DNA of 64,000 nucleotides. Source: Thermoplasmata archaeon. GTDB lineage: Archaea; Thermoplasmatota; Thermoplasmata; RBG-16-68-12; JAGMCJ01. This document shows positions 1 through 64,000 of this stretch, in pieces; positions within the stretch are counted from its first letter, which is position 1; each line of letters starts with the position of its first letter. Below the pieces are notes generated by a model that ran no database searches, was not told where the DNA came from, and saw only the letters and a program-made list of their open reading frames with translations. The translations under genes were made by a program, and so were the position numbers. The stretch is taken from contig JBHIFJ010000005.1 of assembly GCA_046761045.1 (NCBI GenBank), forward strand, positions 2,361 to 66,360, written 5' to 3'.

Positions 1-2958
1 GAGCTCGTTGACTCGAAGCCAAACTTCGGCTCCGCTGATGTCGACAACCCCCTCGAAGGCGTTCTGGAGCTGACGCCGGAGGTGGGTTTCTGGACAGTCG
101 AGGTCAAGGGAACGAACGTTCCCGCAGGTCCTCAGCCCTTCGCGCTGACGATTCTAGGTGCGACCGACCCGGATTACGGACAGCTCTTCCTGGACAAGGC
201 GACATATGGAGACTCGGACACAATCAACATCAGAGTGGAGGACTTGGATGCCATCTCCCCGGTGGTGGTAAAGGTCACAAGCGACACCGAGACAGCCGCT
301 GAGAACGTCACCCTGCTCCAAATCGGTACCGGGGTGTTCGAGGGGACCATAGACACCGCATACGGCATCCCTACCCCGGATGGCGTCCTGCAAGTGAGTG
401 AGCGCGACGCCGTCACAGTCGAGTACGTGGACGTCACACCTCCAGAGAAGTCGGTCCTGAAGACGGCAGTCATAGACGGCGCGCCTCCCATGATAACGAA
501 CGTGAAGGCGACCACGATAACCAACGCAGCCGCGACGATAGTGTGGAACACAGATGAATCTGCCACGTCGACGGTCTACTACGGCACCAGTCCGGCGTTC
601 CTGAACGGCACGGCGGTCAAGCTCCCAGCGGGATACTTCGTCTCGCACTCAGTCGATCTCGTCGGCCTTTCGACCGGCGTGAAGTACTACTTCGACGTCG
701 AATCTACTGATAGGTTCGGACACACGACCCTGGACAATAACGCTGGGCAGCACTACAGCTTCGTCACGACGGAGAAAGCAGAGCTACTGCTCGTCATCGG
801 CGACGCTACGTTCCCGCCAGAAAGGGTCGAGAGATACAGGAACGCATTCGACATGTTCGGCTGGTCCTTCAATGAGTGGTACGTCGAGAGAAGCGGAATT
901 CCGAGCCTCTCGCTATTGCAGGGGTACAAGGTGGTCCTCTGGCAAACCGGCTTGGAGGAGTACCCGCCCTTCGAGCCCCAAGAGATGACACTCATAACGA
1001 ACTATCTCGATGAGGGAGGAAGACTGTTCATCTCTTCCCACGATGTTGCCTGGGCCTTCGCGGCGGATTCGGGCTCCGAATACGCGACTGTTCAAACGGG
1101 TCAGTGGGTGAACTCGACCCTGAAGGCGGACTGGGATGAGGATCCAAGAAGCTGGACGGATATGGAGGGTGAGATCGGAGATCCGATCAGTAACGAGTAC
1201 GTAGGCGTGAATCGGATACCCTACATCCCGCACAGAAACGGTGGCGCGGGAGATGAGGTGACAGGCCAGCAGTACGGGGGGGCGTCTTCGAGCGTGTGGA
1301 AGGACTACGGCGGTCCCTATGCAAACGGTGTCACAGTTGGTATCAAGTGGGTTTCCTCCGGCCCGAACGGAACGGCTGGGCCAGGCAACGTCTGGGGAGG
1401 CCAGCCTTCGAAGATCGTGGACTGCTTCTTCGAGATTACGGGCCTGAACTTCATCTCGGCCAATGACTGGGACAGAGGTTCAGTCATCAACAAGACAATC
1501 GTGTGGTTGATAGGCCACGACCATCCAGACGTGCAGGTCATCTCGCCCAACGGAGGCGAGGTCTTCAGCGGGAACACAATCCAGATCGATTGGAGTCGGA
1601 ATGTATACTCCACAGGAATAAACCAGCAAACACTCTACTACAGCCCCGATGACGGACAGTCGTGGACAAAGATATCTCCCGATCCAGCGCCTGGCGATAC
1701 CACATACACGTGGGACGTCACAACGCTCGAGAATGGAATCAACTACCGCGTCAAGGTCATGGTCCAGGACGACGGCAACCCGTATCCGATGCTCAACGGT
1801 TCCGACGTCTCGGATGGCACATTCACGATCCTGAAGCCTTCAGGGGACAATCAGGGGCCGGTGACGATTCCAGGAAGCATCGTCCCGGATCCGAATCCCG
1901 TTGACAGGTACACGAGCATGACCTTCACGGCAATGGTGGATGACACGAACTTCGGGAACTCGACAATCCAGGCTGCAGAGTTCTATATCGATGCTCCTGG
2001 AGCCCCCGGAGGCGGTACACCGATGAATCCCGTGGACGCGTTCGACAGCGCCACAGAGGGGGTCACCTGGACCGGATCCGCGGACTGGCCGCCTGGAACG
2101 CACTGCATCTACGTGCACGGACAGGATGCTGCGAACAACTGGGGACAATGGGAGTCTAGGTGCTTCCTGGTCCACGGCAAGGTGGTTGCAGCGCCTTCCG
2201 ACTTCATGGCGGAGCTGACCGGACTCAACCATGAGGATGTCACGCTGACATGGACCCTTTCGCCGGATGACCCGACGGATGTGTCCCATTACTCCATATA
2301 CTACGGAGCCGCCTATGATCCGACAGCGGCAAGCTACGCATTCCTCACGACCGTGCCGAATCAAACGAGCATGTACGTGCATGCCGGAGCTGGCCTTGGT
2401 GGCTCGCTCTACTACGCCATCTACAGCAACGGAACGGGCGGAGACACGACGATGGCCTCCCAGCAGGCAGGCAAGTTCGTGAGAACGCTCTCGGCGGGCA
2501 TACATCTCGTCTCGATACCGATTACACCGTCGAACGCCTCCGTCAACAAGATCTTCCAGACGCTGGAGTATGACAAGGTGTGGACCTACGATTCATCGGC
2601 GAATCAGTGGCAGACCCACATGGCGTTCAAGCCCTACGGCGGGGACCTCACGACCATCACGCTGGACAAGGGCTACTGGGTCGAGGTGACTCAGGCGAGC
2701 GACTTCATCGTCGCCGGCTGGGCGCAGACAGTCGTGCCCATCCAGCTGATGCAGCCCTGGACATTGGCGGGCTATCCTTCGCTGACAGGTTCCATGACCG
2801 TCGGAGAGCTCAAGATGCTCACGGGAGCGAGCAAGGTCGAAGGCTACACCGCCGCGGGACCCTACTTCCTGCAGGAACTTGCGGACTCGTACGTCCTGGC
2901 AGCCGGGGAGGCATACTGGATTGGGAACGCCAACCTCACCTGGCAGGTCTACATCTAA
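1..2958 (+). CDS. C-terminal ~985 aa of a large secreted subtilase-paralogue surface protein (5' end lies outside the window). It carries FN3-like domains, a putative class-I glutamine-amidotransferase-like/ThuA-like domain, a BNR-like segment, and the C-terminal module shared with the proteins at 3000..6665 and 20324..22492.
   Basis: The reading frame is open from nt 1. The N-terminal part (ELVDSKPNFGSADVDNPLEGV...WTVEVKGTNVPAGPQPFALTILG) aligns with residues ~720-760 of the subtilase at 3000..6665 (NVLEGVHIKNPAVGAWTVEVIAHDVPNGPQPYALVALG). The C-terminal ~250 aa (TLTWTLSPDDP...YSIYYG...AKFVRTLSAG...WTYDSSANQW...GYWVEV...AYWIGNANLTWQVYI) is collinear with the C-termini of the two other secreted proteins. 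Confidence 0.7.
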   Translation, partial: ELVDSKPNFGSADVDNPLEGVLELTPEVGFWTVEVKGTNVPAGPQPFALTILGATDPDYGQLFLDKATYGDSDTINIRVEDLDAISPVVVKVTSDTETAAENVTLLQIGTGVFEGTIDTAYGIPTPDGVLQVSERDAVTVEYVDVTPPEKSVLKTAVIDGAPPMITNVKATTITNAAATIVWNTDESATSTVYYGTSPAFLNGTAVKLPAGYFVSHSVDLVGLSTGVKYYFDVESTDRFGHTTLDNNAGQHYSFVTTEKAELLLVIGDATFPPERVERYRNAFDMFGWSFNEWYVERSGIPSLSLLQGYKVVLWQTGLEEYPPFEPQEMTLITNYLDEGGRLFISSHDVAWAFAADSGSEYATVQTGQWVNSTLKADWDEDPRSWTDMEGEIGDPISNEYVGVNRIPYIPHRNGGAGDEVTGQQYGGASSSVWKDYGGPYANGVTVGIKWVSSGPNGTAGPGNVWGGQPSKIVDCFFEITGLNFISANDWDRGSVINKTIVWLIGHDHPDVQVISPNGGEVFSGNTIQIDWSRNVYSTGINQQTLYYSPDDGQSWTKISPDPAPGDTTYTWDVTTLENGINYRVKVMVQDDGNPYPMLNGSDVSDGTFTILKPSGDNQGPVTIPGSIVPDPNPVDRYTSMTFTAMVDDTNFGNSTIQAAEFYIDAPGAPGGGTPMNPVDAFDSATEGVTWTGSADWPPGTHCIYVHGQDAANNWGQWESRCFLVHGKVVAAPSDFMAELTGLNHEDVTLTWTLSPDDPTDVSHYSIYYGAAYDPTAASYAFLTTVPNQTSMYVHAGAGLGGSLYYAIYSNGTGGDTTMASQQAGKFVRTLSAGIHLVSIPITPSNASVNKIFQTLEYDKVWTYDSSANQWQTHMAFKPYGGDLTTITLDKGYWVEVTQASDFIVAGWAQTVVPIQLMQPWTLAGYPSLTGSMTVGELKMLTGASKVEGYTAAGPYFLQELADSYVLAAGEAYWIGNANLTWQVYI

Positions 2959-2963
2959 GCAAT

Positions 2964-2972
2964 CTATTATAG
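2964..2972 (+). promoter_or_regulatory. Candidate archaeal TATA box for the subtilase gene.
   Basis: The sequence ctattatag lies ~30 nt upstream of the ATG at 3000, consistent with a leaderless or short-leader archaeal promoter. Confidence 0.35.
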
Positions 2973-2999
2973 GGGGCTTGGCCTAGAGAAAGTGAGATC

Positions 3000-5900
3000 A
3001 TGACGAAAGGCAGACTCGCGATACTGCTATCCCTGATTCTCCTCCTTACACTGATTCCCATGAACACCAGCTCGACCCAGGGGGATATAATCGACGTCAG
3101 AATATCCATCTCCCCGGAGCAGCTGGACGCTCTCGCATCGTACCACATAATAGAGGAGTACGAGAGCTTCGTCGTGGTCAGTATAACGAGCGACGAGGTC
3201 GAGGAACTTACCGCCCGGGGCTTCGACGTTGAGGTGGAGGACCTCCACAGGATAGGCATCAGGGGATTCTCCTTCGATTCGAGGGACGGAGAGCCGCCCA
3301 TCCCGGAGGAACTCAGGACATCGGGCTATCCTTCTGGGGATGGCTACTACATCGTGCAGTTCCACGGACCCGTGAAGGAGGAATGGAAGACCTCCCTGCA
3401 ACGGGCTGGCGCCGAGATTCTCTCCTACGTGCCTTCGAACGCCTTCCTGGTCAGAACGAGGACGGGGATCTCCTCCCTCAGTGAGGTTCAGGCGGTGCAA
3501 TGGGTGGGACTCTTCCAACCCGCCTACAAGATCGCCCCGGAGCTCGCTTCCTCGAGCGGGACGTTCGAGGCAGAGATAATCACCTTCCGTCCGGAGGGTG
3601 TCAACTCGGTGGTCAATGCCCTTCCGCAGGCGTCCGTGCTCTACTCCTACAGGGGCAAGGACTTCGGCAGAGTGGATGCCAGACTGAATCGGGACCAGCT
3701 CGTGAAGGTGGCGAACCTGGTCGATGTCCACTTCATACAGGAGCGTCAGGTTCCTCAGGTCCTCAACAGCAGGATGCAATGGATAATGCAGACGAACGTC
3801 AATGGCAACAGGCGCGTGTGGGACATGGGAATCCGCGGTGAGGGACAGCTCGTCGGGTTCTCCGACACCGGCTTGGATTACGACCATCAGTTCTTCCGCG
3901 AGGACGCTGGGACGATACAGAGCGGGGATATCTACAACGTGACCGACATGACCCGCAGGAAGCTGGTGCGCTACTGGGTGCACGGCGACCCGACCGATGA
4001 GTGGTCCTGGAAGGATAGCCCGAACAGATACGACCCGGGCGCCGGATGGGCGACCCTTGGCCACGGGACAATGGTGGCGGGCACCTTTGGAGGCAATGAC
4101 GATCCTATGGGGTCCAGCGACAACGACGGAGGGGCGAAAGCCGCCAAGATATTCTTCCAGGATATAGGCAGCGTGGACATGCGGGGCGGCGTAAGGAGGG
4201 ACAGCCTAAAGTACATTCCATCTGACTACGACAACCTCTTCGGCCCCGCCTACGACGCCGGCGCGAGGGTCCATTCCAATTCCTGGGGCTCCTCGACGAG
4301 CGTATACACGTTCGAGGCGCAGATGGTCGACGAGTTTATGTGGAACCACCCTGACATGCTCATCGTATTCTCAAACGGGAACGGAGGCCCAACCTCGTGG
4401 TTCCAGTACGACGTCGCGAGCCCCGCCACGGCGAAGAACGCCCTGTCGTCGGGTTCGGGACAGACCTCTCCGAATCAGGACAGCGTTGCTGGATACAGCA
4501 GCAGAGGGCCCACCTCCGACGGAAGGCGGAAGCCCACCGTGACGGCCGTCGGTGAGGGCGTGTCGTCCATGTCCACTGGCGATCCGAAGGATAACACAAA
4601 CACCGCCTGGGAGAGCAGTTGGGCGGGCACGAGCTACTCGGCACCGGACCATGCTTCGCTGGCTGCCATGGCCCGCCAGTACTTCACAGAGGGGTGGTGG
4701 CCCACGGGGACGAAGATTCCCGGCGATGCGTTCAATCCCTCAGCGGCGCTCCTGAAGGCGGTCCTGGCCGCGAGCGGACAACAGATGACCGGCTCATTCT
4801 CGGACAGCAAGAGCGAGGACACCTGGCCGAACAACTCGCAGGGCTGGGGTAGAGTGCTCCTGGACGACGCATTGCACTTCACCGGCGACACGAGGCGCAT
4901 GGAGCTCGTGGACGAGACGCTTGGGCTGAGCACGGGCGAATCGAACATCGAATCCTACTTCGTTCTCGACTCCGGCGAGCCGCTGAGAGTGATGCTCGCC
5001 TGGACCGACCATCCCGGCGTGGCCTGGACGACCCCGAACCTGGTCAACGACCTGGACCTGCTTGTCACCGACCCGACTGGGAACACCTACAAGGGCAACG
5101 TCTTCGGGACGATGGCTCAGGGCGAGTCTCAGCCGAACACGGGCAGCTACGACAGGCTCAATGTGCTCGAGGGTGTTCACATAAAGAACCCTGCTGTCGG
5201 TGCGTGGACCGTTGAGGTCATCGCTCACGACGTGCCCAACGGACCGCAGCCGTACGCGCTCGTGGCACTCGGGGACCTCGGAACGGGCTACGGGCAGGTC
5301 TTCCTCGACCAGACGGTCTACGGGGACGGCGACACAATCGGGATAACGGTTAGGGACACTGGTCCTACGTCTATCAACGTCACCATATGGAGCACGACGG
5401 AGCCTGGTCCCGAGGTCGTTAGCCTGACCGAGACGTCACCTGGCTCGGGAAGATGGGTTGGCAACATCAACACCACTCTCGGTTTCCCGAGTCCTGATGG
5501 CCAGCTTCAGGTGTCCGATGGCGATCTCGTCACCGTTCAGTACGACGACATGAATCCCATCCACACATCCACAGACACGGCCACGATTGACGGCTCCTAT
5601 CCGATCATCTTCAACATCTTCGTGATCAATGTCACCTCCACCACGGCGGACGTGATTTGGAGCACGAACGAGCCCACTGATTCGAGGGTGTACTACAACA
5701 AGAGCGACCCGCTCATCCTGCAGGAGTTCGTGGGCGCGTATCGCACACAGCACGATGTCCTGCTTACGGGCCTCGAGCCGCAGACGACATACAGGTTCGA
5801 CGTGGAGTCCTCGGACCCGTACGGCCATACCGTCGTGGAAAACAATGGCGGGATGCATTACGAGTTCACCACGCTGAAGCCGATGCCCGAGCCTCCGACG

Positions 5901-6665
5901 AATCTGAGGGCCTGGCTCTTCGGGAACAACTATGAGCACGTCCACATAGAATGGGACCTGTCCACCGATGATGCGACAATGGTGGACCACTACGCGGTGT
6001 ATTACAGCACGACCGGCTACGACCCGGACGGGACGGGGTACAAGTTCCTGGCGGCCTCGCCGAAGGGAATCAACTTCTTCGACCACTATCTGGCGGGGCA
6101 TCTGAATCCGTGGAACATCTTCTACTACGTGCAGGCGAACTACAGCGGCGGTCTGCCCGGAAGGGCGGAGGACCAGGTCGCCAAGTTCACCAGGTGGATG
6201 CCGACCGGCAATGTCCTCCTGTCCTTCCCGCTCAAGATGGTCAACCAGACGATAGAGTACGCGCTCAAGACGGTGAGCTGGGACAGGGCGTGGACCTATG
6301 ATGCGTGGACGGGGCGCTGGATGGAGTACCACATCTGGAAGAATTGGAACGACCTCCTGACGGTGGATCAATCAATGGCGATCTGGGTGAACGTGACATC
6401 GCCCGAACCCGTGACTCACGCGGGTGTGGTGCCGAAGAACTTCACAATCTATCTCAAGGAGGGATGGAACCTCGTCGGGTTCCCCTACGTGCGGTGGGAC
6501 TACACGGTCGACGACCTCGCGACGGAGACGGGTGCCGAGCGGGTGGAGAGCTTCAATGTCGTTGCGCAGCCCTACTACCTGTGGGACCTTCCCGGGCCGA
6601 CATTCATGGCTCCTTGCGAAGGGTACTGGATAAAGGTTCCCGCTGATACTGTTTGGGTGCTCTGA
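3000..6665 (+). CDS. Secreted subtilisin-like serine protease (peptidase S8) with C-terminal FN3-like domains and the shared C-terminal module.
   Basis: N-terminal signal peptide MTKGRLAILLSLILLLTLIPMNTSS. S8 catalytic triad motifs are present: Asp (GFSDTGLDYDHQ), His (HGTMVAGT) and Ser (GTSYSAPDHA). A ctattatag TATA-like box lies 28-36 nt upstream of the ATG. Confidence 0.85.
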   Translation: MTKGRLAILLSLILLLTLIPMNTSSTQGDIIDVRISISPEQLDALASYHIIEEYESFVVVSITSDEVEELTARGFDVEVEDLHRIGIRGFSFDSRDGEPPIPEELRTSGYPSGDGYYIVQFHGPVKEEWKTSLQRAGAEILSYVPSNAFLVRTRTGISSLSEVQAVQWVGLFQPAYKIAPELASSSGTFEAEIITFRPEGVNSVVNALPQASVLYSYRGKDFGRVDARLNRDQLVKVANLVDVHFIQERQVPQVLNSRMQWIMQTNVNGNRRVWDMGIRGEGQLVGFSDTGLDYDHQFFREDAGTIQSGDIYNVTDMTRRKLVRYWVHGDPTDEWSWKDSPNRYDPGAGWATLGHGTMVAGTFGGNDDPMGSSDNDGGAKAAKIFFQDIGSVDMRGGVRRDSLKYIPSDYDNLFGPAYDAGARVHSNSWGSSTSVYTFEAQMVDEFMWNHPDMLIVFSNGNGGPTSWFQYDVASPATAKNALSSGSGQTSPNQDSVAGYSSRGPTSDGRRKPTVTAVGEGVSSMSTGDPKDNTNTAWESSWAGTSYSAPDHASLAAMARQYFTEGWWPTGTKIPGDAFNPSAALLKAVLAASGQQMTGSFSDSKSEDTWPNNSQGWGRVLLDDALHFTGDTRRMELVDETLGLSTGESNIESYFVLDSGEPLRVMLAWTDHPGVAWTTPNLVNDLDLLVTDPTGNTYKGNVFGTMAQGESQPNTGSYDRLNVLEGVHIKNPAVGAWTVEVIAHDVPNGPQPYALVALGDLGTGYGQVFLDQTVYGDGDTIGITVRDTGPTSINVTIWSTTEPGPEVVSLTETSPGSGRWVGNINTTLGFPSPDGQLQVSDGDLVTVQYDDMNPIHTSTDTATIDGSYPIIFNIFVINVTSTTADVIWSTNEPTDSRVYYNKSDPLILQEFVGAYRTQHDVLLTGLEPQTTYRFDVESSDPYGHTVVENNGGMHYEFTTLKPMPEPPTNLRAWLFGNNYEHVHIEWDLSTDDATMVDHYAVYYSTTGYDPDGTGYKFLAASPKGINFFDHYLAGHLNPWNIFYYVQANYSGGLPGRAEDQVAKFTRWMPTGNVLLSFPLKMVNQTIEYALKTVSWDRAWTYDAWTGRWMEYHIWKNWNDLLTVDQSMAIWVNVTSPEPVTHAGVVPKNFTIYLKEGWNLVGFPYVRWDYTVDDLATETGAERVESFNVVAQPYYLWDLPGPTFMAPCEGYWIKVPADTVWVL

Positions 6666-6708
6666 GTTCTCATCGTGTGCCTTCCCTGCAACATGATTCT
6701 CCTCATGA

Positions 6709-8529
6709 TTACAGAACGCCAAACAGGAACGAGGAGGCCAGGAAGGACAGGGAAAAGATGAGGGTTGCCATAGGAATGGCCCTCCCGATTGCTCTCATGA
6801 GTTCCGGACGGTCACCGCCCTGTAGCCCTTCAACGAGATAACTGGCCACCGCCGAATTGCAGAAGAGGAGGCCTCCAAGTATGAGGATGAACGAACTGAG
6901 ATTGGAGGACTGAGAGAACCTTTCCATCAGCAGCGACATCGAAGCAGTCACTCCGAGAACAAGTGGAGAGAAGAAGGTCGTGGTGTTGCGCAATGTCTGA
7001 ATGGTCGGCCTGATTTCGTCTCGTGCATTCTCCTCAATCCTCGACACCTCCTTCAGATTGGAGGAGATGTGCTTCGCTATCCTCCCTGCAAGAGCAGGGT
7101 CCTTCTCGGCAATACTGAATATCATCCTCAGATTCGAGGTGACACCCGTCCCTGTGGGCGCTAGACTGTCAACCAGTGCTGTCCCCACATCGGACTTGCC
7201 CCTTGACAAGTGATATAGAGCCTGAGCGAACTTACCCGACAGCTCCGTTCCCTCCATCTTTCTCCCGGTCTTCAAGAGAGCGGTCTCAGGAGGCTCGCCT
7301 GCCAAGAGGAATCTGCCCAGGTGCTCAGCCGCTTCGGGGAATTCCCTCGCGAGTTTGGACGAGTCACCGCCGTGTCTAGACCTTCCCGCCCAAAGCATGG
7401 AGAATGATATCAGGAGCGAGGAGAAGGCGAGAATCGCGAGGAATGCATATGGGGTTTCGATGTGCCATATCACGACGACGGCCACGAGAAGGGAAATGGT
7501 AGCGAGAAGGGCCAGAACTGGCGGGAGTACATCTGAGAGCTCCAACGGCCGGGCGGTCCTCGAGGGAATGGGCCTTCCGGACAGCACCTCCCTGCAATAG
7601 AGGAGCATGAATAGCGGGAAGGCGACGTCTAGGATGACTGCTACCAGGCCGGGATGGAGACCGTTGGCTTGGCGCCCTTCGATGTTCTCGTCAGCAAGCC
7701 CAATCGGACTCGCGAGAGCCAAGGATGACATCGGCAGAAAGGAGGCGATCATCACTGGGAGCACTATCCCAAGCGCGAAGACGACACTGATGGGTGCCTT
7801 GAGGGAGAAAAGGAATCGCCGAAGCTTTCTCCTTGTGTGAGCGTGAATGGCCGAAAGCAAGAAGCCCAGATCATCCCCGGAACTCTCCTCCACGGCTCCA
7901 GACAGGCTCAACATTGCCTCCCCAAATCCCCTGTTCCTGTCTTTCCATTTCCTGGCATAGCTCACGAATTCCTCTGGCAGGCTCCTGCCTTTCAGATAGA
8001 CAAGCCACAGTAGCCGCTCAAACCCAACCTTGACTTCACCACGAGAGTTCCTGGAGACGGCCAAGACCGCATTCTCGTGTGAAAGCGCTTCTCCAGCGCC
8101 TCCTATCATGTGGCTCATGACCTCGGGGGCCTCTCTGAAGGATGATTTCTGCATCGCTACGGCAAGTCCTCTTGGAAAGGAGACGACCGTCCTACTGAGA
8201 ATGAAGGCGAGCGTGACCACGAGAACGAGGACAATTGGATGAGCTTGAGCCAGGACGAGAGCAGGAAGGAGGACCAGAGAGAGCATGAATGCCAAACGTC
8301 CGCCCGATAGGACCTCCTCGGACCGCAGCCCGAGTCCAGCAAAGAGGATGTCATCTTCGAGTTCCATTCTGTCAGCCTCCATCATCCGCCGTAGCCTGCT
8401 TCTCGGGTCCTCAGTGGGTCTCTCGGATCGTGGCCAAATCGGTCCTATGCACCTCCTACAACGCAGGGGTCCCAGCATGGAATGAGCGAATCTGCAGTAC
8501 CTCGTGAACATCTCACCTCGACTAGGCAT
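6709..8529 (-). CDS. FlaJ/TadC-like polytopic membrane platform protein of a type IV pilus / archaellum-type assembly system.
   Basis: 606 aa with many hydrophobic segments and T2SS-F-like architecture. It lies immediately downstream of the FlaI-like ATPase, with an 8-nt overlap typical of flaI-flaJ operons. Confidence 0.7.
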   Translation of the reverse strand: MPSRGEMFTRYCRFAHSMLGPLRCRRCIGPIWPRSERPTEDPRSRLRRMMEADRMELEDDILFAGLGLRSEEVLSGGRLAFMLSLVLLPALVLAQAHPIVLVLVVTLAFILSRTVVSFPRGLAVAMQKSSFREAPEVMSHMIGGAGEALSHENAVLAVSRNSRGEVKVGFERLLWLVYLKGRSLPEEFVSYARKWKDRNRGFGEAMLSLSGAVEESSGDDLGFLLSAIHAHTRRKLRRFLFSLKAPISVVFALGIVLPVMIASFLPMSSLALASPIGLADENIEGRQANGLHPGLVAVILDVAFPLFMLLYCREVLSGRPIPSRTARPLELSDVLPPVLALLATISLLVAVVVIWHIETPYAFLAILAFSSLLISFSMLWAGRSRHGGDSSKLAREFPEAAEHLGRFLLAGEPPETALLKTGRKMEGTELSGKFAQALYHLSRGKSDVGTALVDSLAPTGTGVTSNLRMIFSIAEKDPALAGRIAKHISSNLKEVSRIEENARDEIRPTIQTLRNTTTFFSPLVLGVTASMSLLMERFSQSSNLSSFILILGGLLFCNSAVASYLVEGLQGGDRPELMRAIGRAIPMATLIFSLSFLASSFLFGVL

Positions 8530-10153
8530 ATCCTGCCCTCACGTCAATCTGTCTTTTCCATCGTTCCAGCAGGTCCTCGCCAGAGTAGCCCTTCTCTGTG
8601 AGTGACAAGAAAACGGAGTTGGCTAGCGATTGGAACTTCGCTGAGAGGACGCGACTCCCCAGTTTCCTTGCGAGACTGGCCACGTACCTCTTGCATTCCG
8701 CCCTCAAGTGGATACTCTCAAGGGCCTCCGCGTAACTCATTCCCCAGGAGTTCGCAATCTCCCGTATCCTTTGTGAGTCAGAGAGGAGGCTCTCGGTTTC
8801 GATGAGCGAGTCTCTCGAGATGCTGTAGTGCATGAGCTGCAGGAAGCTACCATCGCAGGACTCCTTGTTGAGCTCAGAGATCTCGATTACTCTTCGTCTA
8901 GGATTCAGGGTCCCTCGAGGCCTCAGAAGTCCGGCCACGATGACGATGTCAGTCGCTGAGAAGGACTGAGGAGGGATGCCGAGATCGTGGACCACCCGCT
9001 CATAAACACTTCTGGAGGAGCTCCCGTGTATCGTCCCGAGAACCGCCGAGCCAGCCGTCCCGACACGCATCGCCTCGTAAAGAGTCCGAGCCTCTCTGCC
9101 TCTCACCTCTCCGAGGACTATTGCAGACTCTCCGAGGCGCAACGAGACCCTGAGCGCTTCATCTGCCGTCGTTTCGCTCCCGGAGATTCCTGAGCATACG
9201 TAGAGGCTCTGGACCTTGTATCCGAGTTTCCTGAGCTCCGCGCAGGGCAACTCCAGCGTGTCCTCAATCGTCAGAATTCTCTGGCTTGTCGGGAATTCGA
9301 ACATCATAGCCCCGAGGAGCGATGACTTCCCCGCCCCGCGACTGCCCGTCACCAGGATTGTTGAGTTACCATCCATCAGGAAAGAGATGAGGCCGGCCGC
9401 AAGAGGTGTCATACTTCTGTGATAGACCAATCTCGTCAGGGTCCACGGGTCAGACGAGTGTCTGCGCAAGGCAAGAGCGATGCCATCCGGACTGAGTGGG
9501 GGACGCACGGCTGTCAGTCTTGCGTTCATGTCTCCCAAGTCCATCTCAAGAACGGGATTCCTCTCCGAAAACGGCCTCTTGCTCATGAGGAGGAGTTTCG
9601 AGACTATGTTCTTGAGACCTCCCTCATCCATGCGAATGTTGGAAACGCACTTCTGGTGAAATCTGTGCTCTCCGGCGTGTGCAACCGTGAGGTGTATGGG
9701 GACCATCTCGCATGGTGCATCTAAGAAGATGTCCTGGACGTTTGGGTCCGAGAGAAGAATCTCGAGGACTCCGAATCCCACGGAATTCCTCTCAATCATC
9801 TCAGCAAGATGGCGTGCCCTCATCATACGCTCGGCCTTTGCCATGGTTCTGGGCAGACGAAGGGCTATGAGGTCACTCGCCCGATTCTTCACGTAGCGCC
9901 TGACCTGCGAAAGATTCCCCAGATCGAGGATATCAGGCGGGATAGACCATATCTCCTCCACGACCTCCCAGAGAAGCGAGAGCTCGTCTTCCTTCACCTC
10001 GGATGAGGGTGGTGAAAGCCAGTACAGGAAGTCGGTCGAGTTGTCCATCTGATAGATGCTTATGCGTGATTCACCGACGGAGTAGCTCATGACGGCTTCA
10101 AGGTCAGGAGGGTCGCCTAGTATCCAAAAGGAGCTGAAGAAGGGTCTCCACAT
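8522..10153 (-). CDS. FlaI/TadA/VirB11-family secretion ATPase (type IV pilus or archaellum assembly ATPase).
   Basis: Walker A box ILVTGSRGAGKSSLLGAMM followed by an Asp box (RILTIEDTLEL). The size of 543 aa is typical of archaeal FlaI. Confidence 0.85.
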   Translation of the reverse strand: MWRPFFSSFWILGDPPDLEAVMSYSVGESRISIYQMDNSTDFLYWLSPPSSEVKEDELSLLWEVVEEIWSIPPDILDLGNLSQVRRYVKNRASDLIALRLPRTMAKAERMMRARHLAEMIERNSVGFGVLEILLSDPNVQDIFLDAPCEMVPIHLTVAHAGEHRFHQKCVSNIRMDEGGLKNIVSKLLLMSKRPFSERNPVLEMDLGDMNARLTAVRPPLSPDGIALALRRHSSDPWTLTRLVYHRSMTPLAAGLISFLMDGNSTILVTGSRGAGKSSLLGAMMFEFPTSQRILTIEDTLELPCAELRKLGYKVQSLYVCSGISGSETTADEALRVSLRLGESAIVLGEVRGREARTLYEAMRVGTAGSAVLGTIHGSSSRSVYERVVHDLGIPPQSFSATDIVIVAGLLRPRGTLNPRRRVIEISELNKESCDGSFLQLMHYSISRDSLIETESLLSDSQRIREIANSWGMSYAEALESIHLRAECKRYVASLARKLGSRVLSAKFQSLANSVFLSLTEKGYSGEDLLERWKRQIDVRAGYA

Positions 10154-10284
10154 CTGGTCGTTGGAGAGTAGCTTTCCGATGGAGCGCTGAATGACACTCG
10201 TATCTATCCTTCGGAGCTTGAGAGCTGCACGAACATAGGGGTCCTGAGCTCGGGCCTGTCTCTTCGATGTCCTTGCAGGCGATC

Positions 10285-11031
10285 CTATTCCTCCACTATT
10301 CTGAGGCCGTCTCTGAGCGAAGATCTTCTAAGAGCCAACGCTTCGTCGAAAAGGACCAAAACGTCCCTCTTTGTCTGGAAAAGGCAGATCTCGCACTTCT
10401 GGCTCAGATTATCAGGTGCGGATTCCAGAATGCATCTCAGGGATGAGAAGAACTCCGTGAGGTCTCTCAGGAACGCAGTCTGAATCTCGACGAAGAGCTT
10501 CCCTGGTTCATACTGACATCGACGACACCTCTTCCTTTCCTTTCTCGACTTCTCCTGGCGAATCCGCTGGAGCGATTCGGCCTTCACTGCCGAGATAGTG
10601 TCCAGAGTCCTCCTCATCTGGGAAAGTAGGCTCACGCTCACGACTGAGTATCTCTTGACGATTGTGCCTGAGAGTGTCATTTGCTCCACCCTGAGTTTGC
10701 CATCGAGAGAAAGAAGCGCACCCGTGAGGCATTTCTGCCTCCTCAGATCCGGCTGAGCATCGCAACCGATACAGTCGACTTCGATCAGGTTCCTTTCCTT
10801 CACATATCTGGATTCGCAGGAGCCCACACCCGCATCCCTCCGCATCGAATATGCAACTTCAGTGAGAGTTAAAAACCTTCTTGGCAAGATATTTAGCCAG
10901 TCGTCCGTTATTATTGGTATGTGGAGGGACGATAGAGCAATTTCGGGCATTCTGGAGGAGCTGATAGCGCTCGCGGTCGTTTCGATCGCCATCTGCCTCC
11001 TGCTAGTGAGCATATCGAGCACGGTCGCCAC
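10285..11031 (-). CDS. Hypothetical Cys-rich protein upstream of the FlaI-like gene. The start codon is uncertain.
   Basis: 248 aa ORF with CIGCD...C and CRRCQYEPGKLF...CEIC motifs suggesting zinc binding. It has no Walker A box, so it is not a FlaH homologue. Its 5' end overlaps the divergent pilin-like ORF at 10862..11368, so one of the two starts must be internal. Confidence 0.4.
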   Translation of the reverse strand: MATVLDMLTSRRQMAIETTASAISSSRMPEIALSSLHIPIITDDWLNILPRRFLTLTEVAYSMRRDAGVGSCESRYVKERNLIEVDCIGCDAQPDLRRQKCLTGALLSLDGKLRVEQMTLSGTIVKRYSVVSVSLLSQMRRTLDTISAVKAESLQRIRQEKSRKERKRCRRCQYEPGKLFVEIQTAFLRDLTEFFSSLRCILESAPDNLSQKCEICLFQTKRDVLVLFDEALALRRSSLRDGLRIVEE

Positions 11032-11368
11032 GCAAATCGAGCATCAGAGGACCATTGAGATGAGAGCAGAGGTCACAAAGCTTCTGAGACGAGTTGTGTC
11101 TCATCCTCGCCTCACCAGGGAGGGAGAGCATCTTCTGCTGGATTGGATCGTCCTCAGAAACGCCTCGGCGGATTTGCTTGGGGGAATCCTGAGGACCCGT
11201 CACGGCTTCAGAGTGCTCATCCAGGACGTGACCAATTCCTCAAACCATGTCATAGGAACCTCTGTTCCGGTTGGGGACCTCATGAGCGCGACCACTAGCT
11301 GCAACATATGGGTCGGTCCGGGGGACATTCACGCTGCCCGCTTGACACTCGTCATCTGGGAGGGATGA
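10862..11368 (+). CDS. Pilin-like protein with a candidate class III (prepilin-type) signal peptide. The true start is probably the internal Met.
   Basis: N-terminus ...MWRDDRAISG/ILEELIALAVVSIAICLLLV has a short charged leader, G at -1, acidic residues shortly after the site, and then a ~20 aa hydrophobic helix. It is paralogous to the next ORF (shared ...VTNSS... region and C-terminal LVIWEG/LVLWRT). Confidence 0.4.
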   Translation: MRVKNLLGKIFSQSSVIIGMWRDDRAISGILEELIALAVVSIAICLLLVSISSTVATQIEHQRTIEMRAEVTKLLRRVVSHPRLTREGEHLLLDWIVLRNASADLLGGILRTRHGFRVLIQDVTNSSNHVIGTSVPVGDLMSATTSCNIWVGPGDIHAARLTLVIWEG

Positions 11369-11369
11369 G

Positions 11370-11891
11370 ATGAATCGCAGGGCCCAACTGGCAATCACAG
11401 ATGCAATCATCTTCCTCCTTCTCATCAGTCTCAGTCTTGGGATTTCCCTGGTGAGCTCCTCTGACGGCCCAGGGTCAGCTGAGCTGTTCTCCATGGCAGA
11501 CGAGAAGGACTATGCCGAGGAAACATTCATCGTTCTCCTGAGGAGCACGCTGGACCTCCAAGACTGTGGAATGAACCACTCCAGACTGTCCGTTGACAAA
11601 TACATACTCCTGAGAACCGCCCTGGAGGACAGCAATGAGGACGTCGAGCCACTGGCTGCATGCGATGATGTCATAATTCGATTCGCGAGGGATCTGATAC
11701 TCGATAGATACGAGTTCCGTCTGACCTCGAACTACGTGAACTCGAGTACTGGATTCGTCACGGAGATTCTGCTATCCGAGCCTGAAAGGGTTGTACCAAC
11801 AGAGTACATTCAGATATCCTGGAACTTCACGATGATCTGCTTCGGCAAGCCGGGTGATGCCATCATGTCGCTTGTCCTTTGGAGGACGTAA
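11370..11891 (+). CDS. Pilin-like protein with a candidate class III signal peptide.
   Basis: MNRRAQ/LAITDAIIFLLLISLSLGISLV has a short basic leader, an acidic residue at about +5/+6, and a hydrophobic helix followed by a ~130 aa globular part. It sits adjacent (1 nt gap) to its paralogue. Confidence 0.45.
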   Translation: MNRRAQLAITDAIIFLLLISLSLGISLVSSSDGPGSAELFSMADEKDYAEETFIVLLRSTLDLQDCGMNHSRLSVDKYILLRTALEDSNEDVEPLAACDDVIIRFARDLILDRYEFRLTSNYVNSSTGFVTEILLSEPERVVPTEYIQISWNFTMICFGKPGDAIMSLVLWRT

Positions 11892-11944
11892 GGCAGAATG
11901 GGCTTCGGCGAGGAGGCAAGCCGGCAGAATCCTCCGCAAGGGTT

Positions 11945-12427
11945 CTAGGTCTGCCATTCCACCATTCCAACGACGTTTCCGGTGTCCCTCCAGATCATGC
12001 TGATGGAGTAGAATCTCGAAGGGCTGCACTCGACCTGGAAGTAGTCACCAGTGCTCACCCTGCGATCTCCATCCAGATCCACGAATGCAAAAGGCGCTGA
12101 AGGGTCTTCGGTGATCGGGTCCATCGCCTCAAGTACAGAACCGTTCTCGAAAAGCATCGCCTTGAAGTCGTGCAGGCGCTCCGCTCTGGAGGCCCCCGCC
12201 ACGGTCATCTTCCATTTGGTGCTGCTCACTTGCTCTGGACTTGAGAACTGTACGTCAAGGTAACCGTCGATTATCACGTCGTCCCGATGACTCGAGAAGA
12301 GCGCGACCACGATGAGAACCACGACCGCCATGGTTACGGCGATTGCCATCACACCGAGGATGAGATACCTGTCCTCGCGGAGCCTTGGCCGCCCAGGCAC
12401 CTGCCCCAGACACAGGATGGTTCGCAT
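11945..12427 (-). CDS. Single-pass membrane protein, paralogue A, possibly a FlaF/FlaG-like pilus or archaellum accessory protein.
   Basis: Likely start MRTILCLGQVP. One TM helix (LILGVMAIAVTMAVVVLIVVALF) precedes a ~110 aa domain that ends in VEWQT. It is 35-40% identical to the next ORF. Confidence 0.5.
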   Translation of the reverse strand: MRTILCLGQVPGRPRLREDRYLILGVMAIAVTMAVVVLIVVALFSSHRDDVIIDGYLDVQFSSPEQVSSTKWKMTVAGASRAERLHDFKAMLFENGSVLEAMDPITEDPSAPFAFVDLDGDRRVSTGDYFQVECSPSRFYSISMIWRDTGNVVGMVEWQT

Positions 12428-12446
12428 CAGACCTCCGTCCATCATA

Positions 12447-12935
12447 CTAAGTCTCCCACTCGACTCGTCCCCTTTCGCTCGCCGAATCCCTCCAAACGAT
12501 GCTCAGCCTGTAACCGCTCGAGTGAGGACACGTGATCGTGAAGAAGTCTCCCGTGGTGAGACTGCCGGCTCCATCCAAGTCTGTGAATGTCAGATAGGTG
12601 GAATGCTGTTCGGAAAGGGGGTTGATGTCGTCCACAACGGTACCGTTCTCCAGCAGCAGGACCATGAAGTTGTCGAGTCTCTTGACCTCGGATACGCCTG
12701 CAACCTTGACCTCCCATTGATTCCCGCCCAAGTCCTGAGGACCCGTCAGCTGCACGGTCGGCTCAGATTTGTGGTCGACAATCATGCCCCTGGGCAGAAT
12801 GAGGACAGCGAGCACAAGCAGGGAGACGAACGCCATCACGATCGCTATGGCCAACACGGCAATGAACAGCTGCCAGTCCTCCCGAGGTCTTGGCGGTTCC
12901 GGTGGCACCTGCCCCAGACACAGAATCGTTCGCAA
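12447..12935 (-). CDS. Single-pass membrane protein, paralogue B.
   Basis: It has the same N-terminus MRTILCLGQVP, a TM helix, a conserved core (VAG.S...RL..F..LL.ENG.V......P.......F.DLDG......GD.F.I.C.....Y..SI.WRD), and the C-terminus VEWET. Confidence 0.5.
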   Translation of the reverse strand: MRTILCLGQVPPEPPRPREDWQLFIAVLAIAIVMAFVSLLVLAVLILPRGMIVDHKSEPTVQLTGPQDLGGNQWEVKVAGVSEVKRLDNFMVLLLENGTVVDDINPLSEQHSTYLTFTDLDGAGSLTTGDFFTITCPHSSGYRLSIVWRDSASERGRVEWET

Positions 12936-13213
12936 CAGAGTATCCCTCCTCGTGACTTCAGCGATTCACCATGGAGGTGGCGCAATATAACGATTTTCAT
13001 CAGAGTGGCACTTTCACCCACCTCCCGCTCGCAGCCTTATAGCCTCCGGCCGCGTAGTAGGAGAAGGTGATAGCATGGAGGTTCTCGACGAGAAGAGCAC
13101 GACATCCAACCCCTCGTGCCAGTGCAGAGAAGTTTGTCCCGACTGCTCCTCCCCGCTCATGTTCTCGGGGAACTGCGGGTACTGCCCAAGCTGCGGCTTT
13201 TCCAAATGTGGCT

Positions 13214-13225
13214 AACAATAAATAG
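13214..13225 (+). promoter_or_regulatory. Candidate TATA box upstream of the mcm gene.
   Basis: The sequence aacaataaatag lies ~40 nt upstream of the GTG start at 13262. Confidence 0.3.
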
Positions 13226-13261
13226 GGAGGTGGCGATACCCTTCCGAAGGGGGAGGCCGTC

Positions 13262-15361
13262 GTGATACGATACACCGATGAGGAGCTTCTATCGAAGTGG
13301 GAAGAGTTCTTCGAGCAGTACGGTTACGAGTCCAAGATAACCGCCGTCGCTGATGTCTTTCCCGAGAAGAGGAGCCTGGAGGTCAGGTTCGAGGATATAG
13401 ACAGATACGATACGGACTTCGCCATGCACTTTCTCAGGAAGCCCGCCAGGACCATTTCGGCGGGCGAGGAGGCGATCTCAAAGGCGGTTCCGCCAACAGC
13501 CGAGGATGTCTCGATCCACATGAGGGTCAAGGGCCTTCCGCGGGATCATAGAATCACCATACGGGACCTGAGGAGCAAGCACGTCGGGCGGTTCGTCGCC
13601 GTCGAGGGTCTCGTGCGAAAGGCAACGGAAGTCCGGCCCATGATAATCGAGGCGACCTTCGAGTGCAGGAGGTGCGGGCACAGGTTCACCGCATTGCAGG
13701 AAGGTATGGCCTTTCGCGAGCCGCTGGAGTGTCCGAAGGACTCAGGCGGTTGTGGCAAGAGCGCCAGTTCAACGCGGTTCGAACTTCTCCTCGATGAGTC
13801 AAAGTTCATGGACACGCAGAAGATAGAAGTTCAGGAGAAGCCGGAGATAATCAGGGGCGGCGCGCAGCCCGAGAGGCTGACCGCCTACTGCGTGGATGAC
13901 ATAGCCGGCATCATCTCACCCGGGGACAGGATAGTCCTCAACGGCGAGCTCAAGAGCGTCCAGAGGACGAGGTATCGCGCCAAGTCCACCGTCTTCGACA
14001 TCTTCATCGACGCCAACAGCGTCGAGTCGGAGCAGATGGAGTTCGAAGAAATCGAGGTCACCGCCGAGGACATAGATGCGATCAGGGCGGCCGCGGCGGA
14101 CGAGAGGATTCTCGAGAACATCGTCTCCTCGATTTCCCCCGTCTTGTACGGCCTGCGGACGGAGAAGGAAGCGCTCGTGCTCCAGCTCTTTGGCGGCGTC
14201 CCGAAGGAGATGCCTGACGGCACGAGGATAAGGGGAGACATTCACATCCTTCTCGTCGGCGATCCCGGAACCGGGAAAAGCCAGCTGCTCACCTACATGA
14301 GCCAGCTCTCTCCGCGGTCCGTCTACACGGCTGGAAAGGCATCGTCCGCGGCTGGATTGACCGCGGCGGCAGTCCGTGACGAGTTCGGCGAGGGTCGCTG
14401 GACCCTTGAGGCTGGCGCGATGGTCCTGGGAGACGGCGGACTCGTGTGCATCGACGAGATAGAGAAGATGAACCCGCAGGACAGGGACGCCATCCACCTT
14501 GGGATGGAGCAGCAGTTCATCTCCATCTCGAAGGCAGGGATAACCGCCACGCTTCCGTCGCGATGCGCCGTCCTAGCAGCCGCCAATCCGCGGTTCGGCA
14601 GGTTCGACGAGCACAAGTTCATTTCGGAGCAGATCGAGCTCTCCCCGACGCTGCTCTCAAGGTTCGACGTCATCTTCTCGATACTCGACATCCCGGAGTC
14701 AAGAAGGGACATGGACATGGCCGACCACATGCTCAAGGGTCACCTCGTGGGCGAGCTCAAGAAGAAGAGGATGGATGACCGCATTGCTGCCGAAATACCC
14801 GATGTGGAGGTCTTCGAGCCGCACTTCGAGCCCGAGTTCCTTAGGAAATACGTATCCTACGCGAGGCAGGTGAATCCCGTCCTCACGCCAGAGGCGATGG
14901 AGGTCATAAAGGCGAAGTACCTCGAGATACGAAAGCAGGGCGAGGTGGAGGGTGCGGCGGTTCCCATCACACCGAGGCAGCTGGAGGCCTTCGTAAGGCT
15001 GTCGGAGGCGAGCGCGAGAGCGCGATTGAGCGATTCCGTCTCCGAGGACGACGCTCAGCGGGCGGTGCGGATCGTCGAGTACTGGCTACGCAAGGTCGCT
15101 GGTGAGGCGGGAAGGTTCGACATAGACATAATCGTGACGGGGACGAGCACATCGCAGAGGGAGCAGATGATAGCGCTCCGGGACATAATCCAGGAGCTCG
15201 CGGGAGAAGAGGGCAGCGCCGACATATCGGACATCAAGTCCGTCGCAGAGGAAAGGGGCATTCACTCCAGTCGTGTCGAGTCCCTGCTCAAGCGATGGAG
15301 TCAAGAGGGGGAAGTCTATTCTCCGTCCAAGAACAAGTACAAGCTCGTCGGACGGCGATAG
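13262..15361 (+). CDS. mcm: MCM replicative helicase.
   Basis: C4 zinc finger (CRRCGH...CPKDSGGCG). AAA+ Walker A ILLVGDPGTGKSQLL, Walker B DEIEKM and arginine-finger SRFD are present. The length is 699 aa. Confidence 0.9.
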   Translation: MIRYTDEELLSKWEEFFEQYGYESKITAVADVFPEKRSLEVRFEDIDRYDTDFAMHFLRKPARTISAGEEAISKAVPPTAEDVSIHMRVKGLPRDHRITIRDLRSKHVGRFVAVEGLVRKATEVRPMIIEATFECRRCGHRFTALQEGMAFREPLECPKDSGGCGKSASSTRFELLLDESKFMDTQKIEVQEKPEIIRGGAQPERLTAYCVDDIAGIISPGDRIVLNGELKSVQRTRYRAKSTVFDIFIDANSVESEQMEFEEIEVTAEDIDAIRAAAADERILENIVSSISPVLYGLRTEKEALVLQLFGGVPKEMPDGTRIRGDIHILLVGDPGTGKSQLLTYMSQLSPRSVYTAGKASSAAGLTAAAVRDEFGEGRWTLEAGAMVLGDGGLVCIDEIEKMNPQDRDAIHLGMEQQFISISKAGITATLPSRCAVLAAANPRFGRFDEHKFISEQIELSPTLLSRFDVIFSILDIPESRRDMDMADHMLKGHLVGELKKKRMDDRIAAEIPDVEVFEPHFEPEFLRKYVSYARQVNPVLTPEAMEVIKAKYLEIRKQGEVEGAAVPITPRQLEAFVRLSEASARARLSDSVSEDDAQRAVRIVEYWLRKVAGEAGRFDIDIIVTGTSTSQREQMIALRDIIQELAGEEGSADISDIKSVAEERGIHSSRVESLLKRWSQEGEVYSPSKNKYKLVGRR

Positions 15362-15371
15362 ACTGATAAGC

Positions 15372-15653
15372 ATGCGCATATACAGAAGGGGGGTCGAGGT
15401 TCTCCTCGCGGCCTGCGACAGCGACATTCTTGGGAAGACCTTCAGGGAAGAGGATCTGAGGATAGAGTGCAGTGGCTTCTACGATGGCGAGGAGGTCCCA
15501 GTCGAGGAGTTCGTGCAGAGGATGAACGAGTGCACGATAGCCAACCTCGTGGGCAAGATGACCGTACAGGCGGCCGTCGATGCCGGATTCATCAACGAGG
15601 ACTGCGTCATCTGGATCGGTGAGGTTCCGCACGCCCAGATGGTGGTGATGTAA
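15372..15653 (+). CDS. Small conserved archaeal protein (DUF424-like).
   Basis: Starts at MRIYRRGVEVLLAACDSDILGK, which avoids overlap with mcm. It resembles the ~90 aa DUF424 family. Confidence 0.45.
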   Translation: MRIYRRGVEVLLAACDSDILGKTFREEDLRIECSGFYDGEEVPVEEFVQRMNECTIANLVGKMTVQAAVDAGFINEDCVIWIGEVPHAQMVVM

Positions 15654-15661
15654 CGTACTGC

Positions 15662-16672
15662 GTGGAGTGCGGAAAGGAGGGCAAGACATACGAGAATCTG
15701 TGCGCGGAGTGCTTTGACAAGAGGCACAAGCTTGTTCACGTTCCCGGGACCGTGGACATCACGGTCTGCGCGCACTGCGGGGCACATCAACGCGGTGCCA
15801 ACTGGGCCCGCGTGGACAAGCTGGAAGCGGTGCGACATGCAATCGAGGGGGTGGTCGAGGTTGATACCGCTGCGCAGCTGGATGTGTTGGACGTAGAGCT
15901 GCACGAGGAGGACGAGAGGAATATAGCCGCTGAGCTCCTGTTCATTTTCAAAATTGATAATACCGAGTTCCGGCGAGAGGGGAGGACGCGCGTGAGGCTA
16001 AAGCGGGGCGTCTGCAACATATGCTCCAGGCAGAGGGGGCTGTACTTCGAGGCCATACTGCAGGTGCGGCCGTCTGAGGGGGAGGCGAATGAGGATCTCA
16101 TCGAGAGGGCGAGGGAGACCGTCCTCCAGGAGATTGAGCGGGCAGCTGACGAGGTCTTCATAAGCAAGGAGGAGAGGGTCCACGGCGGCCTCGACTTCTA
16201 TCTCAGCAACAGGGCGGCGGCCAAGGCGATATCCAAGCTCCTTCAGTCCAAGTTTGGCGGGGAGGTGACCACCTCCTCCACGCTCGCGGGGCGCAAGAAC
16301 GGCAAGGACGTCTACAGGATGACATATCTCTTCAGGTTCCCCGCCTACGAAGAAGGGTCCGTCCTCAAGATCGGGGAGGCGCTGTTCCAGGTCGTCAGCG
16401 TGGGCCCGCCAATCGTCCTCGCGGACCTCGCGACGCTGCGGGAGAGGGCGGTTCCCGCCTCGACGCTCAAATCGGCGCGAAGGGCGGACGCGGAGGTGCT
16501 CACGGCCATCATCGTCTCCCGCGACGAGAGGGAGGTCCTGGTGATGGACCCCGAGTCGATGAGGACCGTCACACTGCTTCGGCCACCAGGAGTCGACGAG
16601 GATGCCGAGGAGATGACGATAGTCAAGACCCCGGATGGTGTCTTCCCGTCGTACCTGCAAAGAATTAATTAG
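15662..16672 (+). CDS. NMD3-family 60S ribosomal subunit export/biogenesis factor homologue.
   Basis: N-terminal Cys clusters (CAECFDKRH...CAHCG, CNICSRQRGLYFEAILQVR) match NMD3 architecture. It is ~336 aa with a GTG start. Confidence 0.6.
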   Translation: MECGKEGKTYENLCAECFDKRHKLVHVPGTVDITVCAHCGAHQRGANWARVDKLEAVRHAIEGVVEVDTAAQLDVLDVELHEEDERNIAAELLFIFKIDNTEFRREGRTRVRLKRGVCNICSRQRGLYFEAILQVRPSEGEANEDLIERARETVLQEIERAADEVFISKEERVHGGLDFYLSNRAAAKAISKLLQSKFGGEVTTSSTLAGRKNGKDVYRMTYLFRFPAYEEGSVLKIGEALFQVVSVGPPIVLADLATLRERAVPASTLKSARRADAEVLTAIIVSRDEREVLVMDPESMRTVTLLRPPGVDEDAEEMTIVKTPDGVFPSYLQRIN

Positions 16673-16703
16673 TCTTGAGCCATCACCCGAGCGGGGGAGG
16701 ATA

Positions 16704-17579
16704 ATGATTCCTGAGGACGAGATCAAGGAGGCTTGTGTGGAGATTCTGAAGCGCGCCGTCACCCAGCTCCCCATGGATGCCGTAACCGCGCTGAGGAAGG
16801 GATACGAGAACGAGACGGACGATGTCCCGAGGATGCAGCTGAAGGCGATACTGGACAACATCGAGCTCGCGGTGAAGACGAGTGCACCTATGTGCCAGGA
16901 CACCGGCGTGCCCATCTTCTTCGTCAATATCGGCAACTTAGACATCGATGGATTGGACAGCTTGATCAGGGAGGCAGTCGCGGAGGCGACTGAGACCGTG
17001 CCGCTGAGACCGAACTCCGTGCACCCGCTCACGCGCAAGAACCCTGGCACGAACGTGGGCGAGAGGATGCCCTACATCAACTACCGCTTCTCCGACAACG
17101 ACTACCTGGAGATCGGCGTCATGCCCAAGGGCGCCGGGTCGGAGAACATGAGCCGCCTGGCGATGCTGACACCCGCCAAGGGACCTAGGGGCATCAAGGA
17201 GTTCGCGCTGGAAACGGTGCTGAGGGCTGGCGGAAAACCGTGCCCGCCAGTGATCCTCGGACTCGGAATTGGCGGGTCCGCGGATATCGCGATGAAGCTG
17301 GGCAAGGAGGCCCTGCTCCGACCGCTCGACGAGCGTCATCCAGAGAAGGAAATCGCGAATCTTGAGCTGAAGATATTCGAGGGCATCAACGACCTTGGAA
17401 TCGGTCCGATGGGCATGGGCGGGAAGACTACTCTGCTCGGCGTCAACGCGGAATATGCGTACTGCCACACAGCGAGCCTGCCCGTCGCCATAAACGTCCA
17501 ATGCTGGGCGGCCCGCCGGTCGCTCGTGAGGCTCTATCCGGACGGCCGCGTGGAATACCCGCTGGAGGTGATTCAGTGA
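16704..17579 (+). CDS. fumA: Class I (Fe-S) fumarate hydratase / tartrate dehydratase, alpha (N-terminal) subunit.
   Basis: MIPEDEIKEACVEILKRAVTQLPMDAV...MCQDTGVPIFFVNIGN. A GGAGG Shine-Dalgarno lies 6 nt upstream of the ATG at 16704. Confidence 0.8.
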   Translation: MIPEDEIKEACVEILKRAVTQLPMDAVTALRKGYENETDDVPRMQLKAILDNIELAVKTSAPMCQDTGVPIFFVNIGNLDIDGLDSLIREAVAEATETVPLRPNSVHPLTRKNPGTNVGERMPYINYRFSDNDYLEIGVMPKGAGSENMSRLAMLTPAKGPRGIKEFALETVLRAGGKPCPPVILGLGIGGSADIAMKLGKEALLRPLDERHPEKEIANLELKIFEGINDLGIGPMGMGGKTTLLGVNAEYAYCHTASLPVAINVQCWAARRSLVRLYPDGRVEYPLEVIQ

Positions 17580-18175
17580 CGGAGAAGAGATTGACTGTCC
17601 CGCTGAGCGAGGAGGACGTGCGCGCTCTGGATGTCGGCGACATCGTCTACCTCGACGGCATCGTACACACGGGCAGGGACGAGGTGCACATGCGCGCACT
17701 GGAGCACGCAAGGGAGGGCAAGGAGATTCCCGTCGACTTCAAGGACGGTGTCATCTTCCACTGTGGACCGATAATGAAGAAGCATGGAGACAAGTGGATA
17801 ACCGTCGCGGCTGGTCCGACAACGAGTTCGAGGATGAATTCCCTCGAACCTGAGTTCATTGAGAAGTTCGGCGTGCGCGGCGTGATCGGCAAGGGCGGAA
17901 TGTCGGCTCCGACGATTGAGGCGATGCAGAAGTTCGGTGCCGTTTATTTCGCAATCACGGGCGGGGCGGCCGTGTCGATCGCAAAGGGGGTCGAGGAGGT
18001 CCTCGGAGTCAAGTGGCTCGAGCTGGGGATGCCCGAAGCGATCTGGATTCTCAAGGTCAAGAACTTCGGCCCACTCACCGTCGGGATCGACACGAAGGGC
18101 AACAGCCTTTTTGCGGACGTGGACTCGAAGGTGAAGGGGAACATCCCGAAGGTCAGGAAGAAGCTCGGGATTTAG
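17576..18175 (+). CDS. fumB: Class I fumarate hydratase, beta (C-terminal) subunit.
   Basis: GTG start overlaps the alpha stop by 4 nt. It carries the motif GKGGMSAPTIEAMQKFGAVYFAITGGAAV. Confidence 0.8.
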   Translation: MTEKRLTVPLSEEDVRALDVGDIVYLDGIVHTGRDEVHMRALEHAREGKEIPVDFKDGVIFHCGPIMKKHGDKWITVAAGPTTSSRMNSLEPEFIEKFGVRGVIGKGGMSAPTIEAMQKFGAVYFAITGGAAVSIAKGVEEVLGVKWLELGMPEAIWILKVKNFGPLTVGIDTKGNSLFADVDSKVKGNIPKVRKKLGI

Positions 18176-18273
18176 CCGCTCTCTCGGCTTCTGATTCCTA
18201 TCTGTCCTGGTGATAGGACTAGATATGTTGGCAGGATTGAGCTTGTGCAATCGGATTCCGATGTGGAAACAAG

Positions 18274-18384
18274 ATGAGGCAAATTGCAGAGGTGACTCGC
18301 CGAGGTCAGACAACGATTCCCGAGGAGTTCCGGCGGAAGCTCAGCATTCGCGAAGGAGACAATCTCCAGACGGATTTCGCGTGA
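18274..18384 (+). pseudogene. Fragment of an AbrB/MazE/VapB-type antitoxin (36 aa; truncated, with no toxin partner).
   Basis: MRQIAEVTRRGQTTIPEEFRRKLSIREGDNLQTDFA* matches the SpoVT-AbrB looped-hinge DNA-binding domain but stops after ~36 aa. It lies in a degraded region. Confidence 0.3.
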
Positions 18385-18555
18385 GTGTGTTCCCGAAGAC
18401 GCGACCGAACATGGGGAGAGTTACCACTAGTCTAGCTGGAATCTGACTTAGAACTGGGACGGCGAAAAAAGGATCACCAAAACCGCTCTAGGAGACTCCC
18501 CTATTCACAACTCGTGTGTGAAACTCTATTGTTATGTGGTTTCCAAAACGAGAAC

Positions 18556-18834
18556 TCACCAAGAGCGCCCTGATCGACCTCGATTCCTATCGGGTCGGGG
18601 GCGAGCCTTGTTGACATTAAGGGTTCGACCCTTCATGTCCTTTCCGTTAAGGCCCGTGATCGCTTCCTCGGCTTCACCATCGGTCGGCATCTCAACGAAT
18701 GCGAATCCTCTTGATTCACCGCTGAGTCTGTCCGTGATGATCTTGCACGATGCGACCTCTCCGAAGGCTTGGAAAGCCTCCATGAGCTCGGTCTCGGTGA
18801 CCTCACGTGGTAGATTACCTACGTAGATGTTCAT
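18556..18834 (-). CDS. RRM-domain (RNP-type) RNA-binding protein with an Arg/Gly-rich tail.
   Basis: RNP-2 IYVGNL and RNP-1 RGFAFVEM motifs are present. The start is at MNIYVGNLPREVTETEL. Confidence 0.75.
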   Translation of the reverse strand: MNIYVGNLPREVTETELMEAFQAFGEVASCKIITDRLSGESRGFAFVEMPTDGEAEEAITGLNGKDMKGRTLNVNKARPRPDRNRGRSGRSW

Positions 18835-18920
18835 TCTATTCCTCTTACGTCTCCCGTTCATTATAGTTCAGAAAACGTTTCGGGGGTATTAGTGCATCCA
18901 TAGCACTTAAGGTTTTGGTA

Positions 18921-19078
18921 GCGCTGGTTGGGTGATGTAGAATGAATGGTTGATGGTGTCCTTTCGTCCCTTCTCTTGGAAACTTCAACGTGATGCTGGC
19001 TTTCTTGACTCACAATTCCAGAAAGGACTCTTTTTGGTCATTTAGACCAACGATTCTACATCACCCGCTGGTTGGTGC
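18921..19078. repeat. Inverted repeat (gggtgatgtagaat / attctacatcaccc) flanked by the direct repeat gctggttgg, ~110 bp apart.
   Basis: Read directly from the sequence at 18925-18944 and 19053-19075. It could be a MITE-like remnant, an IS terminus or a structured RNA. Confidence 0.4.
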
Positions 19079-19299
19079 TGATTCTCACCCAAGTTCCCAT
19101 GCTGGCACCACGGAACAGTGTCCTTGAGAGGGGTTTCGGCCGCCCTTGGTCTGCCGCTGCTGACTGCTAATCCCCAGCCCAGATGAAATCCGTTCAGGGG
19201 AAATGGAAGTCTCCAATATGATTGTCGACATTTCTCAGTTCTTGCGTGTTTGGATAGCTCACGAGTCTCTTGAAGTAGTAATAAGCTGCTATAAGATTG

Positions 19300-19830
19300 A
19301 GAGGGCTGTGAATAATAGCTTCTGACCACTGTTTTGTGAAGGGATTTTGACCCATCCTTTCCGTACCAGTTGACCAGCGATTATCAGAAGGGAGGGGAGA
19401 GGTTCCTCAGAGCGGACAAGGAGTTCTTGGCTAAGATTCCTACAAGAGGACGTACGTCTACGGATACAATATCCATGTTGTCATAGATGTGGAGACCTGT
19501 CCTCCGGCATGCGTATCCGTCACGAAGGCAGGATATGGAGAATCGAGAACACTGAGACCCTTCGTGGATCTCATCGATTCGAGATATCCAATCAAAGTGG
19601 AGAAGTGAGTTGCGGATAACAGATATGATGGAAATCCCAATCGGCTACACATGATAGGCCAGCTTGGAGCGATTCCATACATAGAGCTCAATCCATGGAG
19701 CTGCAAAGGAAATGGTGAGAGGGAAAGAATGGCAAGAAGAAAGAAGCTCTGCGGGAGATTCTACAAGAAGGATGGATTCACGAGTACTGGGTGGATCCCG
19801 ATGGTGATTCCTTCCACAATGTCTTGAATT
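19300..19830 (+). pseudogene. Degraded IS5/IS4-family DDE transposase (pseudogene with an in-frame stop and an upstream frameshift).
   Basis: Frame translation of 19435-19827 reads SYKRTYVYGYNIHVVIDVETCPPACVSVTKAGYGESRTLRPFVDLIDSRYPIKVEK*VADNRYDGNPNRLHMIGQLGAIPYIELNPW.... The G(Y)xIHxxVD and ADxxYD motifs with an IPY tail are typical of IS5/IS4 transposases. Upstream, another frame reads ...KIPTRGRTSTD. The surrounding ~1.3 kb is visibly lower in G+C. Confidence 0.55.
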
Positions 19831-20323
19831 CAAGCACATGCAATGAGCAGACATTTCCCGTAACGAGAGAATCCCTGGACCCAGCTAGATTCAGACATCG
19901 TGGTATTGTATGGGCAACCGCTCATGCAATCCTCATGTGCATGAGTATGCTCGTCGCTGTAAATGCGGCTATCGCGGTTGGAAAGCCAGACATGATGAGA
20001 TGCATCAAGTGCTTCGGGCTGTGATCCATTCCATCATAGGATTAGCTCTCTCTCAGCGGAAGCTATACATGGCTTTCATCAATTCATATGGATAGAAGAC
20101 TTCCCCACATCATCCTGCTCACAAGAGATGCGGCAGATTATGATTTGCTGACATACGGCAACGGAGAGGAGAACGGCAAAGAGCCCTCCTGTGAATTACT
20201 CACAGACGTCTCCAAAGAGTAAACTATATAAGGAAACCTTCAATTGAGATTCCGGAGGAGAGATTCGAGAGCTCCACTTCCAACCTTGGATGAAAGCTCG
20301 AGAGAACGAGTTGGAGGTTTGAC

Positions 20324-22492
20324 ATGAGAAGACGCAGCCTCGCGGCAGTGATTCTCATATTCCTGGGCACATTTTCGCTTGCTTTCTCGCTCCTGCCTGA
20401 TAGCGCTCAGGCCATCACACACTATGTAGGTGGAGGTGGCCCCGGCAACTACACAACGATACAAGCCGCCGTTAATGCTGCCAACGCCGGTGACATCATC
20501 TATGTCTTCGGCGGAACGTACAGCGAAAACGTCATTGTATCCAAGTCACTATCTCTAATCGGAGAGGACAAGCAAGCAACCATAATCGACGCGGGTTCCA
20601 CCGGTAGCGCGGTTACCATAACGTCCGATTCAGTCAACATTTCTGGATTCACTCTGACGAACAGCGGGTCACTTGCCGGAGATGCTGGAGTGATTCTAGA
20701 TTCAGTGCATTACTGCACCATCACCGATGTCATCACGACTGGCAACACCGATGGTATCTTCCTATTCTCCTCGGGAACAAACACAATATCCCTCGTTGAG
20801 ACATACTCGAATTTCTGGAGTGGAATAGTGACGATGTTTTCAAGCAGCAACGTCATAGATAGGAACAATGTCCATTCCAACTTCTTCGGAATCACTCTGG
20901 ACCGCTCAAGTAGCAATAAGGTGCGCTGGAACAACGTGACAGACAACTTCAATCAGATTACCCTTTCTGGTGACTTCGCTAATGTCATAGCATATAATAA
21001 CATCTCAGACGGTTCACGCGGCATATGGCTCGATGATTCAGAAAACGCCATAATCAAGGAAAACAACATCTCCTCCCACACTCTCGTGGGCATACGATTT
21101 CAAGCCTCCCTTACGGCAACGCTGACAGGCAATGCGATGGTCGAGAACGGAATCCATATAGAGGGGGACTCAGTGCAGTACTGGAACACTCACGATATCG
21201 ATGATTCCAACACCGTGAATGGTAAGCCCGTCTACTATTGGAAGGATGCAACGGGTGGCATGGTCCCGTCAGACGCGGGTCAAGTGATATTGGCAAACTC
21301 CGCGAATGTGATAGTCCAAAATCAGAATATCACGAATACCACGACAGGAATTCAGCTGGGGTTCTCGTCAGGTAACACGATCGCGAACAACACGATTTGG
21401 TACAGCAACAATGGCATCCATATGGCATCGTCAGCGGGGAACTGGGTATACCACAATGACTTCTTCTTCAACTCGGCACAGGCCTACGACGGTGCCCAGA
21501 ACAACATTTGGGATAATGGCTATCCATCAGGCGGAAACTACTGGTCCGATTACGCAGGTCTTGACCAGTTTTCAGGACCCAACCAGGATCAACCTGGAAG
21601 TGACGGCATAGGCGATACCCCTCGCACCATAGACGCTGCCGACGAGGACAGATACCCCTTGATGTCTCCGTACTCGACTTCCGTACCCCCTGAGCCGCCG
21701 ACACTGCTATTTGTCAATCTGAGCGGCAAGGACTGGGAGAATGTCACGCTTACATGGTCACTATCCCCTGATGACGGATCTGGACTGGAATCCGTAGTCG
21801 GCTACAGGATCTATAGGAATGTGAGCTATAATCCTCAAGGACTGGGTTACTCACTCATCGCCACTCTTCCGAATCAGACTTCTGTCTTTGTCGACAACCT
21901 GTCTGGTGAAGGAGATCCAAGCGATTACTTCTACAGGGTTTGTGCTTTTGACGGATACGGAAAGGCGGGCTGCTCTGACGATCAAGCCGCTAAGTTCACC
22001 CGCCCACTTGCACAGGGGCCGAACCTGGTCTCCGTTCCTCTCATCCAATCCAACGAGTCCATAGAGGCCGTTCTCCGAACAGTCGATTATGACGAAACGT
22101 GGTACTACGACTCCTCCTCCCAAGAATGGAAATGGTACATGGCCTCCAAGGGCTACAGGAGAGGACTGTGGAACATGGATCACACAATGGGACTATGGGT
22201 GAACGTTACGGGCGACTGCAACCTCACCGTGGCAGGAATCGTTCCCAGCCAGACCACGATGTCCCTACGCGAGGGATGGAATCTCGTGGGGTTCCCTTCT
22301 TTCAATGCATCCTATGCTGTTTCGGACTTGAAGGCCGAAGTGGGAGCAGTGAGGGTGGAGGGATACATCTCCATGCCTCCATTCACGCCGTACATGTTGG
22401 AAGTTCTCGGCGATGGGGTGGCACTTGGGGCGGGATTCGGGTACTGGGTGAAGGTGGTGTCGGATATTGTTTGGGTACTCGATGCGATCTAG
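20324..22492 (+). CDS. Secreted right-handed parallel beta-helix (NosD/pectin-lyase-fold) surface protein with a C-terminal FN3-like domain and the shared C-terminal module.
   Basis: Signal peptide MRRRSLAAVILIFLGTFSLAFSLLPDSAQA. Repeated ...N.I..N... beta-helix rungs follow ITHYVGGGGPGNYTTIQAAVNAANAGDIIYVFGGTYSE. The C-terminus TLTWSLSPDDG...YRIYR...AKFTRPLAQG...GYWVKVVSDIVWVLDAI completes the match. Confidence 0.8.
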   Translation: MRRRSLAAVILIFLGTFSLAFSLLPDSAQAITHYVGGGGPGNYTTIQAAVNAANAGDIIYVFGGTYSENVIVSKSLSLIGEDKQATIIDAGSTGSAVTITSDSVNISGFTLTNSGSLAGDAGVILDSVHYCTITDVITTGNTDGIFLFSSGTNTISLVETYSNFWSGIVTMFSSSNVIDRNNVHSNFFGITLDRSSSNKVRWNNVTDNFNQITLSGDFANVIAYNNISDGSRGIWLDDSENAIIKENNISSHTLVGIRFQASLTATLTGNAMVENGIHIEGDSVQYWNTHDIDDSNTVNGKPVYYWKDATGGMVPSDAGQVILANSANVIVQNQNITNTTTGIQLGFSSGNTIANNTIWYSNNGIHMASSAGNWVYHNDFFFNSAQAYDGAQNNIWDNGYPSGGNYWSDYAGLDQFSGPNQDQPGSDGIGDTPRTIDAADEDRYPLMSPYSTSVPPEPPTLLFVNLSGKDWENVTLTWSLSPDDGSGLESVVGYRIYRNVSYNPQGLGYSLIATLPNQTSVFVDNLSGEGDPSDYFYRVCAFDGYGKAGCSDDQAAKFTRPLAQGPNLVSVPLIQSNESIEAVLRTVDYDETWYYDSSSQEWKWYMASKGYRRGLWNMDHTMGLWVNVTGDCNLTVAGIVPSQTTMSLREGWNLVGFPSFNASYAVSDLKAEVGAVRVEGYISMPPFTPYMLEVLGDGVALGAGFGYWVKVVSDIVWVLDAI

Positions 22493-22847
22493 GACAACCC
22501 AAGATATACTACCCGTCCTCTCCCCCTGTTTGGCAGAGCTTCGCGGAGCTACCCCGGGTCGTCAGGGTGGATGTGAACAAGGCCGAGGTTGAATCATCCT
22601 GCTCACCTCGCCGAGGCCCAGGCTGCTGCTGAGGCCAATCTGGCTGCGCGCATCCCGAACGACATGACGCTCCTGAATCCGCCGGAGTTCGGCGGACCAC
22701 AGGACGAGAAGAACGCCGGATGAGTGTGCTAGGGCTGCAAATCTTCGAAGGGCTCGAAGCCAAAGAACGACAACGACTGCCTGGGACTCGAATCCAATCC
22801 ATATCGGACTGGATGGAAGAGGGTCTTCCATGGCACCCAGATAATGA

Positions 22848-24044
22848 TCAACGACGTTTTACGAGAGTCCTCATCATCCATGCCATGATGACTACTCCGA
22901 GCATAGTGAGCAGCGCCGAGGCAAGATACAGTGGTCGCACTCCCATGGAGGCGTAGATGCCTGCGAAGAGCACGGGAGAGATGGCGTAGCCAGCGAACCT
23001 CGAGCTGTTGAAGAGAGAGGAAACTGCTCCCCGCCGCTCAGGTATTACCTCAACGGTAAGCGTGAGCAGCGACGCCCAGACAACCGCGGCAGCACAACCG
23101 ACGACGACCATGGCGAGAATGAAGCCCCAGAAGTCCGAGGCAAAGTAGAAGATGACCATCCCCACGGATGTGGAGACGAATCCTATGGCTCCAGTCCTGA
23201 ATCGCCCGATCTTGTCGACAAGCATGCCTGCAAAGGGAGAGATGAACACCCCGCCAATACCGCCCGCGAAGAGGACCATGCCTATCGTCGCGGAATCGTA
23301 GCCGTACGGTGCGAGGGAGAGCGCGTCCGACGTGTAGGAGATGACCCCGATGAACACGAAGAAGGTGAGGAATCCCGCAATGCAGAGAGCTATGACGCAC
23401 GGGTCAGTCACCACACTGCGAATCGACAACCTGGATTTCTCGCCGGAACGTTTTTTCTCGACGCCTCTGAATGCAACCTGGATTGCGACGAACACCAGCA
23501 CAGCGAGCAGAGCGATCAGGTAGAACGTCCACCGCCAATCGATCGTGTCCATGAATCCTGCGATAAGCGGGCCGGAGGACACGGCCCCGGCGGTGACCGC
23601 ACCGAAGATTCCCATGGAAACGCCCCGCCTGTCCTCCCGCGTGAAGTCACCGACGATGGCATGGAGGACAGGTGTCACGAATGCGAACCCTAGACCCTGA
23701 ACGAACCTCCCGCCGAGGAAGGTGTTGATGTCGGGCGCCCAGCCGCACAGCAATGAACCGAGGGCGTATATGAGGAATCCTGATGCCGCGATTGTCTTCC
23801 TCCCCATGGCATCAGATATGGTCCCAGAGAAGAGCTGGAAGAAGACGAATGGAATCATATAGACGGGGATGGAGAGGAAGACCTCCTCGACGCCGACACC
23901 GTATGCGGCCTTGAGCGATCCGACGAGCGCGAGAATGGTGTTCCCCGCCAAGGGTCCAATGAACCCGCCCGCGTAGGCGACGAGCAGTCTTCTGTCCACC
24001 ACACCGAGCAGAATGAACGTACGCCATATAGACTTGCGGTTCAA
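22848..24044 (-). CDS. Major facilitator superfamily transporter.
   Basis: 398 aa with 12 predicted hydrophobic helices and MFS-like loop motifs (GTISDAMGRK). Confidence 0.7.
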   Translation of the reverse strand: MNRKSIWRTFILLGVVDRRLLVAYAGGFIGPLAGNTILALVGSLKAAYGVGVEEVFLSIPVYMIPFVFFQLFSGTISDAMGRKTIAASGFLIYALGSLLCGWAPDINTFLGGRFVQGLGFAFVTPVLHAIVGDFTREDRRGVSMGIFGAVTAGAVSSGPLIAGFMDTIDWRWTFYLIALLAVLVFVAIQVAFRGVEKKRSGEKSRLSIRSVVTDPCVIALCIAGFLTFFVFIGVISYTSDALSLAPYGYDSATIGMVLFAGGIGGVFISPFAGMLVDKIGRFRTGAIGFVSTSVGMVIFYFASDFWGFILAMVVVGCAAAVVWASLLTLTVEVIPERRGAVSSLFNSSRFAGYAISPVLFAGIYASMGVRPLYLASALLTMLGVVIMAWMMRTLVKRR

Positions 24045-24067
24045 TTATATAGGCTCCTCTCCATCCC

Positions 24068-24736
24068 TTGCATGTGAAGGCACCCTTGGAATGCGGGACC
24101 ATCGACGAGATGCTGGCCGGAGGGATTGAGGGCGGCTGCCTGACCCTGATATACGGCGAGGGTGGCAGCGGAAAAACAAACTTCGTCCTGCAGCTCGCGA
24201 GGAACATCGCCAGGGAGAAGAAGGTCCTCTTCATCGACACCGAGGGCGTTTCGATCGAGCGGTTGAAGCAGATGAGCGGGGAGGAGTACGAGCAGATCCT
24301 GAACAACATCCTCTTCTCGGAGCCCTACACGTTCAGGGAGCAGCAGAAGATAATCGAGAAAGCAGCCAATCTGGCCATCAAGAACAAAGACGTCGGTGCG
24401 ATCATCGTTGATTCTGCAACGACCTATTACAGGCTGACGAGGCTTGAGGACGAGTTCCGGGAGAGGAAGAACCTGGCCGATCAGGTGACGAAGCTGCTGA
24501 TGGTCGCGCGAACCAGGGATATCCCGGTCGTACTAACGAGTCAGGTGTACACGGACATAAAGACGGGGTCCTACGAACCGCTCGGAGGGCACCTGCTCTC
24601 GCACAACGCCAAGACCATAATCAGCCTGGAGAGGACAGGGCCTCACAGACGTCAGGCGGTGCTCATAAAGCACAGGCATTTGGCCGAGGGCCGCGTGGCC
24701 CCTTTTCTCCTCACAGACAAGGGCCTTGAGTGCTAG
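24068..24736 (+). CDS. radB: RadB (archaeal RecA/RadA paralogue, KaiC-like ATPase).
   Basis: 222 aa with the motif LAGGIEGGCLTLIYGEGGSGKTNFVLQLA (Walker A). Confidence 0.8.
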   Translation: MHVKAPLECGTIDEMLAGGIEGGCLTLIYGEGGSGKTNFVLQLARNIAREKKVLFIDTEGVSIERLKQMSGEEYEQILNNILFSEPYTFREQQKIIEKAANLAIKNKDVGAIIVDSATTYYRLTRLEDEFRERKNLADQVTKLLMVARTRDIPVVLTSQVYTDIKTGSYEPLGGHLLSHNAKTIISLERTGPHRRQAVLIKHRHLAEGRVAPFLLTDKGLEC

Positions 24737-25542
24737 GCCAGCGCCTTTTCGAGAATCTCCCTTCCCGGCTGCGTTGAAAGGATGTCGAGCGCCACCTCGC
24801 GGAAGACCTCCTCGACATTGTCACCTGTCCTGGCACTGGCGAAGGTGATGTTCGCCCTGATTGGAGCGACCACCTCTATGTCATCCCTGCTGAACTCGAA
24901 GTCATCGTGCTTGTCGGCCTTGTTGACGAGTATGTGGACGGGAACGCTCCCCGCTATCTTCAGCCCAGAGCCAATCCAGTCCTCCAGGCCCTCAAGGGTG
25001 GCCTTCCTCGTCACATCGCAGACGGCGATGATGCCCTGCGCACCGTGAAGATAGGAGTCCAGGAGAAGGTTCGCCAGTCCCTTGTTTCCCATGATGTCCC
25101 AGATGGTCATGTCCACGGTGACGTCCCTGCCATCCCTGGGATGCTCCACGGTTATCGTCTTCTTCGAAACCTTCGAGCCCATCGTCCTGAGATAGTCGTC
25201 ATCGAACTGGTCGAGCACGTACCTCCTGATGAGGCTGCTCTTGCCCACCGCCTTGTCGCCAACGAGGCAGACCTTCATCTTTGTCCTGTTCTCGTTTCCG
25301 ACCTCCATCGTGGAGAACCTGTGCTCCAAGCCGACCCTCTCCAATGCCAGCCTAATCTTCGTCAGCTTCTCCGCGATGTCTTCCAGGGCCACGGGGTCGT
25401 TCGATATCGCCTTCGGCCACTTCAGGATGAATGCCGACCTCCCCTTCAGTGGCATCCACTCGTCGTCCTTCATCAAGTCTATGAGCTCCTCCGGGAGGCT
25501 GCCGTTTTCCTCCAGCAGCAGACATGTGACCATTTCGGGCAT
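24733..25542 (-). CDS. Rab/Ras-like small GTPase carrying a ~95 aa N-terminal extension of unknown fold.
   Basis: G1 GDKAVGKS, switch-I RTMG, G3 WDIMG, G4 NKAD and G5 FASARTGDNVEEVF motifs are present. A TATATA box on the minus strand lies ~30 nt upstream of the start at 25542. Confidence 0.75.
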   Translation of the reverse strand: MPEMVTCLLLEENGSLPEELIDLMKDDEWMPLKGRSAFILKWPKAISNDPVALEDIAEKLTKIRLALERVGLEHRFSTMEVGNENRTKMKVCLVGDKAVGKSSLIRRYVLDQFDDDYLRTMGSKVSKKTITVEHPRDGRDVTVDMTIWDIMGNKGLANLLLDSYLHGAQGIIAVCDVTRKATLEGLEDWIGSGLKIAGSVPVHILVNKADKHDDFEFSRDDIEVVAPIRANITFASARTGDNVEEVFREVALDILSTQPGREILEKALA

Positions 25543-25570
25543 GCGGACCCACCACTCCGGTATGGTTGGC

Positions 25571-25580
25571 TATGGTCCGA
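25571..25580 (-). promoter_or_regulatory. Candidate TATA box for the small-GTPase gene.
   Basis: The plus-strand gagttatatactc is the reverse complement of gagtatataactc, ~30 nt upstream of the start codon at 25542. Confidence 0.35.
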
Positions 25581-25628
25581 GTTATATACTCATTTCCGCC
25601 TCATTATCAGGCCTGATAATGATATGAG

Positions 25629-26615
25629 TCACCTCTTCCTTGAGAGCATGAAGTCGGAGGCCGCTAGCATGTTCTCCCTCAGTGGAGACGGAAGCTTCTC
25701 CAGCGTCCGATTGCACCTCTCCAAGAAGCCCTTGGCGATCTCCTCGGCCCCCTCGGCAGCACGATACTTCCTGAATATATCGAAAACCCTCTGCACATCC
25801 TCGTCCGTTGTCTCGGTGCGCGGCTTGTCCAGAATGTGGAAGAGCTCCTCCCTCTCCTCCTTCGTGCAGTTCTCAGACGCTATAACGACGAGAAGACTCC
25901 TCTTCCCCTCCTTGACATCGGAGCCCTTCTCGCCCCTTCCCTTTCCCATGGTCATGTCTATGATGTCATCCCTGATCTGGAACACGGGACCGATATGCTT
26001 TCCGTAGCTCTCTAGGGCGAGGAGGATCTCATCGGATGCCCCGCCAATGACGGCACCGCCCTGGACCGGGCATGCCAGATAGTATCCCGTCTTCTCGATG
26101 ACCGTCTCCAGGTACTCTTCCACGGTGAGGTCCCTTCGCTGGCGGGCAGAGATGTCCATCGCCTGGCCCTCACCTGTGTGGTTGACCGTATGCGTCAGCA
26201 GCTCGACAAGGCGCAGAACGCGGCCCTTCTCCACACCGAGCTCGAGGCTGCCCAATGTGGATTCGTACATCTTCGCGAATAGATAGTCACCGACGTTGAT
26301 TCCGTGCTCGAGGCCGTATTTCTTCCAGACAGAGGCTCTGTCGTGCCTCATCTCGTCTCCATCTTGTATGTCATCGTGAGTAAGAAGAAAGTTGTGCAGG
26401 AGCTCAGAGGCCACAGCGAACGGCATGGCCTGCTCCACGGTCCCGCCCAGGCTCTCGGACGCCAGGAGAGCGAGGACCGGCCTTATCCGCTTTCCGCGGT
26501 ACTTCCTGTCGTCTACATCGAGACCCAGCGCGTAGCGCAGCACGTCGTGCAGGTTGGGCACCTCCCTCTCGGTCCTGATGAACGCCTCGAGTTCCCTCTC
26601 GACATGGGGCACCAT
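25629..26615 (-). CDS. idsA: Geranylgeranyl / polyprenyl diphosphate synthase (trans-isoprenyl diphosphate synthase).
   Basis: First aspartate-rich motif LTHDDIQDGD and second FQIRDDIIDMT. The start was moved to MVPHVERELEAF (ATG 26615), because the Arg/Gly-rich upstream extension overlaps the idi gene in another frame. Confidence 0.8.
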   Translation of the reverse strand: MVPHVERELEAFIRTEREVPNLHDVLRYALGLDVDDRKYRGKRIRPVLALLASESLGGTVEQAMPFAVASELLHNFLLTHDDIQDGDEMRHDRASVWKKYGLEHGINVGDYLFAKMYESTLGSLELGVEKGRVLRLVELLTHTVNHTGEGQAMDISARQRRDLTVEEYLETVIEKTGYYLACPVQGGAVIGGASDEILLALESYGKHIGPVFQIRDDIIDMTMGKGRGEKGSDVKEGKRSLLVVIASENCTKEEREELFHILDKPRTETTDEDVQRVFDIFRKYRAAEGAEEIAKGFLERCNRTLEKLPSPLRENMLAASDFMLSRKR

Positions 26616-26662
26616 TTCGGTCAGATATAACTCGAAATCGTCGATGACCCTTCCCTGCGGGC

Positions 26663-27724
26663 TCAACCCACGACCTCCATCTCCTTGAGCCAGTTGGCGG
26701 TGGGTTCCCTGACGACGTACTCCTTCGCCGCCAGTTCCTCGACATCCGCTGAGCCTGTGAGGAACATCGCCGCCAGCAGTTCGTGTATTATTGCCTTGAG
26801 TTCGAATTCGACGGCCTCTGACGACTCCTTCGCGGCGGGCAGGAGGCGGGAGGCCATCCCCGCGCACGAGGCGCCAAGCACGATTGCCCTGGCGATATCG
26901 AGGCCGTTCTGAACGCCGCCGGTGGCGATGACGGGCAGTCCGACGTTCGCCCAGATAACAGAGACCGGTGTCGGTATGCCCCAGTTCCAGAACAGCTTCC
27001 CGAGCTCCTGCTTCCTCAGGTCATTCCTCTTCTTCGCCCGAAAGAACTCGACCGCGGACCAGCTTGTTCCCCCGAGTCCGCCGACATCGATGCCCACGAC
27101 CCCCGCCTTCTTCAGTGCGACGGCGACCTCTCGCGAGATACCAGCACCAGTCTCCTTGCCTATGACCGGGAAGACCCCCGCAACGGCGGATATGGCCTTC
27201 AGGCAGCCTCTCGCCTTCAGGTCGCCCTCGGGCTGCACGATCTCCTGAAGGAAGTTTAGGTGGACAGCCAGAACATCAGCGTCAATCATGGCAACCGCCC
27301 TCTCCGCGTCCTCGATGTTCAGGGGCTCCTCGCCTGGTTGTGGGATGAGCTGCGGCGCACCAACATTACCGATTCTGAGCGGGATATCGTGCTCCCTCAG
27401 GACAGAGTATGTGTCCTCCAGGGACGGGTCCTCGAGTGCCTGCCTCTGGCTCCCGACGCCCATGCCCACACCCACGGAGGCGGCTGCCTCGGCGAGGTTC
27501 TCGTTTATCTTGCGCGCCTCCTCAAACCCGCCGGTCATCGCGGATATGATGAGCGGGGCGTTGAGCTTCTTGCCGAAGATCTCGATGCCCGTGTCTATCT
27601 CGTCGACGTCTATCTCGGGCAGGGCCTTATGGATGAGGACAATGTCGTCCCAGTAGCGGTAGCTTGCGTCAACGTCCTCTTCCGACACTATCTCCACGTG
27701 CTCCTTCTTCCTCTCCTGAGTCAT
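26663..27724 (-). CDS. fni: Type 2 (FMN-dependent) isopentenyl-diphosphate delta-isomerase.
   Basis: 353 aa with IDI-2 hallmarks: ...LIISAMTGG... and a glycine-rich FMN-binding segment. Confidence 0.8.
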   Translation of the reverse strand: MTQERKKEHVEIVSEEDVDASYRYWDDIVLIHKALPEIDVDEIDTGIEIFGKKLNAPLIISAMTGGFEEARKINENLAEAAASVGVGMGVGSQRQALEDPSLEDTYSVLREHDIPLRIGNVGAPQLIPQPGEEPLNIEDAERAVAMIDADVLAVHLNFLQEIVQPEGDLKARGCLKAISAVAGVFPVIGKETGAGISREVAVALKKAGVVGIDVGGLGGTSWSAVEFFRAKKRNDLRKQELGKLFWNWGIPTPVSVIWANVGLPVIATGGVQNGLDIARAIVLGASCAGMASRLLPAAKESSEAVEFELKAIIHELLAAMFLTGSADVEELAAKEYVVREPTANWLKEMEVVG

Positions 27725-27725
27725 G

Positions 27726-28496
27726 CTATCTCCTCGATATCCTCGTCCCAGGGGAGCCGTGCCCCATAAGGAACTTCATGAGCCTACCATCCACGCTGCC
27801 GTTCATCACCCATGTCTCCACCCCCAGGTCAGCGATGTCGAACATGAGCCTGAGCTTCCTGAATATCCCGCCCGTCACGTCCGCCCGAGCGGTCTGGCCC
27901 TCGATGGTCCTGAGCGTGTCCCAGTCGAGCCTCTCGATTATCCCCGCGCCCTGAGCGGGAGGATAGCTCGGGTACACGCCATCCGTATCGGTGGCGAAGA
28001 TGGCCTTCTTGGGCTTGAACTCCTTCGAGAGCCACAGCATCAGATCATCGCCTGAGCAAATCGCGAACTTCCTCCTGGAATCGAGGACGACATCGCCGAA
28101 CGTGACCGGCATCAGCCCCAAGCCGATGTATTCCTTGAAGGGGCGCAGGTCCATCTCCTCCAGGGCACCATCGTTCAGCCGAACGATTGAGCTCGGCGGC
28201 AGAGACACCGGCTTGAGACCCTCGGCAATGAGAGCATCCAGGACCATGAGGTTCAATGTCTTCACGTCTCGCTGGACATGGGAAATGCCCGGAATCTGCG
28301 TCTCGTTGAGGTATCCCTCCTCGAGCCTGTGCTCCTTCGCCAGGATATGGCCGAACGAGCCTGCACCGTGGACGAGAATCATCTCCGCGCCCGCCATCCC
28401 GAGTTCCTGTGCGAGAATCTTCATCCTGTCGGTTCTGAAGGTCCTCAGCTGCGATTTGTCCGTTATCAGACTGCCGCCAAGCTTCACCAGCATCAT
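27726..28496 (-). CDS. ipk: Isopentenyl phosphate kinase (amino-acid-kinase fold).
   Basis: MMLVKLGGSLITDK...ILVHGAGSFGH matches the IPK N-terminal motif. It is 256 aa. Confidence 0.8.
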   Translation of the reverse strand: MMLVKLGGSLITDKSQLRTFRTDRMKILAQELGMAGAEMILVHGAGSFGHILAKEHRLEEGYLNETQIPGISHVQRDVKTLNLMVLDALIAEGLKPVSLPPSSIVRLNDGALEEMDLRPFKEYIGLGLMPVTFGDVVLDSRRKFAICSGDDLMLWLSKEFKPKKAIFATDTDGVYPSYPPAQGAGIIERLDWDTLRTIEGQTARADVTGGIFRKLRLMFDIADLGVETWVMNGSVDGRLMKFLMGHGSPGTRISRR

Positions 28497-28676
28497 TGGC
28501 TACGGTCCCCTGCGTGCCGTGAAAACATCTCCATCATAAATAACCCTTTGGAGATTCAGAGTGCACCAAGACGCGGACGCTTCGCAGGAGGTGCGGAGTC
28601 CTAGGCTCACGACCAAACCAGGGCGAGACGTTCCGGTTGGTGACCAGAAGGTGAAGAGGACTGTGATTTCCTGCGT

Positions 28677-29168
28677 TCAGGGTAGGGAATCTCGGGCCTG
28701 TGGACCAGTGGGATCGTCGGAAACACCAATCCCTCCCCCAGGCGTAGAATGATACCACTCAACAGCGATGTTCCCAAGATAGTCTTCGTCCAGGGCTGCT
28801 TTCTCTCCTGCAGGCTCCGTGGGTGGCCCCAATGGCATCGTGCCTGCATCGTTCGACTTCGGTCCTTCGCCGACGGCATTGACCGCGGTGACAGAGTAGT
28901 CGTACCACTGACCTGGCATTAGGCCTGCATCCGTATACGTTAACACATTGCCCACTGCGATTACCGTCTCATTGCCGAGCGTTCTCCTGTGGATTCTGTA
29001 GTTGGAGACCGGAAACCCGCCTTCGAAAAGCGGCGGTTCCCACGTAAGCGTAATCTGATAGTAGCCCTCCGCCGCACTCAGATTCCGAGGAGCCGAGGGC
29101 GGTAATGGAGATGGGATGAACGGATTCATGAGCGGGTATCTGTCCTTCGAATCTATCCCGCCGGGCAC
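28677..29168 (-). pseudogene. C-terminal continuation (FN3-like domain) of the beta-helix surface protein, separated from it by an in-frame TAG.
   Basis: Reading the minus strand across 29172-29174 gives GIGDVP-TAG-VVPGGIDSKDRYPLMNPF. This is collinear with GSDGIGDTPRTIDAADEDRYPLMSPY in the intact paralogue at 20324..22492. Confidence 0.5.
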
Positions 29169-29171
29169 GAC

Positions 29172-30806
29172 CTATGGAACGTCACCGATTCCATCGCTGC
29201 CCGGCTGGTCCTGGTTCGGCCCGCTCTTGTTGTCGGTACCGTTGTAGTCGCTCCAGTAGTTGCCGCCCGAAGGATAGCCGTTGTCCCATTCATTGCTTCC
29301 ACTGTCATCGAAGGCCTGAAGCGTGTTGTCAATGAGGATATTGTGATAGATGCGATTTTGAGAACTATCTTCGTGAGCATGAATGCCACGCTCATTGTCC
29401 GAGATGTTGTTGCTAGCGATGATATTGTCGTTGCTGAACTCGTCGAGGTAGATTCCTGCAAAGTAGTTGTCCGAGACCGTATTATTGATGACAGTGTTGT
29501 CATCCGATTCGACAATAAGGATTCCCCTCCAGATGTTCGAAGAAGCGTTGTTGTATGTGACGGCATTGTTATGGCTGGATTGACGGAGACTTATCCCGTA
29601 ATAGCCGGATGAAGCGGCGCTGCTATTCGTCACAGTATTGTTGTCGGAGTTATAGAAGACGATGCCACCGTAATCGTTCCACGAGGCGGTGTTATTAGCA
29701 ATCACGCTTCTCGATGAAAAGCCAAGCTCGATTCCCAGGGAGCCGGTGCTCACATTCAGATTCTCGACCACTACATCCGAGCAATTGGCGAGTATCACTT
29801 GACCGGCGTCAGCGGGAATGTATCCGCCCACTGTGTTCTTCCAATAATACACCGGTTTCCCGTTCACAGTGTTAGAGGTCTCAATGCTATGGCTATTCCA
29901 ATGCTCAAGAAAGCCAGACATGAACATTCCATCCTCAACGAGGGCATTGTCGGAGATCGTGCTATTGAAGGAGTGCGAGATAGTGATGCCAAACCTTCGA
30001 TTCCTGGAGATGAAGTTGCTGATCGCGGTTGTGTTTTCCGAGGCGAATATGTCCAATCCAAGATCGTTGTAGGAGATGTTGTTCTCGGCAACCACATTTC
30101 CCACGGAGAAGTCAACCATAATGCCGGCGCTATTGTTCGAGGCGGTGTTGTTGCGTACTGCATTGTTGTGGGAGCCAACGAGGTAGATGCCTAAGACGTT
30201 GTCGCTCGCGGAATTATTGACAATGGTGTTGTTACTTGAGTACGTGAGTTGGAGACCCTTCTCGCCGTTGGAAGGGAGTTTGCTGTTTACCACGCGGCAG
30301 TTTTCGACATAGTACAGTTCCACTGCGGAATCCCCTGGAGATGATCCGCTGTCCTTTACGGTAAACCCTGTGATGTTCACCCAATCGGCAGTCACGTAGA
30401 TTACGTCTCCAGTTCCGGTGCCATTGACTGACGTAGTGTCTCTGTCCACATCGGCCAGGGAAAGGGGCACATCTATCGTGATGTGTTCGTAATACGTGCC
30501 GTTGTATACGTAGACGGTATCGCCAGGATTCGCGTCGTCGATTGCGCCCTGAATCGTCGTGTAGTTTCCAAAGCCAATCCCGCCTACATACAGTGTGGTT
30601 GCCCCGACATTTTCAGGGAGGAATGTCAGAGTGAGGAAATAGGCACTCATGAATACAAGAAGTGCGACGATGTAGGCCACGTTCTTCATATTCTCCTCCG
30701 CATGGTCACCGCTGCAGCTGTGTTTGCGCCTATAATTCTTCTTGCGGAAGCTTCTCTTTCCCCCTAAAGAAATGTCGTCCATCCCTATGAGGAACGACAT
30801 TTCCAC
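29172..30806 (-). CDS. Parallel beta-helix (NosD-like) surface protein, N-terminal 544 aa, terminated by an in-frame amber codon.
   Basis: TTLYVGGIGFGNYTTIQGAIDDANPGDTVYVYNGTYYEHITI and many beta-helix rungs. It is paralogous to 20324..22492. Confidence 0.7.
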   Translation of the reverse strand: MEMSFLIGMDDISLGGKRSFRKKNYRRKHSCSGDHAEENMKNVAYIVALLVFMSAYFLTLTFLPENVGATTLYVGGIGFGNYTTIQGAIDDANPGDTVYVYNGTYYEHITIDVPLSLADVDRDTTSVNGTGTGDVIYVTADWVNITGFTVKDSGSSPGDSAVELYYVENCRVVNSKLPSNGEKGLQLTYSSNNTIVNNSASDNVLGIYLVGSHNNAVRNNTASNNSAGIMVDFSVGNVVAENNISYNDLGLDIFASENTTAISNFISRNRRFGITISHSFNSTISDNALVEDGMFMSGFLEHWNSHSIETSNTVNGKPVYYWKNTVGGYIPADAGQVILANCSDVVVENLNVSTGSLGIELGFSSRSVIANNTASWNDYGGIVFYNSDNNTVTNSSAASSGYYGISLRQSSHNNAVTYNNASSNIWRGILIVESDDNTVINNTVSDNYFAGIYLDEFSNDNIIASNNISDNERGIHAHEDSSQNRIYHNILIDNTLQAFDDSGSNEWDNGYPSGGNYWSDYNGTDNKSGPNQDQPGSDGIGDVP

Positions 30807-30901
30807 CTAGTGACAAAGACCTCTCCGAAGAACTCCACCAAAGATTCATATCCCAAATGACCTATGGAAGATTGCTTAGCTAAGCATCCCTCCACAACAA
30901 T

Positions 30902-30931
30902 GGCCGCCTAGAAAGGCGGCCCTTTTTTCTC
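30902..30931 (+). other. Perfect hairpin (GGCCGCC-tagaaa-GGCGGCC) followed by a T6 run, in a divergent intergenic region.
   Basis: Seen directly in the sequence. Its function is unclear; it could be a terminator-like or regulatory element. Confidence 0.3.
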
Positions 30932-31386
30932 AAATCTTTGTGGTAAAACCCAGCATGAAGAGAAATGTCCGCAGGGCTGAGATGAAACTGTCGTGGGTAA
31001 GGTCCTCATTCATAGAGAATCTACGTTGCCTGCTGTGGGAGAATCCTCTCAAAGGAGTTGATGTACTCCTGCGCCTCCAAGCGCCCTGCCACCTTCTTGC
31101 ACTGAAGAGACATCCTTTGATCACCCATCAAAGCATACACCGTTGCTTTCAGCCTCCACACGGATGGGTATTTGATTTCCCTTCTTGTGTTGTGATCCAT
31201 TCAATGGATACCCTCCTCGACACATTGACTGCCTCTATCGAGCCCATTCTTGGGTCGTTCTTGTGGCACTCCGCTCTAGCGCGTCCTGGCACATCTTCTA
31301 GACGGATGGAGAACATCGGTTCGTACGGGTTGCTCACCCACATCATGAGCTGCGCTTGTATCACAATACTAGTTGAGACTGAGCAG

Positions 31387-31878
31387 ATGAATAGGGATTA
31401 CTGTCCGGTTATCACGAAAGGAAACAAGACAACAAGAATATTATACAGATGTCGGCGATACTACAAAGGTGAGCTGAGCTCGGTCTCGAGAGGTGTGGCA
31501 TTGCGCAAAGCATCTTCCGAAAGCATCCTAGAATCCCAGTTGCTTGAGGATGTCTATCGTCTTCACGGAATCGATAGGCACGATGCGAGGATCATCGGAA
31601 TGACATACGAGAGCCCAAGGGATATGCTGACAATCAGCACGAATCTTGGAATTCCTATCTCGGAATGTTACGTTAGAGCAAAGAAGCTTTCCTCCTTGGG
31701 CCTTCTAAAGAAGCTCAAGATGTCATCGCCTTTCGTTCTAGGATCCAGAAAGAAAACGCTCTTCTACGCAAACAGGAACATGGTGGAAGTTGTGGTCATC
31801 GATGGAACGCCCAGGGTCAAAGTCAGGAGGACCCGAACACCGAACGGGTCCGTCTATCAATTCTCGATCATCTTTTGA
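31387..31878 (+). CDS. Hypothetical winged-helix (HTH) protein. The ORF is open from 30940 but the start is probably internal.
   Basis: A C-terminal HTH-like segment (DARIIGMTYESPRDMLTISTNLGIPISECYVRAKKLSSLGLLKK) lies in a low-G+C stretch. The N-terminal 150 aa of the long ORF look non-protein-like. Confidence 0.35.
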   Translation: MNRDYCPVITKGNKTTRILYRCRRYYKGELSSVSRGVALRKASSESILESQLLEDVYRLHGIDRHDARIIGMTYESPRDMLTISTNLGIPISECYVRAKKLSSLGLLKKLKMSSPFVLGSRKKTLFYANRNMVEVVVIDGTPRVKVRRTRTPNGSVYQFSIIF

Positions 31879-32084
31879 ACGAATTCGCCGGCTGATGTCA
31901 ACCGACGGTGAGCACGCGTCGCTGCTGATGTCGCCTCTGTTCGAACCAGCGGTATTCTCTGACTCAGAGCCTTCAGTCATCATCCTCTTTCCTGTAAAGA
32001 GTCAGTATCAGACTTGATAATGACGTCGAAGGGACTTAAGACCCAATCTGCAGTTTCCTCACGAAAAAGCATGGAGGTAGACAT

Positions 32085-32579
32085 ATGACGAACTTGAAAG
32101 GAAATATCTTGCTGTTTCTCAAAATCAGAAGCGGCTCCGTAGACGAGGCCGCCTCGGATTTGAGAGACAGGCCTGAGGTGACGGAGGTGAATCGACTGTT
32201 GGGGCAGTGGGACCTCGTTGTTTCGGGGAACTTCCCCGACTACGACACCTATAGAGCCTTTGCAGAGAACATAGAAACGAAGCCCTATTGCGACAGGGTC
32301 TCTGCCTATCCCTGCTTCCGGGAGTGGAGAAGGGAGAAGCCTTCCAAGACTCCGATAACGGGATGGGCGATGATAGGGACTAACAAGACGGAGGAGACCT
32401 TCGAGAAACTGAAGGACTACCAGCAGGTCTATTGGATGACATACACGACAGGAGACTACAACATAATCGCCCTCATGGGAGCAAGGGAACTCGACGAGCT
32501 GAGCAACTTCATGACCTCAGAGGTCCAAAGAATCCCAGGGGTAAAGAGAACGGAGACGCTTCCATCTCCGCAGGCGTGA
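32085..32579 (+). CDS. Stand-alone tandem RAM/ACT-like (Lrp/AsnC ligand-binding) domain protein.
   Basis: Two repeats of the RAM pattern (VTEVNRLLGQWDLVV...; VYWMTYTTGDYNIIALMGARELDELSNFMTSEVQRIPGVKRTET) with no N-terminal HTH. Confidence 0.5.
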   Translation: MTNLKGNILLFLKIRSGSVDEAASDLRDRPEVTEVNRLLGQWDLVVSGNFPDYDTYRAFAENIETKPYCDRVSAYPCFREWRREKPSKTPITGWAMIGTNKTEETFEKLKDYQQVYWMTYTTGDYNIIALMGARELDELSNFMTSEVQRIPGVKRTETLPSPQA

Positions 32580-32606
32580 GACATTCGTACTCAGTGACAC
32601 CTTGCC

Positions 32607-32638
32607 GCCGACCCTCCAAAGGGTCGGCTGCATTTTCT
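32607..32638 (+). terminator. Hairpin plus T-rich tract downstream of the RAM-domain gene.
   Basis: GCCGACCC-tccaaa-GGGTCGGC is followed by tgcattttct, 28 nt after the stop at 32579. Confidence 0.4.
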
Positions 32639-32754
32639 AGTCGCAAGAGGACTGAAACTTCATCCCCGCACTGGACTTTGACACCATTTGGCAAAGTGAC
32701 AAAGCCATGGATTTATCAAGCTTGATTTTCTAGACGAAAGGTATTTGGGCGTCA

Positions 32755-33378
32755 GTGTCACAATCATTCTTGATAATGATGGCTGGCAGTGCCAAGAAGG
32801 ATGCCATATCGGCCTTGCTTGACCGATGTGAGAAGGAGCTTGAGAAGAATCCGAGAGATGTAGATACCCTCTTCACAAAAGGAGTGGTTTTCGCAAAAAT
32901 ACACAGATACGAGGAGTCCTTGCGCTGTCTAGAAGAGGTCATATCTATCAACCCGGACTATCCTGGCATTCATCGCTTGAAAGCCACGGTCGTCAGACTG
33001 ATGTCAAAGGAGACAGATACACCGACTACCGAGCCTGCTTTACTTGGAGACATAGAGGATATGGAGAGTGAGAGAAAGGGCATGGAAGATGGGTCTCTGG
33101 AGAATGGCGATCGGATTCCAGAGATAGTGGAGAGGATCCTCTCCCTTAAGACAAGAACCTTCACTGCGGAGAATCTCCATTTCGCCCTTGTGGCCGTAAT
33201 GGGATTCGATTACGAGCGCGAGGAGGTGGAGAAGTCTCTGGAAATTCTATCGACACCTCCACTCCGCATTCTGGAGAAGGATGGCGAGAGATACACCTTC
33301 ACAACGGATGCGAAGACCATCTTGTCAAGAATGGAACTTCTTGAGAGAGTTGCCAGAAAGAGCAGGGCAATGGCATGA
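32755..33378 (+). CDS. TPR-repeat protein.
   Basis: TPR-like helices (DTLFTKGVVFAKIHRYEESLRCLEEVISINPDYPG...). Confidence 0.5.
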   Translation: MSQSFLIMMAGSAKKDAISALLDRCEKELEKNPRDVDTLFTKGVVFAKIHRYEESLRCLEEVISINPDYPGIHRLKATVVRLMSKETDTPTTEPALLGDIEDMESERKGMEDGSLENGDRIPEIVERILSLKTRTFTAENLHFALVAVMGFDYEREEVEKSLEILSTPPLRILEKDGERYTFTTDAKTILSRMELLERVARKSRAMA

Positions 33379-33877
33379 CACCATCGAGAAGGAGAGGCGA
33401 TTGCATCCTTGGAAGCAAGCAAATCGGAAGGGATTCCTATACGCTACACCTGGGTACGGAAGAGAGCTCAAATGAATCTCGCAAGTTTCCTGTAAGCTGC
33501 TCAGGACATCCGCTCTTGCTTCTGCTTGCCTGTGGAGGATGGCTCGGATTCGGAAAGAGAGGCAAGAAGAAAAGGAAAACAGAAAGAGAAGACGAGAATG
33601 CTTCAAGGCTGGAAGAGGGTAGAGAGAACGGAATTGAATCTGGAGAACCAGCCTACGAGATGAGATGGAAGAGAGTGACAGAAACGCAGACCAGGTTCAT
33701 ATCCATGATGATCGATGAAGCCCATGAGAGGTATCTTCAGAGTGTCAGACCGCCGGAGAACGTCAAGAGGCTCCTCGACCGCCACGTCAAGGCGCTTAAG
33801 GAGGAAATCGTTAATCGCCTGAGGCAAGGAGAGTAGTTGGAATCCGCACAGGACGGTGATCATTTCGGTAATGACCC

Positions 33878-34564
33878 GTGTCTCTTCTTTCGAGTTGTCA
33901 GCAGAATCAAGCGTCGATTTACAGAGGACACCTATGTCGACGTCGGAAGGGAGAACTGCTGAGCGTGCGAGAATTCCTTCCATATATGAGGGGTGCAGAA
34001 GAGCCACTTCCCCTCCTCGGCGAGATAGAGAAAGGACAGCCTGATGAGTTCCCGTCGTTGCTTCTTGATCTCTCGATCATCGACCTCGTTACCCACGGAT
34101 ATCAGGGTCTGTGCATTACAAGACTGCCCCCAAAGATGGTAAGGGAGCAATTGGGTCTTGAGAAAACGCCCGTGCTGTGGCTGAGCAGATTGTCGAGTGA
34201 AAAGAACAGCATAAGTCCTTGGCCCTTGGAAGGCATATCCGTAGCCGTTGAGCATTTCATATCGAGCGGCGAAAAGACCATCATCCTTCTTGATGGTGTC
34301 GAATACATCACATCTCACAACGACTTCAAGTCCATGTTGACCCTTCTTCACGACATCAAGGAAAGGATGGCAATGATGAATTCGATTCTTGTACTGCCTT
34401 TGGATTCGGAGGTCTTCGAAGAGAGGGAGTTTGCCCTTATCAGAAGGGATCTCGTTCAATTGCCCCCTTCCACGGAACAAGCCGCTCGTAAGAGAGCGGA
34501 TGGAATGGGCGAAGAGGAGTTCGAGAGAGCTATGACGAGGAAGCCGGCCGAGGCGGGAGCGTGA
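33878..34564 (+). CDS. Hypothetical protein (DUF835-like C-terminal domain). The start may be internal.
   Basis: The segment ...[42 protein letters not shown]... resembles the archaeal DUF835 domain. Confidence 0.35.
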
Positions 34565-34616
34565 GAACGTTAGAAGGCGGTGTATGGTCTCGAAGGATAC
34601 CACAGACCGGATTCGA

Positions 34617-34628
34617 AGGGATTAAATA
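34617..34628 (+). promoter_or_regulatory. Candidate TATA box for the rpl10e gene.
   Basis: The sequence gattaaatacc lies 26-37 nt upstream of the ATG at 34654. Confidence 0.4.
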
Positions 34629-34653
34629 CCTTTCGCACGTATTGAGTGAGGCC

Positions 34654-35169
34654 ATGGCCAGGAAACCGGCGCGCATGTACAGGGACATCCGAGGTCAACC
34701 CTACACGCGGAAGAAGTATATGGGCGGCGTCCCCGCCGTTAGGATCGTTCAGTTTGACGTGGGCAGCAAGGACAAGGACTACCCCATATCGGTAACGTTG
34801 CTGGCCAAGGAGGCCTGCCAGATTAGGCACACAGCCTTGGAGGCGGCCCGCGTGACGGCAAACCGATACATACAGAAGCACGCCGGGAGGGACTATCACC
34901 TGAAGATCAGGATTTACCCGCACAACGTCCTCAGGGAGAACAAGATCGCCACAGGCGCAGGAGCGGACAGGATCTCGGAGGGAATGCGAGCAGCCTTCGG
35001 AAAGGCCATAGGCACGGCGGCCAGGGTCAGGAGGATGCAACCCCTGATAACGCTCAGGGTCAATCCCGAGGATGTTGCCGCCGCGAAGGAGGCGCTCAGA
35101 AAGGCGGGCGCAAAGCTGCCGACTCCCGTGAGCATTCAGACAAGGAAGAAGGGGAAGAGTTGGGTCTGA
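34654..35169 (+). CDS. rpl10e: Ribosomal protein L10e (uL16).
   Basis: [27 protein letters not shown]...; the start was set at the conserved MARKPA. Confidence 0.85.
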
Positions 35170-35209
35170 TTCCAACAAGCTTTTCTACGGAAAACACCTA
35201 CCTTGGCAC

Positions 35210-36697
35210 ATGCCGTCTCGAAAGGTCATCCCCTTTGATGACTTATCGGAGGAGGAGTTGGGGCGATCCGGGATTACGATATCCACCCTCACACGGGTCG
35301 GGCGTATGGCGACAGTTCCCAAAGGCTTCGTCATTTCCTCTACCGTCTTCAACGAGTTCCGCTCGCAGAATGTCAATCTCTCCGATAGGCTCCTCCCCTG
35401 GTCAGTAGAGCTGGAGATCGCGAAGGCCTACGATGACCTCGGCTCGAATGTTGTGAACGTTCTGCCTAGCCCCTCATATCCGTCTGAGATCTCAGGGTCG
35501 TACGTATCCGATAAGACCTCGCTGGTGACGGAGATCAGAAAGACGATGACGGATTTCCTTTCAGAGGAAGAGGAGGACTGCAGAAAAGGACAGGAGGTGG
35601 AGGTCTTTCAACTCGCATTCCTCGTCCAAGAGATCCCGCCGCACAGTGCGTCAGGCTCGATCGAGACTGGACCGGTGGATGGTCAATATGAAGTCAGGGC
35701 TGTTCTCGGACTTCCCGTCGACCTGACGGAATCCGATAGGATGACAATCGGCGATGATGGGTCCGTTGCCGAGAAGACGATCCTCTCGCAGGAGAGGATG
35801 TGGATTGCCGAAGATGGGCTCAAGAAGGTCGACGTCGAGAGGGACCAGAGAAGGGAGATGAAGGTTCCGAGCGACCTGTTGAGGAAGCTCTCGGCGCTCG
35901 GGAAGCGGATGACCACGAAGGTGGGCACGGGAACCTTCCACTGGTATCTGAAGGACCGCATATTCATCGTGTGGAGCGTTGCACTCCGCGAGAGGACGCG
36001 ACGGCCAGCACCGGAGCCGATGGCGGAGGTCGTGACTGTCAAGAGGGAGATCCCATCGAGGGAGACGAGCATATTCCTCGTCTCGGAGTCGCTTCCTGAG
36101 GACGTCAAGAGGGCGGAGATCCAGGGCCTGTTTCTCGTTCCATCAGAGGGGTCCCGGCCCGTGGCAGATGAGCTCATCAGGCTCTCTGAGCGGCTGGCCC
36201 CGAGACCAATCGTGGTCCTGGCGGGTGAGAAGGGCATGGGGTCCCTGGCGGGAGCGCGCCGGGACGGCAGGAAGAACCTGTGGCCCATGTTTACCACGAC
36301 GACCTCTGAGTTCCGGGAGATCACCAGGCCGGCGGTGGAAAAGGGTCTCGAGAGGTCAAAGGACCTCCCGTTCTGGGCGACCGCGAATTCGCCGACGACC
36401 CTGCTCTTCCTGAAGGATGTGGCGGAAGAATTCGACGGGATCTTCATCCCGCTCGACGAGGTCATGAGAACGATGGAGGGACCCGGGGACAAGAGATTCG
36501 ATCTGACTGTCTCGGCTCTCGGTCGAATCGTGGAGGAGGCGCGCGAACGAGGTCTCGTCACCGCGATCGGAATCTCCACCAAGGACCGTCTGGGCGATAT
36601 CTGGAGCTACTGCGCTGACATGGGAGTCGACATACTAGCGGTCGACGACAAGCTGATGGATGATGCCCTGTCTCTTTGGCGAGCGAAGGAGGAATGA
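35210..36697 (+). CDS. PEP-synthase / pyruvate-phosphate-dikinase-like protein with an N-terminal ATP-grasp (PPDK_N) domain and a C-terminal PEP-utilizing TIM-barrel-like domain, apparently lacking the central phosphohistidine domain.
   Basis: VGRMATVPKGFVISSTVFNEF and AFLVQEIPPHSASGSIETGPVDGQYEVRAVLGLP correspond to PPDK_N. EIQGLFLVPSEG...FWATANSPTTLLFLKDVAEEFDGIFIPLDEVMRT corresponds to the PEP-utilizers C domain. No ...GGRTSHAAI...-type His segment is seen. Confidence 0.5.
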   Translation: MPSRKVIPFDDLSEEELGRSGITISTLTRVGRMATVPKGFVISSTVFNEFRSQNVNLSDRLLPWSVELEIAKAYDDLGSNVVNVLPSPSYPSEISGSYVSDKTSLVTEIRKTMTDFLSEEEEDCRKGQEVEVFQLAFLVQEIPPHSASGSIETGPVDGQYEVRAVLGLPVDLTESDRMTIGDDGSVAEKTILSQERMWIAEDGLKKVDVERDQRREMKVPSDLLRKLSALGKRMTTKVGTGTFHWYLKDRIFIVWSVALRERTRRPAPEPMAEVVTVKREIPSRETSIFLVSESLPEDVKRAEIQGLFLVPSEGSRPVADELIRLSERLAPRPIVVLAGEKGMGSLAGARRDGRKNLWPMFTTTTSEFREITRPAVEKGLERSKDLPFWATANSPTTLLFLKDVAEEFDGIFIPLDEVMRTMEGPGDKRFDLTVSALGRIVEEARERGLVTAIGISTKDRLGDIWSYCADMGVDILAVDDKLMDDALSLWRAKEE

Positions 36698-37836
36698 CGA
36701 TGCTACAAGAAGGTATGGAATACGACGATGTGATATCACAGGTGGAGAAGGCTCTATCCGAGGACTCTCATTTCGAGGACGGGAAGATCCTGGGGTCCAT
36801 GTGCACGCAACCATTGGACGTGGCAATCGATACGCACGGCATGTTCATAGAGAGCAACTTGGGGAACCCCGGTCTCTATCCGGGGACAAGGAGGCTGGAG
36901 TCAAGGGTCATCGAGATGATGGCGGACCTTCTGAACGGCATGGACGTGACCGGCCGAATTCTGGAGGGCGGAACCGAGGCGAATCTTACCGCTCTGTGGA
37001 TCGCGAGGAACCTGACGGGAAGGAAGGAGGTCATATTGGGAAAGAACGCCCACTTCTCAACGAAGAAGGCGTGCGACATCCTGAGGATGGTCCCCAGAGA
37101 GGTCCCTGTGAACGAGAACCACGTGATGGATGTCGGAGAGGTTGAGAGGCACATCGGCGAGGACACGGCCGCGGTCGTGGCAACGGCAGGGACGACGGAA
37201 TTCGGTCTCGTGGACCCGATAGAGGAACTCTCCCGGATGTGCGAGGGCAGGACCTGGTTCCACGTGGATGCTGCCTGGGGCGGCTTCATCCTCCCGTTTC
37301 TGGAGGATCCGCCTGTCTTCGACTTCCGAAACGACGGCCTCAGTTCCATGAACGCCGACGGGCACAAGATGGGGATGTCCACCATCCCGTCAAGCGTGTT
37401 CCTCTTGAGGAAGGAGGAGGACCTGCAGAACATCGCGTTCGAGTCCCCCTACCTTACGAGCGTGTTCCAGACCACCGTTCTGGGCACAAGGTCCAGCGCG
37501 GGCGTTGCCTCCCTCTACGCGACGATCATGTCCCTGGGGAGGGAGGGATACGCAAGGAACGTGGAGGAATGCATGAGCAGGATGAGAAGGCTCGCGCAGG
37601 CGGTCAAGGACATGGGGCTGAGCCTCATAACGGAGCCCGTGACGAACATCCTGGCGATAAGGCTTCGGGACCCTGTCGGCGTCAAGGAGCATCTCGAGAG
37701 GAGAGGGTGGCACCTCTCGCTGTCAAGGCATCCGGAGGCCCTGAGGATAGTGGTCATGCCGCACGTGACGGACGAAGCGCTGGACGTCTTCATCGAGGAC
37801 CTCATCAGCGAATCCAGAGAACTGGGTGAGATATGA
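36694..37836 (+). CDS. mfnA: Group II PLP-dependent amino-acid decarboxylase (MfnA-type L-tyrosine/L-aspartate decarboxylase).
   Basis: GSMCTQP...GGTEANLTALW...WFHVDAAWGGF...MNADGHKMG (PLP lysine). The ATG start overlaps the upstream stop (ATGA). Confidence 0.75.
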   Translation: MTMLQEGMEYDDVISQVEKALSEDSHFEDGKILGSMCTQPLDVAIDTHGMFIESNLGNPGLYPGTRRLESRVIEMMADLLNGMDVTGRILEGGTEANLTALWIARNLTGRKEVILGKNAHFSTKKACDILRMVPREVPVNENHVMDVGEVERHIGEDTAAVVATAGTTEFGLVDPIEELSRMCEGRTWFHVDAAWGGFILPFLEDPPVFDFRNDGLSSMNADGHKMGMSTIPSSVFLLRKEEDLQNIAFESPYLTSVFQTTVLGTRSSAGVASLYATIMSLGREGYARNVEECMSRMRRLAQAVKDMGLSLITEPVTNILAIRLRDPVGVKEHLERRGWHLSLSRHPEALRIVVMPHVTDEALDVFIEDLISESRELGEI

Positions 37837-38831
37837 TTAGCGACTGGGAAATCCAGAAGATGGCTGACGAGATCTCGCGCGTGGGTGCGAGGAGCATCGC
37901 CATCCAGTTCCCGGATGGACTGAGAAAAAAGATCGTCGATGTCGTGCTGGAGTTGAAGAATAAGGCGGATGTTGACGTATACCTCTGGGCCGATCCCTGC
38001 TACGGGGCCTGCGATGTGGCTGACGCGCCCGTGGATTTGATCTTCCATCTGGGTCACGCCCCACTTCCGTACGTCGAGTCCAAGAACGTCGTTTACATGG
38101 AGCTCCAGTCAGAGCTCTCCGATATGGCGCTCCTTGAGGAGGCGATTCCGTCCTTGGGGGGGAGGATAGGCCTCATTTCCAGCGTGCAGTACGTTCCTGA
38201 TCTTCTGAGAGTGAAGCAGTATCTGGCATCGAAGGGCCTAACCACCATCATTGGGGAGGGAGACTCGAGGATATCCTATCCGGGCCAAGTTCTCGGGTGC
38301 AACTTCTCAACCGCGAGGGCAGTGCAGGACGACGTGGATGTATTCCTCTACATTGGTGGCGGGAACTTCCATCCGATTGGAGTTGCCCTCGCAACGCGGA
38401 AGAGGGTCGTTGTCCTCGACCCGGAGAGGAGCGAAGTCCGGGACATCGAGGACGCGGTGGACGAGCTAAGGCGAGTTCGATTCGCAACGATGGAGAAGGC
38501 AAGGTCCGCTGAAGTCTTCGGCATAATCGTGTCAAGAAAGATCGGCCAGAGGAGGATGGAATTGGCGAGGACCATTGAGAAGCTGCTCGACGGGCGACAC
38601 AGGAAGTCACTCATTCTGCTGTTCGACTATGTTACACCCGAGAACCTAGTGGGACTCCAGGTCGATGCCTTCGTGTCCACCGCCTGCCCGCGGATAGCAA
38701 TAGACGACCAGGCGATTTACGACAAGCCCATGCTCACGCCCGTGGAGCTGAAGATCCTGCTTGGCGAGGCGGAATGGGAGGACTACATCTTTGACGAGAT
38801 CGTTGAGAGTGATAGCTTTAATAGAATCTGA
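37833..38831 (+). CDS. dph2: Diphthamide biosynthesis protein Dph2 (2-(3-amino-3-carboxypropyl)histidine synthase).
   Basis: IQFPDGL...GACD motifs. The 332 aa length is typical of archaeal Dph2. Confidence 0.7.
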   Translation: MISDWEIQKMADEISRVGARSIAIQFPDGLRKKIVDVVLELKNKADVDVYLWADPCYGACDVADAPVDLIFHLGHAPLPYVESKNVVYMELQSELSDMALLEEAIPSLGGRIGLISSVQYVPDLLRVKQYLASKGLTTIIGEGDSRISYPGQVLGCNFSTARAVQDDVDVFLYIGGGNFHPIGVALATRKRVVVLDPERSEVRDIEDAVDELRRVRFATMEKARSAEVFGIIVSRKIGQRRMELARTIEKLLDGRHRKSLILLFDYVTPENLVGLQVDAFVSTACPRIAIDDQAIYDKPMLTPVELKILLGEAEWEDYIFDEIVESDSFNRI

Positions 38832-38845
38832 GGTATGTTGAAACC

Positions 38846-39316
38846 ATGATGCTTACAATCGATGGGTGGAAGTCAAAGATAAGATTCTCCGCATCACACA
38901 TCGTCCCGACCTCCGAGAAGTGCGAGAGGCTTCACGGGCACGATTACGCTGTCCACATGAATGTCGAGGGGGAGCCAGATTCCACCGGCATGATCATGGA
39001 TTTCACGATCCTCAAGAGAACGCTCAGGAAGATCGTCGAGGAGCTGGATCACAGGATTCTCCTTCCCGCCAGGAGTTCTGTGCTGAAGATCGAGGAGGGC
39101 AGCACTGTGCGCGTCACGGTTCGTGACAAGGGATACAGCTTTCCGCCCGAGGACGTCAGAATCCTCGACATCGGGGCAGCCAGCGCTGAATATCTGGCGC
39201 AATACATACTGAAGAGAGTGGCGGATGAAATCAACATACCAGAGAATGTTGGCAGGATCAGCATCGGGGTTGATGAGGGGCCCGGACAAGGCGCATGGGC
39301 ATCGATGAGCCTGTAG
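38846..39316 (+). CDS. queD: 6-carboxy-5,6,7,8-tetrahydropterin synthase (QueD / PTPS family).
   Basis: Motifs ...FSASH...CERLHGHDY... Confidence 0.75.
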   Translation: MMLTIDGWKSKIRFSASHIVPTSEKCERLHGHDYAVHMNVEGEPDSTGMIMDFTILKRTLRKIVEELDHRILLPARSSVLKIEEGSTVRVTVRDKGYSFPPEDVRILDIGAASAEYLAQYILKRVADEINIPENVGRISIGVDEGPGQGAWASMSL

Positions 39317-39378
39317 ATGCCCTCAGATCGCCTCCAGAGAAGAAAGCTTTATGCCAACACACTCGATTCACACCTGTG

Positions 39379-40059
39379 ATGAACAAGTCCATAGTTCTGC
39401 TTTCGGGGGGATTGGACTCGGCGACGACCCTGGCAATCGCCAGGGAGGAGAACGACGAGGTCTATGCCCTAACGTTCGATTATGGCCAGAGACACCGCAA
39501 GGAGGTGGAGCTGGCAAAGGCGATCGCTGATCAGCTAGGTGTGAAGGAGCACAAGGTCATGGAGATCAGGCTCGATGAAATCGGCGGCTCATCGCTGACC
39601 GATCAGAATGAGCCCATACCCGACTTCAGGGATTACGACTCGATGAAGGAGGAGATTCCCTCCACATACGTGCCCGCGAGAAACCTCATCTTGCTGGGAT
39701 ACGCCCTCGCCTGGTCCGAGGTCATCGGAGCACAGGCCATCTACATAGGCGCGAACTCACGGGATTACAGCGGCTACCCGGATTGCAGACCCAACTTCTA
39801 CAAAGCCTTTCAGAGAGCCGCTGAGCTGGGCACGAAGTCAGGGATTGAGAAGCGGGGCGTCCAGATTCGGCACCCGCTCATCAACATGAGGAAAGCGGAC
39901 ATAATCAGGAAGGGAAGGGATCTCGGGGTTCCGTTCGAGCTCACTTGGAGCTGCTACAGGGGCGGTGAGAGACCCTGCGGAAAGTGCGACTCCTGCAGAA
40001 TAAGGCTGAAGGGATTCGCCGAAGCAGGATTGGACGATCCTCTGGAGTACGAGGGATAG
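39379..40059 (+). CDS. queC: 7-cyano-7-deazaguanine synthase QueC.
   Basis: SGGLDS PP-loop. C-terminal zinc ligands CGKCDSCRIRLKGF. The start is at MNKSIVLLSGG. Confidence 0.85.
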   Translation: MNKSIVLLSGGLDSATTLAIAREENDEVYALTFDYGQRHRKEVELAKAIADQLGVKEHKVMEIRLDEIGGSSLTDQNEPIPDFRDYDSMKEEIPSTYVPARNLILLGYALAWSEVIGAQAIYIGANSRDYSGYPDCRPNFYKAFQRAAELGTKSGIEKRGVQIRHPLINMRKADIIRKGRDLGVPFELTWSCYRGGERPCGKCDSCRIRLKGFAEAGLDDPLEYEG

Positions 40060-40082
40060 GCCAAAGCTCTGGATGTCGAGAG

Positions 40083-40712
40083 ATGATAATCAACGAGATC
40101 TTCAAATCCCTCCAGGGCGAGGGCATCGAGATCGGCGTGCCAACTGTGTTCGTGAGGATAACGGGCTGCCCTCTGAGATGCAGCTGGTGCGACCAGCAGG
40201 ACGCTTGGGTGGAGGGCAAGTCCATGAGTGTGGACGAGGTCCTGAACGAGGTCGCAAGGCACAGCTGCCCCTATGTCTGCGTCACGGGCGGGGAACCCCT
40301 CGCTCAGGACGATTCCATCACCCTCATCTCGCATCTGCTAGATGCGGGCTACATGGTCTCCGTCGAGACCGGCGGGTCTGAGTCCCTGCAGGAGCTGCCG
40401 TGCTCGGAGAGCCTCATGGTGAGCCTTGACATAAAATGCCCGTCCTCGGGGATGCATGGGAGGATGGATCTCTCGAACATCGAGCTCCTCGCCCCTTCGG
40501 ACCAGCTCAAGTTCGTCATCGCAGATGAGGAGGACTATGCCTACGCGAAGTCGGTAATCGAGAAATACGCACCGCAGTGCAGCATAGTGATGCAACCCGT
40601 GGGCGGGAAGGACCTGAGGTGGCTCGCTGAGCAGGTTCTCAGGGACAATCTCAGGGTGCGAGTGCTTCCCCAGCTCCACAAAGTGATATGGGGCGAAAGG
40701 AGGGGTGTCTAG
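40083..40712 (+). CDS. queE: 7-carboxy-7-deazaguanine synthase QueE (radical SAM).
   Basis: CPLRCSWCD cluster motif...GGEPL. The start is at MIINEIFKSLQGEG. Confidence 0.85.
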   Translation: MIINEIFKSLQGEGIEIGVPTVFVRITGCPLRCSWCDQQDAWVEGKSMSVDEVLNEVARHSCPYVCVTGGEPLAQDDSITLISHLLDAGYMVSVETGGSESLQELPCSESLMVSLDIKCPSSGMHGRMDLSNIELLAPSDQLKFVIADEEDYAYAKSVIEKYAPQCSIVMQPVGGKDLRWLAEQVLRDNLRVRVLPQLHKVIWGERRGV

Positions 40713-41515
40713 GCCCCTACCCACACGTTCCCCTTTGCCTTCTTGACCGCCGATATCGCTGAAAGCGCCGCGAGCAGACTCGACTTCGGATTCATGGGTG
40801 ACGGAAGGTTCCTGCAACTGACCTCAATCTCTCCTATCTCCCCCTTCACGAGAAGCCTGTGCGTGTTTCTTCTGGCGGATGGGTCGGCAACCAACCTGAC
40901 CTTCGTCTTCTCGAACCCGATGCCAGCGAGGCTCACCGTTGCGGCGACGTTTATGTTTCTGGGGAAGTATCTCACGGCGTCTCGCGCGTGGCCCTCGAAG
41001 ATTATGGTCGCCCGCTGAATCGAATCGAGATCGATTTGCCTCTCCTCTAGGTACCTGACTCCCTTGAAGGCCATCGGGGGCTTATAGGTGATGAGAAGCA
41101 CCTCCTCGATGTTTCCGCAGGATGCCGCGGCGAGGCCGTCTATTCCAGCGAGAGCCCCGGAGGGGATGTAGACCTTGCACTTGTTCTTCTTCGCGATGAG
41201 CCGGCACTTCGCCCTGAACTCATCATCGACCAGCGCTCCCACGCTCATGACAAGGACGTCCTTCCCCCTATCGAGGGCCATCGGGACGTACTTGCGAGCC
41301 GCGTCCTGGGAGGCCGCTTCAATGACCATATCCACCTTTTCCATGATGTCCTTCGGCTCCCTCTGATATCGTATTCGGGTCGAGGATTGGATGAGTTTCC
41401 TGGCCTTCTCCTTCTTCTTGTCGGAGATGTAGATGACATCGATGTCTTCCATCTGTTCCAGTGCCCTGGCGAGCTCCGACCCGATGGTCCCGCAGCCGAT
41501 TATGTTGACTTTCAT
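40709..41515 (-). CDS. nadX: L-aspartate dehydrogenase (NadX-like).
   Basis: MKVNIIGCGTIGSELA Rossmann start. The ~268 aa size fits the family. Confidence 0.65.
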   Translation of the reverse strand: MKVNIIGCGTIGSELARALEQMEDIDVIYISDKKKEKARKLIQSSTRIRYQREPKDIMEKVDMVIEAASQDAARKYVPMALDRGKDVLVMSVGALVDDEFRAKCRLIAKKNKCKVYIPSGALAGIDGLAAASCGNIEEVLLITYKPPMAFKGVRYLEERQIDLDSIQRATIIFEGHARDAVRYFPRNINVAATVSLAGIGFEKTKVRLVADPSARRNTHRLLVKGEIGEIEVSCRNLPSPMNPKSSLLAALSAISAVKKAKGNVWVGA

Positions 41516-41634
41516 CGATATCCCGCCCAAACGATAAGTGCCCCGATAATAAAGCTAACGGATTGGCTATCAGGCACCAAAGGAAAGCCTCAATAGGCAA
41601 ATAGGGGATACTCTGCCTCAGAGAGTGGAAGCGA

Positions 41635-42042
41635 ATGAAGGAATTCGAGTTTATCGATCACACGGCCGATGTGGCGGTGAAGGCCTACGGCAAGGACCTG
41701 AACGAGATATTCGAGAACGCCGCCCTGGGCATGTTCAACGTGATGACCGACACCTCAACGGTTAGGAGCGTCGGTGAATACAAGGTTGAGGTGGAATCTA
41801 ATAACCTGGAGGGCCTGATGGTCGATTGGCTCTCTGAGTTGCTGTTCCTCTTCGATACCCAGGAGGTCTTCCTCAGCGAGTTCGACGTGGAGATCGAGGG
41901 GAACAAGCTGACCGCGTCGGTGAGGGGAGAGAAGATGGACAAGGAAAGGCATCCGCTGAAATCCGATGTCAAGGCGGCGACGTACCATATGCTCGAGATT
42001 GACATGGAGAAGGGATATGCAATCGTGCTCCTGGACATATGA
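41635..42042 (+). CDS. Archease (RtcB tRNA-ligase activator).
   Basis: MKEFEFIDHTADVAVKAYGKDLNEIFENAALGMFNVMTD...HMLEIDMEKG. Confidence 0.8.
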   Translation: MKEFEFIDHTADVAVKAYGKDLNEIFENAALGMFNVMTDTSTVRSVGEYKVEVESNNLEGLMVDWLSELLFLFDTQEVFLSEFDVEIEGNKLTASVRGEKMDKERHPLKSDVKAATYHMLEIDMEKGYAIVLLDI

Positions 42043-42797
42043 GTGAGAGAATGATGAGAGGGGTGACCTTCGACCTGTGGCACACGGTCCTCGAGGAACC
42101 CATGGAGAATTTTGGCGAGTTCCTCAGGGAGAAAAGGGCAAACGCGATGAGGGATGTCTTCGCCGAATACGGCCTTGTCCTGCCCTTGAAGGAGATCGAG
42201 CGGGCCTACGATGTCCAGGGCCAGAGACTCTGGGAGATCTGGAACAGAGGATTGGACATCGATCAGAATGCCCAGATCGGAATAATCCTCTCGGAGCTCG
42301 GAATCACTGCCGACCAGGTGGACGAGGCTCTCCTCGAGAGTCTCCTGAGGCCGTACAATGATGCACTTTCCATTGTCCCGCCCACTCCATTTGAGGGGGC
42401 CAAGGAGCTCCTCGGGAAGCTGAGGGAGAGAGGAATCGCACTGGCAATCATATCCAACACGGGACGCACGGGGGGCGATTTCTTCCGGGAGCTGATGAAA
42501 TCATACGGCTTGGCGGGCTATTTTGATGGGATGACCTTTTCGAACGAGGTTGGAATCAGGAAGCCCAACAAGGAAATCTTCCTGCGGACACTGGAGCAGA
42601 TAGACGTGAAACCCGACGAAGCCATGCATATCGGTGATAGCCCCGACACGGACATCGCCGGTGCCAAGAACGTGGGGATGGTGGGCGTTCTCCTGCTGGT
42701 GCCAGGACGGAATCCCGACAGAGGCGATGCTGACTTCATCGTCTCCGAGCTCCCGGATGTTCTGGGCATCGTAGAGGAGCTGGAGGGTGCGTATTGA
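42039..42797 (+). CDS. HAD-superfamily hydrolase (subfamily IA-like).
   Basis: Motif I VTFDLWHTVL, motif II SNTGRT, motif IV GDSPDTDIAGA. Confidence 0.65.
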   Translation: MSERMMRGVTFDLWHTVLEEPMENFGEFLREKRANAMRDVFAEYGLVLPLKEIERAYDVQGQRLWEIWNRGLDIDQNAQIGIILSELGITADQVDEALLESLLRPYNDALSIVPPTPFEGAKELLGKLRERGIALAIISNTGRTGGDFFRELMKSYGLAGYFDGMTFSNEVGIRKPNKEIFLRTLEQIDVKPDEAMHIGDSPDTDIAGAKNVGMVGVLLLVPGRNPDRGDADFIVSELPDVLGIVEELEGAY

Positions 42798-43753
42798 AGG
42801 CCTCCGCGATCGCCCATCCCATCCAGGGGCTGATAAAGTATCACGGTCTGCAGGATGAAAGACTCCGGCTTCCGTTCCATGATTCCATCAGCGTATGCAC
42901 GGCGCCCCTTGCCACGCACACGACGATCGAGTTCGGTGACTTCGAGTCCAGCAGTGCAGAGATAGGAGATGAGCGCGTCTCGGGCAGGGAACTCGAGAGG
43001 ATCTCGGACGTCGTAAGTGCCGCCCTCCAACACGCTGGAGCGGACCTGAAATTCAGGATGAAATCCGTGAACAACTTCTCTACCAACATCGGCCTGGGAG
43101 CCTCCTCATCAGGCTTCGCGGCGCTCGCCCTTGCCAGCTGCAGAGCGCTCGGACTCGAGCTGAGCGACAGGGATATCTCACGGATCGCGAGAAGAGGGGC
43201 CGCATCCGCCGCGCGGTCCGTGACAGGTGCGTTCTCCAGGCTCAGGAGTGGCGTCGGGGACGAGGACACCTATTCCTACCAGATCAGATCAGAGGACCTT
43301 CGGATGGGCATCATAGTCGCACTTGTTCCCGCATTCAAGAAGACGGAAGACGCTCACCGAGAGGCTCCATCCTCTCCCTTCTTCGATTCAAGGGTGGCCG
43401 AGATGCCAAGGATGATCGATGAGATGGAGCTCGCGATCAGAAATGGGGAGGTCGGAAGGATATGCGAACTCGCAGAGAGGGACACGCTCATGCTCCATGG
43501 AATAACGATGACAGGCGCTACGGAGATGCTGCTCTGGAGACCGGAAACGCTGAGCGTGATCCTGAAGGTCAGGGACATGCGGGAGAGGGAAATACCCGCC
43601 TTCTTCTCGATAGACACAGGTGCGACCGTCTATGTCAATACATTCCCGGACAGAGTGGGTGAAGTCAGGGCGGAGATCGAGGATCTGAGCATCGAGACGA
43701 TGGAGTGCCACGTGGGGGGACCAGCAAGAGAGGTCGCAGACCATCTGTTCTGA
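42794..43753 (+). CDS. Mevalonate (di/mono/bis-)phosphate decarboxylase-family GHMP enzyme.
   Basis: N-terminus ASAIAHPIQGLIKYHGLQDERLRLPFHDSISVCT matches the MVD-family signature (..NIALIKYWGKRD..LP.N.S.S). A glycine-rich ATP loop NIGLGASSSGFAALALA is also present. Confidence 0.65.
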   Translation: MKASAIAHPIQGLIKYHGLQDERLRLPFHDSISVCTAPLATHTTIEFGDFESSSAEIGDERVSGRELERISDVVSAALQHAGADLKFRMKSVNNFSTNIGLGASSSGFAALALASCRALGLELSDRDISRIARRGAASAARSVTGAFSRLRSGVGDEDTYSYQIRSEDLRMGIIVALVPAFKKTEDAHREAPSSPFFDSRVAEMPRMIDEMELAIRNGEVGRICELAERDTLMLHGITMTGATEMLLWRPETLSVILKVRDMREREIPAFFSIDTGATVYVNTFPDRVGEVRAEIEDLSIETMECHVGGPAREVADHLF

Positions 43754-43940
43754 GAATAAGCGGGAGGCCGAGCCAACGTCGGCCTCTTTCCACCACCCCA
43801 GTTTTAGGTGATGGGGAGCACCGTGACCTTTGCTGAGGAGGAAACCGATCTGGACAGATATTAATCTTTCGGCCGCCAGTCAGGGTCAGCGCAAGGCACA
43901 AAGCGGTAAGAATATAGTGTCGAGACCGTTTCCCTGAGAC

Positions 43941-44579
43941 GTGAGAATAGTCGTCCTCGGCCCGCCAAGTTCGGGAAAGGGAACACAGGCCTCGACCCTT
44001 GCAGAGGAGTATGGTCTGCCTCACATCTCGACGGGAGACATCCTCAGGAGCGAGGTCGACAGGAACACGGAGCTGGGACAGGCAGTCGCATCGTACATGG
44101 CGAACGGAAAGCTCGTTCCAGATGATCTCGTTATCAAGATGATGATGGAAAGGCTCTCTCGGGGGGATTGCGCTCGGGGTTTCATTCTCGATGGCTTTCC
44201 GCGAACGCCTGCGCAGGCCGAGGCCCTCGACGACGGGTTTCCGGTCGATGTGGTTCTATACATAGACGTCGCCGAGGACGAGATCATCAGGCGGGCCACA
44301 GGTAGGCGGGTCTGCAAGAGCTGCGGGGCGATATACCACATCGAGTTCAACCCACCGAAGATTGCGGGGACCTGCGATGTCTGCGGCTCCAAGCTCAGCA
44401 TACGAAGGGATGATGTGGAGTCAACGGTCAGGGGCAGACTGGACATATACCGAGAGATGACTGCACCCCTGAAGAAAAGGTATGCCGATATCCTCGTGTG
44501 CATCGACGGAAACGGCACTCCAAAGGAGACTCTCGCAAGGGCGAAGATGGCACTGGCAGGGATTGGCAATAACGTATAA
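43941..44579 (+). CDS. adk: Adenylate kinase (long, bacterial-type with a Zn-ribbon lid).
   Basis: P-loop GPPSSGKGTQ. Lid cysteines CKSCGAIYH...CDVCGSKL. Confidence 0.85.
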   Translation: MRIVVLGPPSSGKGTQASTLAEEYGLPHISTGDILRSEVDRNTELGQAVASYMANGKLVPDDLVIKMMMERLSRGDCARGFILDGFPRTPAQAEALDDGFPVDVVLYIDVAEDEIIRRATGRRVCKSCGAIYHIEFNPPKIAGTCDVCGSKLSIRRDDVESTVRGRLDIYREMTAPLKKRYADILVCIDGNGTPKETLARAKMALAGIGNNV

Positions 44580-44615
44580 ATATCGTCTAACCGTTGGTGA
44601 GTACAGTGGTTTGCC

Positions 44616-44996
44616 GTGGACGATTTTGCCTGGCGGGTTCTGAACACGGCGGCTAAGAGAGGGTACTTCGGGGCCTCCAGGGAGGATTTCTTTGCCGAGA
44701 TAAGGGGTGTCAGATACAAGGAGCTTGAGGAAACCGTAAAGTCTCTCGAGCAGGACGGCCTCGTGGAGGTCGAATGGACTGGACCCAACAAGTTCGTCGT
44801 CAACATCACCGAAAAGGGCAACGATATGGTCAAGAGCGAGTACAAGAAGCGGCTCGCGGAATATGAGAGGAAGATCGAGGAGCAAAGGGCAGCTGCTGGG
44901 GATTCTGAAGCCCTGTTCCAGTGCGGAAACTGCAATACTTTGGTGAGTCAGGACGCGAAGGTATGCCCCAAATGCGGCTCGAAGTTCGCCGAATAG
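44616..44996 (+). CDS. Small winged-helix protein with a C-terminal Zn ribbon (CxxC...CxxC).
   Basis: 126 aa with a GTG start. Its C-terminus reads FQCGNCNTLVSQDAKVCPKCGSKF. Confidence 0.45.
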   Translation: MDDFAWRVLNTAAKRGYFGASREDFFAEIRGVRYKELEETVKSLEQDGLVEVEWTGPNKFVVNITEKGNDMVKSEYKKRLAEYERKIEEQRAAAGDSEALFQCGNCNTLVSQDAKVCPKCGSKFAE

Positions 44997-45890
44997 CTAG
45001 CTGAATGCCTCCGCAAGAGCCTGGTCCTTTCTCCACTTCTCCTCTGCGAACTTCTGAAGGATCTCTATCTGCTCCTTCGTCATGTGTCTGAACCTGCCCT
45101 GAAGCCTCAGATACTCCTCGACCGGAGTCATCTTCGGCTTCTTGTTGATGGTCATCTTCCCGTCCTCGAACTCGTACAGAGTCCAGAGACCCGTCTCAAC
45201 CACCAGCTTGGAGACCTTGGGGCCGAGGCTCGAGTCCATCCGCCAGCCCGGCGGGCACGGGGAGTATATCTGCAGGTATCTGAACACGCCCTTCTTGTTC
45301 TTCGCCTTTTCGAGCTTCTTCAGGAGATCGGGTATGTATCCCAGCGTCGCTGTGGCAACGTAGGGGGCGTCATGGGCGATCATGATTCTCGGGATGTCCT
45401 TCTTGTACTCGTCCTTTCCGGCCTCCACCCGCCCGATGGGCGTCGTCGTCGTCCACGCGCCAAAGGGCGTCGCTCCGCTTCTCTGGATCCCAGTGTTCAT
45501 GTACGCCTCGTTGTCGTAGCAGACGTATATGATGTCCTCGTTCCTCTCCGCGGCTCCGGAGAGTGCCTGGATCCCGATATCGGCTGTCCCGCCATCCCCG
45601 GCAAAGGCGACGACGTTGGTATCCGTCTTGCCGAGCCTCTTCAGCGCCCTGCTGATTCCTGCAGCGCAGATCGCGGAGTTCTCGAACAGGACATGGAGAT
45701 AGGGCACCCTGAAGGAATTGAGCGGGTAGGTCCCTCCGAAGACGAGCAGACAGTTCGCCGGGAAGTATGTTATCGTGTCAGGACCGAACACCTTCATGGC
45801 GATCCTGGCAATCGTTGCAGCACCGCAACCCGGACAGGCCGTGTGCCCGCTCACAAACCAATCCTCTTCGGGAAGATCCTTCATTTTCAT
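44997..45890 (-). CDS. porB: Pyruvate:ferredoxin oxidoreductase beta subunit (TPP-binding).
   Basis: GHTACPGCG...GDGGTADIG TPP motif. The start is at MKMKDLPEEDWF. Confidence 0.85.
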   Translation of the reverse strand: MKMKDLPEEDWFVSGHTACPGCGAATIARIAMKVFGPDTITYFPANCLLVFGGTYPLNSFRVPYLHVLFENSAICAAGISRALKRLGKTDTNVVAFAGDGGTADIGIQALSGAAERNEDIIYVCYDNEAYMNTGIQRSGATPFGAWTTTTPIGRVEAGKDEYKKDIPRIMIAHDAPYVATATLGYIPDLLKKLEKAKNKKGVFRYLQIYSPCPPGWRMDSSLGPKVSKLVVETGLWTLYEFEDGKMTINKKPKMTPVEEYLRLQGRFRHMTKEQIEILQKFAEEKWRKDQALAEAFS

Positions 45891-47074
45891 GGCTCCACCC
45901 CCCTCGTACCGATCCACGCAACCTCCTTGTCTGCACGCCCTTTCTTGGCTGCTTCGAGGGTCCTGTCAAGCATGAGCTTGATATCCTTCACCATGACGTC
46001 CCTGCCGCCTAGGCCAGCGAGGAATCCAAGAACGGGAATCGTGGAGTGCCCGTAGAGCGCGCTCTTCGTATCCACATAGTTCGGCCCGCCCAGGCCGAAG
46101 GACATTGCCCTGTCATAGACGCCCAGGGCCTTGACCCTGGACGCGATGTCCCTGATGATCTCCTTCGGATATGGCCGGAACCACCTCATCTTCACAAGCC
46201 CGATGGCCTTGCCCTGTTCTCTGTACTCGTCGACGACATCCCTCGCCGTCGAGGAGACCGTCCCCAGAGTTATCAGGGCGGCCTCGGCATCGTCCATGCG
46301 ATATTCCTCCACCGCTCCTCCATAGTCGCGACCGAATTTCCTCGCAAACTCGTCGTTGACCTCCTCAATCACTCCCTTTGCGTTCTGGAAGCTCTCCTCG
46401 GTCTGGTATCTGAACTCCTGGATGTATTCGGGGGATGAGAATGACCCAACGACCATCGGGTCCTCCGACCTCAGGTAGGTATGCCTCGGGTCATATCGAG
46501 GAAGGAACTCGTCGACGTCCTTCTGGTCGGGGAACTCCACTGGTTCCACGGTGTGGGAGAGAATGAATGCGTCCAGATTCACCATTGCCGGTAGCAAGAC
46601 CTTGCCGTTCTCGGCGAGCCTGTACGCCTGGATGACCATGTCGAGGACCTCTTGGTTGTTCTCCACATAGCACTGCATCCAACCGCTGTCCCTCTCCGCC
46701 ATGGTGTCGTTGTGCTCGCACCATATGCCGATTGGAGATGCGATTGTCCTGTTGACTACTGGCATCACTATCGAAAGATGAAGACCGCCCGCCACGTACA
46801 GCACCTCGTGCATCAGTGCGAGACCCTGCGAGGATGTGGCCGTGAAGGTCCTGACGCCGGTCGCAGACGCCGCAACGCAGGCGCTCATGGCACTGTGCTC
46901 GCTCTCGACGGCCATGTACTCGGCATCCAGCATACCGTCGTTGATGAACTCGGAGATGTGCTCCACGATGAATGTCTGTGGCGTTATGGGATACGCGGCT
47001 ATCACCTCTGCCCGCGAAAGCAGCGCTCCGTATGCCGCCGCGTAGTTCCCCGTGACAACCCTTCTGTCGACCAT
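45887..47074 (-). CDS. porA: Pyruvate:ferredoxin oxidoreductase alpha subunit.
   Basis: VVTGNYAAAYGALLSRAEVIAAYPITPQT... The start is at MVDRRVVTGN. Confidence 0.85.
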   Translation of the reverse strand: MVDRRVVTGNYAAAYGALLSRAEVIAAYPITPQTFIVEHISEFINDGMLDAEYMAVESEHSAMSACVAASATGVRTFTATSSQGLALMHEVLYVAGGLHLSIVMPVVNRTIASPIGIWCEHNDTMAERDSGWMQCYVENNQEVLDMVIQAYRLAENGKVLLPAMVNLDAFILSHTVEPVEFPDQKDVDEFLPRYDPRHTYLRSEDPMVVGSFSSPEYIQEFRYQTEESFQNAKGVIEEVNDEFARKFGRDYGGAVEEYRMDDAEAALITLGTVSSTARDVVDEYREQGKAIGLVKMRWFRPYPKEIIRDIASRVKALGVYDRAMSFGLGGPNYVDTKSALYGHSTIPVLGFLAGLGGRDVMVKDIKLMLDRTLEAAKKGRADKEVAWIGTRGVEP

Positions 47075-47973
47075 TATCTCACCATCTCTATCGCATCGAC
47101 TGGGCAGACCTCCGCGCATATCCCGCAGCCCTTGCAGTAGTCCGTATCGAACTTCACCTTCTCCGGAGGCTCCAACCGCCTAATCGCCGAATCAGGACAG
47201 TAGAACCAGCACATCAGGCAGTTCGTGCAGGCCTCCTCGTCGTACTTCGGAGTGAATGTCCTCCAGCTGCCCGTCTTGTTCTCAATCGAACTGCCCGGTC
47301 CGACGAGACCCGCCTCCGTCTTCATTGGCTTTGTGGCAAGGCTCAGCGGCATCTCCTGATATGTCGGAAGCCACTTCTTCGCCTCGGGGTACTTCCTCTC
47401 GCCCTTGCACCTCCCGATCTTCACCCGGTCGTGAGCCACAGCGGCGGCCTTGGCGTTCTTCTTAGCTACATTCTCCCCTATCCTCGGTCCGAAAACATCC
47501 ATGATTCCCTGTTTCACTGAATCCAAGGATATCTGGCGGGTCGCCAACGCAAACGCGCCCAGTATGGCACTGTTCGTGATAGGCATGCCGAGGACCTCGA
47601 GCGCAACTGACGTGGCATCCACCGTCGCTGTCTTGACCGAAATCCCGATGTCCACTTCCTCCGGCTCAAGCGAGGAATTGAGTATTGCCATTCCGTCCGG
47701 AGACAGCCCCTCGGCGATATTGACGAAATCTACCAGCTTGTCGTCGAGCACGACAACGTAATCGGGGCTGTAGACCCTCGTCTTGATGTTTATCTTCTTC
47801 TCATCCACGCGTGTAAATGCGAGCACGGGGGCGCCTCTCCTCTCGGCCCCGAACCACGGGAAGGCGACAGCGTAGTTGCCCTCAACGAAGGCGGCATCGG
47901 CAAGCGCTTGGGCGGCCATCACGGCCCCCTGTCCTCCCCTTCCGTGAAATCTGACTTCGTACACAATCCCCAC
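47074..47973 (-). CDS. porGD: Fused pyruvate:ferredoxin oxidoreductase gamma plus delta (2x[4Fe-4S] ferredoxin) subunit.
   Basis: The N-terminal ~185 aa form the gamma domain (FHGRGGQGAVMAAQ...). The C-terminal part carries CTNCLMCWFYCP and CKGCGICAEVCP clusters. Confidence 0.75.
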   Translation of the reverse strand: MGIVYEVRFHGRGGQGAVMAAQALADAAFVEGNYAVAFPWFGAERRGAPVLAFTRVDEKKINIKTRVYSPDYVVVLDDKLVDFVNIAEGLSPDGMAILNSSLEPEEVDIGISVKTATVDATSVALEVLGMPITNSAILGAFALATRQISLDSVKQGIMDVFGPRIGENVAKKNAKAAAVAHDRVKIGRCKGERKYPEAKKWLPTYQEMPLSLATKPMKTEAGLVGPGSSIENKTGSWRTFTPKYDEEACTNCLMCWFYCPDSAIRRLEPPEKVKFDTDYCKGCGICAEVCPVDAIEMVR

Positions 47974-48122
47974 CTCCGGGGAACAAGCTCTATGCAGGTT
48001 CTGAACATAAAGCTTGCGTGTCAGGTCATGGAGCTGACGGTTCCTCTATAAGAGGTGAAGGATTTCGTCAGAGACGCCGCACATCACTCAAACGGCTTCC
48101 GATGATTTCGGCGGGCGAAACA

Positions 48123-48131
48123 AATTAAAGG
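48123..48131 (+). promoter_or_regulatory. Candidate TATA box for the tRNA gene.
   Basis: The sequence aaattaaag lies ~25 nt upstream of the tRNA 5' end. Confidence 0.35.
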
Positions 48132-48153
48132 TTGCGAAACATGACGAGGGCAG

Positions 48154-48227
48154 GCCCGAGTGGGGTAGCTTGGATATCCTAGAAGCCTGCGGAGCTTCGG
48201 ACCCGGATTCAAATTCCGGCTCGGGCA
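48154..48227 (+). tRNA. tRNA-Arg (anticodon GCG). CCA is not encoded.
   Basis: Hand-folded as follows. Acceptor GCCCGAG/CTCGGGC. D-stem GGGT/ATCC with a GG-containing D-loop. Anticodon stem GAAGC/GCTTC with loop CTGCGGA. Variable loop GGAC. T-stem CCGGA/TCCGG with T-loop TTCAAAT. Discriminator A. There are 2 nt between the D and anticodon stems, so the exact boundaries need tRNAscan. Confidence 0.7.
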
Positions 48228-48617
48228 CTGCTATCCCTTGGGCTTGTGGAAGCGACACGCAGAGGGACTGAATGAGTGGCTCGAGAAGCTGGAAGGACCT
48301 TGGCAGGCTGCTTGCCGTGACCTTGGCAGTGGGGACACTCCTGGTCGACGTCGCGTATTGGGCGGCGGCGGTCGATATCTCTCCGAGCGGTTCCTGCGAT
48401 AATTGGCCCTGTTCGCCTGCCGGTCGATATCTCCCTTGGCCATGGAAGCCCGAGGTGTGCGCACCCGTAGTCACGCCGATGGATGCGGTCGACAGTGCCA
48501 TCTGCCAGCTCGCCAAGACAGGTTTGATTGTTCCTCTGATAGCTGGCGATGTCGCACTTCTCGCATGGATTGGGCATAGGCTGGGGAGGATTGTTGAACC
48601 CAAACGAAAGCGGGATC

Positions 48618-49268
48618 ATGATTGAGAACACAGACCTGATTGATTCTAGTGTGGGAGGAGTCGATCCCGTGAGAATAGGCGGCCTGAGCGGGATTCTCGC
48701 GGGGATTTGCTTCATCGTTGGATACAGCATTGCGTGGGCAATGAGCCCGTGGTACGTGTTCGGCGGGCACTACCTGAGCGATCTCGGCGTGGGCGAGGGA
48801 GCGCTTGCCTTCAACATGGGTGCGATTTCTGCCGGACTAATCTTGATTCCATTCGCGTGGGGGCTCTGGAGCGTTCTGCGGACCCACGTCCTGGGAGAGC
48901 TAGGCAGCCTGGCATGCGCGGTGGCGGGCATATTCCTCTTCCTCGTGGGCGTCTTCCCGGAGCATGCGGAACCCGAGGGTATACACTATGCGGTCAGCGT
49001 CTCCTTCTTCTCCTTCATCATGGCAGCGCTGATGCTTCTGATCTGGCCGCTGAGCAGATCTCCTCCCTTCAGTCGTTTGGCAGCACCGCTCACTCTCATC
49101 GTTGTCATTCTCTCAGCCGCGGTGGCGGTCACGTTCAAGGAGGGTCCTCTGATAGAAACCATCGCCGTTCTTCAGATCATCGTCTGGGGATTCGTTGTCT
49201 CCCTTCAGATGGTAATCTCCACCCGTTCGGAGAGGGCCGCAGAGCAGTCACTCGAAGAGCTTGGCTGA
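48618..49268 (+). CDS. Hypothetical multi-pass membrane protein.
   Basis: Several long hydrophobic helices. The ORF is open from 48549 and the start may be MIENTDL (48618). Confidence 0.45.
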   Translation: MIENTDLIDSSVGGVDPVRIGGLSGILAGICFIVGYSIAWAMSPWYVFGGHYLSDLGVGEGALAFNMGAISAGLILIPFAWGLWSVLRTHVLGELGSLACAVAGIFLFLVGVFPEHAEPEGIHYAVSVSFFSFIMAALMLLIWPLSRSPPFSRLAAPLTLIVVILSAAVAVTFKEGPLIETIAVLQIIVWGFVVSLQMVISTRSERAAEQSLEELG

Positions 49269-50117
49269 GCTCCTGTCGAGCGGCACGCCCATGCTCTCCG
49301 CCACGGGCCTGCACTTCGCATGGACCAGATAGGCAATTGGCCTGTAGTCTTGGTCGGAGAAGGACTCCCAGTTCGCCATTCCCTTGCAGATCGTCAAGCC
49401 CGCCTGGTCCAACTTCCGCCTGAGTGCGTCATCCAGCCGGTTGAAGTCCACGCCCACCGCAAACGCATTCGTCGTCAGGACCTCATCGGCCAGCTCGTCC
49501 ATGCCGAACTCCAGGGCGTCTTCCAGGGTCGCATCCGTCAGTATGGGCCTCCCTCGAACCACATATGTCACGTTCCCGCCGAACTTCTTCAATTCCCTGA
49601 CGAGCAGCCGGTCAAAGACTATCTCGCCAGCGTTGTCTCCAAATATCAGGACCTCATCGGCTTCGGCCAGGATCTCCTTGATTCGCGGAGTATCGTCATG
49701 TCCCAATCCATCCGTGTAGATTTTCTCAAAAATGGGTTCGAGGCCTTCGGGCCCGCTTATCCGCGTCCTAATCCCGAAGTCCAGGACGTTCCCGGCAATG
49801 GAGCACGTCACGGCCGCCCTGAAGGGGTCATCGGATCCGCGGACAAGCTCCTCCGCACGAGGATAGAGCCTCTGCGCGACCTCGTTGCTCTTCTTCTTCA
49901 CCTCCTTGTACGGGTCGTCGGTGCCAAGCAGGTCGTATACCACCCGATGGACCTTGGTTGCCACCTCCGCCGAGTTGGCGTTCTCGCCGAACTCGAGTAG
50001 GAGAGCATCCGCCGCGGCCTTCATCGCGTCGTAGCCCAGCTCAGGGTTGACGAGATTGGTCTCATACAGCGAACGACGAAGAAGACAAGGAAAGCACTCT
50101 GGCCGAATCTTCATCAT
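49248..50117 (-). CDS. DUF89 / ARMT1-like metal-dependent phosphatase family protein.
   Basis: ECFPC, FGDNAGEIVFD and KGMANWE motifs are characteristic of DUF89. Confidence 0.65.
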   Translation of the reverse strand: MMKIRPECFPCLLRRSLYETNLVNPELGYDAMKAAADALLLEFGENANSAEVATKVHRVVYDLLGTDDPYKEVKKKSNEVAQRLYPRAEELVRGSDDPFRAAVTCSIAGNVLDFGIRTRISGPEGLEPIFEKIYTDGLGHDDTPRIKEILAEADEVLIFGDNAGEIVFDRLLVRELKKFGGNVTYVVRGRPILTDATLEDALEFGMDELADEVLTTNAFAVGVDFNRLDDALRRKLDQAGLTICKGMANWESFSDQDYRPIAYLVHAKCRPVAESMGVPLDRSSAKLFE

Positions 50118-50156
50118 CTGCGATAAGACAGAAAACTCATATAAGGCTGTGCCCGG

Positions 50157-51251
50157 CTACTTCATCAGACCCAGCTGGCTCAGCTTTTCCGGCAAGTACG
50201 TGTCCGTCGCGAAATCCAGTCCGTACTTGGCCAGCGCCTGCTGTTCGGCCTTCTTCTTGATCTTCAGCATCAGCTCGATCTCGTCCTTCCAGAACCTGTC
50301 CTTGAACCTCGGATCGGTGAGCTCCGACTCAAGGGCCTTGATGTCCTGCCCGCTCAGCTTGTCGGTGGGAAGCTCATAGTTAAGAATGTCCGAGGCGGTT
50401 ATCCCCAAGTAGACTGCGGTTGGCGTTGCCAGGTACTCAGAGATGTGCGCCGTCTTGATCGCACCGTAGGCAACGGACGCGAATATCCTGAAGGACCACG
50501 GATCGCCGTCGGTGAAGACGATGATCGGCACGTTCATCTCCTCGTTCAGCCGCTTCATGAACCTGCGCGTCGAGCGGGCCGGCTGTCCCTTGAGATGTAT
50601 CAGAAGACATCTTGAGGACTCATCGAACCCGTTCTCGACGAGCCTGTCGAACATACCGCCCGTCTCGATGGCAATGGCGAAGTCCACATCGGAATCGATG
50701 AAGCGTATCTTGTCCTCCTCGACATTGTAGGGGATCCCATAACCGGAGTCACCCACGTCATCGCGGCAGTTGATTCTCTTCCTCTCCCCCCTCCTGTTCG
50801 TCTCCTCGATGGTGAGGTTCCCCATGACTCTGGCACCGTCCTCCTCGGGCCTCAGCTTGAAGTCCTCGCGCATGCATCCCGTGATTATCTCCATATCTTC
50901 CGCCAAGAGATTGGACTCGTTCTGCGATCCGAACTTCGCGAGTCCCCAGCCCTCCGATATGTAGTACATCTCCCTGAGCGTCGAGGACTTGTTCTGCTCT
51001 ATCATCTCTCGAATGAAGTCCAGCATGTACATCGTTCGGAGGAGCATATAGGCCCCGCGCAGCTTCTTTGCGGTTCTCGCCCCCTTCGCACTGCCGTACT
51101 TCCACACGCCCTTCCTGGGCATGAAGCTGATGTTGGTCTTCGTCCTGAGCGGGATGCTCATCTTGGGTATGTCACCAGACTCGAGCTGGCTGTATATGCT
51201 CTCGGCGATGCTGTAGAGCTCCTCAATAGGCTTCTGATTCCTGTTTTCCAT
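50157..51251 (-). CDS. top6A: DNA topoisomerase VI subunit A (Spo11 homologue).
   Basis: Toprim segment [15 protein letters not shown] and the winged-helix/5Y-CAP region. The start was set at MENRNQ (ATG 51251), overlapping the top6B stop by ~29 nt. Confidence 0.85.
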
Positions 51252-53244
51252 ACGAGTCCTCCTCGAGTTCTTCAACGACCTCCTCGATCTCATCGTAGTC
51301 AACCTCATCCTCGGCCGCCACTTCCTCAACGTCAAGTCTCTTGAACTCCCTCACCTCGATGTCCCAGTCACCGGGGAGCGCTTCGGCCCCTATGACGTAC
51401 TGCGGGTTGATTCCGCTCACGTAGAGCTCGGTCTCGTCGTAGTCGTCTTGATCGAGGCCCGAGAGTGTGAAGGAAACCTCCTGCTTCTTGGATGAGGGGA
51501 TCCTCTTCAGCGTCCAGGTCACCTTCCCGTTGTCCTTCACCTCATTGGGTTTGGGAGTCATGGAGCTGGTATCAAGGTTCCCGTTTGGAATGACCGCGTG
51601 AAGTGTGAGCTTCTTTGCCGTGGGCGTATAGTTGTACACGTCGATCGTCACCCTGTGTCCCCGCTTCGAGTACTCGACGTGCTCATCTATCCATATCACG
51701 TCCATTATCTTCGTGATGGTCCTATCTAGACTCGGAACCTTCTTGTGTATTATGCCCGCGCTCTTCACCGCGATCTCGGGGAGAATCTTCTGCACGATCT
51801 CGAACTTCTCCTGCGTCTTCGCCCTCTTCTTTTTCTTGTTCAGGTGCGTTCTCAGCCTCCTTCCGCATGCCATCAGCCCCCGCTTGATCTCCTCCGTTAT
51901 CGCGGGGATGTTGGCGACCGCATCCTTGGCCTCCGATGTGAAGGGCACTTTCGTCGAGGCGAGATGAACGAGTATGATCGCGGGACCGAATGGCAGGCCA
52001 CGTCCGCCGCGTTGCTCCAGGCCGTATCTCCTCCAGTCCACCTGCTCCAATCCGGCAGTGAGGGCACATCCGCCCTGCTGATACAGGAGCGGCACCCTGT
52101 TGGCGTATCTGAGGACCTCCACGGGTTGGTCGGCCGGAAGGTCGCCTCCATATACGATGCCGACCTCGACGACAAAGGGGTTGCCAGCAAAGACGGAAGG
52201 TTCCCTCGTGACGGGCGGGCAGTAGAATTCGGGCTTCATGTCTCCGAGCACGTTCTTCAGCCCCTTCCGGATCAGTCTCTCCCCGATCGGAGACAGGCAG
52301 TCCGTGGGCGGCGACATTATCTTGACTTTCTTTATCGCCCCGATGATGGCTCGGCCTTGCTCCAGCGAGAGTTTCTTCGGCCTGAGGTCCTCAGGGACTT
52401 CCGCCTTCCGGCATATCTCCCTTGCCACCCTGTAGCTGATCCGCTCGAACTCCGTCTTCAGGAAGGAGACCATCTTGATGCTCTTCGTGTACTTTGCCAT
52501 CTTCATCAGCATTCCGAGCTCCATTCCGTACGGATGTGGTTTGATCTCCTTGGTGAGTTCAGGCAGCTCCTCCGTGGCGCGATCGAAGACGACATCGTCA
52601 CCGTTCGGAGACCTGAACTCGATCCTCGCGTGGGGGTTCACAATCGCGGTCGCTCTGAGATACTCGTAGACGGACTGCTTTCCGGTGACGTATCTACCGC
52701 GAACCACTGCCTCGAACCTGGTCCCGTGCGGCTTGTCCCAGACAACGAAATCGTCCCTGACCTTCAGCGGTCGATTCTTCTTCGTGTCAAGCATCAGCTC
52801 GACCTCGTACGCAACATCCTTCTCCTTCACCTTCGTCCTTATCTTCGCGGGCCTTCCAGTTGTGAGCTGTGCGTACATCACGACCGCGGAGATCCCGATA
52901 CCCTGAGCACCCCTTGCCTGTCTCAGACTGTGGAACCTCGACCCGTAGAGCAGCTTTCCGAATATCTTCGGAACCACGCGCTTGACAATGCCTGGTCCGT
53001 TGTCCTCGATTATCACCCTGTACTCGTTCCGCGAGATCCTCTCCAACTCGACGCAGATATCCGGAAGAATACCCGCCTCCTCGGCAGCGTCGAGGCTGTT
53101 CTCCACTCCCTCCTTGACCGACGTGATGAGGGCCCTCGTCAGCGAGTCGAAGCCGAGTATGTGCTTGTTCCTCTCGAAGAACTCGGAGACTGAGATCTCT
53201 CTCTGCTTTTGAGCCAGCCTTTCGGCTATGGATTTGACCGCCAA
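51223..53244 (-). CDS. top6B: DNA topoisomerase VI subunit B (GHKL ATPase).
   Basis: Bergerat-fold motifs ENSLDA...EDNGPGI...GxxGxG-like... Confidence 0.85.
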
Positions 53245-53541
53245 GCTATCAGCACTCCTGGATGCATCCCATCCATTTGATCGTTATCCATATCGTGACT
53301 GAAATATTTAAGCTTTGATGACTGGACAAGGGTCGCCTCCGACAGAAAAAAGGAAGTGAAGAATGTCCCCCAATCGGTGGAGAGCTTCCTTCGCTCGGAT
53401 GCCTCCGCGCTCCTCTTCACTTTGGCATTTGCCATTTGGGAAACCGCTCTGCACTCCTTGGCGGCAAAGTAGCAATGTGGGGGGATCATGACTTCAAGCA
53501 ACAGAGTAGGGCAATCTGTATTCGGTAGGATGCGATGGTGT

Positions 53542-54486
53542 TCATTCCACCGGCTCGGGTTCCGTCTCCTCCTCCTCGAAGATCGCACCGCAGTGCGGGC
53601 ACCGGAGCGCATCCTCGTGTACCGGCCGTCCACAATTCGTGCACTCGAACTCCGGGATTTCGGCTTCGACGGGCTCAAGCTCTCCCGCCTGACGCAGCCT
53701 ATCATCCCACTTTGCGCGCTCGATCCGTGACTTGCCGATCCACCAGTACGCCATCACGAATATCATGAAGAGGATGCTCGTGAAGAACATGTACATGAGC
53801 GCGGCCTGAAAGTACATCCAAAAGACCGTCGGGAAGTCGGCATTGATCGGTCCCAAGGCCTTGAGATAGGCGCTGGAAAGCTCGTCATAGAAGAGCGTAG
53901 TGTACCACGTTCCGTCTATGTCCGCCGCGAAGTGGAAGAAATGAACGCCCTTGGGGAGTTGAATCGTGACGTGGTACTCCTTCCCATCACTCAGATTCGT
54001 GTCTAGACTGTCGCTCGCATTCATCGGATGGTACTCATCGCTGTGGGGCTTGTACTCCTGGAGCTCGGAGATGTTGACCCAGACTTGGACGAGGTTCACG
54101 TCGGTGACATTGGATGTAATCCAGACGGTGAAATTGAATTGCGTGTCCGCACCGCCGACGGTCGGCGTTATGGTTCCCTGCGTGATCGTATGCTCGTCGG
54201 CGCTCATCTGCTCAGGCGTCTGATAGCCTCTGATATAATCCGCGTTCAGGAGCCCCAACGCGACCGAGTTGACGAGCACGACGATGATGCCAAGGAGGAT
54301 GAAATACCTGAATCTCTTCTCCCCCATGTAGAAGGGGATGGCGAACATGGCGACCGGTATGAGTATCGTCGCCAGGCAGGTGTTCAGGTACACGAGCCCC
54401 ATGCATATGAGGATGACGAGAACGATGTAGGTGGGCACGACTAGCTTTGATTTCTTGAACTTCTCGAAGGACTCTTGGAATCCCAT
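53542..54486 (-). CDS. Membrane protein with an extracytoplasmic domain and a C-terminal Zn ribbon.
   Basis: Five or more hydrophobic helices. C-terminus ECTNCGRPVHEDALRCPHCGAIF followed by an acidic tail. Confidence 0.5.
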   Translation of the reverse strand: MGFQESFEKFKKSKLVVPTYIVLVILICMGLVYLNTCLATILIPVAMFAIPFYMGEKRFRYFILLGIIVVLVNSVALGLLNADYIRGYQTPEQMSADEHTITQGTITPTVGGADTQFNFTVWITSNVTDVNLVQVWVNISELQEYKPHSDEYHPMNASDSLDTNLSDGKEYHVTIQLPKGVHFFHFAADIDGTWYTTLFYDELSSAYLKALGPINADFPTVFWMYFQAALMYMFFTSILFMIFVMAYWWIGKSRIERAKWDDRLRQAGELEPVEAEIPEFECTNCGRPVHEDALRCPHCGAIFEEEETEPEPVE

Positions 54487-54576
54487 TCGCGGTGTTAAGA
54501 ATCTAATGCATATATAACGTTGCTGAAAGCTTTATATGATAGTGAGACAATGGTTCAAGTTCCTTGGTGAAGTCAC

Positions 54577-55521
54577 TTGCCCAGAATAGTAGTCGCAGTG
54601 GGAGGTAATGCGCTCCTGCCCGCGGGGAACAATGCGGTCGAGGAGCAGGAGGACAATGTGCAGAAGATAACTCCGCGCATAGTCACCCTCGCCAAGTTGG
54701 GATACGACGTCATAATCACGCATGGGAACGGCCCGCAAGTGGGGAACATCCTGCTCCAGAACGAGGAGGCCAGGGAGAAGGTTCCCGCCAACCCCATGGA
54801 CATCTGTGTGGCCGAGTCGCAGGGGCAGATTGGATACGTGCTGCAGCAGAGCATCACGAACGAGCTGGTGAAGGAGAACGAGATCAGACCTGTCTTTGCC
54901 CTCGTGTCCGAGGTTGTTGTCGACCCCGAGGATGAGGCCTTCAGCAATCCCACGAAGCCCATTGGACCCTACTACAGGAAGCGCAGGGCAGCGCACCTGG
55001 TGAAGAGGAAGGGATGGGTAATGGAGGAGGACAAGATGCGCGGCGGGTTCCGCCGTCTGGTGCCCTCACCACTGCCTCTCAAGGTGCTCGAGCTGGAAGG
55101 GATAAGGGAGTTCCTCAGGATGAAGCCCAGGGGGAAGGTCATAATCGCGGGCGGCGGCGGAGGGATCCCCGTCATCAAGAAAGGAAAGAGATACGTTGGC
55201 GTGGACGCCGTGATAGACAAGGATTGCACGGCAAGTCTGCTGGCCAGGGAGCTCATGGCGGAGACGCTGGTCCTCATTACGGACGTGGACAAGGTCTCCT
55301 TGAATTGGGGAACAAAGAAGCAGGTGGATATAGACTCGATGACCCTCGCTGATGCCAAGCGGTACCACGACGAGGGTCATTTCCCGCCAGGGAGCATGGG
55401 CCCCAAGATTGGCGCGGCAATCGAGTTTCTCGAAGCGGGCGGGAAGAGGGCAATCGTGTGCTCCTTGAACGGCTTCCCGGAGGCACTGGAAGGTCGCGCG
55501 GGGACGACGATAACGCCCTGA
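54577..55521 (+). CDS. arcC: Carbamate kinase.
   Basis: MPRIVVAVGGNALL...ITHGNGPQVG... Confidence 0.85.
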   Translation: MPRIVVAVGGNALLPAGNNAVEEQEDNVQKITPRIVTLAKLGYDVIITHGNGPQVGNILLQNEEAREKVPANPMDICVAESQGQIGYVLQQSITNELVKENEIRPVFALVSEVVVDPEDEAFSNPTKPIGPYYRKRRAAHLVKRKGWVMEEDKMRGGFRRLVPSPLPLKVLELEGIREFLRMKPRGKVIIAGGGGGIPVIKKGKRYVGVDAVIDKDCTASLLARELMAETLVLITDVDKVSLNWGTKKQVDIDSMTLADAKRYHDEGHFPPGSMGPKIGAAIEFLEAGGKRAIVCSLNGFPEALEGRAGTTITP

Positions 55522-55559
55522 GAGGAAACCATTTTGAGCCGTGAGGAGGTTCTCCATTC

Positions 55560-56657
55560 GTGGGAAAGATCGAGGATCAAATAAGGGAGCTCGAGGACGA
55601 GATTCACCGGACCCCCCTTAACAAGGCGACGGAACATCATATAGGCAAGTTGAAGGCCAGGCTGGCCAAGCTCAGGGAGAAGCTGGAAAGGGGACCCGGG
55701 ACAGGCGCAGCCAGAGGATACGGAATCAGGAAATCCGGGAACGCGACCGTGGGCATCGTCGGCCTTCCGAACGTGGGAAAGAGCACTCTTCTCAATCGGC
55801 TCACGGACGCCGAGAGCGAGGTCGGGGACTACGACTTCACGACGCTCAACGTCATTCCAGGAGTGATGCACTACAGGGGCGCCAAGTTTCAGTTGTTCGA
55901 TATGCCTGGCCTCATCGATGGAGCCGCCCACGGTCGAGGAAGGGGACGCGAGGTCCTCTCCGTCGCCAGGTCGTCTGATCTGATCCTCTTGACCGTGGAC
56001 GTGGGCGAATGGGACGTAGACCTGCTCGTCAACGAGCTTGAGGCGGGGGGGATAAGGCTCAATCAGACACCACCGGAGGTCTCGATCAAGTTCAAGGACA
56101 GGGGCGGCCTCACGATAAGCTCGACGAAGAAGCTCACGCACCTGGAGGAGGGCGTGATAGAGGGGATGCTCCGTGAATGGGGATACGTCAACGCGGATGT
56201 CATTGTGAAGGAGGACATAACCGAATCCAGGTTGATTGACTTCCTGGCGGGGAACAAGGCCTACATGCCCGCCTTCGTGGTCCTCAACAAGGTCGACCTC
56301 GCCTCCGGAAAGGAGATGGACCTCATCATGCGGAGATTGAAGGGTTGGAAGGTCGTCCCCATCTCCGCGCTCAATGGTGAGGGGCTGGACGAATTGAGAG
56401 AGGCGATCTTCAGCGAGCTCGAGTTCATGCGCATATACATGAAGCCGCAGGGTGGGGAGGTGGATTACTCCGAGCCGCTCGTCGTGAAGCATGGCTCCAC
56501 TGTGGGGATGGTGTGCGATGCGATCCACCGCGACTTTAGAGGGAAGTTCAGGTACGCGTGCGTGTGGGGGGATAGCGCGAAGTTCCCTGGGCAAACAGTC
56601 GGGCTAGGCCACGTGCTCAGGGACAAGGATGTATTGACTATCGTGGTCCAGAGGTGA
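55560..56657 (+). CDS. DRG/Obg-family GTPase with a C-terminal TGS domain.
   Basis: G1 GLPNVGKST, DxxG FDMPGL, and a TGS-like C-terminus (...YACVWGDSAKFPGQTVGLGHVLRDKDVLTIV). Confidence 0.8.
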   Translation: MGKIEDQIRELEDEIHRTPLNKATEHHIGKLKARLAKLREKLERGPGTGAARGYGIRKSGNATVGIVGLPNVGKSTLLNRLTDAESEVGDYDFTTLNVIPGVMHYRGAKFQLFDMPGLIDGAAHGRGRGREVLSVARSSDLILLTVDVGEWDVDLLVNELEAGGIRLNQTPPEVSIKFKDRGGLTISSTKKLTHLEEGVIEGMLREWGYVNADVIVKEDITESRLIDFLAGNKAYMPAFVVLNKVDLASGKEMDLIMRRLKGWKVVPISALNGEGLDELREAIFSELEFMRIYMKPQGGEVDYSEPLVVKHGSTVGMVCDAIHRDFRGKFRYACVWGDSAKFPGQTVGLGHVLRDKDVLTIVVQR

Positions 56658-56658
56658 G

Positions 56659-56859
56659 CTATCTCATCGATTCCTCGAGAGCGGTCACCCTGCCTTCAAG
56701 GCCTTCCATTCTCTTCCTCAGGTCCTGAATCGCCTTCTTCATGCTGTCGAGCTCGTCCTTCATGTCTGCCCACAGCGGCGAAGGGGGCTCGCCCAGCGTG
56801 GGTGGCTTCTGCGGTTCAGGTGGTTCAGGTATCTCTCCATGGGGTCTTTCCGGTATCAT
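56659..56859 (-). CDS. Small coiled-coil protein (hypothetical).
   Basis: 66 aa with a Pro-rich N-terminus followed by a heptad-like KKAIQDLRKRMEGLEGRVTALEESM. It is convergent with the GTPase gene. Support is weak. Confidence 0.25.
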   Translation of the reverse strand: MIPERPHGEIPEPPEPQKPPTLGEPPSPLWADMKDELDSMKKAIQDLRKRMEGLEGRVTALEESMR

Positions 56860-57107
56860 TTCATCAGAGATTCCGTGCTACTGGAATAATAAGGTTTGCA
56901 TGCGCATGCCGTGTTGGATGATTCCCAGATACCGCTCTCGACCGAGCGGACCGAAACCTTTTTCTGGAGCAAAGCGGATAGAAGGGAAGTCCCTTAGTGG
57001 ATTTCTCGGAACCTGGAGGGATCGTGGTCACGCGAGGGAGGTGGAGATTGATGATTGGAATCCCAGATGTGTTGAGCGGAAGGCATAGTGGAATTTTGCG
57101 CCTGCGA

Positions 57108-60100
57108 ATGTGGAAGATCGCTCCTGTGACCGTCGTTCTGGCTCTCGTCTCAGTCTCTTTTGGGACCTTTGCATGGTTCGACGACGTGGAGAGCGGCGTG
57201 AACGGCTGGACTCACTACTGGATCAGTGGGACATCGATACCAGACGACTGGAGCATCTCTTCTGTCAGATGGCACAGTGCGAGCAACAGCTGGTACAGCG
57301 GAGGAGAGGTGGCAAACTGGGTGAACGGCGGAGACACGGCTCTGCAGAGCCCCACCATAGACCTCACCAACGCGACTGCGTCCTACCTCAATTTCTGGCA
57401 CTGGTATGACTTCGACTATTCGACGGGCTTCTATCCTGATGGAGGGATAGTTGAAATCGATGCCGGATCAGGCTGGCAGCAGATATTCCCGGTAGGGGGA
57501 TATCCGTACGTGATCGATACGGGTTACGACAACCCGCTCGAAGGCCGTCAGGCCTTCGCGGGACCCCAGTCGTTCTGGGAGTACGAGACCTTCGACATCT
57601 CTGCCTACGTTGGTGGCGTCGTTTCGATTCGCTTCCATGTGGGCTGGGACTACGGCACTCTTGGCCTGAAGGAGGGATGGTATATTGATGACATCGAGAT
57701 CACAAACGCCACTCTTCCCCAGCACGACATAGGCGTCAGTGCTCCGGGTGTCCCAGGCAGGGTCGATCCAAACACGAACGTCACGGTTGGCGGCACAGTC
57801 AGAAACAATGGCATATCCGATGAGACGAACGTCACGGTGAATCTGACCGTCGACGGCGCCCTCGTGGATAATACGACAATCGGATTCCTGCAGAACGGAA
57901 CAGCGGCGGCTGTGACGATGTATTGGACGCCCGTAATAGAGAAGACCTATAATGTGTGCCTGGAGGCAACACCGGTTCCTGGAGAGACCTCACTGACCAA
58001 CAACAAGAACTGTGTCGACGTCGATGTCAGCTCCATAAAAGGTTCGGTCCTCATTGATCAGACGCACGGAACGGACAATGCCTCTGCCTACAGCATCCTG
58101 ATAGCGGATCTCATCGCAGAGGGTTACGAGTTACACTATCAATTCACGACCCCAATAACACCTGCCGACCTCTCTGGCCACGACGTCCTGATGATTCCCC
58201 AGCCCTTCCAGTCCTACTCGGCCTCGGAGCTGTCCGCGATTCAGGCGTTCGTCTCTTCGGGAAGCGGCCTCCTCGTGCTCGGTGATGATGATCCTCCCGT
58301 TTTCACGGACCTCACCTCGTTTTCCGGAATCTCCTGGATCAGCGGAGGCACGAGCGGCACAACGACCTCGATAACGCCGCACCAGATCACGACAGGCATC
58401 ACCATGATAGACCTGTCCAGTCCTCTGTGCGAGATGGTCATATCTGGATCGGCAATCAGCCTGATCAGGGATTCGGGCGGAGGACACGCCCTTGCCGTAT
58501 CCACGTCTCCCGGAAGAGTCGCGGGTTTCTCGGATGAGAGTTCCCTCATGGACTTCGGAATCACCTCGGCAGACAATGAGCAGCTGGCGCTTAACGTAAT
58601 AGAGTGGTTGCTTGGTGTGACCTATGACCACGATGTGGCCGTCACCAACTTCAATGCTCCGGGGTTCGTAAACCCGGGAGTGAGTTTCTATGTCAATGCA
58701 ACCATCAAGAATCTGGGATTGAACAACGAGACCAACCTGACCGTGGAATTCAATGTGAACTCCGTGCTGGAGGACAATATCTCCATCCCTCTCCTGGCTT
58801 CCGGCGCCTCGCAGGACGTGAGCTTCACTTACGTGACGACGATCGAGGGTTTCTATGAGGTCGAGATATTCGTTCAGCCCGTGCCCTCCGAGAATTTCAC
58901 GGGCAACAACTGGGTCAAGCAGACGGTCTTCGTTGGCTACGCGACCATCGTGGGAATCTATGACCATGGTTTGACGGGCGACATATCATACTTCTTCGGT
59001 GGCAATTCGAACCTCTACTCGACCTTCCAGGCGATCCTCGATACCGATCCTTTGAACAGGTTTCAGACCACGGTAATCACAGATCTCTCTTCGTCCACTC
59101 TGTCCTCCATTGATGTCCTTCTGCTTCCGGACAACGCTGTTCCAGACGTCTATCTCACCGATGTCGCGAGCTTCTTCAACAATCGAAAGGGAATAGTGGC
59201 TGTGGACAGCGCGGTCTGCTACCTGGCCTATTCTGGCCTCCTCTGGTCCGGAGCTGCTGGGACGAACGGATACGGGGTCTATTGGGACTACAACAGCTGG
59301 TTCAATGACCAGAAAATCCTGATGGGTCACGAGATAACGGCCGACTACATCGTGGGAAACGTGTACAGTTCGGAAAGCGGGGAGGCTAGCTTGTATCTGA
59401 GCATGCTGCCAGGAGATGCGTTGGCCTTGACCGGAAGTCAAGTCTCTTCGACCTATGCCTACACTGTTGCCCGCGAGGAATTCGGCAGCGGCAGGATAGT
59501 TGAACTCGGTCCATTCGCCGACTTCACCTTGCCCACGGACCTCTACGAGATGGTGAGGGACGCCGTACAATGGACAGCTGGTGCGATTCCGGTGGACCAC
59601 GATATTGCCGTCTCCTACTTCCAGCTCCCGCCGCACATTCAACCGAACGACAACGTGACGATTGATGTGGACATAAAGAATGCTGGATTGAACAACGAGA
59701 CCAACATCGAGGTGAATTTCACCATCGACGGAGTGCTAGCGGACCAGAAGTACATATCCTTCATGTCCCCCGGTCAAGTGGACTCGCTGACGTTCTTCTG
59801 GGTTCCCACGGTGGAGAAGACCTATGATGTCTGCGTGCAGGTGTCACCGATACCAGATGAGAACATAACCGTGAACAACCAGGTCTGCAAGTCCGTCAAT
59901 GTCAGGAAGGTCCTGGCATTTCTGTTGTTCGACCAGACCCACGGTTGCATATCAATGTCCTCCTATGCGTCTCTGAGAGGGGTCCTGACCTCGCTCGGAT
60001 ACGTTGTGGACACCCTCTTCGCTACGCCCCTCACCGCCACTGACCTCTCAGGGTACGATGTCTTCATCCTGCCAGAACCCGACTTCTCATACTCTTTCTC

Positions 60101-61898
60101 CGAGAGAGGCGTCATGCAGAGCTTCGTGAGCTCGGGACATGGCCTCCTTCTCATGGGCGACTCCGGAACATCGACGTATGATGATATCACATCATTTGCC
60201 GGCATCAATTGGATGTTCGGCGGGTCTTCTGGTACGACGTTCGACATTACGCCGCACGACGTGACGGAAGGAGTGAGTTCAGTCTACATCCCCGCCCCTG
60301 CACGGGAGCTCATTGTGACCTCACCTGCAATCAGCCTCGTCCGAGATACATCGGGCGGTCACATCCTCGCGGTGTCCGATTCGCCAGGACGTGTGGCAGC
60401 ACTCTCGGATGAGGATCCATTCGACAATTTTGCCCTCAATATGTCTGACAACCAGAAACTTGCGGTCAATCTCATCGATTGGTTGGTGGGCAGGAGATGG
60501 GAACACGACATAGAGATCAGAGAGCTCAGCGTTGTCTCTCCGATGGAGAGATGGGTCCCGCAGACCGTGAAGGCAAAGGTCCGAAACGTTGGCCTCAACG
60601 ATGAGTACAACATAACGGTGAGACTGCTCTTCGACGGTGTCGAGGTGAGCAGTCAGGTGATTTCACAGCTGCAGGTGGACTCCATCGAGTGGGTCTCCTT
60701 AGGATTGGTCCCGTCCACCATCGGCACGTTCGATCTTGCCGTCGTGGTCGCTCCCATACCGGATGAGAATGAGACAGACAACAACATCATCGAGACGCAG
60801 GTGTCCGTGCAGGACACGACGCCTCCTGATACACCGGTCAATCTCCAAGTGACCAACGCCCAGGACCCGACGGCTCTGGAGCTCTCATGGACGCCCAACA
60901 CCGAGCTGGACCTCGCGTTCTACACCGTATACGCGAGCGTTGATGGTGCGAACTACTACTTCGAGGCGCAAATCCCCGCGCCGTCCTCCAACTATACGGA
61001 CACGGGACTCCTGCCCGGTAGCAAGTACTACTACCAGATAACTGCAAGTGACGATATCCCGAATGAATCGCCAATGTCCAGTCCTGCGGTCGGGATCCCA
61101 GGCACGGACCACGACAACGACGGAATCATCGATATCTTTGACCCGGATGACGACAACGACGGTGTTCCTGATGAACGGGATGATTTCCCGTGGGACCCTG
61201 ACGAGTGGAAAGACACTGACGGCGATGGTATCGGGGACAACGCGGACGATGATGATGACGGCGATGGCGTCCCCGACGACGAGGATGCCTTCCCAAGCAA
61301 CCCGGATGAGATCAGGGACTCGGACCTCGACGGTATCGGAGACAACATGGACCAAGACGATGATGATGACGGCGTTCCGGACTCCAACGACCCCTATCCG
61401 TTCGATCCGAGCGAGTGGAGAGATACTGACGGCGATGGTATCGGGGACAACGCGGACGATGATGATGACGGCGATGGCGTCCCCGACGACGAGGACCTGT
61501 ACCCGCTCAATCCCGAGGAATGGATGGACTCTGATGGCGATGGTATCGGGGACAACATGGATCCGGACGACGACAATGATGGAGTTCCGGACTATCGTGA
61601 TGACTTCCCGCTTGACCTGAATGAATCCAGGGATCTCGATGGCGATGGTATCGGGGACAACGCGGACGATGATGATGATGGAGACGGCATACCCGACACC
61701 ACGGATCCCAATCCACTGGTTCCCAATGTTGGCGACGGAATCGCCCTCGGCGGCCTGGAGACGCTTGTCTCCTTGGCAATCGCCCTCCTCGCCGTGCTCA
61801 TTGCCACCTGTATTATCGCCATTCTGTATTTCCGCAGAAGAGGAGAGGGTCCCAGTTCCACGGAACAACGCGAGGAGGAAGAACTCAAGGAGGAATAG
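57108..61898 (+). CDS. Giant modular surface protein. Domains in order: signal peptide; N-terminal beta-sandwich domain; 4 x [CARDB domain + ~200 aa class-I-GATase/DUF4350-like domain]; an FN3-like domain; ~10 thrombospondin type 3-like Ca-binding repeats; a C-terminal TM anchor.
   Basis: Start at MWKIAPVTVVLALVSVSFGTFA. CARDB-like units begin HDIGVSAPG, HDVAVTNFNAPG, HDIAVSYFQLPP and HDIEIRELSVVSP. The recurring module is IDQTHG...DLSGHDV(L/F)(M/I)(I/L)P(Q/E)P.... The TSP3 consensus is D.DGDGIGDN.DDDDDGDGVPD. The C-terminal helix is LVSLAIALLAVLIATCIIAILYF followed by RRRGEG. Confidence 0.8.
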   Translation: MWKIAPVTVVLALVSVSFGTFAWFDDVESGVNGWTHYWISGTSIPDDWSISSVRWHSASNSWYSGGEVANWVNGGDTALQSPTIDLTNATASYLNFWHWYDFDYSTGFYPDGGIVEIDAGSGWQQIFPVGGYPYVIDTGYDNPLEGRQAFAGPQSFWEYETFDISAYVGGVVSIRFHVGWDYGTLGLKEGWYIDDIEITNATLPQHDIGVSAPGVPGRVDPNTNVTVGGTVRNNGISDETNVTVNLTVDGALVDNTTIGFLQNGTAAAVTMYWTPVIEKTYNVCLEATPVPGETSLTNNKNCVDVDVSSIKGSVLIDQTHGTDNASAYSILIADLIAEGYELHYQFTTPITPADLSGHDVLMIPQPFQSYSASELSAIQAFVSSGSGLLVLGDDDPPVFTDLTSFSGISWISGGTSGTTTSITPHQITTGITMIDLSSPLCEMVISGSAISLIRDSGGGHALAVSTSPGRVAGFSDESSLMDFGITSADNEQLALNVIEWLLGVTYDHDVAVTNFNAPGFVNPGVSFYVNATIKNLGLNNETNLTVEFNVNSVLEDNISIPLLASGASQDVSFTYVTTIEGFYEVEIFVQPVPSENFTGNNWVKQTVFVGYATIVGIYDHGLTGDISYFFGGNSNLYSTFQAILDTDPLNRFQTTVITDLSSSTLSSIDVLLLPDNAVPDVYLTDVASFFNNRKGIVAVDSAVCYLAYSGLLWSGAAGTNGYGVYWDYNSWFNDQKILMGHEITADYIVGNVYSSESGEASLYLSMLPGDALALTGSQVSSTYAYTVAREEFGSGRIVELGPFADFTLPTDLYEMVRDAVQWTAGAIPVDHDIAVSYFQLPPHIQPNDNVTIDVDIKNAGLNNETNIEVNFTIDGVLADQKYISFMSPGQVDSLTFFWVPTVEKTYDVCVQVSPIPDENITVNNQVCKSVNVRKVLAFLLFDQTHGCISMSSYASLRGVLTSLGYVVDTLFATPLTATDLSGYDVFILPEPDFSYSFSERGVMQSFVSSGHGLLLMGDSGTSTYDDITSFAGINWMFGGSSGTTFDITPHDVTEGVSSVYIPAPARELIVTSPAISLVRDTSGGHILAVSDSPGRVAALSDEDPFDNFALNMSDNQKLAVNLIDWLVGRRWEHDIEIRELSVVSPMERWVPQTVKAKVRNVGLNDEYNITVRLLFDGVEVSSQVISQLQVDSIEWVSLGLVPSTIGTFDLAVVVAPIPDENETDNNIIETQVSVQDTTPPDTPVNLQVTNAQDPTALELSWTPNTELDLAFYTVYASVDGANYYFEAQIPAPSSNYTDTGLLPGSKYYYQITASDDIPNESPMSSPAVGIPGTDHDNDGIIDIFDPDDDNDGVPDERDDFPWDPDEWKDTDGDGIGDNADDDDDGDGVPDDEDAFPSNPDEIRDSDLDGIGDNMDQDDDDDGVPDSNDPYPFDPSEWRDTDGDGIGDNADDDDDGDGVPDDEDLYPLNPEEWMDSDGDGIGDNMDPDDDNDGVPDYRDDFPLDLNESRDLDGDGIGDNADDDDDGDGIPDTTDPNPLVPNVGDGIALGGLETLVSLAIALLAVLIATCIIAILYFRRRGEGPSSTEQREEEELKEE
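61130..61720 (+). repeat. Tandem coding DNA repeats (~72 to ~216 bp units) that encode the TSP3-like Asp-rich calcium-binding repeats.
   Basis: Near-identical 75-nt copies (gatactgacggcgatggtatcggggacaacgcggacgatgatgatgacggcgatggcgtccccgacgacgagga) occur at ~61207 and ~61423. Further degenerate copies lie at ~61520 and ~61640. Confidence 0.7.
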
Positions 61899-61924
61899 GC
61901 ATCATCCGAAGCTCCAAGGAGAGG

Positions 61925-64000
61925 ATGAGAGGAACCGCTGTGATGCTGCTCTTCCTGATGTCATTGATGTCCGGGCTCCAGCTTCCGTCGGTGGAGGCCT
62001 TGGGGAATGGTGTCGTTGAGCCGCCGGTACTCGTTCCGGAGGCAGGGCCAGACCAGACGATCACGGAGGGAGATATCGTGGTCCTGGACGGAACCGCATC
62101 CTACGTGATCAATGGCACACTGGACGAATACTACTGGGACTTCGATGCGCTCGTGGACTCAGACCAAGACGGCAACTTCACAAATGACAAGGACGCCGCC
62201 GGAGCGGTGGTTCCGCATAGGTTTGGTGATGACGGGGACTACACAGTGACCCTGACGATAGGCTCGGATGTTCTCGGGACAGAGGAGGGTCTGGTCGCTC
62301 AGGACACGGTTCTCATGATAGACAGCTCCGGTAGCATGGGGAGCAATGACCCCCTGGAGAAGAGGCAGGAAGCGGCAACGGACTACCTCTACCTGATGGG
62401 GGAGAATGATAGCGCCGCGGTGGTCGTGTTCGGCAGATTTCCACCGCAGCCTGACCCCAATCCGTGCAGTCATGCGGCCTGGCTGGTCTATGACAAGCAC
62501 CTGACCACGACAGACGCGTACGGAAAGGCTCAGGTGAAGGGTGCGATTGACTATACGAGGTTCGACACGGGGATGACGAACATAGAGAAGGCCATTCAGA
62601 TCGGACACATGGAGCTCATTTCGGGCTACTCGCCGACTCCGACGGAGCTATCCGATTGCTCGCCGGGCTTCCCGGAGCCGCGTGGGAACGCGAAAGAGGA
62701 TCACGCTTGGGTGGAGATTCTGCTGACGGACGGATTGCCCACTCACTCGCTCTCTGCAACTACAGATGAGATTCAGATCGCCGCCTATGTGGGAATCAGG
62801 ATCTTCACAATAGGACTTGGATCGGGAGTGGATGAGGACTATCTGGAGGACATCGCATACGAGACAGGCGGGAGATACTACTTCGCTCCGACTGCCGGTG
62901 ATCTTCAGGAGATCTACACCAACATCTCCAAGGTCGTCAAGACTATCATTGGCGGCACGATATACGCCTCGGACAGTCTCACGGTCCATGTTGAGAATGC
63001 CGCCCCTCAGCTCGACCTGCAGACGAGCGGGACCGCGGGGGAGGGAAGTCCCGTTGAATTCTGGGTCAATGTGACCGACCCAGGGAGCGATGACATACAC
63101 CTGCTCTACGAATGGGGCACCGGGGCCGGAAACGAGACGTGCGATTACCTGAACAGCCCGCCGGATCCGGATCCCTATCCGAGTCCAGAGGTCAACCCAA
63201 GGGACATCTCGGAGAGGAGAATCCACACCTACGGGGACAATTGGAACTACAGTGTGGTCGTGACCACCTGGGACGATGATGGTGGAGTGACCGTTCGCTC
63301 TGTGGAGGCATCCATCGGGAACTCGCCTCCGGTTCTGAGTCTATCCGTCCCTGCCTCAGCGGACGAAGGCGAAGTCCTCACAGTCCAGGCGTCCGCATCG
63401 GATGAGGGAAGCGATGACCTCACATTCGAATGGTCGTTTGGAGATGGCACTTCGGAGACGATGACGTATTACAACGACGGTGTCGGGCCAGATCCCTTGC
63501 CCAGCCCGGAGGGCACCCATCCTTTCTCGGCCAACGATGTCAGGACCCATGCTTGGGGCGATGATGGTTCCTATGAGATCAGTGTCATTGTGAAGGATGA
63601 TGACGGTGGAATGGCGATTGCCACATCGAGAATCACGATCGCCAATCTTCCGCCAGAGGTCGCCCTTCCATCGGAGATCGTCTTCGACGAGGGCGAGCTC
63701 TTCACGCTCAATGCCGTGGCAATCGACCCAGGGAGCGATGACCTTGTGTTCAACTGGGTTCTGGAGCTCGGACCATCGTTCTCTGCCATCTACTTCAACG
63801 ATGGAGTCGGCCGGGATCCGTTGCTGAGCCCGTGGGGGACCTTCCCGTTCTCGGCCTCGGATGGGATCGCCCACACCTACGGTGATGATGGCCTCTACGG
63901 CATTAACCTGACCGTGATGGATGATGACCGCGCGGTCACGGAAGCTTCGTTCCAGGTGGAGATAAGGAATGTCGCTCCCACTGTCGATGGCGATGGACCA
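61925..64000 (+). CDS. Secreted von Willebrand factor A plus multi-PKD-domain protein (3' end lies outside the window).
   Basis: Signal peptide MRGTAVMLLFLMSLMSGLQLPSVEA. MIDAS motif MIDSSGSMGSND. Four or more PKD-like units follow (YTVTLTI, WNYSVVVTTWDDDGG, YEISVIVKDDDGG, YGINLTVMDDD). The frame is open to nt 64000. Confidence 0.75.
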   Translation, partial: MRGTAVMLLFLMSLMSGLQLPSVEALGNGVVEPPVLVPEAGPDQTITEGDIVVLDGTASYVINGTLDEYYWDFDALVDSDQDGNFTNDKDAAGAVVPHRFGDDGDYTVTLTIGSDVLGTEEGLVAQDTVLMIDSSGSMGSNDPLEKRQEAATDYLYLMGENDSAAVVVFGRFPPQPDPNPCSHAAWLVYDKHLTTTDAYGKAQVKGAIDYTRFDTGMTNIEKAIQIGHMELISGYSPTPTELSDCSPGFPEPRGNAKEDHAWVEILLTDGLPTHSLSATTDEIQIAAYVGIRIFTIGLGSGVDEDYLEDIAYETGGRYYFAPTAGDLQEIYTNISKVVKTIIGGTIYASDSLTVHVENAAPQLDLQTSGTAGEGSPVEFWVNVTDPGSDDIHLLYEWGTGAGNETCDYLNSPPDPDPYPSPEVNPRDISERRIHTYGDNWNYSVVVTTWDDDGGVTVRSVEASIGNSPPVLSLSVPASADEGEVLTVQASASDEGSDDLTFEWSFGDGTSETMTYYNDGVGPDPLPSPEGTHPFSANDVRTHAWGDDGSYEISVIVKDDDGGMAIATSRITIANLPPEVALPSEIVFDEGELFTLNAVAIDPGSDDLVFNWVLELGPSFSAIYFNDGVGRDPLLSPWGTFPFSASDGIAHTYGDDGLYGINLTVMDDDRAVTEASFQVEIRNVAPTVDGDGP

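What the first reader, a model, noticed from the sequence alone, without database searches (positions are those of the whole stretch)
5860..6665. An undescribed ~170 aa C-terminal module shared by three or four otherwise unrelated secreted proteins
The S8 subtilase (3000..6665), the truncated paralogue (1..2958; module at ~2200-2958) and the NosD-like beta-helix protein (20324..22492; module at ~21700-22492) all end with the same architecture. An FN3-like unit comes first (TLTW.LSPDD...Y.IYY/YRIYR). It is followed by AKF.R....G.NL+S.P+.....+...L.T+.+D..W.YD......W......, then ...G.W+.V, then ...L.EGWNL.GFP, and finally a terminal GYW+KV...+W. The terminal tails are VWVL, VWVLDAI and LTWQVYI. 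I do not recognise this as a known sorting signal (it is not PGF-CTERM, not Por/T9SS CTD and not a dockerin). It may be a lineage-specific cell-surface anchoring, S-layer-binding or secretion-recognition domain. The interrupted paralogue at 28677..30806 lacks it.
Basis: seen in the sequence. Interest (0 to 1): 0.7.

Follow-up and report, generated by a model that had tools for sequence, protein, structure and literature searches.

The report
Undescribed C-terminal cassette on archaeal exoproteins
Three secreted proteins of an uncultivated Thermoplasmata archaeon end in the same ~260-residue cassette (an FN3-like domain plus two copies of an ~80-residue beta-rich unit). No curated family or solved structure searched matches it, it always sits at the very C-terminus, and it most likely keeps exported proteins attached to the cell surface.

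The parts
5883..6155 (+). FN3-like domain of the cassette in the S8 protease (aa 962-1052 of ORF 3000..6665)
   Evidence: Family fn3 HMM, E 5.9e-30. The AF2 model shows a beta-sandwich at pLDDT >94. The equivalent domain in relatives P0098 and P0264 hits Pfam PF00041.
6171..6440 (+). Repeat 1 of the double-repeat module in the S8 protease (aa 1058-1147)
   Evidence: half1 HMM, E 1.3e-30. hhalign of half 1 against half 2 gives 98.6%. AF2 module model pLDDT 94.9.
6444..6665 (+). Repeat 2 of the module in the S8 protease (aa 1149-1221, ends ...GYWIKVPADTVWVL) plus the stop codon
   Evidence: half2 HMM, E 5.8e-29. Translation.
3000..5882 (+). Passenger of the S8 protease: signal peptide, Peptidase_S8 domain and beta-sandwich domains
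   Evidence: Pfam PF00082, E 5e-31. The N-terminus MTKGRLAILLSLILLLTLIPMNTSS is signal-peptide-like. NCBI names the protein 'S8 family serine peptidase [Thermoplasmata archaeon]', MFQ6106426.1.
2185..2457 (+). FN3-like domain of the cassette in the 5'-truncated S8 paralogue (ORF runs off the window start; 1..2958)
   Evidence: fn3 HMM, E 1.6e-26.
2461..2958 (+). Double-repeat module of the truncated S8 paralogue (repeat 1 at 2461..2730, repeat 2 at 2740..2949), a two-residue tail and the stop codon
   Evidence: Module HMM, E 4.7e-60. tblastn E 1e-38 to 5e-50 against the other two copies.
20324..21685 (+). Passenger of the NosD-like protein: signal peptide plus parallel beta-helix
   Evidence: Pfam NosD E 6e-38 and Beta_helix E 2e-20. 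The N-terminus MRRRSLAAVILIFLGTFSLAFSLLPDSAQA is signal-peptide-like.
21686..21976 (+). FN3-like domain of the cassette in the NosD-like protein
   Evidence: fn3 HMM, E 3.4e-39.
21980..22492 (+). Double-repeat module of the NosD-like protein (repeat 1 at 21980..22255, repeat 2 at 22256..22480), the tail DAI and the stop codon
   Evidence: Module HMM, E 4.2e-75.
28677..30806 (-). Interrupted NosD-like paralogue (in-frame stop; NosD, then fn3) that lacks the module. It serves as a negative comparison.
   Evidence: no module HMM hit.
56997..61898 (+). 1633-aa CARDB/TSP3/fn3 surface protein that ends in a classical C-terminal TM helix plus a charged tail. It shows an alternative anchor in the same genome.
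   Evidence: Pfam. C-terminal sequence ...LVSLAIALLAVLIATCIIAILYFRRRGEG....

Best explanation
The cassette is a self-folding, non-catalytic C-terminal unit. It consists of a short Pro-rich linker, an FN3-like beta-sandwich, and two tandem copies of an ~80-aa beta-rich unit (six strands and one short helix each). It is appended to Sec-exported proteins of uncultivated Thermoplasmata. The most likely role is to hold otherwise soluble exoproteins (proteases, beta-helix proteins, sialidase-like and propeller proteins, a solute-binding protein) at the cell surface. It would do this by binding non-covalently to a conserved envelope component, either a surface glycoprotein or glycan layer or a membrane-anchored partner. 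In function this would resemble bacterial SLH or GW modules, and it would take the place that a C-terminal TM helix or a T9SS C-terminal domain occupies in homologous proteins.

Shown: the architecture, the internal duplication, the strict C-terminal position, the passenger diversity, the extracellular character, and the absence of matches to known families.

Inferred: the binding and retention function and the identity of the partner.
For: 1. Real, conserved cassette. There are three copies in the window. An exhaustive profile search finds 6315 representatives at E<=1e-3 and 434 at E<=1e-30.
2. Position. In 148/148 top representatives there is exactly one module, it ends 1-4 aa from the C-terminus, and the FN3-like domain lies 1-9 aa upstream. 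In distant relatives the double repeat ends <=4 aa from the C-terminus in 72 of 85.
3. Passengers are diverse and of extracellular type: NosD/Beta_helix 22 of 54, CARDB 11, BNR 6+3, PQQ and WD40 propellers, PKD, VWA, S8 and SBP_bac_5. Of 136 Met-start representatives, 115 have a signal-like N-terminus.
4. Choice-of-anchor pattern. Among 120 homologues of the S8 passenger, 22 (Thermoplasmata/Thermoplasmatota MAGs where named) end in the module, four (P0377, P0379, P0417, P0449) end in a TM helix, and most of the rest carry FlgD_ig and/or Por_Secre_tail domains. Where those are named they are Eisenbacteria, WOR-3 or Gemmatimonadetes.
5. Module carriers have no other membrane anchor: C-terminal hydropathy is <=0.8. 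Another surface protein in the same window uses a C-terminal TM anchor.
6. An SBP_bac_5 protein carries the cassette. Binding proteins of this family normally work tethered to the cell surface (established knowledge).
7. Extracellular signature. The module has 2.15 N-glycosylation sequons per 100 aa, against 0-1 in cytoplasmic proteins of the window. Conserved Cys pairs flank it.
8. Several carriers per genome, often adjacent (window; L007; L017; shared locus-tag prefixes). This is typical of anchoring and sorting domains.
9. The sequence is strongly conserved across unrelated passengers (consensus), which suggests one common partner rather than diverse substrates.
10. The model is confident and compact: pLDDT 96.4 and pTM 0.90 with the FN3-like domain, pLDDT 94.9 and pTM 0.88 without it.
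Confidence: 0.45

Rival explanations
1. Ligand- or glycan-binding module (CBM- or lectin-like). The tandem repeats would form a pseudo-dimeric binding cleft that targets the enzymes to a substrate such as detrital polymers or another cell's surface, rather than to the producer's own envelope.
Against: The passengers are not a coherent substrate class: proteases, beta-helix proteins, propellers, a solute-binding protein and VWA. The strict extreme C-terminal position is not needed for a substrate-binding module. High conservation across passenger types argues for a single partner. No CBM or lectin family or fold was hit.
Confidence: 0.2
2. Co-assembly or oligomerisation module. Cassettes would bind each other, or bind a membrane-anchored cassette-only protein, so that diverse exoproteins form a common surface layer or scaffold, in the manner of cohesin-dockerin complexes or S-layer lattices.
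For: Membrane-tethered cassette-only proteins exist in DPANN archaea, in conserved clusters of surface-protein genes. Passenger-less signal peptide + FN3 + repeat proteins exist. The internal pseudo-dimer suggests a capacity for repeat-repeat contacts. There are several carriers per genome.
Against: No membrane-tethered cassette-only gene was found in the window or among the Thermoplasmata hits; the short hits there look like fragments. No multimer modelling was possible. This reading overlaps with the best explanation, because it is also a retention mechanism.
Confidence: 0.15
3. Folded C-terminal sorting or secretion signal, analogous to the T9SS C-terminal domain. It would be recognised by a dedicated machinery after Sec export and possibly removed and replaced by a covalent anchor.
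For: The extreme C-terminal position holds across the whole superfamily. It occupies the position of T9SS-type C-terminal domains in homologous proteases. There are many cargo types per genome.
Confidence: 0.12
4. A generic structural spacer with no specific function, spread by duplication and exon-like shuffling; alternatively, a chance similarity or annotation artefact.
For: FN3-like domains are common spacers. Carriers cluster as neighbours (window; L007; L017), which is consistent with local duplication.
Against: E-values of 1e-38 to 1e-75 exclude chance. Paralogous copies are only 31-44% identical yet keep about 40 invariant positions. The unit is kept at the exact C-terminus in thousands of clusters, which indicates selection on a specific function.
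Confidence: 0.05

Closest known systems
SLH domains and GW modules (bacterial non-covalent cell-wall retention repeats)
   Same: Tandem repeats appended to diverse secreted proteins. GW modules are ~80-aa C-terminal repeats with a conserved Gly-Trp, and the present unit also has an almost invariant G-W (GWNL). The proposed mode of action, non-covalent retention at the producer's surface, is the same.
T9SS C-terminal domain (Por_Secre_tail PF18962, FlgD_ig PF13860)
   Same: A folded beta-rich domain at the extreme C-terminus of many unrelated exported proteins per genome. Where named, the homologues of this very S8 protease that carry these Pfam domains are bacterial, and their C-terminal tails look like such domains.
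   Different: No sequence or profile similarity. The size and architecture differ: 2 x ~80 aa plus FN3, against one ~80-aa Ig-like sandwich. It occurs in archaea, where no T9SS is known (established knowledge).
Archaeal anchoring strategies: C-terminal TM helix, PGF-CTERM/archaeosortase, N-terminal lipobox (review PMC6098224)
   Same: It occupies the C-terminal position that TM anchors occupy in paralogous or homologous surface proteins.
   Different: It has no hydrophobic helix, no tripartite sorting signal and no basic tail. A folded non-covalent anchoring domain is not among the three anchoring strategies that have their own sections in that review.
RCK_C / TrkA_C domain fold
   Same: It is the best structural match of a single repeat: a small beta-rich domain with one helix. 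RCK_C domains also work as pairs.

Membership tests
T9SS C-terminal sorting domain (Por_Secre_tail / FlgD_ig type) | Sequence match to PF18962 or PF13860 or equivalent profiles | tested here: not met
   No such Pfam hit in the three window proteins at E<=1 or in 42 module sequences at E<=10. hhalign of the repeat profiles against an alignment of 53 C-terminal tails (last 90 aa) from S8 homologues with T9SS-type ends gives probability 0.2-1.3%.
T9SS C-terminal sorting domain (Por_Secre_tail / FlgD_ig type) | Single ~70-100 aa Ig-like beta-sandwich at the extreme C-terminus | tested here: not met
PGF-CTERM / archaeosortase-type sorting signals | Tripartite C-terminus: short motif, hydrophobic TM helix, basic tail | tested here: not met
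   The C-termini are beta-strand sequences (...GYWIKVPADTVWVL and similar). The maximum Kyte-Doolittle hydropathy (19-residue window) in the last 60 aa is 0.56 for the window S8 protein and at most about 0.8 in module carriers, against 2.4-3.2 for TM-anchored homologues.
SLH domain | Match to the SLH profile (PF00395) | tested here: not met
   No hit.
GW module (Listeria InlB/Ami type) | Match to the GW profile; SH3-like fold; strongly basic repeats that bind lipoteichoic acid | tested here: not met
Dockerin (cellulosome) | Duplicated ~22-aa Ca-binding loop-helix motif; match to the Dockerin_1 profile | tested here: not met
   No hit. The predicted structure is mainly beta.
Fibronectin type III (first unit of the cassette) | ~90-aa seven-strand beta-sandwich that matches fn3 profiles | tested here: met
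   AF2 predicts a beta-sandwich with six strands of three or more residues (E7-14, 20-26, 37-43, 55-61, 66-69, 80-87). The family HMM of this unit cross-hits the Pfam-defined fn3 domains of ORFs 56997..61898 and 28677..29168 (E 3e-5 and 8e-5). The equivalent unit in relatives is PF00041-positive. Pfam fn3 itself does not reach threshold on the window copies, so the domain is divergent.
RCK_C / TrkA_C | Significant structural and sequence similarity to TrkA_C (PF02080) | tested here: inconclusive
Any curated protein family (Pfam-A 2025, NCBIfam 20.0) or solved structure (PDB 2026) | Hit covering the double repeat | tested here: not met

The most novel reading that the evidence does not exclude
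The cassette is the recognition element of a previously unknown archaeal surface-display system. Thermoplasmatota would hang a large and varied exoproteome on their envelope through this double-repeat unit. DPANN archaea would carry membrane-tethered cassette-only versions. The envelope partner could be a glycoprotein layer or a tethered cassette partner. This would be a fourth, non-covalent anchoring strategy in archaea, based on a fold not seen among solved structures.
Probability: 0.2. Interest if true: 0.8.

Novelty: new variant of a known kind. Interest (0 to 1): 0.6.

Why it matters
Uncultivated Thermoplasmata are thought to be important degraders of detrital protein and polymers. How they keep their exoenzymes at the cell is unknown. 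The review read here gives its own sections to only three archaeal anchoring strategies: TM helices, archaeosortase-dependent lipidation and lipobox lipidation.

This cassette marks thousands of protein clusters and has a confident predicted fold with no close solved relative. It swaps with TM anchors and T9SS-type C-terminal domains in homologous proteases. It is therefore a strong candidate for a new surface-retention device.

It also gives a practical handle. A profile of the cassette allows a census of the displayed exoproteome in metagenomes. The cassette is also a compact target for structure determination and binding assays. Even if the anchoring idea is wrong, the family deserves a curated domain entry.

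Tried and rejected
- Pfam-A and NCBIfam scans of the full proteins at E<=1 gave nothing over the last ~170 aa. A Pfam scan of 42 module sequences at E<=10 gave nothing consistent. DUF1737 appeared in 3 of 42 with a best E of 5e-4 and was judged to be chance.
- A PDB sequence profile search returned 0 hits at E<=10.
- Foldseek against the PDB gave nothing: best E 0.094, TM<0.3.
- The AlphaFold DB libraries (afdb50, afdb_sample) were not available, so annotated AFDB neighbours could not be checked.
- BFVD gave one hit, named 'putative hemin binding protein', from an uncultured marine phage. The name is uninformative and I could not follow it up.
- The idea of a T9SS-type C-terminal domain was tested by profile-profile comparison and rejected.
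- The idea of a basic polyanion binder like GW or SLH was tested by pI and rejected.
- Full-text search for the motif strings (GWNLVS and similar) returned 0 papers. Two topical searches found no description of the domain. One search failed on a term that was too short.
- tblastn against the phage and plasmid collections found no match.
- The genome-contig scan returned only 8 loci because the peptide patterns were narrow. It cannot be used as a census.
- The search for homologous proteins with the module profiles returned only proteins of <=350 aa, many of them gene fragments. Its length distribution is not informative. The exhaustive search supplied full-length carriers.
- Looking for permease genes next to the SBP_bac_5 carrier found none, so that protein may not be a transporter component.
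Full report
OBSERVATION

The window is archaeal: it encodes MCM at 13262..15361 and topoisomerase VI subunit B at 51223..53244. The S8 and NosD-like proteins are identical to NCBI entries MFQ6106426.1 and MFQ6106443.1, both labelled 'MAG: Thermoplasmata archaeon', on a 75,288-bp contig.

The quoted motifs and the tails VWVL, LTWQVYI and VWVLDAI are present.

In tblastn of the last 270 aa against the window, each copy finds the two others and nothing else. E-values are 1e-38 to 1e-53 at 34-41% identity. An HMM built from family members hits only these three ORFs in the six-frame translation (E 1.7e-60 to 1.7e-75; next best 1.7). The interrupted NosD paralogue at 28677..30806 has an in-frame stop, NosD and fn3, but no module.

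ANATOMY

The ~165-aa 'module' is not a single domain. Its two halves align to each other in a profile-profile comparison with probability 98.6% and E 7e-16. The repeated unit is about 75-90 aa. Its signature is [L]xxGWNL[VI][SG]xP, then a short helix, a W/Y-rich hairpin, and finally LxxGxGYW[VI]xV followed by a last strand.

AlphaFold2 with a 37-42 sequence alignment gives confident models. FN3 plus module scores pLDDT 96.4 and pTM 0.90. The module alone scores pLDDT 94.9 and pTM 0.88. Each repeat has six beta-strands and one short helix.

The unit in front is a divergent FN3-like beta-sandwich. Its family HMM cross-hits Pfam-defined fn3 domains elsewhere in the window. The equivalent unit in relatives is PF00041-positive. 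A short Pro-rich linker (PEPP or P.PP) precedes it.

The conserved cassette is therefore: linker, FN3-like domain, repeat 1, repeat 2, then 0-3 residues and the stop codon. Window coordinates are listed under 'parts'.

IS IT KNOWN?

- Pfam-A (models to 2025) and NCBIfam 20.0 give no hit over the double repeat in the three proteins at E<=1.
- Scanning 42 module sequences at E<=10 gives no consistent family.
- A family profile finds no PDB chain at E<=10.
- Foldseek against the PDB gives nothing (best E 0.094, TM<0.3).
- BFVD gives one hit, a protein of an uncultured marine phage (E 1.5e-4, TMq 0.65).
- The AlphaFold DB libraries were unavailable.
- A full-text search for the motif strings returned no paper, and topical searches found no description.
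- All database names for module-only hits are 'hypothetical protein' or the name of an unrelated passenger domain.

Within the limits of these libraries the unit is undescribed.

DISTRIBUTION AND ARCHITECTURE

An exhaustive HMMER search of 1.84 billion cluster representatives found 6315 proteins at E<=1e-3, 2909 at E<=1e-10 and 434 at E<=1e-30.

In all 148 newly retrieved top representatives there is exactly one module. It ends 1-4 residues from the C-terminus, and the FN3-like domain lies 1-9 residues upstream. Of 136 that start with Met, 115 have a hydrophobic, signal-like N-terminus.

A Pfam scan of 54 of them shows very diverse extracellular-type passengers:
- NosD/Beta_helix: 22
- CARDB: 11
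- BNR: 6+3
- PQQ and WD40 propellers
- PKD
- VWA
- SBP_bac_5
- S8

Named hits are Thermoplasmata, Thermoplasmatota or Methanomassiliicoccales MAGs. Several MAGs carry multiple copies, as shown by shared locus-tag prefixes. Carriers are often adjacent: in the window, in L007 and in L017.

N-glycosylation sequons are frequent in the module (2.15 per 100 aa) and rare in cytoplasmic proteins of the window (0-1 per 100 aa).

More distant relatives have the same double repeat, again ending within 4 residues of the C-terminus in 72 of 85 cases. They include:
- ~225-aa proteins of Nanoarchaeota and Woesearchaeota, made of an N-terminal TM segment plus the double repeat;
- ~280-aa proteins made of a signal peptide, fn3 and the double repeat;
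- proteins with Flg_new, CARDB or NosD domains.

One distant relative comes from a MAG labelled only 'bacterium'. Most of the others are unnamed metagenome proteins. The family is therefore broader than one lineage.

In DPANN contigs the TM-tethered form sits in a conserved cluster. The cluster has a small AbrB-like gene, a Cys-rich 530-630-aa membrane protein and further large surface proteins.

FUNCTION: WHAT THE EVIDENCE BEARS ON

The most informative test was a 'choice-of-anchor' comparison. The S8 passenger (aa 1-960) was used to collect 120 homologues, and their C-termini were classified.
- 22 end in the module. Where named, they are Thermoplasmata or Thermoplasmatota MAGs.
- Four (P0377, P0379, P0417, P0449) end in a hydrophobic TM helix with a polar or Pro-rich tail.
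- Most of the rest carry FlgD_ig and/or Por_Secre_tail domains and have C-terminal tails typical of T9SS signals. Where named, they are Eisenbacteria, WOR-3 or Gemmatimonadetes.

The cassette thus occupies the slot that anchoring or sorting devices occupy in homologous proteins. Module carriers have no other anchor. Within the same window, the 1633-aa CARDB/TSP3 protein uses a classical C-terminal TM anchor instead.

A solute-binding-family protein (P0118, SBP_bac_5, E 5e-32) also carries the cassette. Such proteins normally function tethered to the cell. However, no permease genes flank this one.

The module shares no profile similarity with T9SS-type C-terminal domains (probability <=1.3%). 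It has no tripartite sorting signal. It is mildly acidic, with median pI 5.3, unlike GW and SLH modules. It is rich in Trp, 4.4% against 2.2% in passengers.

INTERPRETATION

I favour a non-covalent cell-surface retention module at about 0.45. It would bind a conserved envelope component and display diverse exoproteins on it. The reasons are the strict C-terminal position, the substitution for TM and T9SS-type anchors, the passenger diversity, the multiplicity per genome, and the high conservation across unrelated passengers.

This is inference. No partner is known, and the envelope of the lineage is uncharacterised. In cultured Thermoplasmatales that lack an S-layer, a disordered glycoprotein layer has been proposed as an anchoring matrix for other machinery (PMC12448462). 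That would be one conceivable target.

The rivals are:
- a glycan- or ligand-binding module (0.20), supported by the aromatic richness, the RCK_C-like pairing and the stand-alone forms;
- a co-assembly module (0.15), supported by the TM-tethered cassette-only proteins in DPANN archaea;
- a folded sorting signal (0.12), supported by the position but weakened by the single-membrane hosts, the size of the cassette and the lack of similarity to C-terminal sorting domains;
- a functionless spacer or artefact (0.05).

One exception to 'always secreted' is P0018. It is a 272-aa cassette-only ORF without a signal peptide in a Methanomassiliicoccales MAG, seen in several samples, with only nine open codons upstream. 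It is probably a remnant of a larger gene.

COMPARISON WITH THE KNOWN, AND NOVELTY

In function, the closest analogues are SLH and GW repeats, the T9SS C-terminal domain and archaeal C-terminal TM or PGF-CTERM anchors. The cassette fails the defining sequence and structure tests for each (see the membership table).

A 2018 review of archaeal cell-surface biogenesis has sections for three anchoring strategies: TM anchoring, archaeosortase-dependent C-terminal lipidation and N-terminal lipidation (PMC6098224). A folded non-covalent anchoring domain is not among them.

I rate this as a new domain family, and apparently a new fold variant, of a known functional kind: a C-terminal non-catalytic targeting module on exoproteins. 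Interest is 0.6. It is widespread, clean, structurally distinct and testable, but the function is still inferred.

Noticed in passing
window 6709..8529 (-) and 8522..10153 (-): These two overlapping genes lie convergent with and immediately downstream of the S8 gene. One is a T2SSE-type ATPase (PF00437, E 7.5e-19). The other is a 606-aa polytopic membrane protein with a weak T2SSF hit (E 1e-3, below the Pfam cut-off). Together they look like the ATPase and platform of a type IV filament (pilus or archaellum-like) system. No link to the cassette was established.
   Followed up: partly
window 28677..30806 (-): This NosD-like paralogue has an in-frame stop (…GDVP*VVPGG…). After its fn3 domain it has a truncated second FN3-like start instead of the cassette. 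It is probably a decaying pseudogene, or a sequencing or assembly error.
   Followed up: partly
window 56997..61898 (+): This is a 1633-aa surface protein with an InhA-like MAM domain, four CARDB domains, DUF4350, fn3 and a long run of thrombospondin type 3 (Ca-binding DxDxDGxxD) repeats. It ends in a C-terminal TM helix and a charged tail, which is a different anchoring solution in the same genome.
   Followed up: partly
window 61679..64000 (+): A further large secreted protein with PKD, VWA and PKD domains runs off the 3' end of the window. Its C-terminus, and therefore any cassette, cannot be seen.
   Followed up: no
L009 6001..6819 (P0018; Methanomassiliicoccales MAG TET91959.1 cluster): This cassette-only ORF (FN3-like plus double repeat, 272 aa) has no signal peptide and only nine open codons upstream. 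It lies 95 bp from a divergent gene and next to heterodisulfide-reductase-like and MTHFR genes, and it is found in several samples. It is either a gene remnant or a genuine non-secreted form.
   Followed up: partly
L011 4246..10568 and L015 4289..8472 (DPANN contigs): A conserved gene cluster surrounds the TM-tethered double-repeat protein. It contains a divergent 139-aa gene, a 60-66-aa AbrB/SpoVT-like gene overlapping the start, the 225-240-aa double-repeat protein, an overlapping 530-630-aa Cys-rich protein with a TM segment and coiled coil, and then sequon-rich surface proteins. It may be a dedicated surface-structure operon.
   Followed up: partly
window 1..2958, aa ~255-520 of the truncated S8 paralogue: An inserted domain (…LLLVIGDATFPPERVERYRNAF…GGRLFISSHDVAWAF…) also occurs in S8 homologues such as P0385 and P0391. 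It resembles the DUF4350/ThuA-like region found in ORF 56997..61898. Its function here is unknown.
   Followed up: no
BFVD entry A0A8D9C8P8 (not in the window): This is the only significant structural neighbour of the double repeat in any library searched. It is a 587-aa 'putative hemin binding protein' of an uncultured marine phage (Foldseek E 1.5e-4, TMq 0.65, 13% identity). The fold may therefore also be used by viruses, or the contig may have been misassigned.
   Followed up: no

Follow-up and report, generated by a model that had tools for sequence, protein, structure and literature searches.

A probable type IV filament assembly locus in an uncultured Thermoplasmata archaeon with a separately encoded cysteine-rich ATPase module

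The locus and its genes

The locus lies in a 64,000-nucleotide stretch of DNA, here called the window, from an uncultured Thermoplasmata archaeon. All seven of its predicted ORFs were confirmed as real, at the coordinates originally given, by an ORF check; the starts of two of the genes are placed differently below (Table 1). The conserved unit comprises five genes in two back-to-back operons. The minus-strand operon encodes a cysteine-rich protein of 186 aa, an ATPase of the T2SSE/FlaI superfamily and a polytopic platform protein, and the plus-strand operon encodes two small pilin-like proteins of 149 aa (p149) and 173 aa (p173). These five genes are co-conserved: they are found together in at least 12 syntenic loci, in the divergent locus L018 and, more weakly, in L015 (related loci carry L numbers throughout).

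The two other ORFs, t166 and t162, form a tandem pair on the minus strand. Since the p149 and p173 genes separate this pair from the Cys-ATPase-platform operon, the minus-strand genes, five in all, do not form a contiguous block. The pilin-like genes had been described as convergent with the minus-strand genes; this is so for the tandem pair only, and they are divergent from the Cys-ATPase-platform operon.

Table 1. Features of the locus, in coordinates of the window
Feature	Position	Strand	Basis
Platform protein (TadC/FlaJ/PilC-type), 606 aa	6709..8529	-	About 7 predicted TM helices; profile-profile and fold matches
FlaI/GspE/CpaF-superfamily secretion/assembly ATPase, 543 aa	8522..10153	-	PF00437 and complete motifs
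ATPase His box	9023-9040	-	Motif scan
ATPase Walker B	9098-9127	-	Motif scan
ATPase Asp box	9248-9277	-	Motif scan
ATPase Walker A	9323-9346	-	Motif scan
Cys-rich ATPase-associated module, 186 aa, soluble	10285..10845	-	Family alignment, fusions, AF2
Divergent intergenic control region (putative)	10846..10918	.	Two TATA-like boxes, conserved block
Pilin-like p149	10919..11368	+	N-terminal TM helix, codon-position pattern, synteny
Pilin-like p173	11370..11891	+	Class III-type signal peptide, conserved N-terminal motif
Tandem paralogue t166	11945..12445	-	41% identity to t162, one TM helix
Tandem paralogue t162	12447..12935	-	Same family as t166, one TM helix

The motor ATPase and the platform protein

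The second gene of the minus-strand operon encodes a T2SSE-type secretion ATPase. It matches PF00437 (T2SSE) with 68 bits against a Pfam cut-off of 24.9 (E 7.5e-19) and contains the Walker A, Asp, Walker B and His boxes, which bears out its original assignment as a FlaI/TadA-type ATPase. With the NCBIfam models it scores 122 bits (TadA-family), 99 bits (FlaI) and 62 bits (BasE), each far under the model's own cut-off, that for FlaI being 550 bits. Comparison with PDB gave E-values of 2.6e-26 for afGspE, 1e-25 for CpaF and 2e-19 for FlaI. Its core is 40% identical to that of the ATPase of the Haloterrigena plasmid pHTUR04. Among plasmid matches, the Haloterrigena ATPases share 39-40% identity with it, and the next best are bacterial CpaF proteins (27-31%). 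The ATPases of L015, L017 and L018 are 43-50% identical to the window ATPase over the full length.

The platform gene shares its first 8 nt with the end of the ATPase gene. In addition to its TM helices, the protein has two cytoplasmic helical domains and a cytoplasmic N-terminal peptide (residues 1-25, including C12, H16 and C24) that is conserved in six homologues. It had been proposed to be a FlaJ/TadC platform. The Pfam T2SSF model itself falls short (19.5 bits against a cut-off of 25.2, E 1e-3, and in only one of six family members) and NCBIfam gave no match, so that identification needed profile-profile and fold evidence. Using hhalign, it aligns over 509 columns (probability 98.4%, E 4e-15) with a Haloterrigena 'secretion system protein' whose gene immediately follows that of a T2/IV ATPase. 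AF2 modelled the window protein with low overall confidence (pLDDT 51.8); even so, the model's top Foldseek matches in PDB are all cytoplasmic domains of GspF, EpsF, OutF, PilC or SpoIIIAB (probability 1.00, TM 0.64-0.70, E 0.065-0.7). These profile comparisons show homology to haloarchaeal ATPase-linked platform proteins, with a predicted GspF-like fold, and uphold the platform assignment.

The cysteine-rich module

The cysteine-rich protein was originally given as 248 aa. This frame is judged too long because relatives show a stop or a frame change upstream and because an identical NCBI protein has 186 aa; the start is therefore at 10845, not 11031. Its cysteine-rich nature stands: an alignment of 31 sequences reveals eight conserved cysteines in two groups of four (C10, C25, C28, C39 and C107, C110, C151, C154). 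No TM helix is predicted, neither Pfam nor NCBIfam gave a match, Fe-S or otherwise, and a motif scan found no Walker A motif, as had been noted for this occupant of the 'FlaH slot'. The AF2 model (pLDDT 89.6, pTM 0.83) contains a beta-beta-alpha-beta-beta subdomain and, after it, a helical bundle; it has no match among PDB folds at E<=1e-3.

Five of 74 representatives of the family are fused N-terminally to a T2SSE ATPase. For example, the window ATPase can be aligned over the full length with its fused counterparts in L015 and L017 (43-44% identity), the fusion junction falling at residue 3 of the window protein; the genes downstream of these fusions encode homologues of the window platform (E 1e-44 to 1e-51). 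Since at least five related protein clusters have the cysteine-rich protein joined to the orthologous ATPase as an N-terminal part, sequence comparison shows it to be a detached N-terminal domain of the ATPase, in a fusion/fission relationship, and not the FlaH placeholder originally suggested.

The eight cysteines probably form two metal sites, most likely for Zn. Disulfides have been suggested for the cysteines of subclade 4F ATPases by Makarova, Koonin and Albers (2016, PMC4858521); here metal binding is more plausible than disulfides, given the predicted cytoplasmic location and the CxxC...CxxC spacing. A single hhalign match of modest significance (E 8e-4, probability 24%) connects the module with the N-terminal cysteine-rich domain of 4F ATPases.

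The divergent control region and the pilin-like genes

The region between the operons contains two back-to-back TATA-like boxes, each about 22-27 nt from its start codon. The minus-strand box, GGTTTTTAA, lies on the Cys-operon side and the plus-strand box, GATATTTAG, on the pilin-like side; they are putative promoters of the respective operons, and their spacing suggests that both transcripts are leaderless. A 55-nt block within the region is 84-96% identical between loci, compared with only 66-70% in the adjoining coding DNA, and third-codon-position bias is absent from the region.

The first pilin-like gene had been predicted to start at 10862. We place the start at 10919 because the upstream 57 nt lack third-codon-position bias and the L008 homologue begins MWRD. 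The codon-position pattern of p149 (49/35/90) indicates a coding sequence. The protein begins with a short, charged leader, MWRDDRA. Next comes a hydrophobic helix that includes a conserved acidic residue (ISGILEEL...), the single predicted N-terminal TM helix; behind it lie a small globular domain and, at the C-terminus, a ...LVIWEG strand. The protein is conserved at 51-58% among syntenic loci and at 27% in L018, and it has weak similarity to a 162-aa protein of L015 (hhalign E 4e-4), with the C-terminal end in common.

The second protein, p173, has a class III-type signal peptide (MNRRA, then QLAITDAIIFLLL) and is the sole non-spurious ORF of the window in which a FlaFind-like pattern precedes a hydrophobic stretch. 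This N-terminal motif is kept in all homologues, L018 and L015 included. The two genes had been thought paralogous, with class III-like signals in both. The strict signal is found in p173 only, p149 fitting just the relaxed motif, and paralogy is not demonstrable (BLASTP E 1.4, hhalign E 0.065). Neither protein has a Pfam or PDB sequence match, whether to a pilin family or to a solved pilin.

The tandem paralogues

The products of t166 and t162 are related (E 3e-41) and are, as predicted, tandem paralogous single-TM proteins. The t166 product spans the membrane once and has an ectodomain of about 110 aa, rich in beta structure, with the motif F.D.DG...L..GD.F..C. Searches of Pfam and NCBIfam and a profile search of PDB gave no FlaF/FlaG similarity or other significant match. 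The pair is present in L004 and L012-L014 and missing from the syntenic L003, L008, L009-L011 and L018. It is a variable neighbour and not a core component.

Identity of the system

In our view the locus is likely to encode machinery that assembles an archaeal type IV filament (a pilus) other than the archaellum, of the type that Makarova and colleagues class as subclade 4F. A hexameric ATPase would lie beneath a dimeric polytopic platform, and its ATP-driven movements would raise pilin subunits from the membrane into a surface filament. With their pilin-type N-termini, p149 and p173 would most likely serve either as minor or priming pilins or as the subunits of the filament itself; their processing would fall to a class III signal peptidase whose gene lies elsewhere in the genome. 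The cysteine-rich protein would be an ATPase accessory domain made as a separate polypeptide, probably carrying two metal ions and probably docking on the N-terminus of the ATPase; lying between motor and platform, it would act as an adaptor or a regulatory module. Among the window ORFs scanned there is no archaellin match and no major pilin of a recognised family, nor is there a prepilin peptidase among the polytopic membrane ORFs scanned; for archaellin and peptidase this had been anticipated.

We infer the 4F assignment from the nearest annotated relative and a supplementary tree in the literature. The pHTUR04 ATPase is presumably GI 284176147; in that tree halobacteria, two Methanomassiliicoccales (class Thermoplasmata; Mx1201, BRNA1) and nanoarchaea share a group with a Haloterrigena GI in the plasmid range (PMC4858521). 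Subclade 4F is the 'subsystem 4F' of Sivabalasarma and Albers (2026, bioRxiv 10.64898/2026.04.22.720090), who state that archaeal TFF systems show no evidence of ATPase genes having split or fused.

It is unlikely that the locus encodes a pseudopilus or bindosome-like surface machine that makes no long pilus and displays, anchors or helps export adjoining giant secreted proteins. Such a use of TFF machinery is documented, just two small pilin-like proteins are encoded, neither resembling a major pilin, and very large secreted proteins are encoded beside the machinery in three divergent versions of the locus: here and in close relatives they are two S8 proteases, in L017 three NosD/beta-helix proteins and in L015 a protein of >2249 aa. 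However, the proteases are convergently transcribed in close relatives, where the housekeeping genes for MCM, NMD3 and fumarase are equally syntenic; the adjacency may therefore be plain vertical synteny. The signal peptide of the 1221-aa protease reads as ordinary Sec-type, not class III, and was unflagged in the class III pattern scan, and S-layer-like or adhesin genes lie near many ordinary pilus loci (PMC4858521).

We regard as improbable an Aap-type adhesive or twitching pilus, in which the cysteine-rich protein would be the counterpart of AapX and the two pilin-like proteins would resemble AapA and AapB. The five-part composition and the X-E-F order are shared with saci_2316-2318 (aapX-aapE-aapF, corresponding to Cys-ATPase-platform), AapX is essential and of unknown function, and arCOG07320 is reported in some Thermoplasmatales (bioRxiv 10.64898/2026.04.22.720090). 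AapX is, however, described as membrane-anchored and Fe-S-oxidoreductase-like, with homologues carrying FAD-binding domains, whereas the window protein is soluble, matches no Pfam or NCBIfam family and has relatives fused to the ATPase; the nearest annotated ATPases are haloarchaeal and 4F-like.

A divergent archaellum, with the tandem pair as FlaF/FlaG-like stators and the cysteine-rich protein in place of FlaH, is very improbable and largely refuted: the minus-strand gene order is superficially alike, the ATPase matches the FlaI model (E 3e-28) and close relatives have a KaiC-like gene about 9 kb away, past both protease genes, but no locus protein gives an archaellin, FlaF/G, FlaH, FlaC/D/E or FlaX signal, the ATPase is far under the FlaI cut-off with a higher TadA-family score, the KaiC-like protein reaches only 49 bits against an ArlH cut-off of 215 (generic archaeal KaiC models fit better), and 4F ATPases are reported to cluster apart from archaellum ATPases in a structure-based tree (bioRxiv 10.64898/2026.04.22.720090). 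The proposed mirroring of flaF-flaG-(flaH)-flaI-flaJ is unsupported because the pair has no FlaF/FlaG similarity, is absent from several relatives and has two genes of the opposite strand between it and the operon, and because the 'FlaH slot' holds an ATPase domain, not a RecA/KaiC fold. Of the two readings first offered, a non-archaellum pilus or a divergent archaellum, the former is retained.

Comparison with known systems

With the archaellum (ArlB, ArlF/G, ArlH, ArlI, ArlJ and ArlCDE or ArlX) the locus shares the ATPase and platform superfamilies and the adjacency of their genes; it differs in having no ArlB, ArlF, ArlG, ArlH, ArlCDE or ArlX. The Aap pilus of Sulfolobus acidocaldarius (aapA, aapX-aapE-aapF, aapB) also combines two pilins, an ATPase, a platform and a Cys- or metal-related accessory gene immediately upstream of the ATPase; it is set apart by the description of AapX and by the closeness of the window ATPase to haloarchaeal 4F-like proteins, the Aap proteins being compared by description only.

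The likeness to bacterial Tad/Flp pili lies in the ATPase, which scores best on the TadA-family model and matches CpaF structures, and in the pilin-like N-termini (LAITDAIIFLL, ILEELIALAV), which, read by eye, recall the TadE/TadF motif; Pfam gave no TadE match at E<=1. The locus differs in having one fused platform gene instead of TadB plus TadC and in having no Flp-type mini-pilin, TadZ or secretin, and its host is an archaeon.

The 4F systems are similar in several respects: the ATPase gene precedes one long TadC-type platform gene, small pilin-family genes lie alongside, and large surface proteins are often nearby; their ATPases often bear an extra N-terminal cysteine-rich domain (PMC4858521); the clade takes in class-Thermoplasmata genomes, halobacteria and nanoarchaea; and the pHTUR04 pair is the best annotated match of both ATPase and platform. 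The locus differs in that its pilin-like pair is divergently transcribed and matches no known pilin family, and in that its cysteine-rich domain is encoded separately, upstream of the ATPase. An exact match to a known Aap/Ups-type pilus had originally been named among the grounds for refutation; the correspondence found is looser, and is with the 4F class, not with Aap or Ups. The locus would thus be a variant of an already catalogued kind of pilus with one unusual feature, the cysteine-rich front domain of its ATPase encoded as a small gene of its own.

Organization and conservation of the locus

The region at 6709-12935 is genuine and conserved. It belongs to a known class of type IV filament loci and is not an archaellum, and its platform and pilin-like proteins are highly divergent. 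All seven predicted ORFs are present (see the table). The core consists of two pilin-like genes (p149 and p173) on one strand and the genes for a cysteine-rich protein, a motor ATPase and a platform protein on the other, and was found in twelve syntenic loci from related metagenome-assembled genomes (MAGs). A far more divergent locus, L018, also keeps it, with an ATPase 50%, a cysteine-rich protein 27% and a pilin-like pair 27-29% identical to those of the window. One notable twist is that the cysteine-rich N-domain of the ATPase occurs here as a separate gene.

The window carries the archaeal markers MCM, NMD3 and RadB. Homologues of its ATPase with 75-80% identity occur in six GTDB genomes, each of them a MAG labelled Thermoplasmata or Thermoplasmatota, and identical contigs are present in two public sequencing runs.

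Coordinates of the features discussed, in the window and in corresponding loci from other genomes (L009-L018)
Feature	Source	Position	Strand	Remarks
S8 subtilase, secreted giant with fn3-like domains	window	82-2958	+	runs off left edge
S8 subtilase, secreted giant with fn3-like domains	window	3000-6665	+	
Platform protein	window	6709-8529	-	606 aa
Motor ATPase	window	8522-10153	-	543 aa
Cysteine-rich protein	window	10285-10845	-	186 aa
Intergenic block	window	10846-10918		73 nt
p149, pilin-like	window	10919-11368	+	149 aa
p173, pilin-like	window	11370-11891	+	
t166, tandem pair	window	11945-12445	-	single-pass membrane protein
t162, tandem pair	window	12447-12935	-	single-pass membrane protein
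Long antisense ORF	window	12312-13070	+	probably spurious
Long antisense ORF	window	13000-13275	-	probably spurious
Zinc-ribbon mini-ORF (MEVLDEKSTTSNPSCQCREVCPDCSSPLMFSGNCGYCPSCGFSKCG)	window	13075-13215	+	46 aa, uncalled; 47 nt upstream of MCM, same strand
Low-G+C stretch	window	18001-22000		includes several short ORFs
Low-G+C stretch	window	30001-34000		
Large secreted protein	window	20324-22492		
Large secreted protein	window	29172-30806		
Large secreted protein	window	56997-61898		
KaiC-like gene	L009	20557-21267		profile match PF06745, DUF7125
KaiC-like gene	L012	20742-21452		profile match PF06745, DUF7125
KaiC-like gene	L014	20721-21431		profile match PF06745, DUF7125
HerA/DUF87-type ATPase	L015	6016-7362		
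MCM with intein (PF14890)	L018	4076-6649		857 aa

Several other features of the region were recorded. Two stretches with a G+C content of about 50%, against 56-61% elsewhere, may be islands or contain RNA genes. Seven syntenic loci carry the zinc-ribbon mini-ORF with an amino-acid identity of 80-91%, and it is still recognisable in L017 and L018. The intein-containing MCM of L018 compares with one of 699 aa in the window.

The motor ATPase and the platform protein

When all seven locus proteins were scanned against Pfam and NCBIfam, the ATPase was the only one to exceed a cut-off. It belongs to the T2SSE family (PF00437, 68.1 bits against a cut-off of 24.9) and has the complete set of Walker A, Asp box, Walker B and His box. 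The expected FlaI-like assignment therefore holds at the level of the superfamily but not of the equivalog, since the score with the ArlI/FlaI model NF058587 is 98.8 bits, below the cut-off of 550. The best curated NCBIfam models are those for the TadA family (122 bits), FlaI (99) and BasE (62), from which we conclude that the protein is not the equivalog of any named ATPase. Among solved structures, Archaeoglobus GspE, CpaF and FlaI come closest to it. In a search of 72,556 plasmid records the only close matches were two ATPases from Haloterrigena (39-40% identity, E about 1e-56); bacterial CpaF proteins follow (27-31% identity) and make up all the other plasmid matches.

Assignment of the neighbouring 606-aa protein is less direct. 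In Pfam, T2SSF is matched below cut-off (E 1e-3, 19.5 bits against 25.2), and one of six platform family members gives a weak match. PDB sequence and profile searches gave nothing significant, and the family is small (12 clusters). Word-index homologue searches with this protein and with the cysteine-rich protein returned close relatives only. A tblastn search against plasmids found a 'secretion system protein' of Haloterrigena turkmenica plasmid pHTUR04, whose gene comes immediately behind one for a type II/IV secretion ATPase, and the platform family aligns with it over 509 columns (hhalign, 98.4% probability, E 4e-15). The window protein has a layout that fits a platform, with about seven transmembrane (TM) helices dividing two cytoplasmic helical domains, and its gene overlaps the stop of the ATPase gene by 8 nt. 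Between its two halves a faint internal repeat can be made out, with a GspF-like 'LLAGE..E.AL' signature, for which the hhalign E of 0.048 is suggestive only. The AF2 model is poor overall (pLDDT 51.8), with a better C-terminal half; its top Foldseek matches in the PDB are all cytoplasmic domains of the EpsF/OutF/SpoIIIAB/PilC/GspF type (probability 1.00, target TM-score 0.64-0.70), at E-values of 0.065-0.7. The match is indirect, given that Pfam does not recognise the haloarchaeal protein either, but we accept the protein as a GspF/PilC/TadC/FlaJ-family platform encoded beside its ATPase. The FlaJ/TadC-like prediction is upheld in this form but not by Pfam.

Gene callers shortened the platform to 552 aa. 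The start giving 606 aa is nevertheless right, because residues 1-25 (window 8455-8529) form a conserved cytoplasmic peptide, MPxxGxxFTRxCRxAHxxLGPLRC, with C12, H16 and C24, followed by a variable linker. Speculatively, the cysteine-rich module could dock on this peptide or share metal with it.

The cysteine-rich module

The cysteine-rich gene had been read as encoding 248 aa. Such an ORF would overlap the first plus-strand ORF by 170 nt, and the upstream frame is broken in relatives (by a stop in L008 and by a change of frame in L004, L005 and L007), while NCBI contains an identical 186-aa hypothetical protein of a Thermoplasmata archaeon. The gene is therefore the shorter one. As had been noted, the protein has no P-loop (Walker A box). 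It has no Pfam or NCBIfam match, Fe-S or otherwise, and no TM helix.

An exhaustive profile search of 1.84 billion representatives yielded 74 relatives, mostly of 170-215 aa; a cluster look-up gave no informative names among the family members. In five of the 74 (749-834 aa) the cysteine-rich domain forms the N-terminus of a T2SSE ATPase. We recovered the loci of two such fusions (L015 and L017). From residue 3 onwards the whole window ATPase can be aligned with their ATPase parts (43-44% identity), and the genes downstream encode proteins homologous to the window platform (E 1e-44 to 1e-51). We conclude that the cysteine-rich protein belongs to the ATPase as its N-terminal domain, and that either gene fission has separated it here or fusion has joined the two elsewhere. 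In addition, the N-terminal extension of the Haloterrigena ATPase, with four cysteines, aligns with the N-subdomain of the family (hhalign E 8e-4).

In an alignment of 31 sequences eight cysteines are conserved, falling into two groups (C10, C25, C28, C39 and C107, C110, C151, C154), and so is P114. The AF2 model is confident (pLDDT 89.6, pTM 0.83) and places a small beta-beta-alpha-beta-beta subdomain before a helical bundle; Foldseek found no PDB fold match for it at E<=1e-3. The spacing of the CxxC motifs and the location in the cytoplasm make it likeliest that the protein would carry two structural metal sites, probably for Zn.

The pilin-like pair and a putative shared promoter

The original prediction gave both plus-strand genes class-III-like signal peptides. 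At the level of the sequence pattern this stands for p173, whose N-terminus (MNRRA|QLAITDAIIFLLL) is the only one among non-spurious window ORFs to fit the FlaFind-type pattern and whose motif is kept in all homologues, but p149 (MWRDDRA|ISGILEELIALAV) fits a relaxed pattern only. Paralogy of the two genes is not demonstrable (BLASTP E 1.4; a collinear hhalign alignment with E 0.065), and both proteins end in a similar hydrophobic-Trp strand. Searches of Pfam, NCBIfam and PDB profiles with p149 and p173 found no known pilin family and no solved pilin chain, and neither resembles the DUF7311 protein beside the Haloterrigena ATPase. In L015 a similar pair with the same C-terminal ends lies downstream of the platform gene (hhalign E 4e-4 and 1.3e-3); a HerA/DUF87-type ATPase sits between platform gene and pair in this distant fused-ATPase version (L015/L016). 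No prepilin peptidase (PibD/FlaK/EppA) was found among the polytopic window ORFs scanned, which are a DUF998 protein, an MFS protein and a zinc-ribbon membrane protein.

The start of p149, previously placed at 10862, was moved to the MWRDDRA motif at 10919. The L008 homologue starts at the same point, and even L018, distant as it is, has the motif unchanged. The 57 nt upstream lack third-codon-position bias, whereas the coding part shows it (49/35/90 differences by codon position). After these start corrections a gap remains between the cysteine-rich gene and p149. It includes a block 84-96% identical across loci, against just 66-70% for the flanking coding DNA. In this block lie a pair of TATA-like boxes facing opposite ways, at about 25 nt from their respective start codons. 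We infer that the block would act as a shared divergent promoter; the spacing of the boxes suggests leaderless transcripts and a possible shared regulator site.

The tandem pair and the archaellum question

The two proteins of the tandem pair are paralogues, as predicted (41% identity, E 3e-41). They were also likened to FlaF and FlaG by their position, and this analogy fails: two opposite-strand genes divide the pair from the Cys-ATPase-platform operon, the tandem-family profile retrieves no FlaF/FlaG chain from the PDB (all it gives are weak matches between the TM helix and archaeal pilins), and the pair is missing from several relatives (L003, where MCM is directly adjacent; L008, with a 746-aa protein instead; L009-L011; and L018). 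It was found in L004 and L012-L014, has no Pfam or NCBIfam match, and is not part of the core.

The original prediction left a choice between a non-archaellum pilus and a divergent archaellum; the former is retained. Compared with an archaellum, the locus is without an ArlI-equivalog ATPase, and no archaellin (ArlB/FlaB), ArlF or ArlG was detected among its small proteins (Pfam, NCBIfam, E<=1). Nor is ArlH/FlaH adjacent to the ATPase, where the slot is taken by the cysteine-rich protein. Close relatives do have a 236-aa single-domain KaiC-like ATPase (PF06745, DUF7125) about 9 kb off, upstream of and beyond two S8 protease genes; in this genome its position would fall left of window position 1. 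As a FlaH candidate it was rejected: it scores 49 bits against an ArlH cut-off of 215, generic archaeal KaiC models fit better, and the linkage is not kept in L015, L017 or L018. MCM, NMD3 and fumarase are equally syntenic in close relatives, so adjacency in them has little functional weight.

Possible functions

By default the locus would encode an adhesive pilus. A role tied to the neighbouring giant exoproteins is a less likely alternative. Syntenic in all close relatives, the two S8 subtilase genes converge on the platform gene; their products have a C-terminal region of some 260 aa in common. In L017 three NosD/beta-helix giants occupy the equivalent position, and in L015 a protein exceeding 2249 aa. 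Of the three further large secreted proteins of the window, two are of the NosD/beta-helix type; the other (1633 aa) combines CARDB, TSP3 and fn3 domains with a C-terminal TM helix. The genome appears rich in surface and exo-proteins.

A bolder reading, to which we give very little credence, makes the cysteine-rich module more than a structural N-domain, namely a trans-acting metal- or redox-sensing switch gating the ATPase, and the machine a dedicated surface-display or export apparatus for the neighbouring giant exo-enzymes (S8 proteases here, beta-helix proteins in relatives). If true, a sediment archaeon that degrades proteins would have a functional analogue of the pseudopilus of type II secretion.

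Comparison with known systems

The five-part composition and the X-E-F gene order are common to the locus and the Aap pilus. AapX (arCOG07320), however, is described as membrane-anchored and Fe-S-oxidoreductase-like, with homologues carrying FAD domains, and this description sets it apart from the cysteine-rich protein, for which neither a family match nor a TM helix supports an AapX-type Fe-S-domain protein. The pilins of Aap belong to arCOG03871/03872; the PDB profile searches with p149 and p173 gave no pilin chain to compare with them.

The closer comparison is with subclade 4F of the archaeal type IV pili (Makarova, Koonin & Albers 2016, PMC4858521). A typical 4F locus includes an ATPase (arCOG01818), a TadC protein (arCOG01814) and several small pilin families, including arCOG02981/04673/05165-05167 (PMC4858521 supplement). 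The supplementary tree has a clade of nanoarchaea, two Methanomassiliicoccales (class Thermoplasmata; Mx1201/BRNA1) and halobacteria; it includes a plasmid-range Haloterrigena GI, which we infer to be the pHTUR04 ATPase. With Haloterrigena as the best annotated relative, this clade and the 4F locus layout, the window locus may be filed as 4F-like. On this reading 4F, a class of archaeal type IV filament (TFF) systems that is itself poorly characterised, would reach into an uncultured Thermoplasmata lineage. Neither the platform nor the pilin-like proteins are recognised by Pfam or NCBIfam, so model-based censuses may under-count such loci.

In 4F a cysteine-rich domain often lies N-terminal on the ATPase, whereas in the window it exists in trans only, and in orthologous ATPases it is fused. 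The module is presumably homologous to the domain that Makarova et al. described. The two forms give a clean natural fission/fusion pair, so the domain is a separable folding unit working with the ATPase that can be expressed and studied alone (for example, for metal content, binding partner and structure). A 2026 survey of archaeal TFF systems reported no evidence of ATPase fission or fusion (Sivabalasarma & Albers, bioRxiv 10.64898/2026.04.22.720090); the split and fused Cys-ATPases are such a case and qualify that statement.

Follow-up and report, generated by a model that had tools for sequence, protein, structure and literature searches.

What might a small GTPase of the Ras superfamily, fused to an additional N-terminal domain, do in an archaeon? 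Hardly any functions have been assigned to small Ras-like GTPases other than those of eukaryotes and Asgard archaea. We analyzed a 64,000-nucleotide stretch of DNA (the window) from an uncultured Thermoplasmata archaeon, in which the ORF at 24733..25542 on the minus strand is complete and encodes 269 amino acids followed by a stop codon. This ORF is a genuine gene for a small Ras/Rab-like GTPase, in which a Rab-like small GTPase is fused to an orphan N-terminal domain (N-domain). A database entry identical to the 269-amino-acid protein (P0001) carries the name "MAG: Rab family GTPase [Thermoplasmata archaeon]". The protein is already annotated as a Rab family GTPase.

The reading we prefer, with slightly better than even confidence, is that the protein is a soluble, non-lipidated, slowly hydrolyzing and transcriptionally controlled Rab-like regulatory switch that uses its N-domain for docking, dimerization or ligand sensing. 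The locus provides a handle on a Thermoplasmata family in which a lineage-specific domain of sensor or docking type is fused to a switch and both classical catalytic positions are substituted, which predicts unusual cycling. It also provides a sharply defined promoter element, common to the family and a RAM-domain protein, that allows the regulon to be defined and its binding transcription factor to be sought.

The G domain and its catalytic positions

The G domain and its motifs are located as follows.

24772..25278, minus strand: Ras/Rab-like G domain, residues 89-257 (Pfam, PDB sequence and Foldseek matches)
25237..25260, minus strand: G1 or P-loop, GDKAVGKS, residues 95-102 (checked against the DNA)
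25183..25185, minus strand: G2 in switch I, T120 of RTMG (codon arithmetic and translation; invariant column in the ortholog alignment)
25084..25101, minus strand: G3 in switch II, WDIMGN, residues 148-153 (checked against the DNA)
24913..24924, minus strand: G4, NKAD, guanine specificity, residues 207-210 (translation; N207, K208 and D210 invariant in the ortholog alignment)
24829..24837, minus strand: G5, SAR, residues 236-238 (translation; S236 and A237 invariant in the ortholog alignment)

Residues 90-254 match the Pfam Ras profile PF00071 at 87.6 bits (cut-off 21.6, E=9e-25), and the Pfam Roc profile also matches (E=1e-22). The protein passes TIGR00231 (small_GTP) with 44.9 bits against a cut-off of 42.5. 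A PDB sequence search is topped by Sec4, Rab18, Ypt6 and a Thorarchaeota Rab (E from 9e-19 to 3e-18), and Foldseek returns Rab8, Rab1 and Ypt32 with E of about 1e-13, a TM score of about 0.75-0.8 relative to the target and 25-29% identity. These matches bear out the first-pass annotation, which had called the protein a Rab-like small GTPase of the Ras superfamily. The five G motifs that it listed (GDKAVGKS, RTMG, WDIMG, NKAD and SAR) are all found in the DNA or its translation. The superfamily set of G1 GxxxxGK[ST], G2 Thr, G3 DxxG, G4 NKxD and G5 SAx is complete and invariant in the ortholog alignment, and on this measure the nucleotide-binding motifs are intact. Switch I has low pLDDT in the full-length AlphaFold model, as is typical of a mobile loop. 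We infer that the protein binds GTP and works as a conformational switch.

Ras residues G12 and Q61 have an established role in GTP hydrolysis, and it is on this role that our expectation of slow hydrolysis is based. In an alignment to Sec4, K97 of the window GTPase sits at the Ras-G12 position, which is Ser in Rabs. The G3 motif retains D149 and G152, with N153 where the catalytic Gln is expected, in agreement with the earlier statement that this Gln is missing. Both K97 and N153 are invariant across the close orthologs (18 of 18). Because Asn153 and Lys97 occupy the Ras-Q61 and Ras-G12 positions, intrinsic GTP hydrolysis would be slow; the "on" state would then be ended by a partner, by dimerization or by protein turnover.

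Loss of the Gln is not special to this protein; it is a family-wide trait. Among 125 family proteins the G3 motif reads WDIMGE in 77, WDIMGQ in 21 and WDIMGN in 20, and the Glu of most members may still support hydrolysis. Judged by these sequences, the GTPase belongs to a large, uncharacterized Thermoplasmata/Thermoplasmatota family that has a WDIMG[E/Q/N] G3 and lacks a lipidation cysteine. A profile search of genome contigs with the alignment of close homologs found six GTDB species only, all of them Thermoplasmata/Thermoplasmatota MAGs, and tblastn found no second GTPase paralog in the window.

Rnd and RhoH are eukaryotic atypical GTPases that are GTP-bound and controlled by abundance. A GTPase-deficient pseudo-switch of this kind, remaining GTP-bound and controlled by its abundance alone through palindrome-dependent transcription and proteolysis, is unlikely here. 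The invariance of K97 and N153 would suit it, as would a dedicated and strongly conserved promoter element (see below) and the occurrence of short paralogs in arrays directly upstream of a LonB protease gene in three contexts. However, the LonB gene itself has no palindrome, and adjacency is no proof of proteolytic control. Additionally, the Gln or Glu of other family members implies that at least some of them probably cycle. The pseudo-switch is also not truly exclusive with a slowly hydrolyzing switch.

A conserved promoter and a shared palindrome

The following elements precede the GTPase gene and a tandem-RAM-domain gene in the window; no strand is assigned to the palindromes.

25550..25558, minus strand: Shine-Dalgarno-like element GGAGTGGTG, ending 7 nt before the ATG
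25582..25598, minus strand: core promoter, BRE-like CGGAAA followed by the TATA box TATATAA, nearly invariant in orthologs
25603..25620, no strand: palindrome ATTATC-AGGCCT-GATAAT (core TATC-N6-GATA), conserved in the ortholog promoters examined
32006..32019, no strand: second exact TATC-N6-GATA, with its center 72 bp upstream of the tandem-RAM gene at 32085..32579 (plus strand)

The gene had been credited with a promoter of its own, and a TATA box, a BRE-like purine tract, a Shine-Dalgarno-like element and an upstream palindrome do occur in every ortholog examined. The TATA box is centered 43 bp upstream of the ATG; the sequence further downstream is variable among orthologs. All orthologs keep GGAG(T/C)GGT at the Shine-Dalgarno-like position. 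Measured from its center, the palindrome is 69 bp upstream of the ATG; 16 nt separate it from the TATA box, and its spacer varies among ortholog promoters. From the conservation of these elements, transcription of the GTPase gene is predicted to start at a promoter of its own.

By sequence comparison, the palindrome precedes almost every GTPase-family paralog examined and also the tandem-RAM-domain gene. An exact TATC-N6-GATA is found at most 110 bp upstream in 20 of 23 genes of the GTPase family or its associates, where the background rate over 181.7 kb predicts 0.07, an enrichment that overstates the number of independent observations since many of the 23 target promoters are related by descent. 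RAM orthologs in loci L021, L022 and L026 are likewise preceded by the palindrome, and those of L021 and L026 are paired divergently with an N-domain GTPase. In metagenomes, the single RAM protein as query gave no match and the RAM alignment gave one contig.

That the palindrome is common to the family suggests one dedicated regulatory circuit. The amount of the switch would be set chiefly at transcription, by a putative palindrome-binding factor; in place of an activator site, the palindrome may be the operator of a repressor.

An RNA hairpin or terminator was considered and rejected. The palindrome is upstream of the TATA box, its 6-bp AU-rich stem is weak, several orthologs are asymmetric at the outer positions (ATTATC...GATAAC), and no T-tract follows. 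Two candidates for a general palindrome-binding factor were also rejected. For the HTH protein encoded beside the RAM gene of L022, homologs are missing from both the window and L021; for the RHH protein of L007, whose gene follows a double palindrome, they are missing from the window.

On a broader reading, the WDIMG GTPases of Thermoplasmatota, including the LonB-side arrays, the N-domain paralogs and the tandem-RAM protein, form one regulon and serve a nutrient- or metabolite-responsive network in which the N-domain is a sensor or coupling module. We consider this unlikely. Each gene would have its own promoter and TATC-N6-GATA, and the network would reproduce Rag/Gtr-like logic, by analogy, from unrelated accessory domains. 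If the network is metabolite-responsive, it would represent an independent archaeal invention of GTPase-based nutrient signaling. If it is not, the protein is an ordinary annotated "Rab family GTPase" plus an extra domain.

Neighboring genes

The genes flanking the GTPase, given for context, are as follows.

24068..24736, plus strand: radB (TIGR02237 recomb_radB, E=2.4e-67)
25629..26666, minus strand: polyprenyl synthase (Pfam, synteny)
26663..27724, minus strand: IDI2-like FMN enzyme (Pfam, synteny)
27726..28496, minus strand: isopentenyl-phosphate-kinase-like enzyme (IPK; Pfam, synteny)

The first-pass placement of the GTPase next to radB holds, as the TIGR02237 match confirms. However, a functional link does not follow from it: radB is convergent, and the adjacency is seen in one narrow clade only. 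The coding 3' ends of the two genes overlap by 4 bp, and in L009 there is a 93-bp gap instead. The isoprenoid genes (25629..28496) are upstream of the GTPase gene and in the same direction, with an 86-bp promoter region between.

It is quite unlikely that the GTPase is functionally tied to these neighbors, whether to isoprenoid and membrane-lipid synthesis or, through radB, to recombinational repair. Every P0001-type locus examined keeps the order IPK, IDI2, polyprenyl synthase, GTPase, convergent radB and then MFS. However, these genomes are all close relatives, and as the flanking proteins are 64-92% identical and the GTPase 66-78%, the synteny may reflect shared ancestry alone. The GTPase gene is also under a promoter of its own and a different regulatory element, and radB, besides being convergent, lies beyond a gap in L009. 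In addition, divergent N-domain GTPases are found elsewhere, with POR, ferredoxin and acyl-CoA dehydrogenase genes in L006 and with the RAM gene in L021.

Membrane association

Rabs are the best sequence and structure matches of the protein, and its NCBI name is "Rab family GTPase". However, a bona fide Rab acting at membranes, for example in vesicle or membrane trafficking, is very unlikely. No C-terminal prenylation Cys (CC, CXC or CAAX) is present in the window GTPase, whose C-terminus ...ILEKALA ends 12 residues past helix a5 in the full-length model, and a Cys in the last five residues occurs in none of the 125 family proteins. The N-terminus is neither amphipathic nor transmembrane. The RabF1-F5 signatures are IGVDF, KLQIW, RFRSIT, YYRGA and LVYDIT. 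Read by eye on the Sec4 alignment, the corresponding segments are MGSKV, DMTIW, GLANLL, YLHGA and AVCDVT, of which F2, F4 and F5 are partly similar only, so that RabF is just partly recognizable (MGSKV for IGVDF, GLANLL for RFRSIT). The protein has Rabs as its nearest solved relatives but has neither their C-terminal Cys nor their full set of RabF motifs, and its identity to them is low.

The N-terminal domain

The region that precedes the G domain is divided as follows.

25297..25542, minus strand: N-domain, residues 1-82 (AlphaFold models, dN/dS)
25279..25296, minus strand: linker NENRTK, residues 83-88, joining strand b4 of the N-domain to strand b1 of the G domain (full-length model and ortholog alignment)

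An N-terminal extension of about 95 amino acids had been proposed. The extension exists, but it is shorter, with about 82 folded residues and a six-residue linker. The AF2 model assigns b1 to residues 3-10, a1 to 18-26, b2 to 30-32, b3 to 37-43, a2 to 50-70 and b4 to 74-81, and W29 is invariant. The predicted fold is thus a ferredoxin-like beta-alpha-beta-beta-alpha-beta arrangement. Modeled by itself the N-domain has a pLDDT of 86.7, which argues against the possibility, also raised earlier, that the region has no fold; the pTM of the full-length model is 0.71. A Foldseek search of the PDB returned generic ferredoxin-like folds alone, all weak matches with E of at least 4e-3 and none at E<=1e-3. 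The top matches were S6, PII-like/PstA, DUF77/MTH1187-like proteins, an aspartokinase chain and Cas2, all with the beta-alpha-beta-beta-alpha-beta order.

The dN/dS of the N-domain (0.12-0.17) resembles that of the G domain (0.11-0.21), and on this comparison it is a genuine domain under purifying selection. Seventeen further full-length protein clusters keep the N-domain with 65-78% identity. A profile search of 1.84 billion representative proteins with the N-domain found six clusters only, so that there are no more domain partners at that sensitivity. Divergent homologs are found both fused (P0022, P0068, P0121 and P0122) and as stand-alone proteins (P0124 and P0125). Pfam gave no match to the N-domain, a PDB profile search with its alignment returned noise only (E>=0.05), hhalign of its profile with the tandem-RAM protein of the window showed no similarity (probability 0.3%), and no ligand-binding motif was identifiable in it. 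By these searches the N-domain is a rare, lineage-restricted sequence orphan.

Because the N-domain joins strand b1 at its N-terminal end, a site remote from the nucleotide, it would be out of reach of the catalytic site in cis. It is most likely a platform for docking, dimerization or small-ligand sensing, as ACT, RAM and PII modules are; what it docks is probably a partner, a ligand or a second protomer.

The N-domain had been suggested to be roadblock- or longin-like, so that the GTPase would come with its own GAP or platform in a fusion of the MglA-MglB or Rag-Ragulator type. This is highly improbable, and the reading is already largely refuted. The GTPase does carry a fused alpha/beta domain, and the stand-alone marginal homolog P0125 (E=2.7e-4) is encoded about 1.2 kb away from a divergent Robl_LC7 gene, beside V4R and CBS genes. 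However, the roadblock topology is alpha-beta-beta-alpha-beta-beta-beta and that of longin domains is beta-beta-alpha-beta-beta-beta-alpha-alpha, and the strand and helix order of the N-domain is predicted to be ferredoxin-like. Neither a roadblock nor a longin structure occurs in the top 50 Foldseek matches, and the Pfam search gave no Robl_LC7 signal. In addition, the gene tables read for these loci show no roadblock or MglB gene beside a GTPase gene of the family, and ten small gene-like ORFs of the window include none either; their Pfam matches were PTPS, archease, L10e and DUF835. The G domain itself argues against an MglA-type module by keeping the G3 Asp that MglA does not have (PMC4316618), and against a Rag-type module by scoring 16.6 bits with Gtr1_RagA (cut-off 22).

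An annotation artifact in which Met89 is the true start and the first 88 codons are untranslated is extremely improbable: the start of the short paralogs (~180 amino acids) aligns with M89, but the 86 codons upstream of it have the low dN/dS given above at a pS of 0.57-0.77, the Shine-Dalgarno-like element and ATG are conserved at M1, the 69 bp from palindrome to M1 is within the span of most paralogs (about 50-82 bp; one 31 bp), and the N-terminal region has a confident predicted fold with divergent homologs known both fused and stand-alone.

Comparison with known systems

The N-domain, at about 80 residues, is similar in size to ACT, RAM, PII-like/PstA and DUF77/MTH1187-like modules and has the same predicted topology. 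However, it has no detectable sequence similarity to them, and the structural matches are weak (E>=4e-3).

The G-domain fold and the five G motifs are common to the window GTPase and Rabs (Sec4, Rab8, Rab1, Ypt32 and the Thorarchaeota Rab, PDB 7ezb). In contrast to these Rabs, to which it is 25-29% identical, it is without a C-terminal prenylation Cys, has an extra N-terminal domain, and has Asn for the catalytic Gln and Lys for Ser at the Ras-G12 position. Membership in the Arf/Sar family is not indicated, as the Arf profile scores 30.2 bits against 87.6 for Ras and the protein begins with a beta strand that is part of a globular domain.

The joining of a GTPase to an alpha/beta domain is reminiscent of Rag/Gtr with Ragulator, as is a possible tie, through shared regulation, to a RAM protein of the amino-acid-sensor type. 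However, Rag carries a C-terminal roadblock dimerization domain, whereas the extra domain of the window GTPase is N-terminal and ferredoxin-like. The Gtr1_RagA score below the cut-off and the absence of a C-terminal roadblock domain place the protein outside Rag/Gtr.

The MglA-MglB system likewise includes a small prokaryotic GTPase that probably depends on assistance for hydrolysis. The G3 motif of MglA is without the conserved Asp (PMC4316618), and its gene lies beside the roadblock gene mglB. In the window GTPase D149 is present (WDIMGN), there is no adjacent mglB, and the fused domain is not roadblock-like. The protein is thus not the firmly assigned MglA with a separate MglB that had been considered as an outcome.

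Judged by its G domain, the window GTPase falls in the Ras-like "Rup"-type branch and not in the MglA branch. It has a prokaryotic Ras-like G domain that keeps the G3 Asp, and no MglB coupling was seen at the loci read. Prokaryotic Rup GTPases were surveyed by Wuichet and Sogaard-Andersen (2014; PMC4316618), who left out proteins longer than 240 amino acids and defined no Thermoplasmata group; we found no description of the N-terminal fusion or the shared promoter palindrome in that survey. "Rab-like" proteins have been reported from Thermoplasmatales and Aciduliprofundum (Surkont and Pereira-Leal 2016; PMC4915359). Like the window GTPase, Rup and these "Rab-like" proteins are experimentally uncharacterized, are Ras-like and not MglA-like, keep the G3 Asp and have no MglB coupling. 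Rup group 1 shares with it the loss of the catalytic Gln as well.

The GTPase gene and its family

One ORF of 269 codons exactly fits positions 24733..25542 (-), and the identity of its product is nearly certain. Every G motif quoted in the first-pass annotation was found, and a Pfam scan places a Ras-family G domain at residues 90-254 (E=9e-25), with further matches to Roc (E=1e-22) and, more weakly, to Arf (30 bits). Gtr1_RagA reached 16.6 bits, below the Pfam threshold, and the TIGR00231 small_GTP cut-off was passed. The coordinates of G1 and G3 were hand-checked against the DNA and the remaining motifs were taken from the translation:

G1, GDKAVGKS, residues 95-102
G2, Thr120 within RTMG
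G3, WDIMGN, residues 148-153
G4, NKAD, residues 207-210
G5, SAR, residues 236-238

An alignment with Sec4 puts Lys97 at the position of Ras Gly12, which is Ser in Rabs; this lysine is kept in 18 of 18 close orthologs. In the same alignment the RabF signature motifs are at most partly recognisable. The nearest solved proteins by sequence are Sec4 (9e-19), Rab18, Ypt6 and a Thorarchaeota Rab (3e-18), and the nearest by structure (Foldseek on the AlphaFold model) are Rab8, Rab1, Sec4 and Ypt32 (E ~1e-13, 25-29% identity), in matches that cover the G domain only. The presence or absence of the G3 Asp is the criterion that separates the Ras-like "Rup" proteins from MglA (Wuichet and Sogaard-Andersen, PMC4316618), and because this protein keeps the Asp it falls on the Rup side.

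An identical protein (P0001) is on deposit as "MAG: Rab family GTPase [Thermoplasmata archaeon]", and a close copy occurs in 6 of 185,579 GTDB species genomes, all six of them Thermoplasmata or Thermoplasmatota MAGs. At E<=1e-3 the database search gave 819 relatives, which fall into two layers. The first comprises 17 further clusters (263-272 aa, 65-78% identical over the full length) that carry the N-terminal extension. The other matches listed are mostly ~175-200 aa, about 45-58% identical and without the extension; among them, the named members come from Thermoplasmata, Thermoplasmatota or "Methanobacteriota" MAGs. A 315-aa protein, P0019, joins two complete WDIMGE GTPase domains head-to-tail in one polypeptide.

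The catalytic Gln is missing from G3, as had been noted from the sequence, yet the core WDIMG is common to the whole family, and the residue that follows is most often Glu (77 of 125 family proteins), then Gln (21) and Asn (20). The absence is thus a family trait and not particular to this gene. None of the 125 proteins has a Cys in its last five residues, so no member could be prenylated in Rab fashion. Rab-like sequences from Thermoplasmatales and Aciduliprofundum were reported in 2016 as long, unplaced branches (PMC4915359); our literature search found no experimental work on Rup/Thermoplasmata Rab-like proteins.

The N-terminal domain

The N-domain is translated and constrained. Over the first 86 codons, comparison with six orthologous genes gives pN of 0.13-0.24 and pS of 0.57-0.77, and in the four pairs with unsaturated synonymous sites dN/dS is 0.12-0.17 for the N-domain versus 0.11-0.21 for the G domain. 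A Shine-Dalgarno-like GGAG(T/C)GGT and the ATG at Met1 are conserved among orthologs. The apparent loss of the first strand in the ortholog P0018 is due to a mis-called start, the upstream frame reading MSEMVTCLLLEE. At this locus (L011, 321-345) a TTG was read as Met; the true ORF starts eight codons earlier, with MSEMVTCLLL, so that strand b1 is regained.

The full-length AlphaFold2 model, built on the family alignment, has a mean pLDDT of 75 and a pTM of 0.71, and its low-confidence stretches (111-124 and 154-165) fall in the regions of switch I and switch II. Modelled alone from 16 sequences, the N-domain reaches a pLDDT of 86.7. Both models give the following elements:

b1, residues 3-10
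a1, residues 18-26
b2, residues 30-32/33
b3, residues 37-41/43
a2, residues 50-70
b4, residues 74-81

The predicted order, beta-alpha-beta-beta-alpha-beta, is ferredoxin-like. None of 350,542 PDB chains searched with Foldseek reached E<=1e-3; the top matches (E 4e-3 to 4e-2, TM 0.35-0.58) are without exception generic ferredoxin-like members, namely ribosomal protein S6, PII-like/PstA, DUF77/MTH1187-like proteins, class III cyclases, Cas2 and an aspartokinase chain. Roadblock and longin structures are absent from these matches, the Pfam scan had no match in this region, and a PDB profile search gave only noise. The extension of ~95 residues claimed in the first-pass annotation is real, folded and under selection, but it consists of ~82 folded residues and a six-residue linker, and the roadblock/longin-like fold suggested for it is not borne out. 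Nor did a roadblock partner emerge: no roadblock gene adjoins the GTPase genes in any locus with a gene table examined, and none is found among ten small gene-like ORFs of the window that were scanned. A second GTPase paralog was not found in the window either.

Searching 1.84 billion representative proteins with an N-domain profile recovered six clusters altogether: its own family, three in which the fused form is divergent (P0123 and the 302-aa P0121 and P0122) and two of stand-alone proteins (P0124 and P0125, 91-92 aa, E 1e-4 to 3e-4). P0022 and P0068 also have the divergent fused form. Trp29 is the sole residue invariant across all forms. In a neighbour-joining tree of G domains, drawn without support values, both fused groups and three short proteins make up one clade of 25, which is compatible with a single fusion event. 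The N-domain is a folded domain and a rare sequence orphan. Its strands place V5/C7/L9, A37/I39 and M79/V81 on one face and L8/L10, F38/L40/W42 and F76 on the other, so that both faces are fairly hydrophobic.

Genomic context

In each P0001-type locus examined, the order is isopentenyl-phosphate-kinase-like, IDI2-like and polyprenyl synthase genes, then the GTPase, on which radB converges, followed by an MFS transporter. The gene is thus next to radB, as first described, but the two are convergent, with the GTPase on the minus strand and radB (+; TIGR02237, E=2e-67) overlapping its coding region by 4 bp. These genomes are all close relatives, with flanking proteins 64-92% identical versus 66-78% for the GTPase, so the conserved synteny may reflect mere ancestry. 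Automatic ORF calling over-extended two neighbours of the GTPase gene: radB (24068-24736, +), at 222 aa versus 216-220 aa in public gene calls, and the polyprenyl synthase (-), at 412 aa (25629-26867) versus 345 aa in orthologs (25629..26666). The start of the latter overlaps the IDI2 stop. Large beta-helix-like repeat proteins and an Fn3-domain protein flank the locus (20324-22492, +; 29172-30806, -; 28677-29168, -) and have long near-identical stretches in common, e.g. NTVNGKPVYYWK and GNYWSDY..GPNQDQPGSDGIGD; among these, the Pfam scan covered the Fn3 protein.

The divergent fused GTPase P0068 has POR-like/ferredoxin genes on one side and acyl-CoA dehydrogenase/ETF genes on the other. In other Thermoplasmatota, three or four genes for short paralogs stand in tandem immediately upstream of the gene for LonB protease, an arrangement for which we found no published description:

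L007 (CP070767, a 1.99-Mb genome record), 6001-10640
L008, 4702-8690
L023-L025, 3718-7777

Upstream of the array in L007, genes for a HisKA_7TM-DUF835 protein and a KaiC-like ATPase (3340-5753) are divergently arranged.

A palindrome in the GTPase promoter

From the polyprenyl synthase stop to Met1 there are 86 bp, whose coding-strand sequence is TCATTATCAGGCCTGATAATGA GGCGGAAATGAG TATATAA ... GGAGTGGTG ... ATG. The half-sites (A/G)TTATC and GATAA(T/C), a GCGGAAA tract, the TATA box and the Shine-Dalgarno-like element are conserved in orthologs. The 6-nt spacer of the palindrome is free to vary (AGGCCT, GGACCC, AAGTCT, AACTTG, AGCTTT, AGACCC). The promoter first proposed for this gene is thereby upheld and extended to an element found family-wide. 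An RNA hairpin was considered and rejected: the palindrome is a DNA site, given its location 5' of the TATA box, the asymmetry of several copies at the outer position and the lack of a T-tract after it.

Exact TATC-N6-GATA sites number three in the 64 kb, and the longer pattern with one mismatch allowed gave 6 strand-matches (3 sites) versus 0.28 expected in the window. The copies are:

25603-25620, GTPase promoter
9931, intragenic
32004-32021, promoter of the tandem-RAM-domain gene 32085..32579 (+), 72 bp upstream in the same geometry as for the GTPase

The usual form is RTTATC-N6-GATAAY, and in nearly all family genes examined it stands a short way 5' of the TATA box. Across 181,720 nt, with duplicate loci removed, an exact palindrome occurs in 20 of 23 upstream regions of 110 bp (family genes and associates) versus 0.07 expected from the background rate, and 20 of 25 exact sites fall inside those regions, a count that overstates independence because many of the promoters are related by descent. 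The palindrome recurs in distinct lineages and across paralogs whose proteins are no more than about 40-50% identical; besides the window, it was found in L001, L006-L009, L011-L015, L017, L018, L021, L022, L024 and L026.

Other genes with the palindrome

Within the arrays the palindrome precedes 3/4 genes in L007, 3/3 in L008 and 3/3 in L024, each time just upstream of a TATA-like box, and is absent from the LonB genes downstream. The divergent fused GTPase genes of L006 and L021 have copies with one mismatch each. The product of 32085..32579 lacks an HTH and is made up of two RAM domains of the Lrp/AsnC type (Pfam AsnC_trans_reg, E=1e-20). Its orthologs in L021, L022 and L026 also have the palindrome upstream, and in two independent contigs, L021 (1181-2990) and L026 (1-1196), the RAM gene and a GTPase gene of the P0121 type form a divergent pair. 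The gene for the stand-alone P0125 (L018, 919-2701; 92 aa, marginal E=2.7e-4) has a palindrome 61 bp before its start and adjoins CBS, V4R and Robl_LC7 genes divergently, with AMMECR1 downstream. The GTPase gene thus appears to be in a family-wide regulon that also takes in the RAM-domain protein.

Neither of two local candidates for a palindrome-binding factor proved to be general: an HTH protein adjoining the RAM gene of L022 is without a homolog in the window and in L021, and a 65-aa ribbon-helix-helix-like protein of L007 (3022-3339), preceded by an overlapping double palindrome (GTTATCATTATCGATAAGGATAAT) and a TATA box, has none in the window. An HTH-like ORF of ~163 aa is conserved next to the RAM gene, both in the window (31387..31878, +) and in L026 (1307-1799), where it seems frameshifted. 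It contains an AsnC-type HTH-like stretch, IDRHDARI..ISTNLGIPISECYVRAKKLSSLGLLKK, gave no match in the Pfam scan and may be a DNA-binding partner.

Just downstream of the RAM gene, the start of a TPR-protein gene (32755..33378) is flanked by one- or two-mismatch copies of the palindrome (32714-32731 and 32762-32779), and an identically placed pair is present at its homolog in L021 (3108 and 3150). About 1.3 kb downstream of the RAM gene lies a gene for a DUF835 protein (33878-34564, +), DUF835 being an inactivated KaiC-like signalling domain (PMC5847659).

Possible function

The G domain belongs to a known and annotated but uncharacterised archaeal Rab-like family. Within the searchable literature, three features appear to be new: the fusion to an orphan ferredoxin-like domain confined to one narrow clade of Thermoplasmata, the paired substitutions at catalytic positions, and the family-wide promoter palindrome common to the RAM-domain gene. 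What is established for the GTPase comprises intact guanine-nucleotide-binding motifs, a fused, selected and folded N-domain, the lack of a lipid anchor and an autonomous promoter with a conserved palindrome.

Ras substitutions at Q61 and G12 are associated with slow hydrolysis and insensitivity to arginine-finger GAPs. Asn and Lys, which this protein has at these respective positions, would likewise make intrinsic hydrolysis slow and the protein insensitive to such a GAP. Dimerisation, turnover or another type of partner would then end the active state, and transcription would be the main control on how much protein there is. We consider it reasonably probable that the protein is a slowly hydrolysing, transcriptionally controlled Rab-like switch with a docking, dimerising or ligand-binding N-domain, in which the hydrolysis behaviour and the role of the N-domain are guesses. 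The main alternative, a pseudo-switch that is always GTP-bound and governed by abundance alone, seems unlikely. A metabolite-responsive small-GTPase signalling regulon in Thermoplasmatota is a still more doubtful prospect.

For the Rab-like switch, the N-domain is unlikely to supply a catalytic residue in cis, since its six-residue link leads to strand b1, at the G-domain end remote from the nucleotide. Because both strand faces are fairly hydrophobic, the helix-free face is probably buried against the G domain or a second protomer. The ferredoxin-like modules ACT, RAM and PII typically dimerise and take small ligands at their interfaces, and by analogy the most likely role of the N-domain would be dimerisation or small-ligand binding at such an interface.
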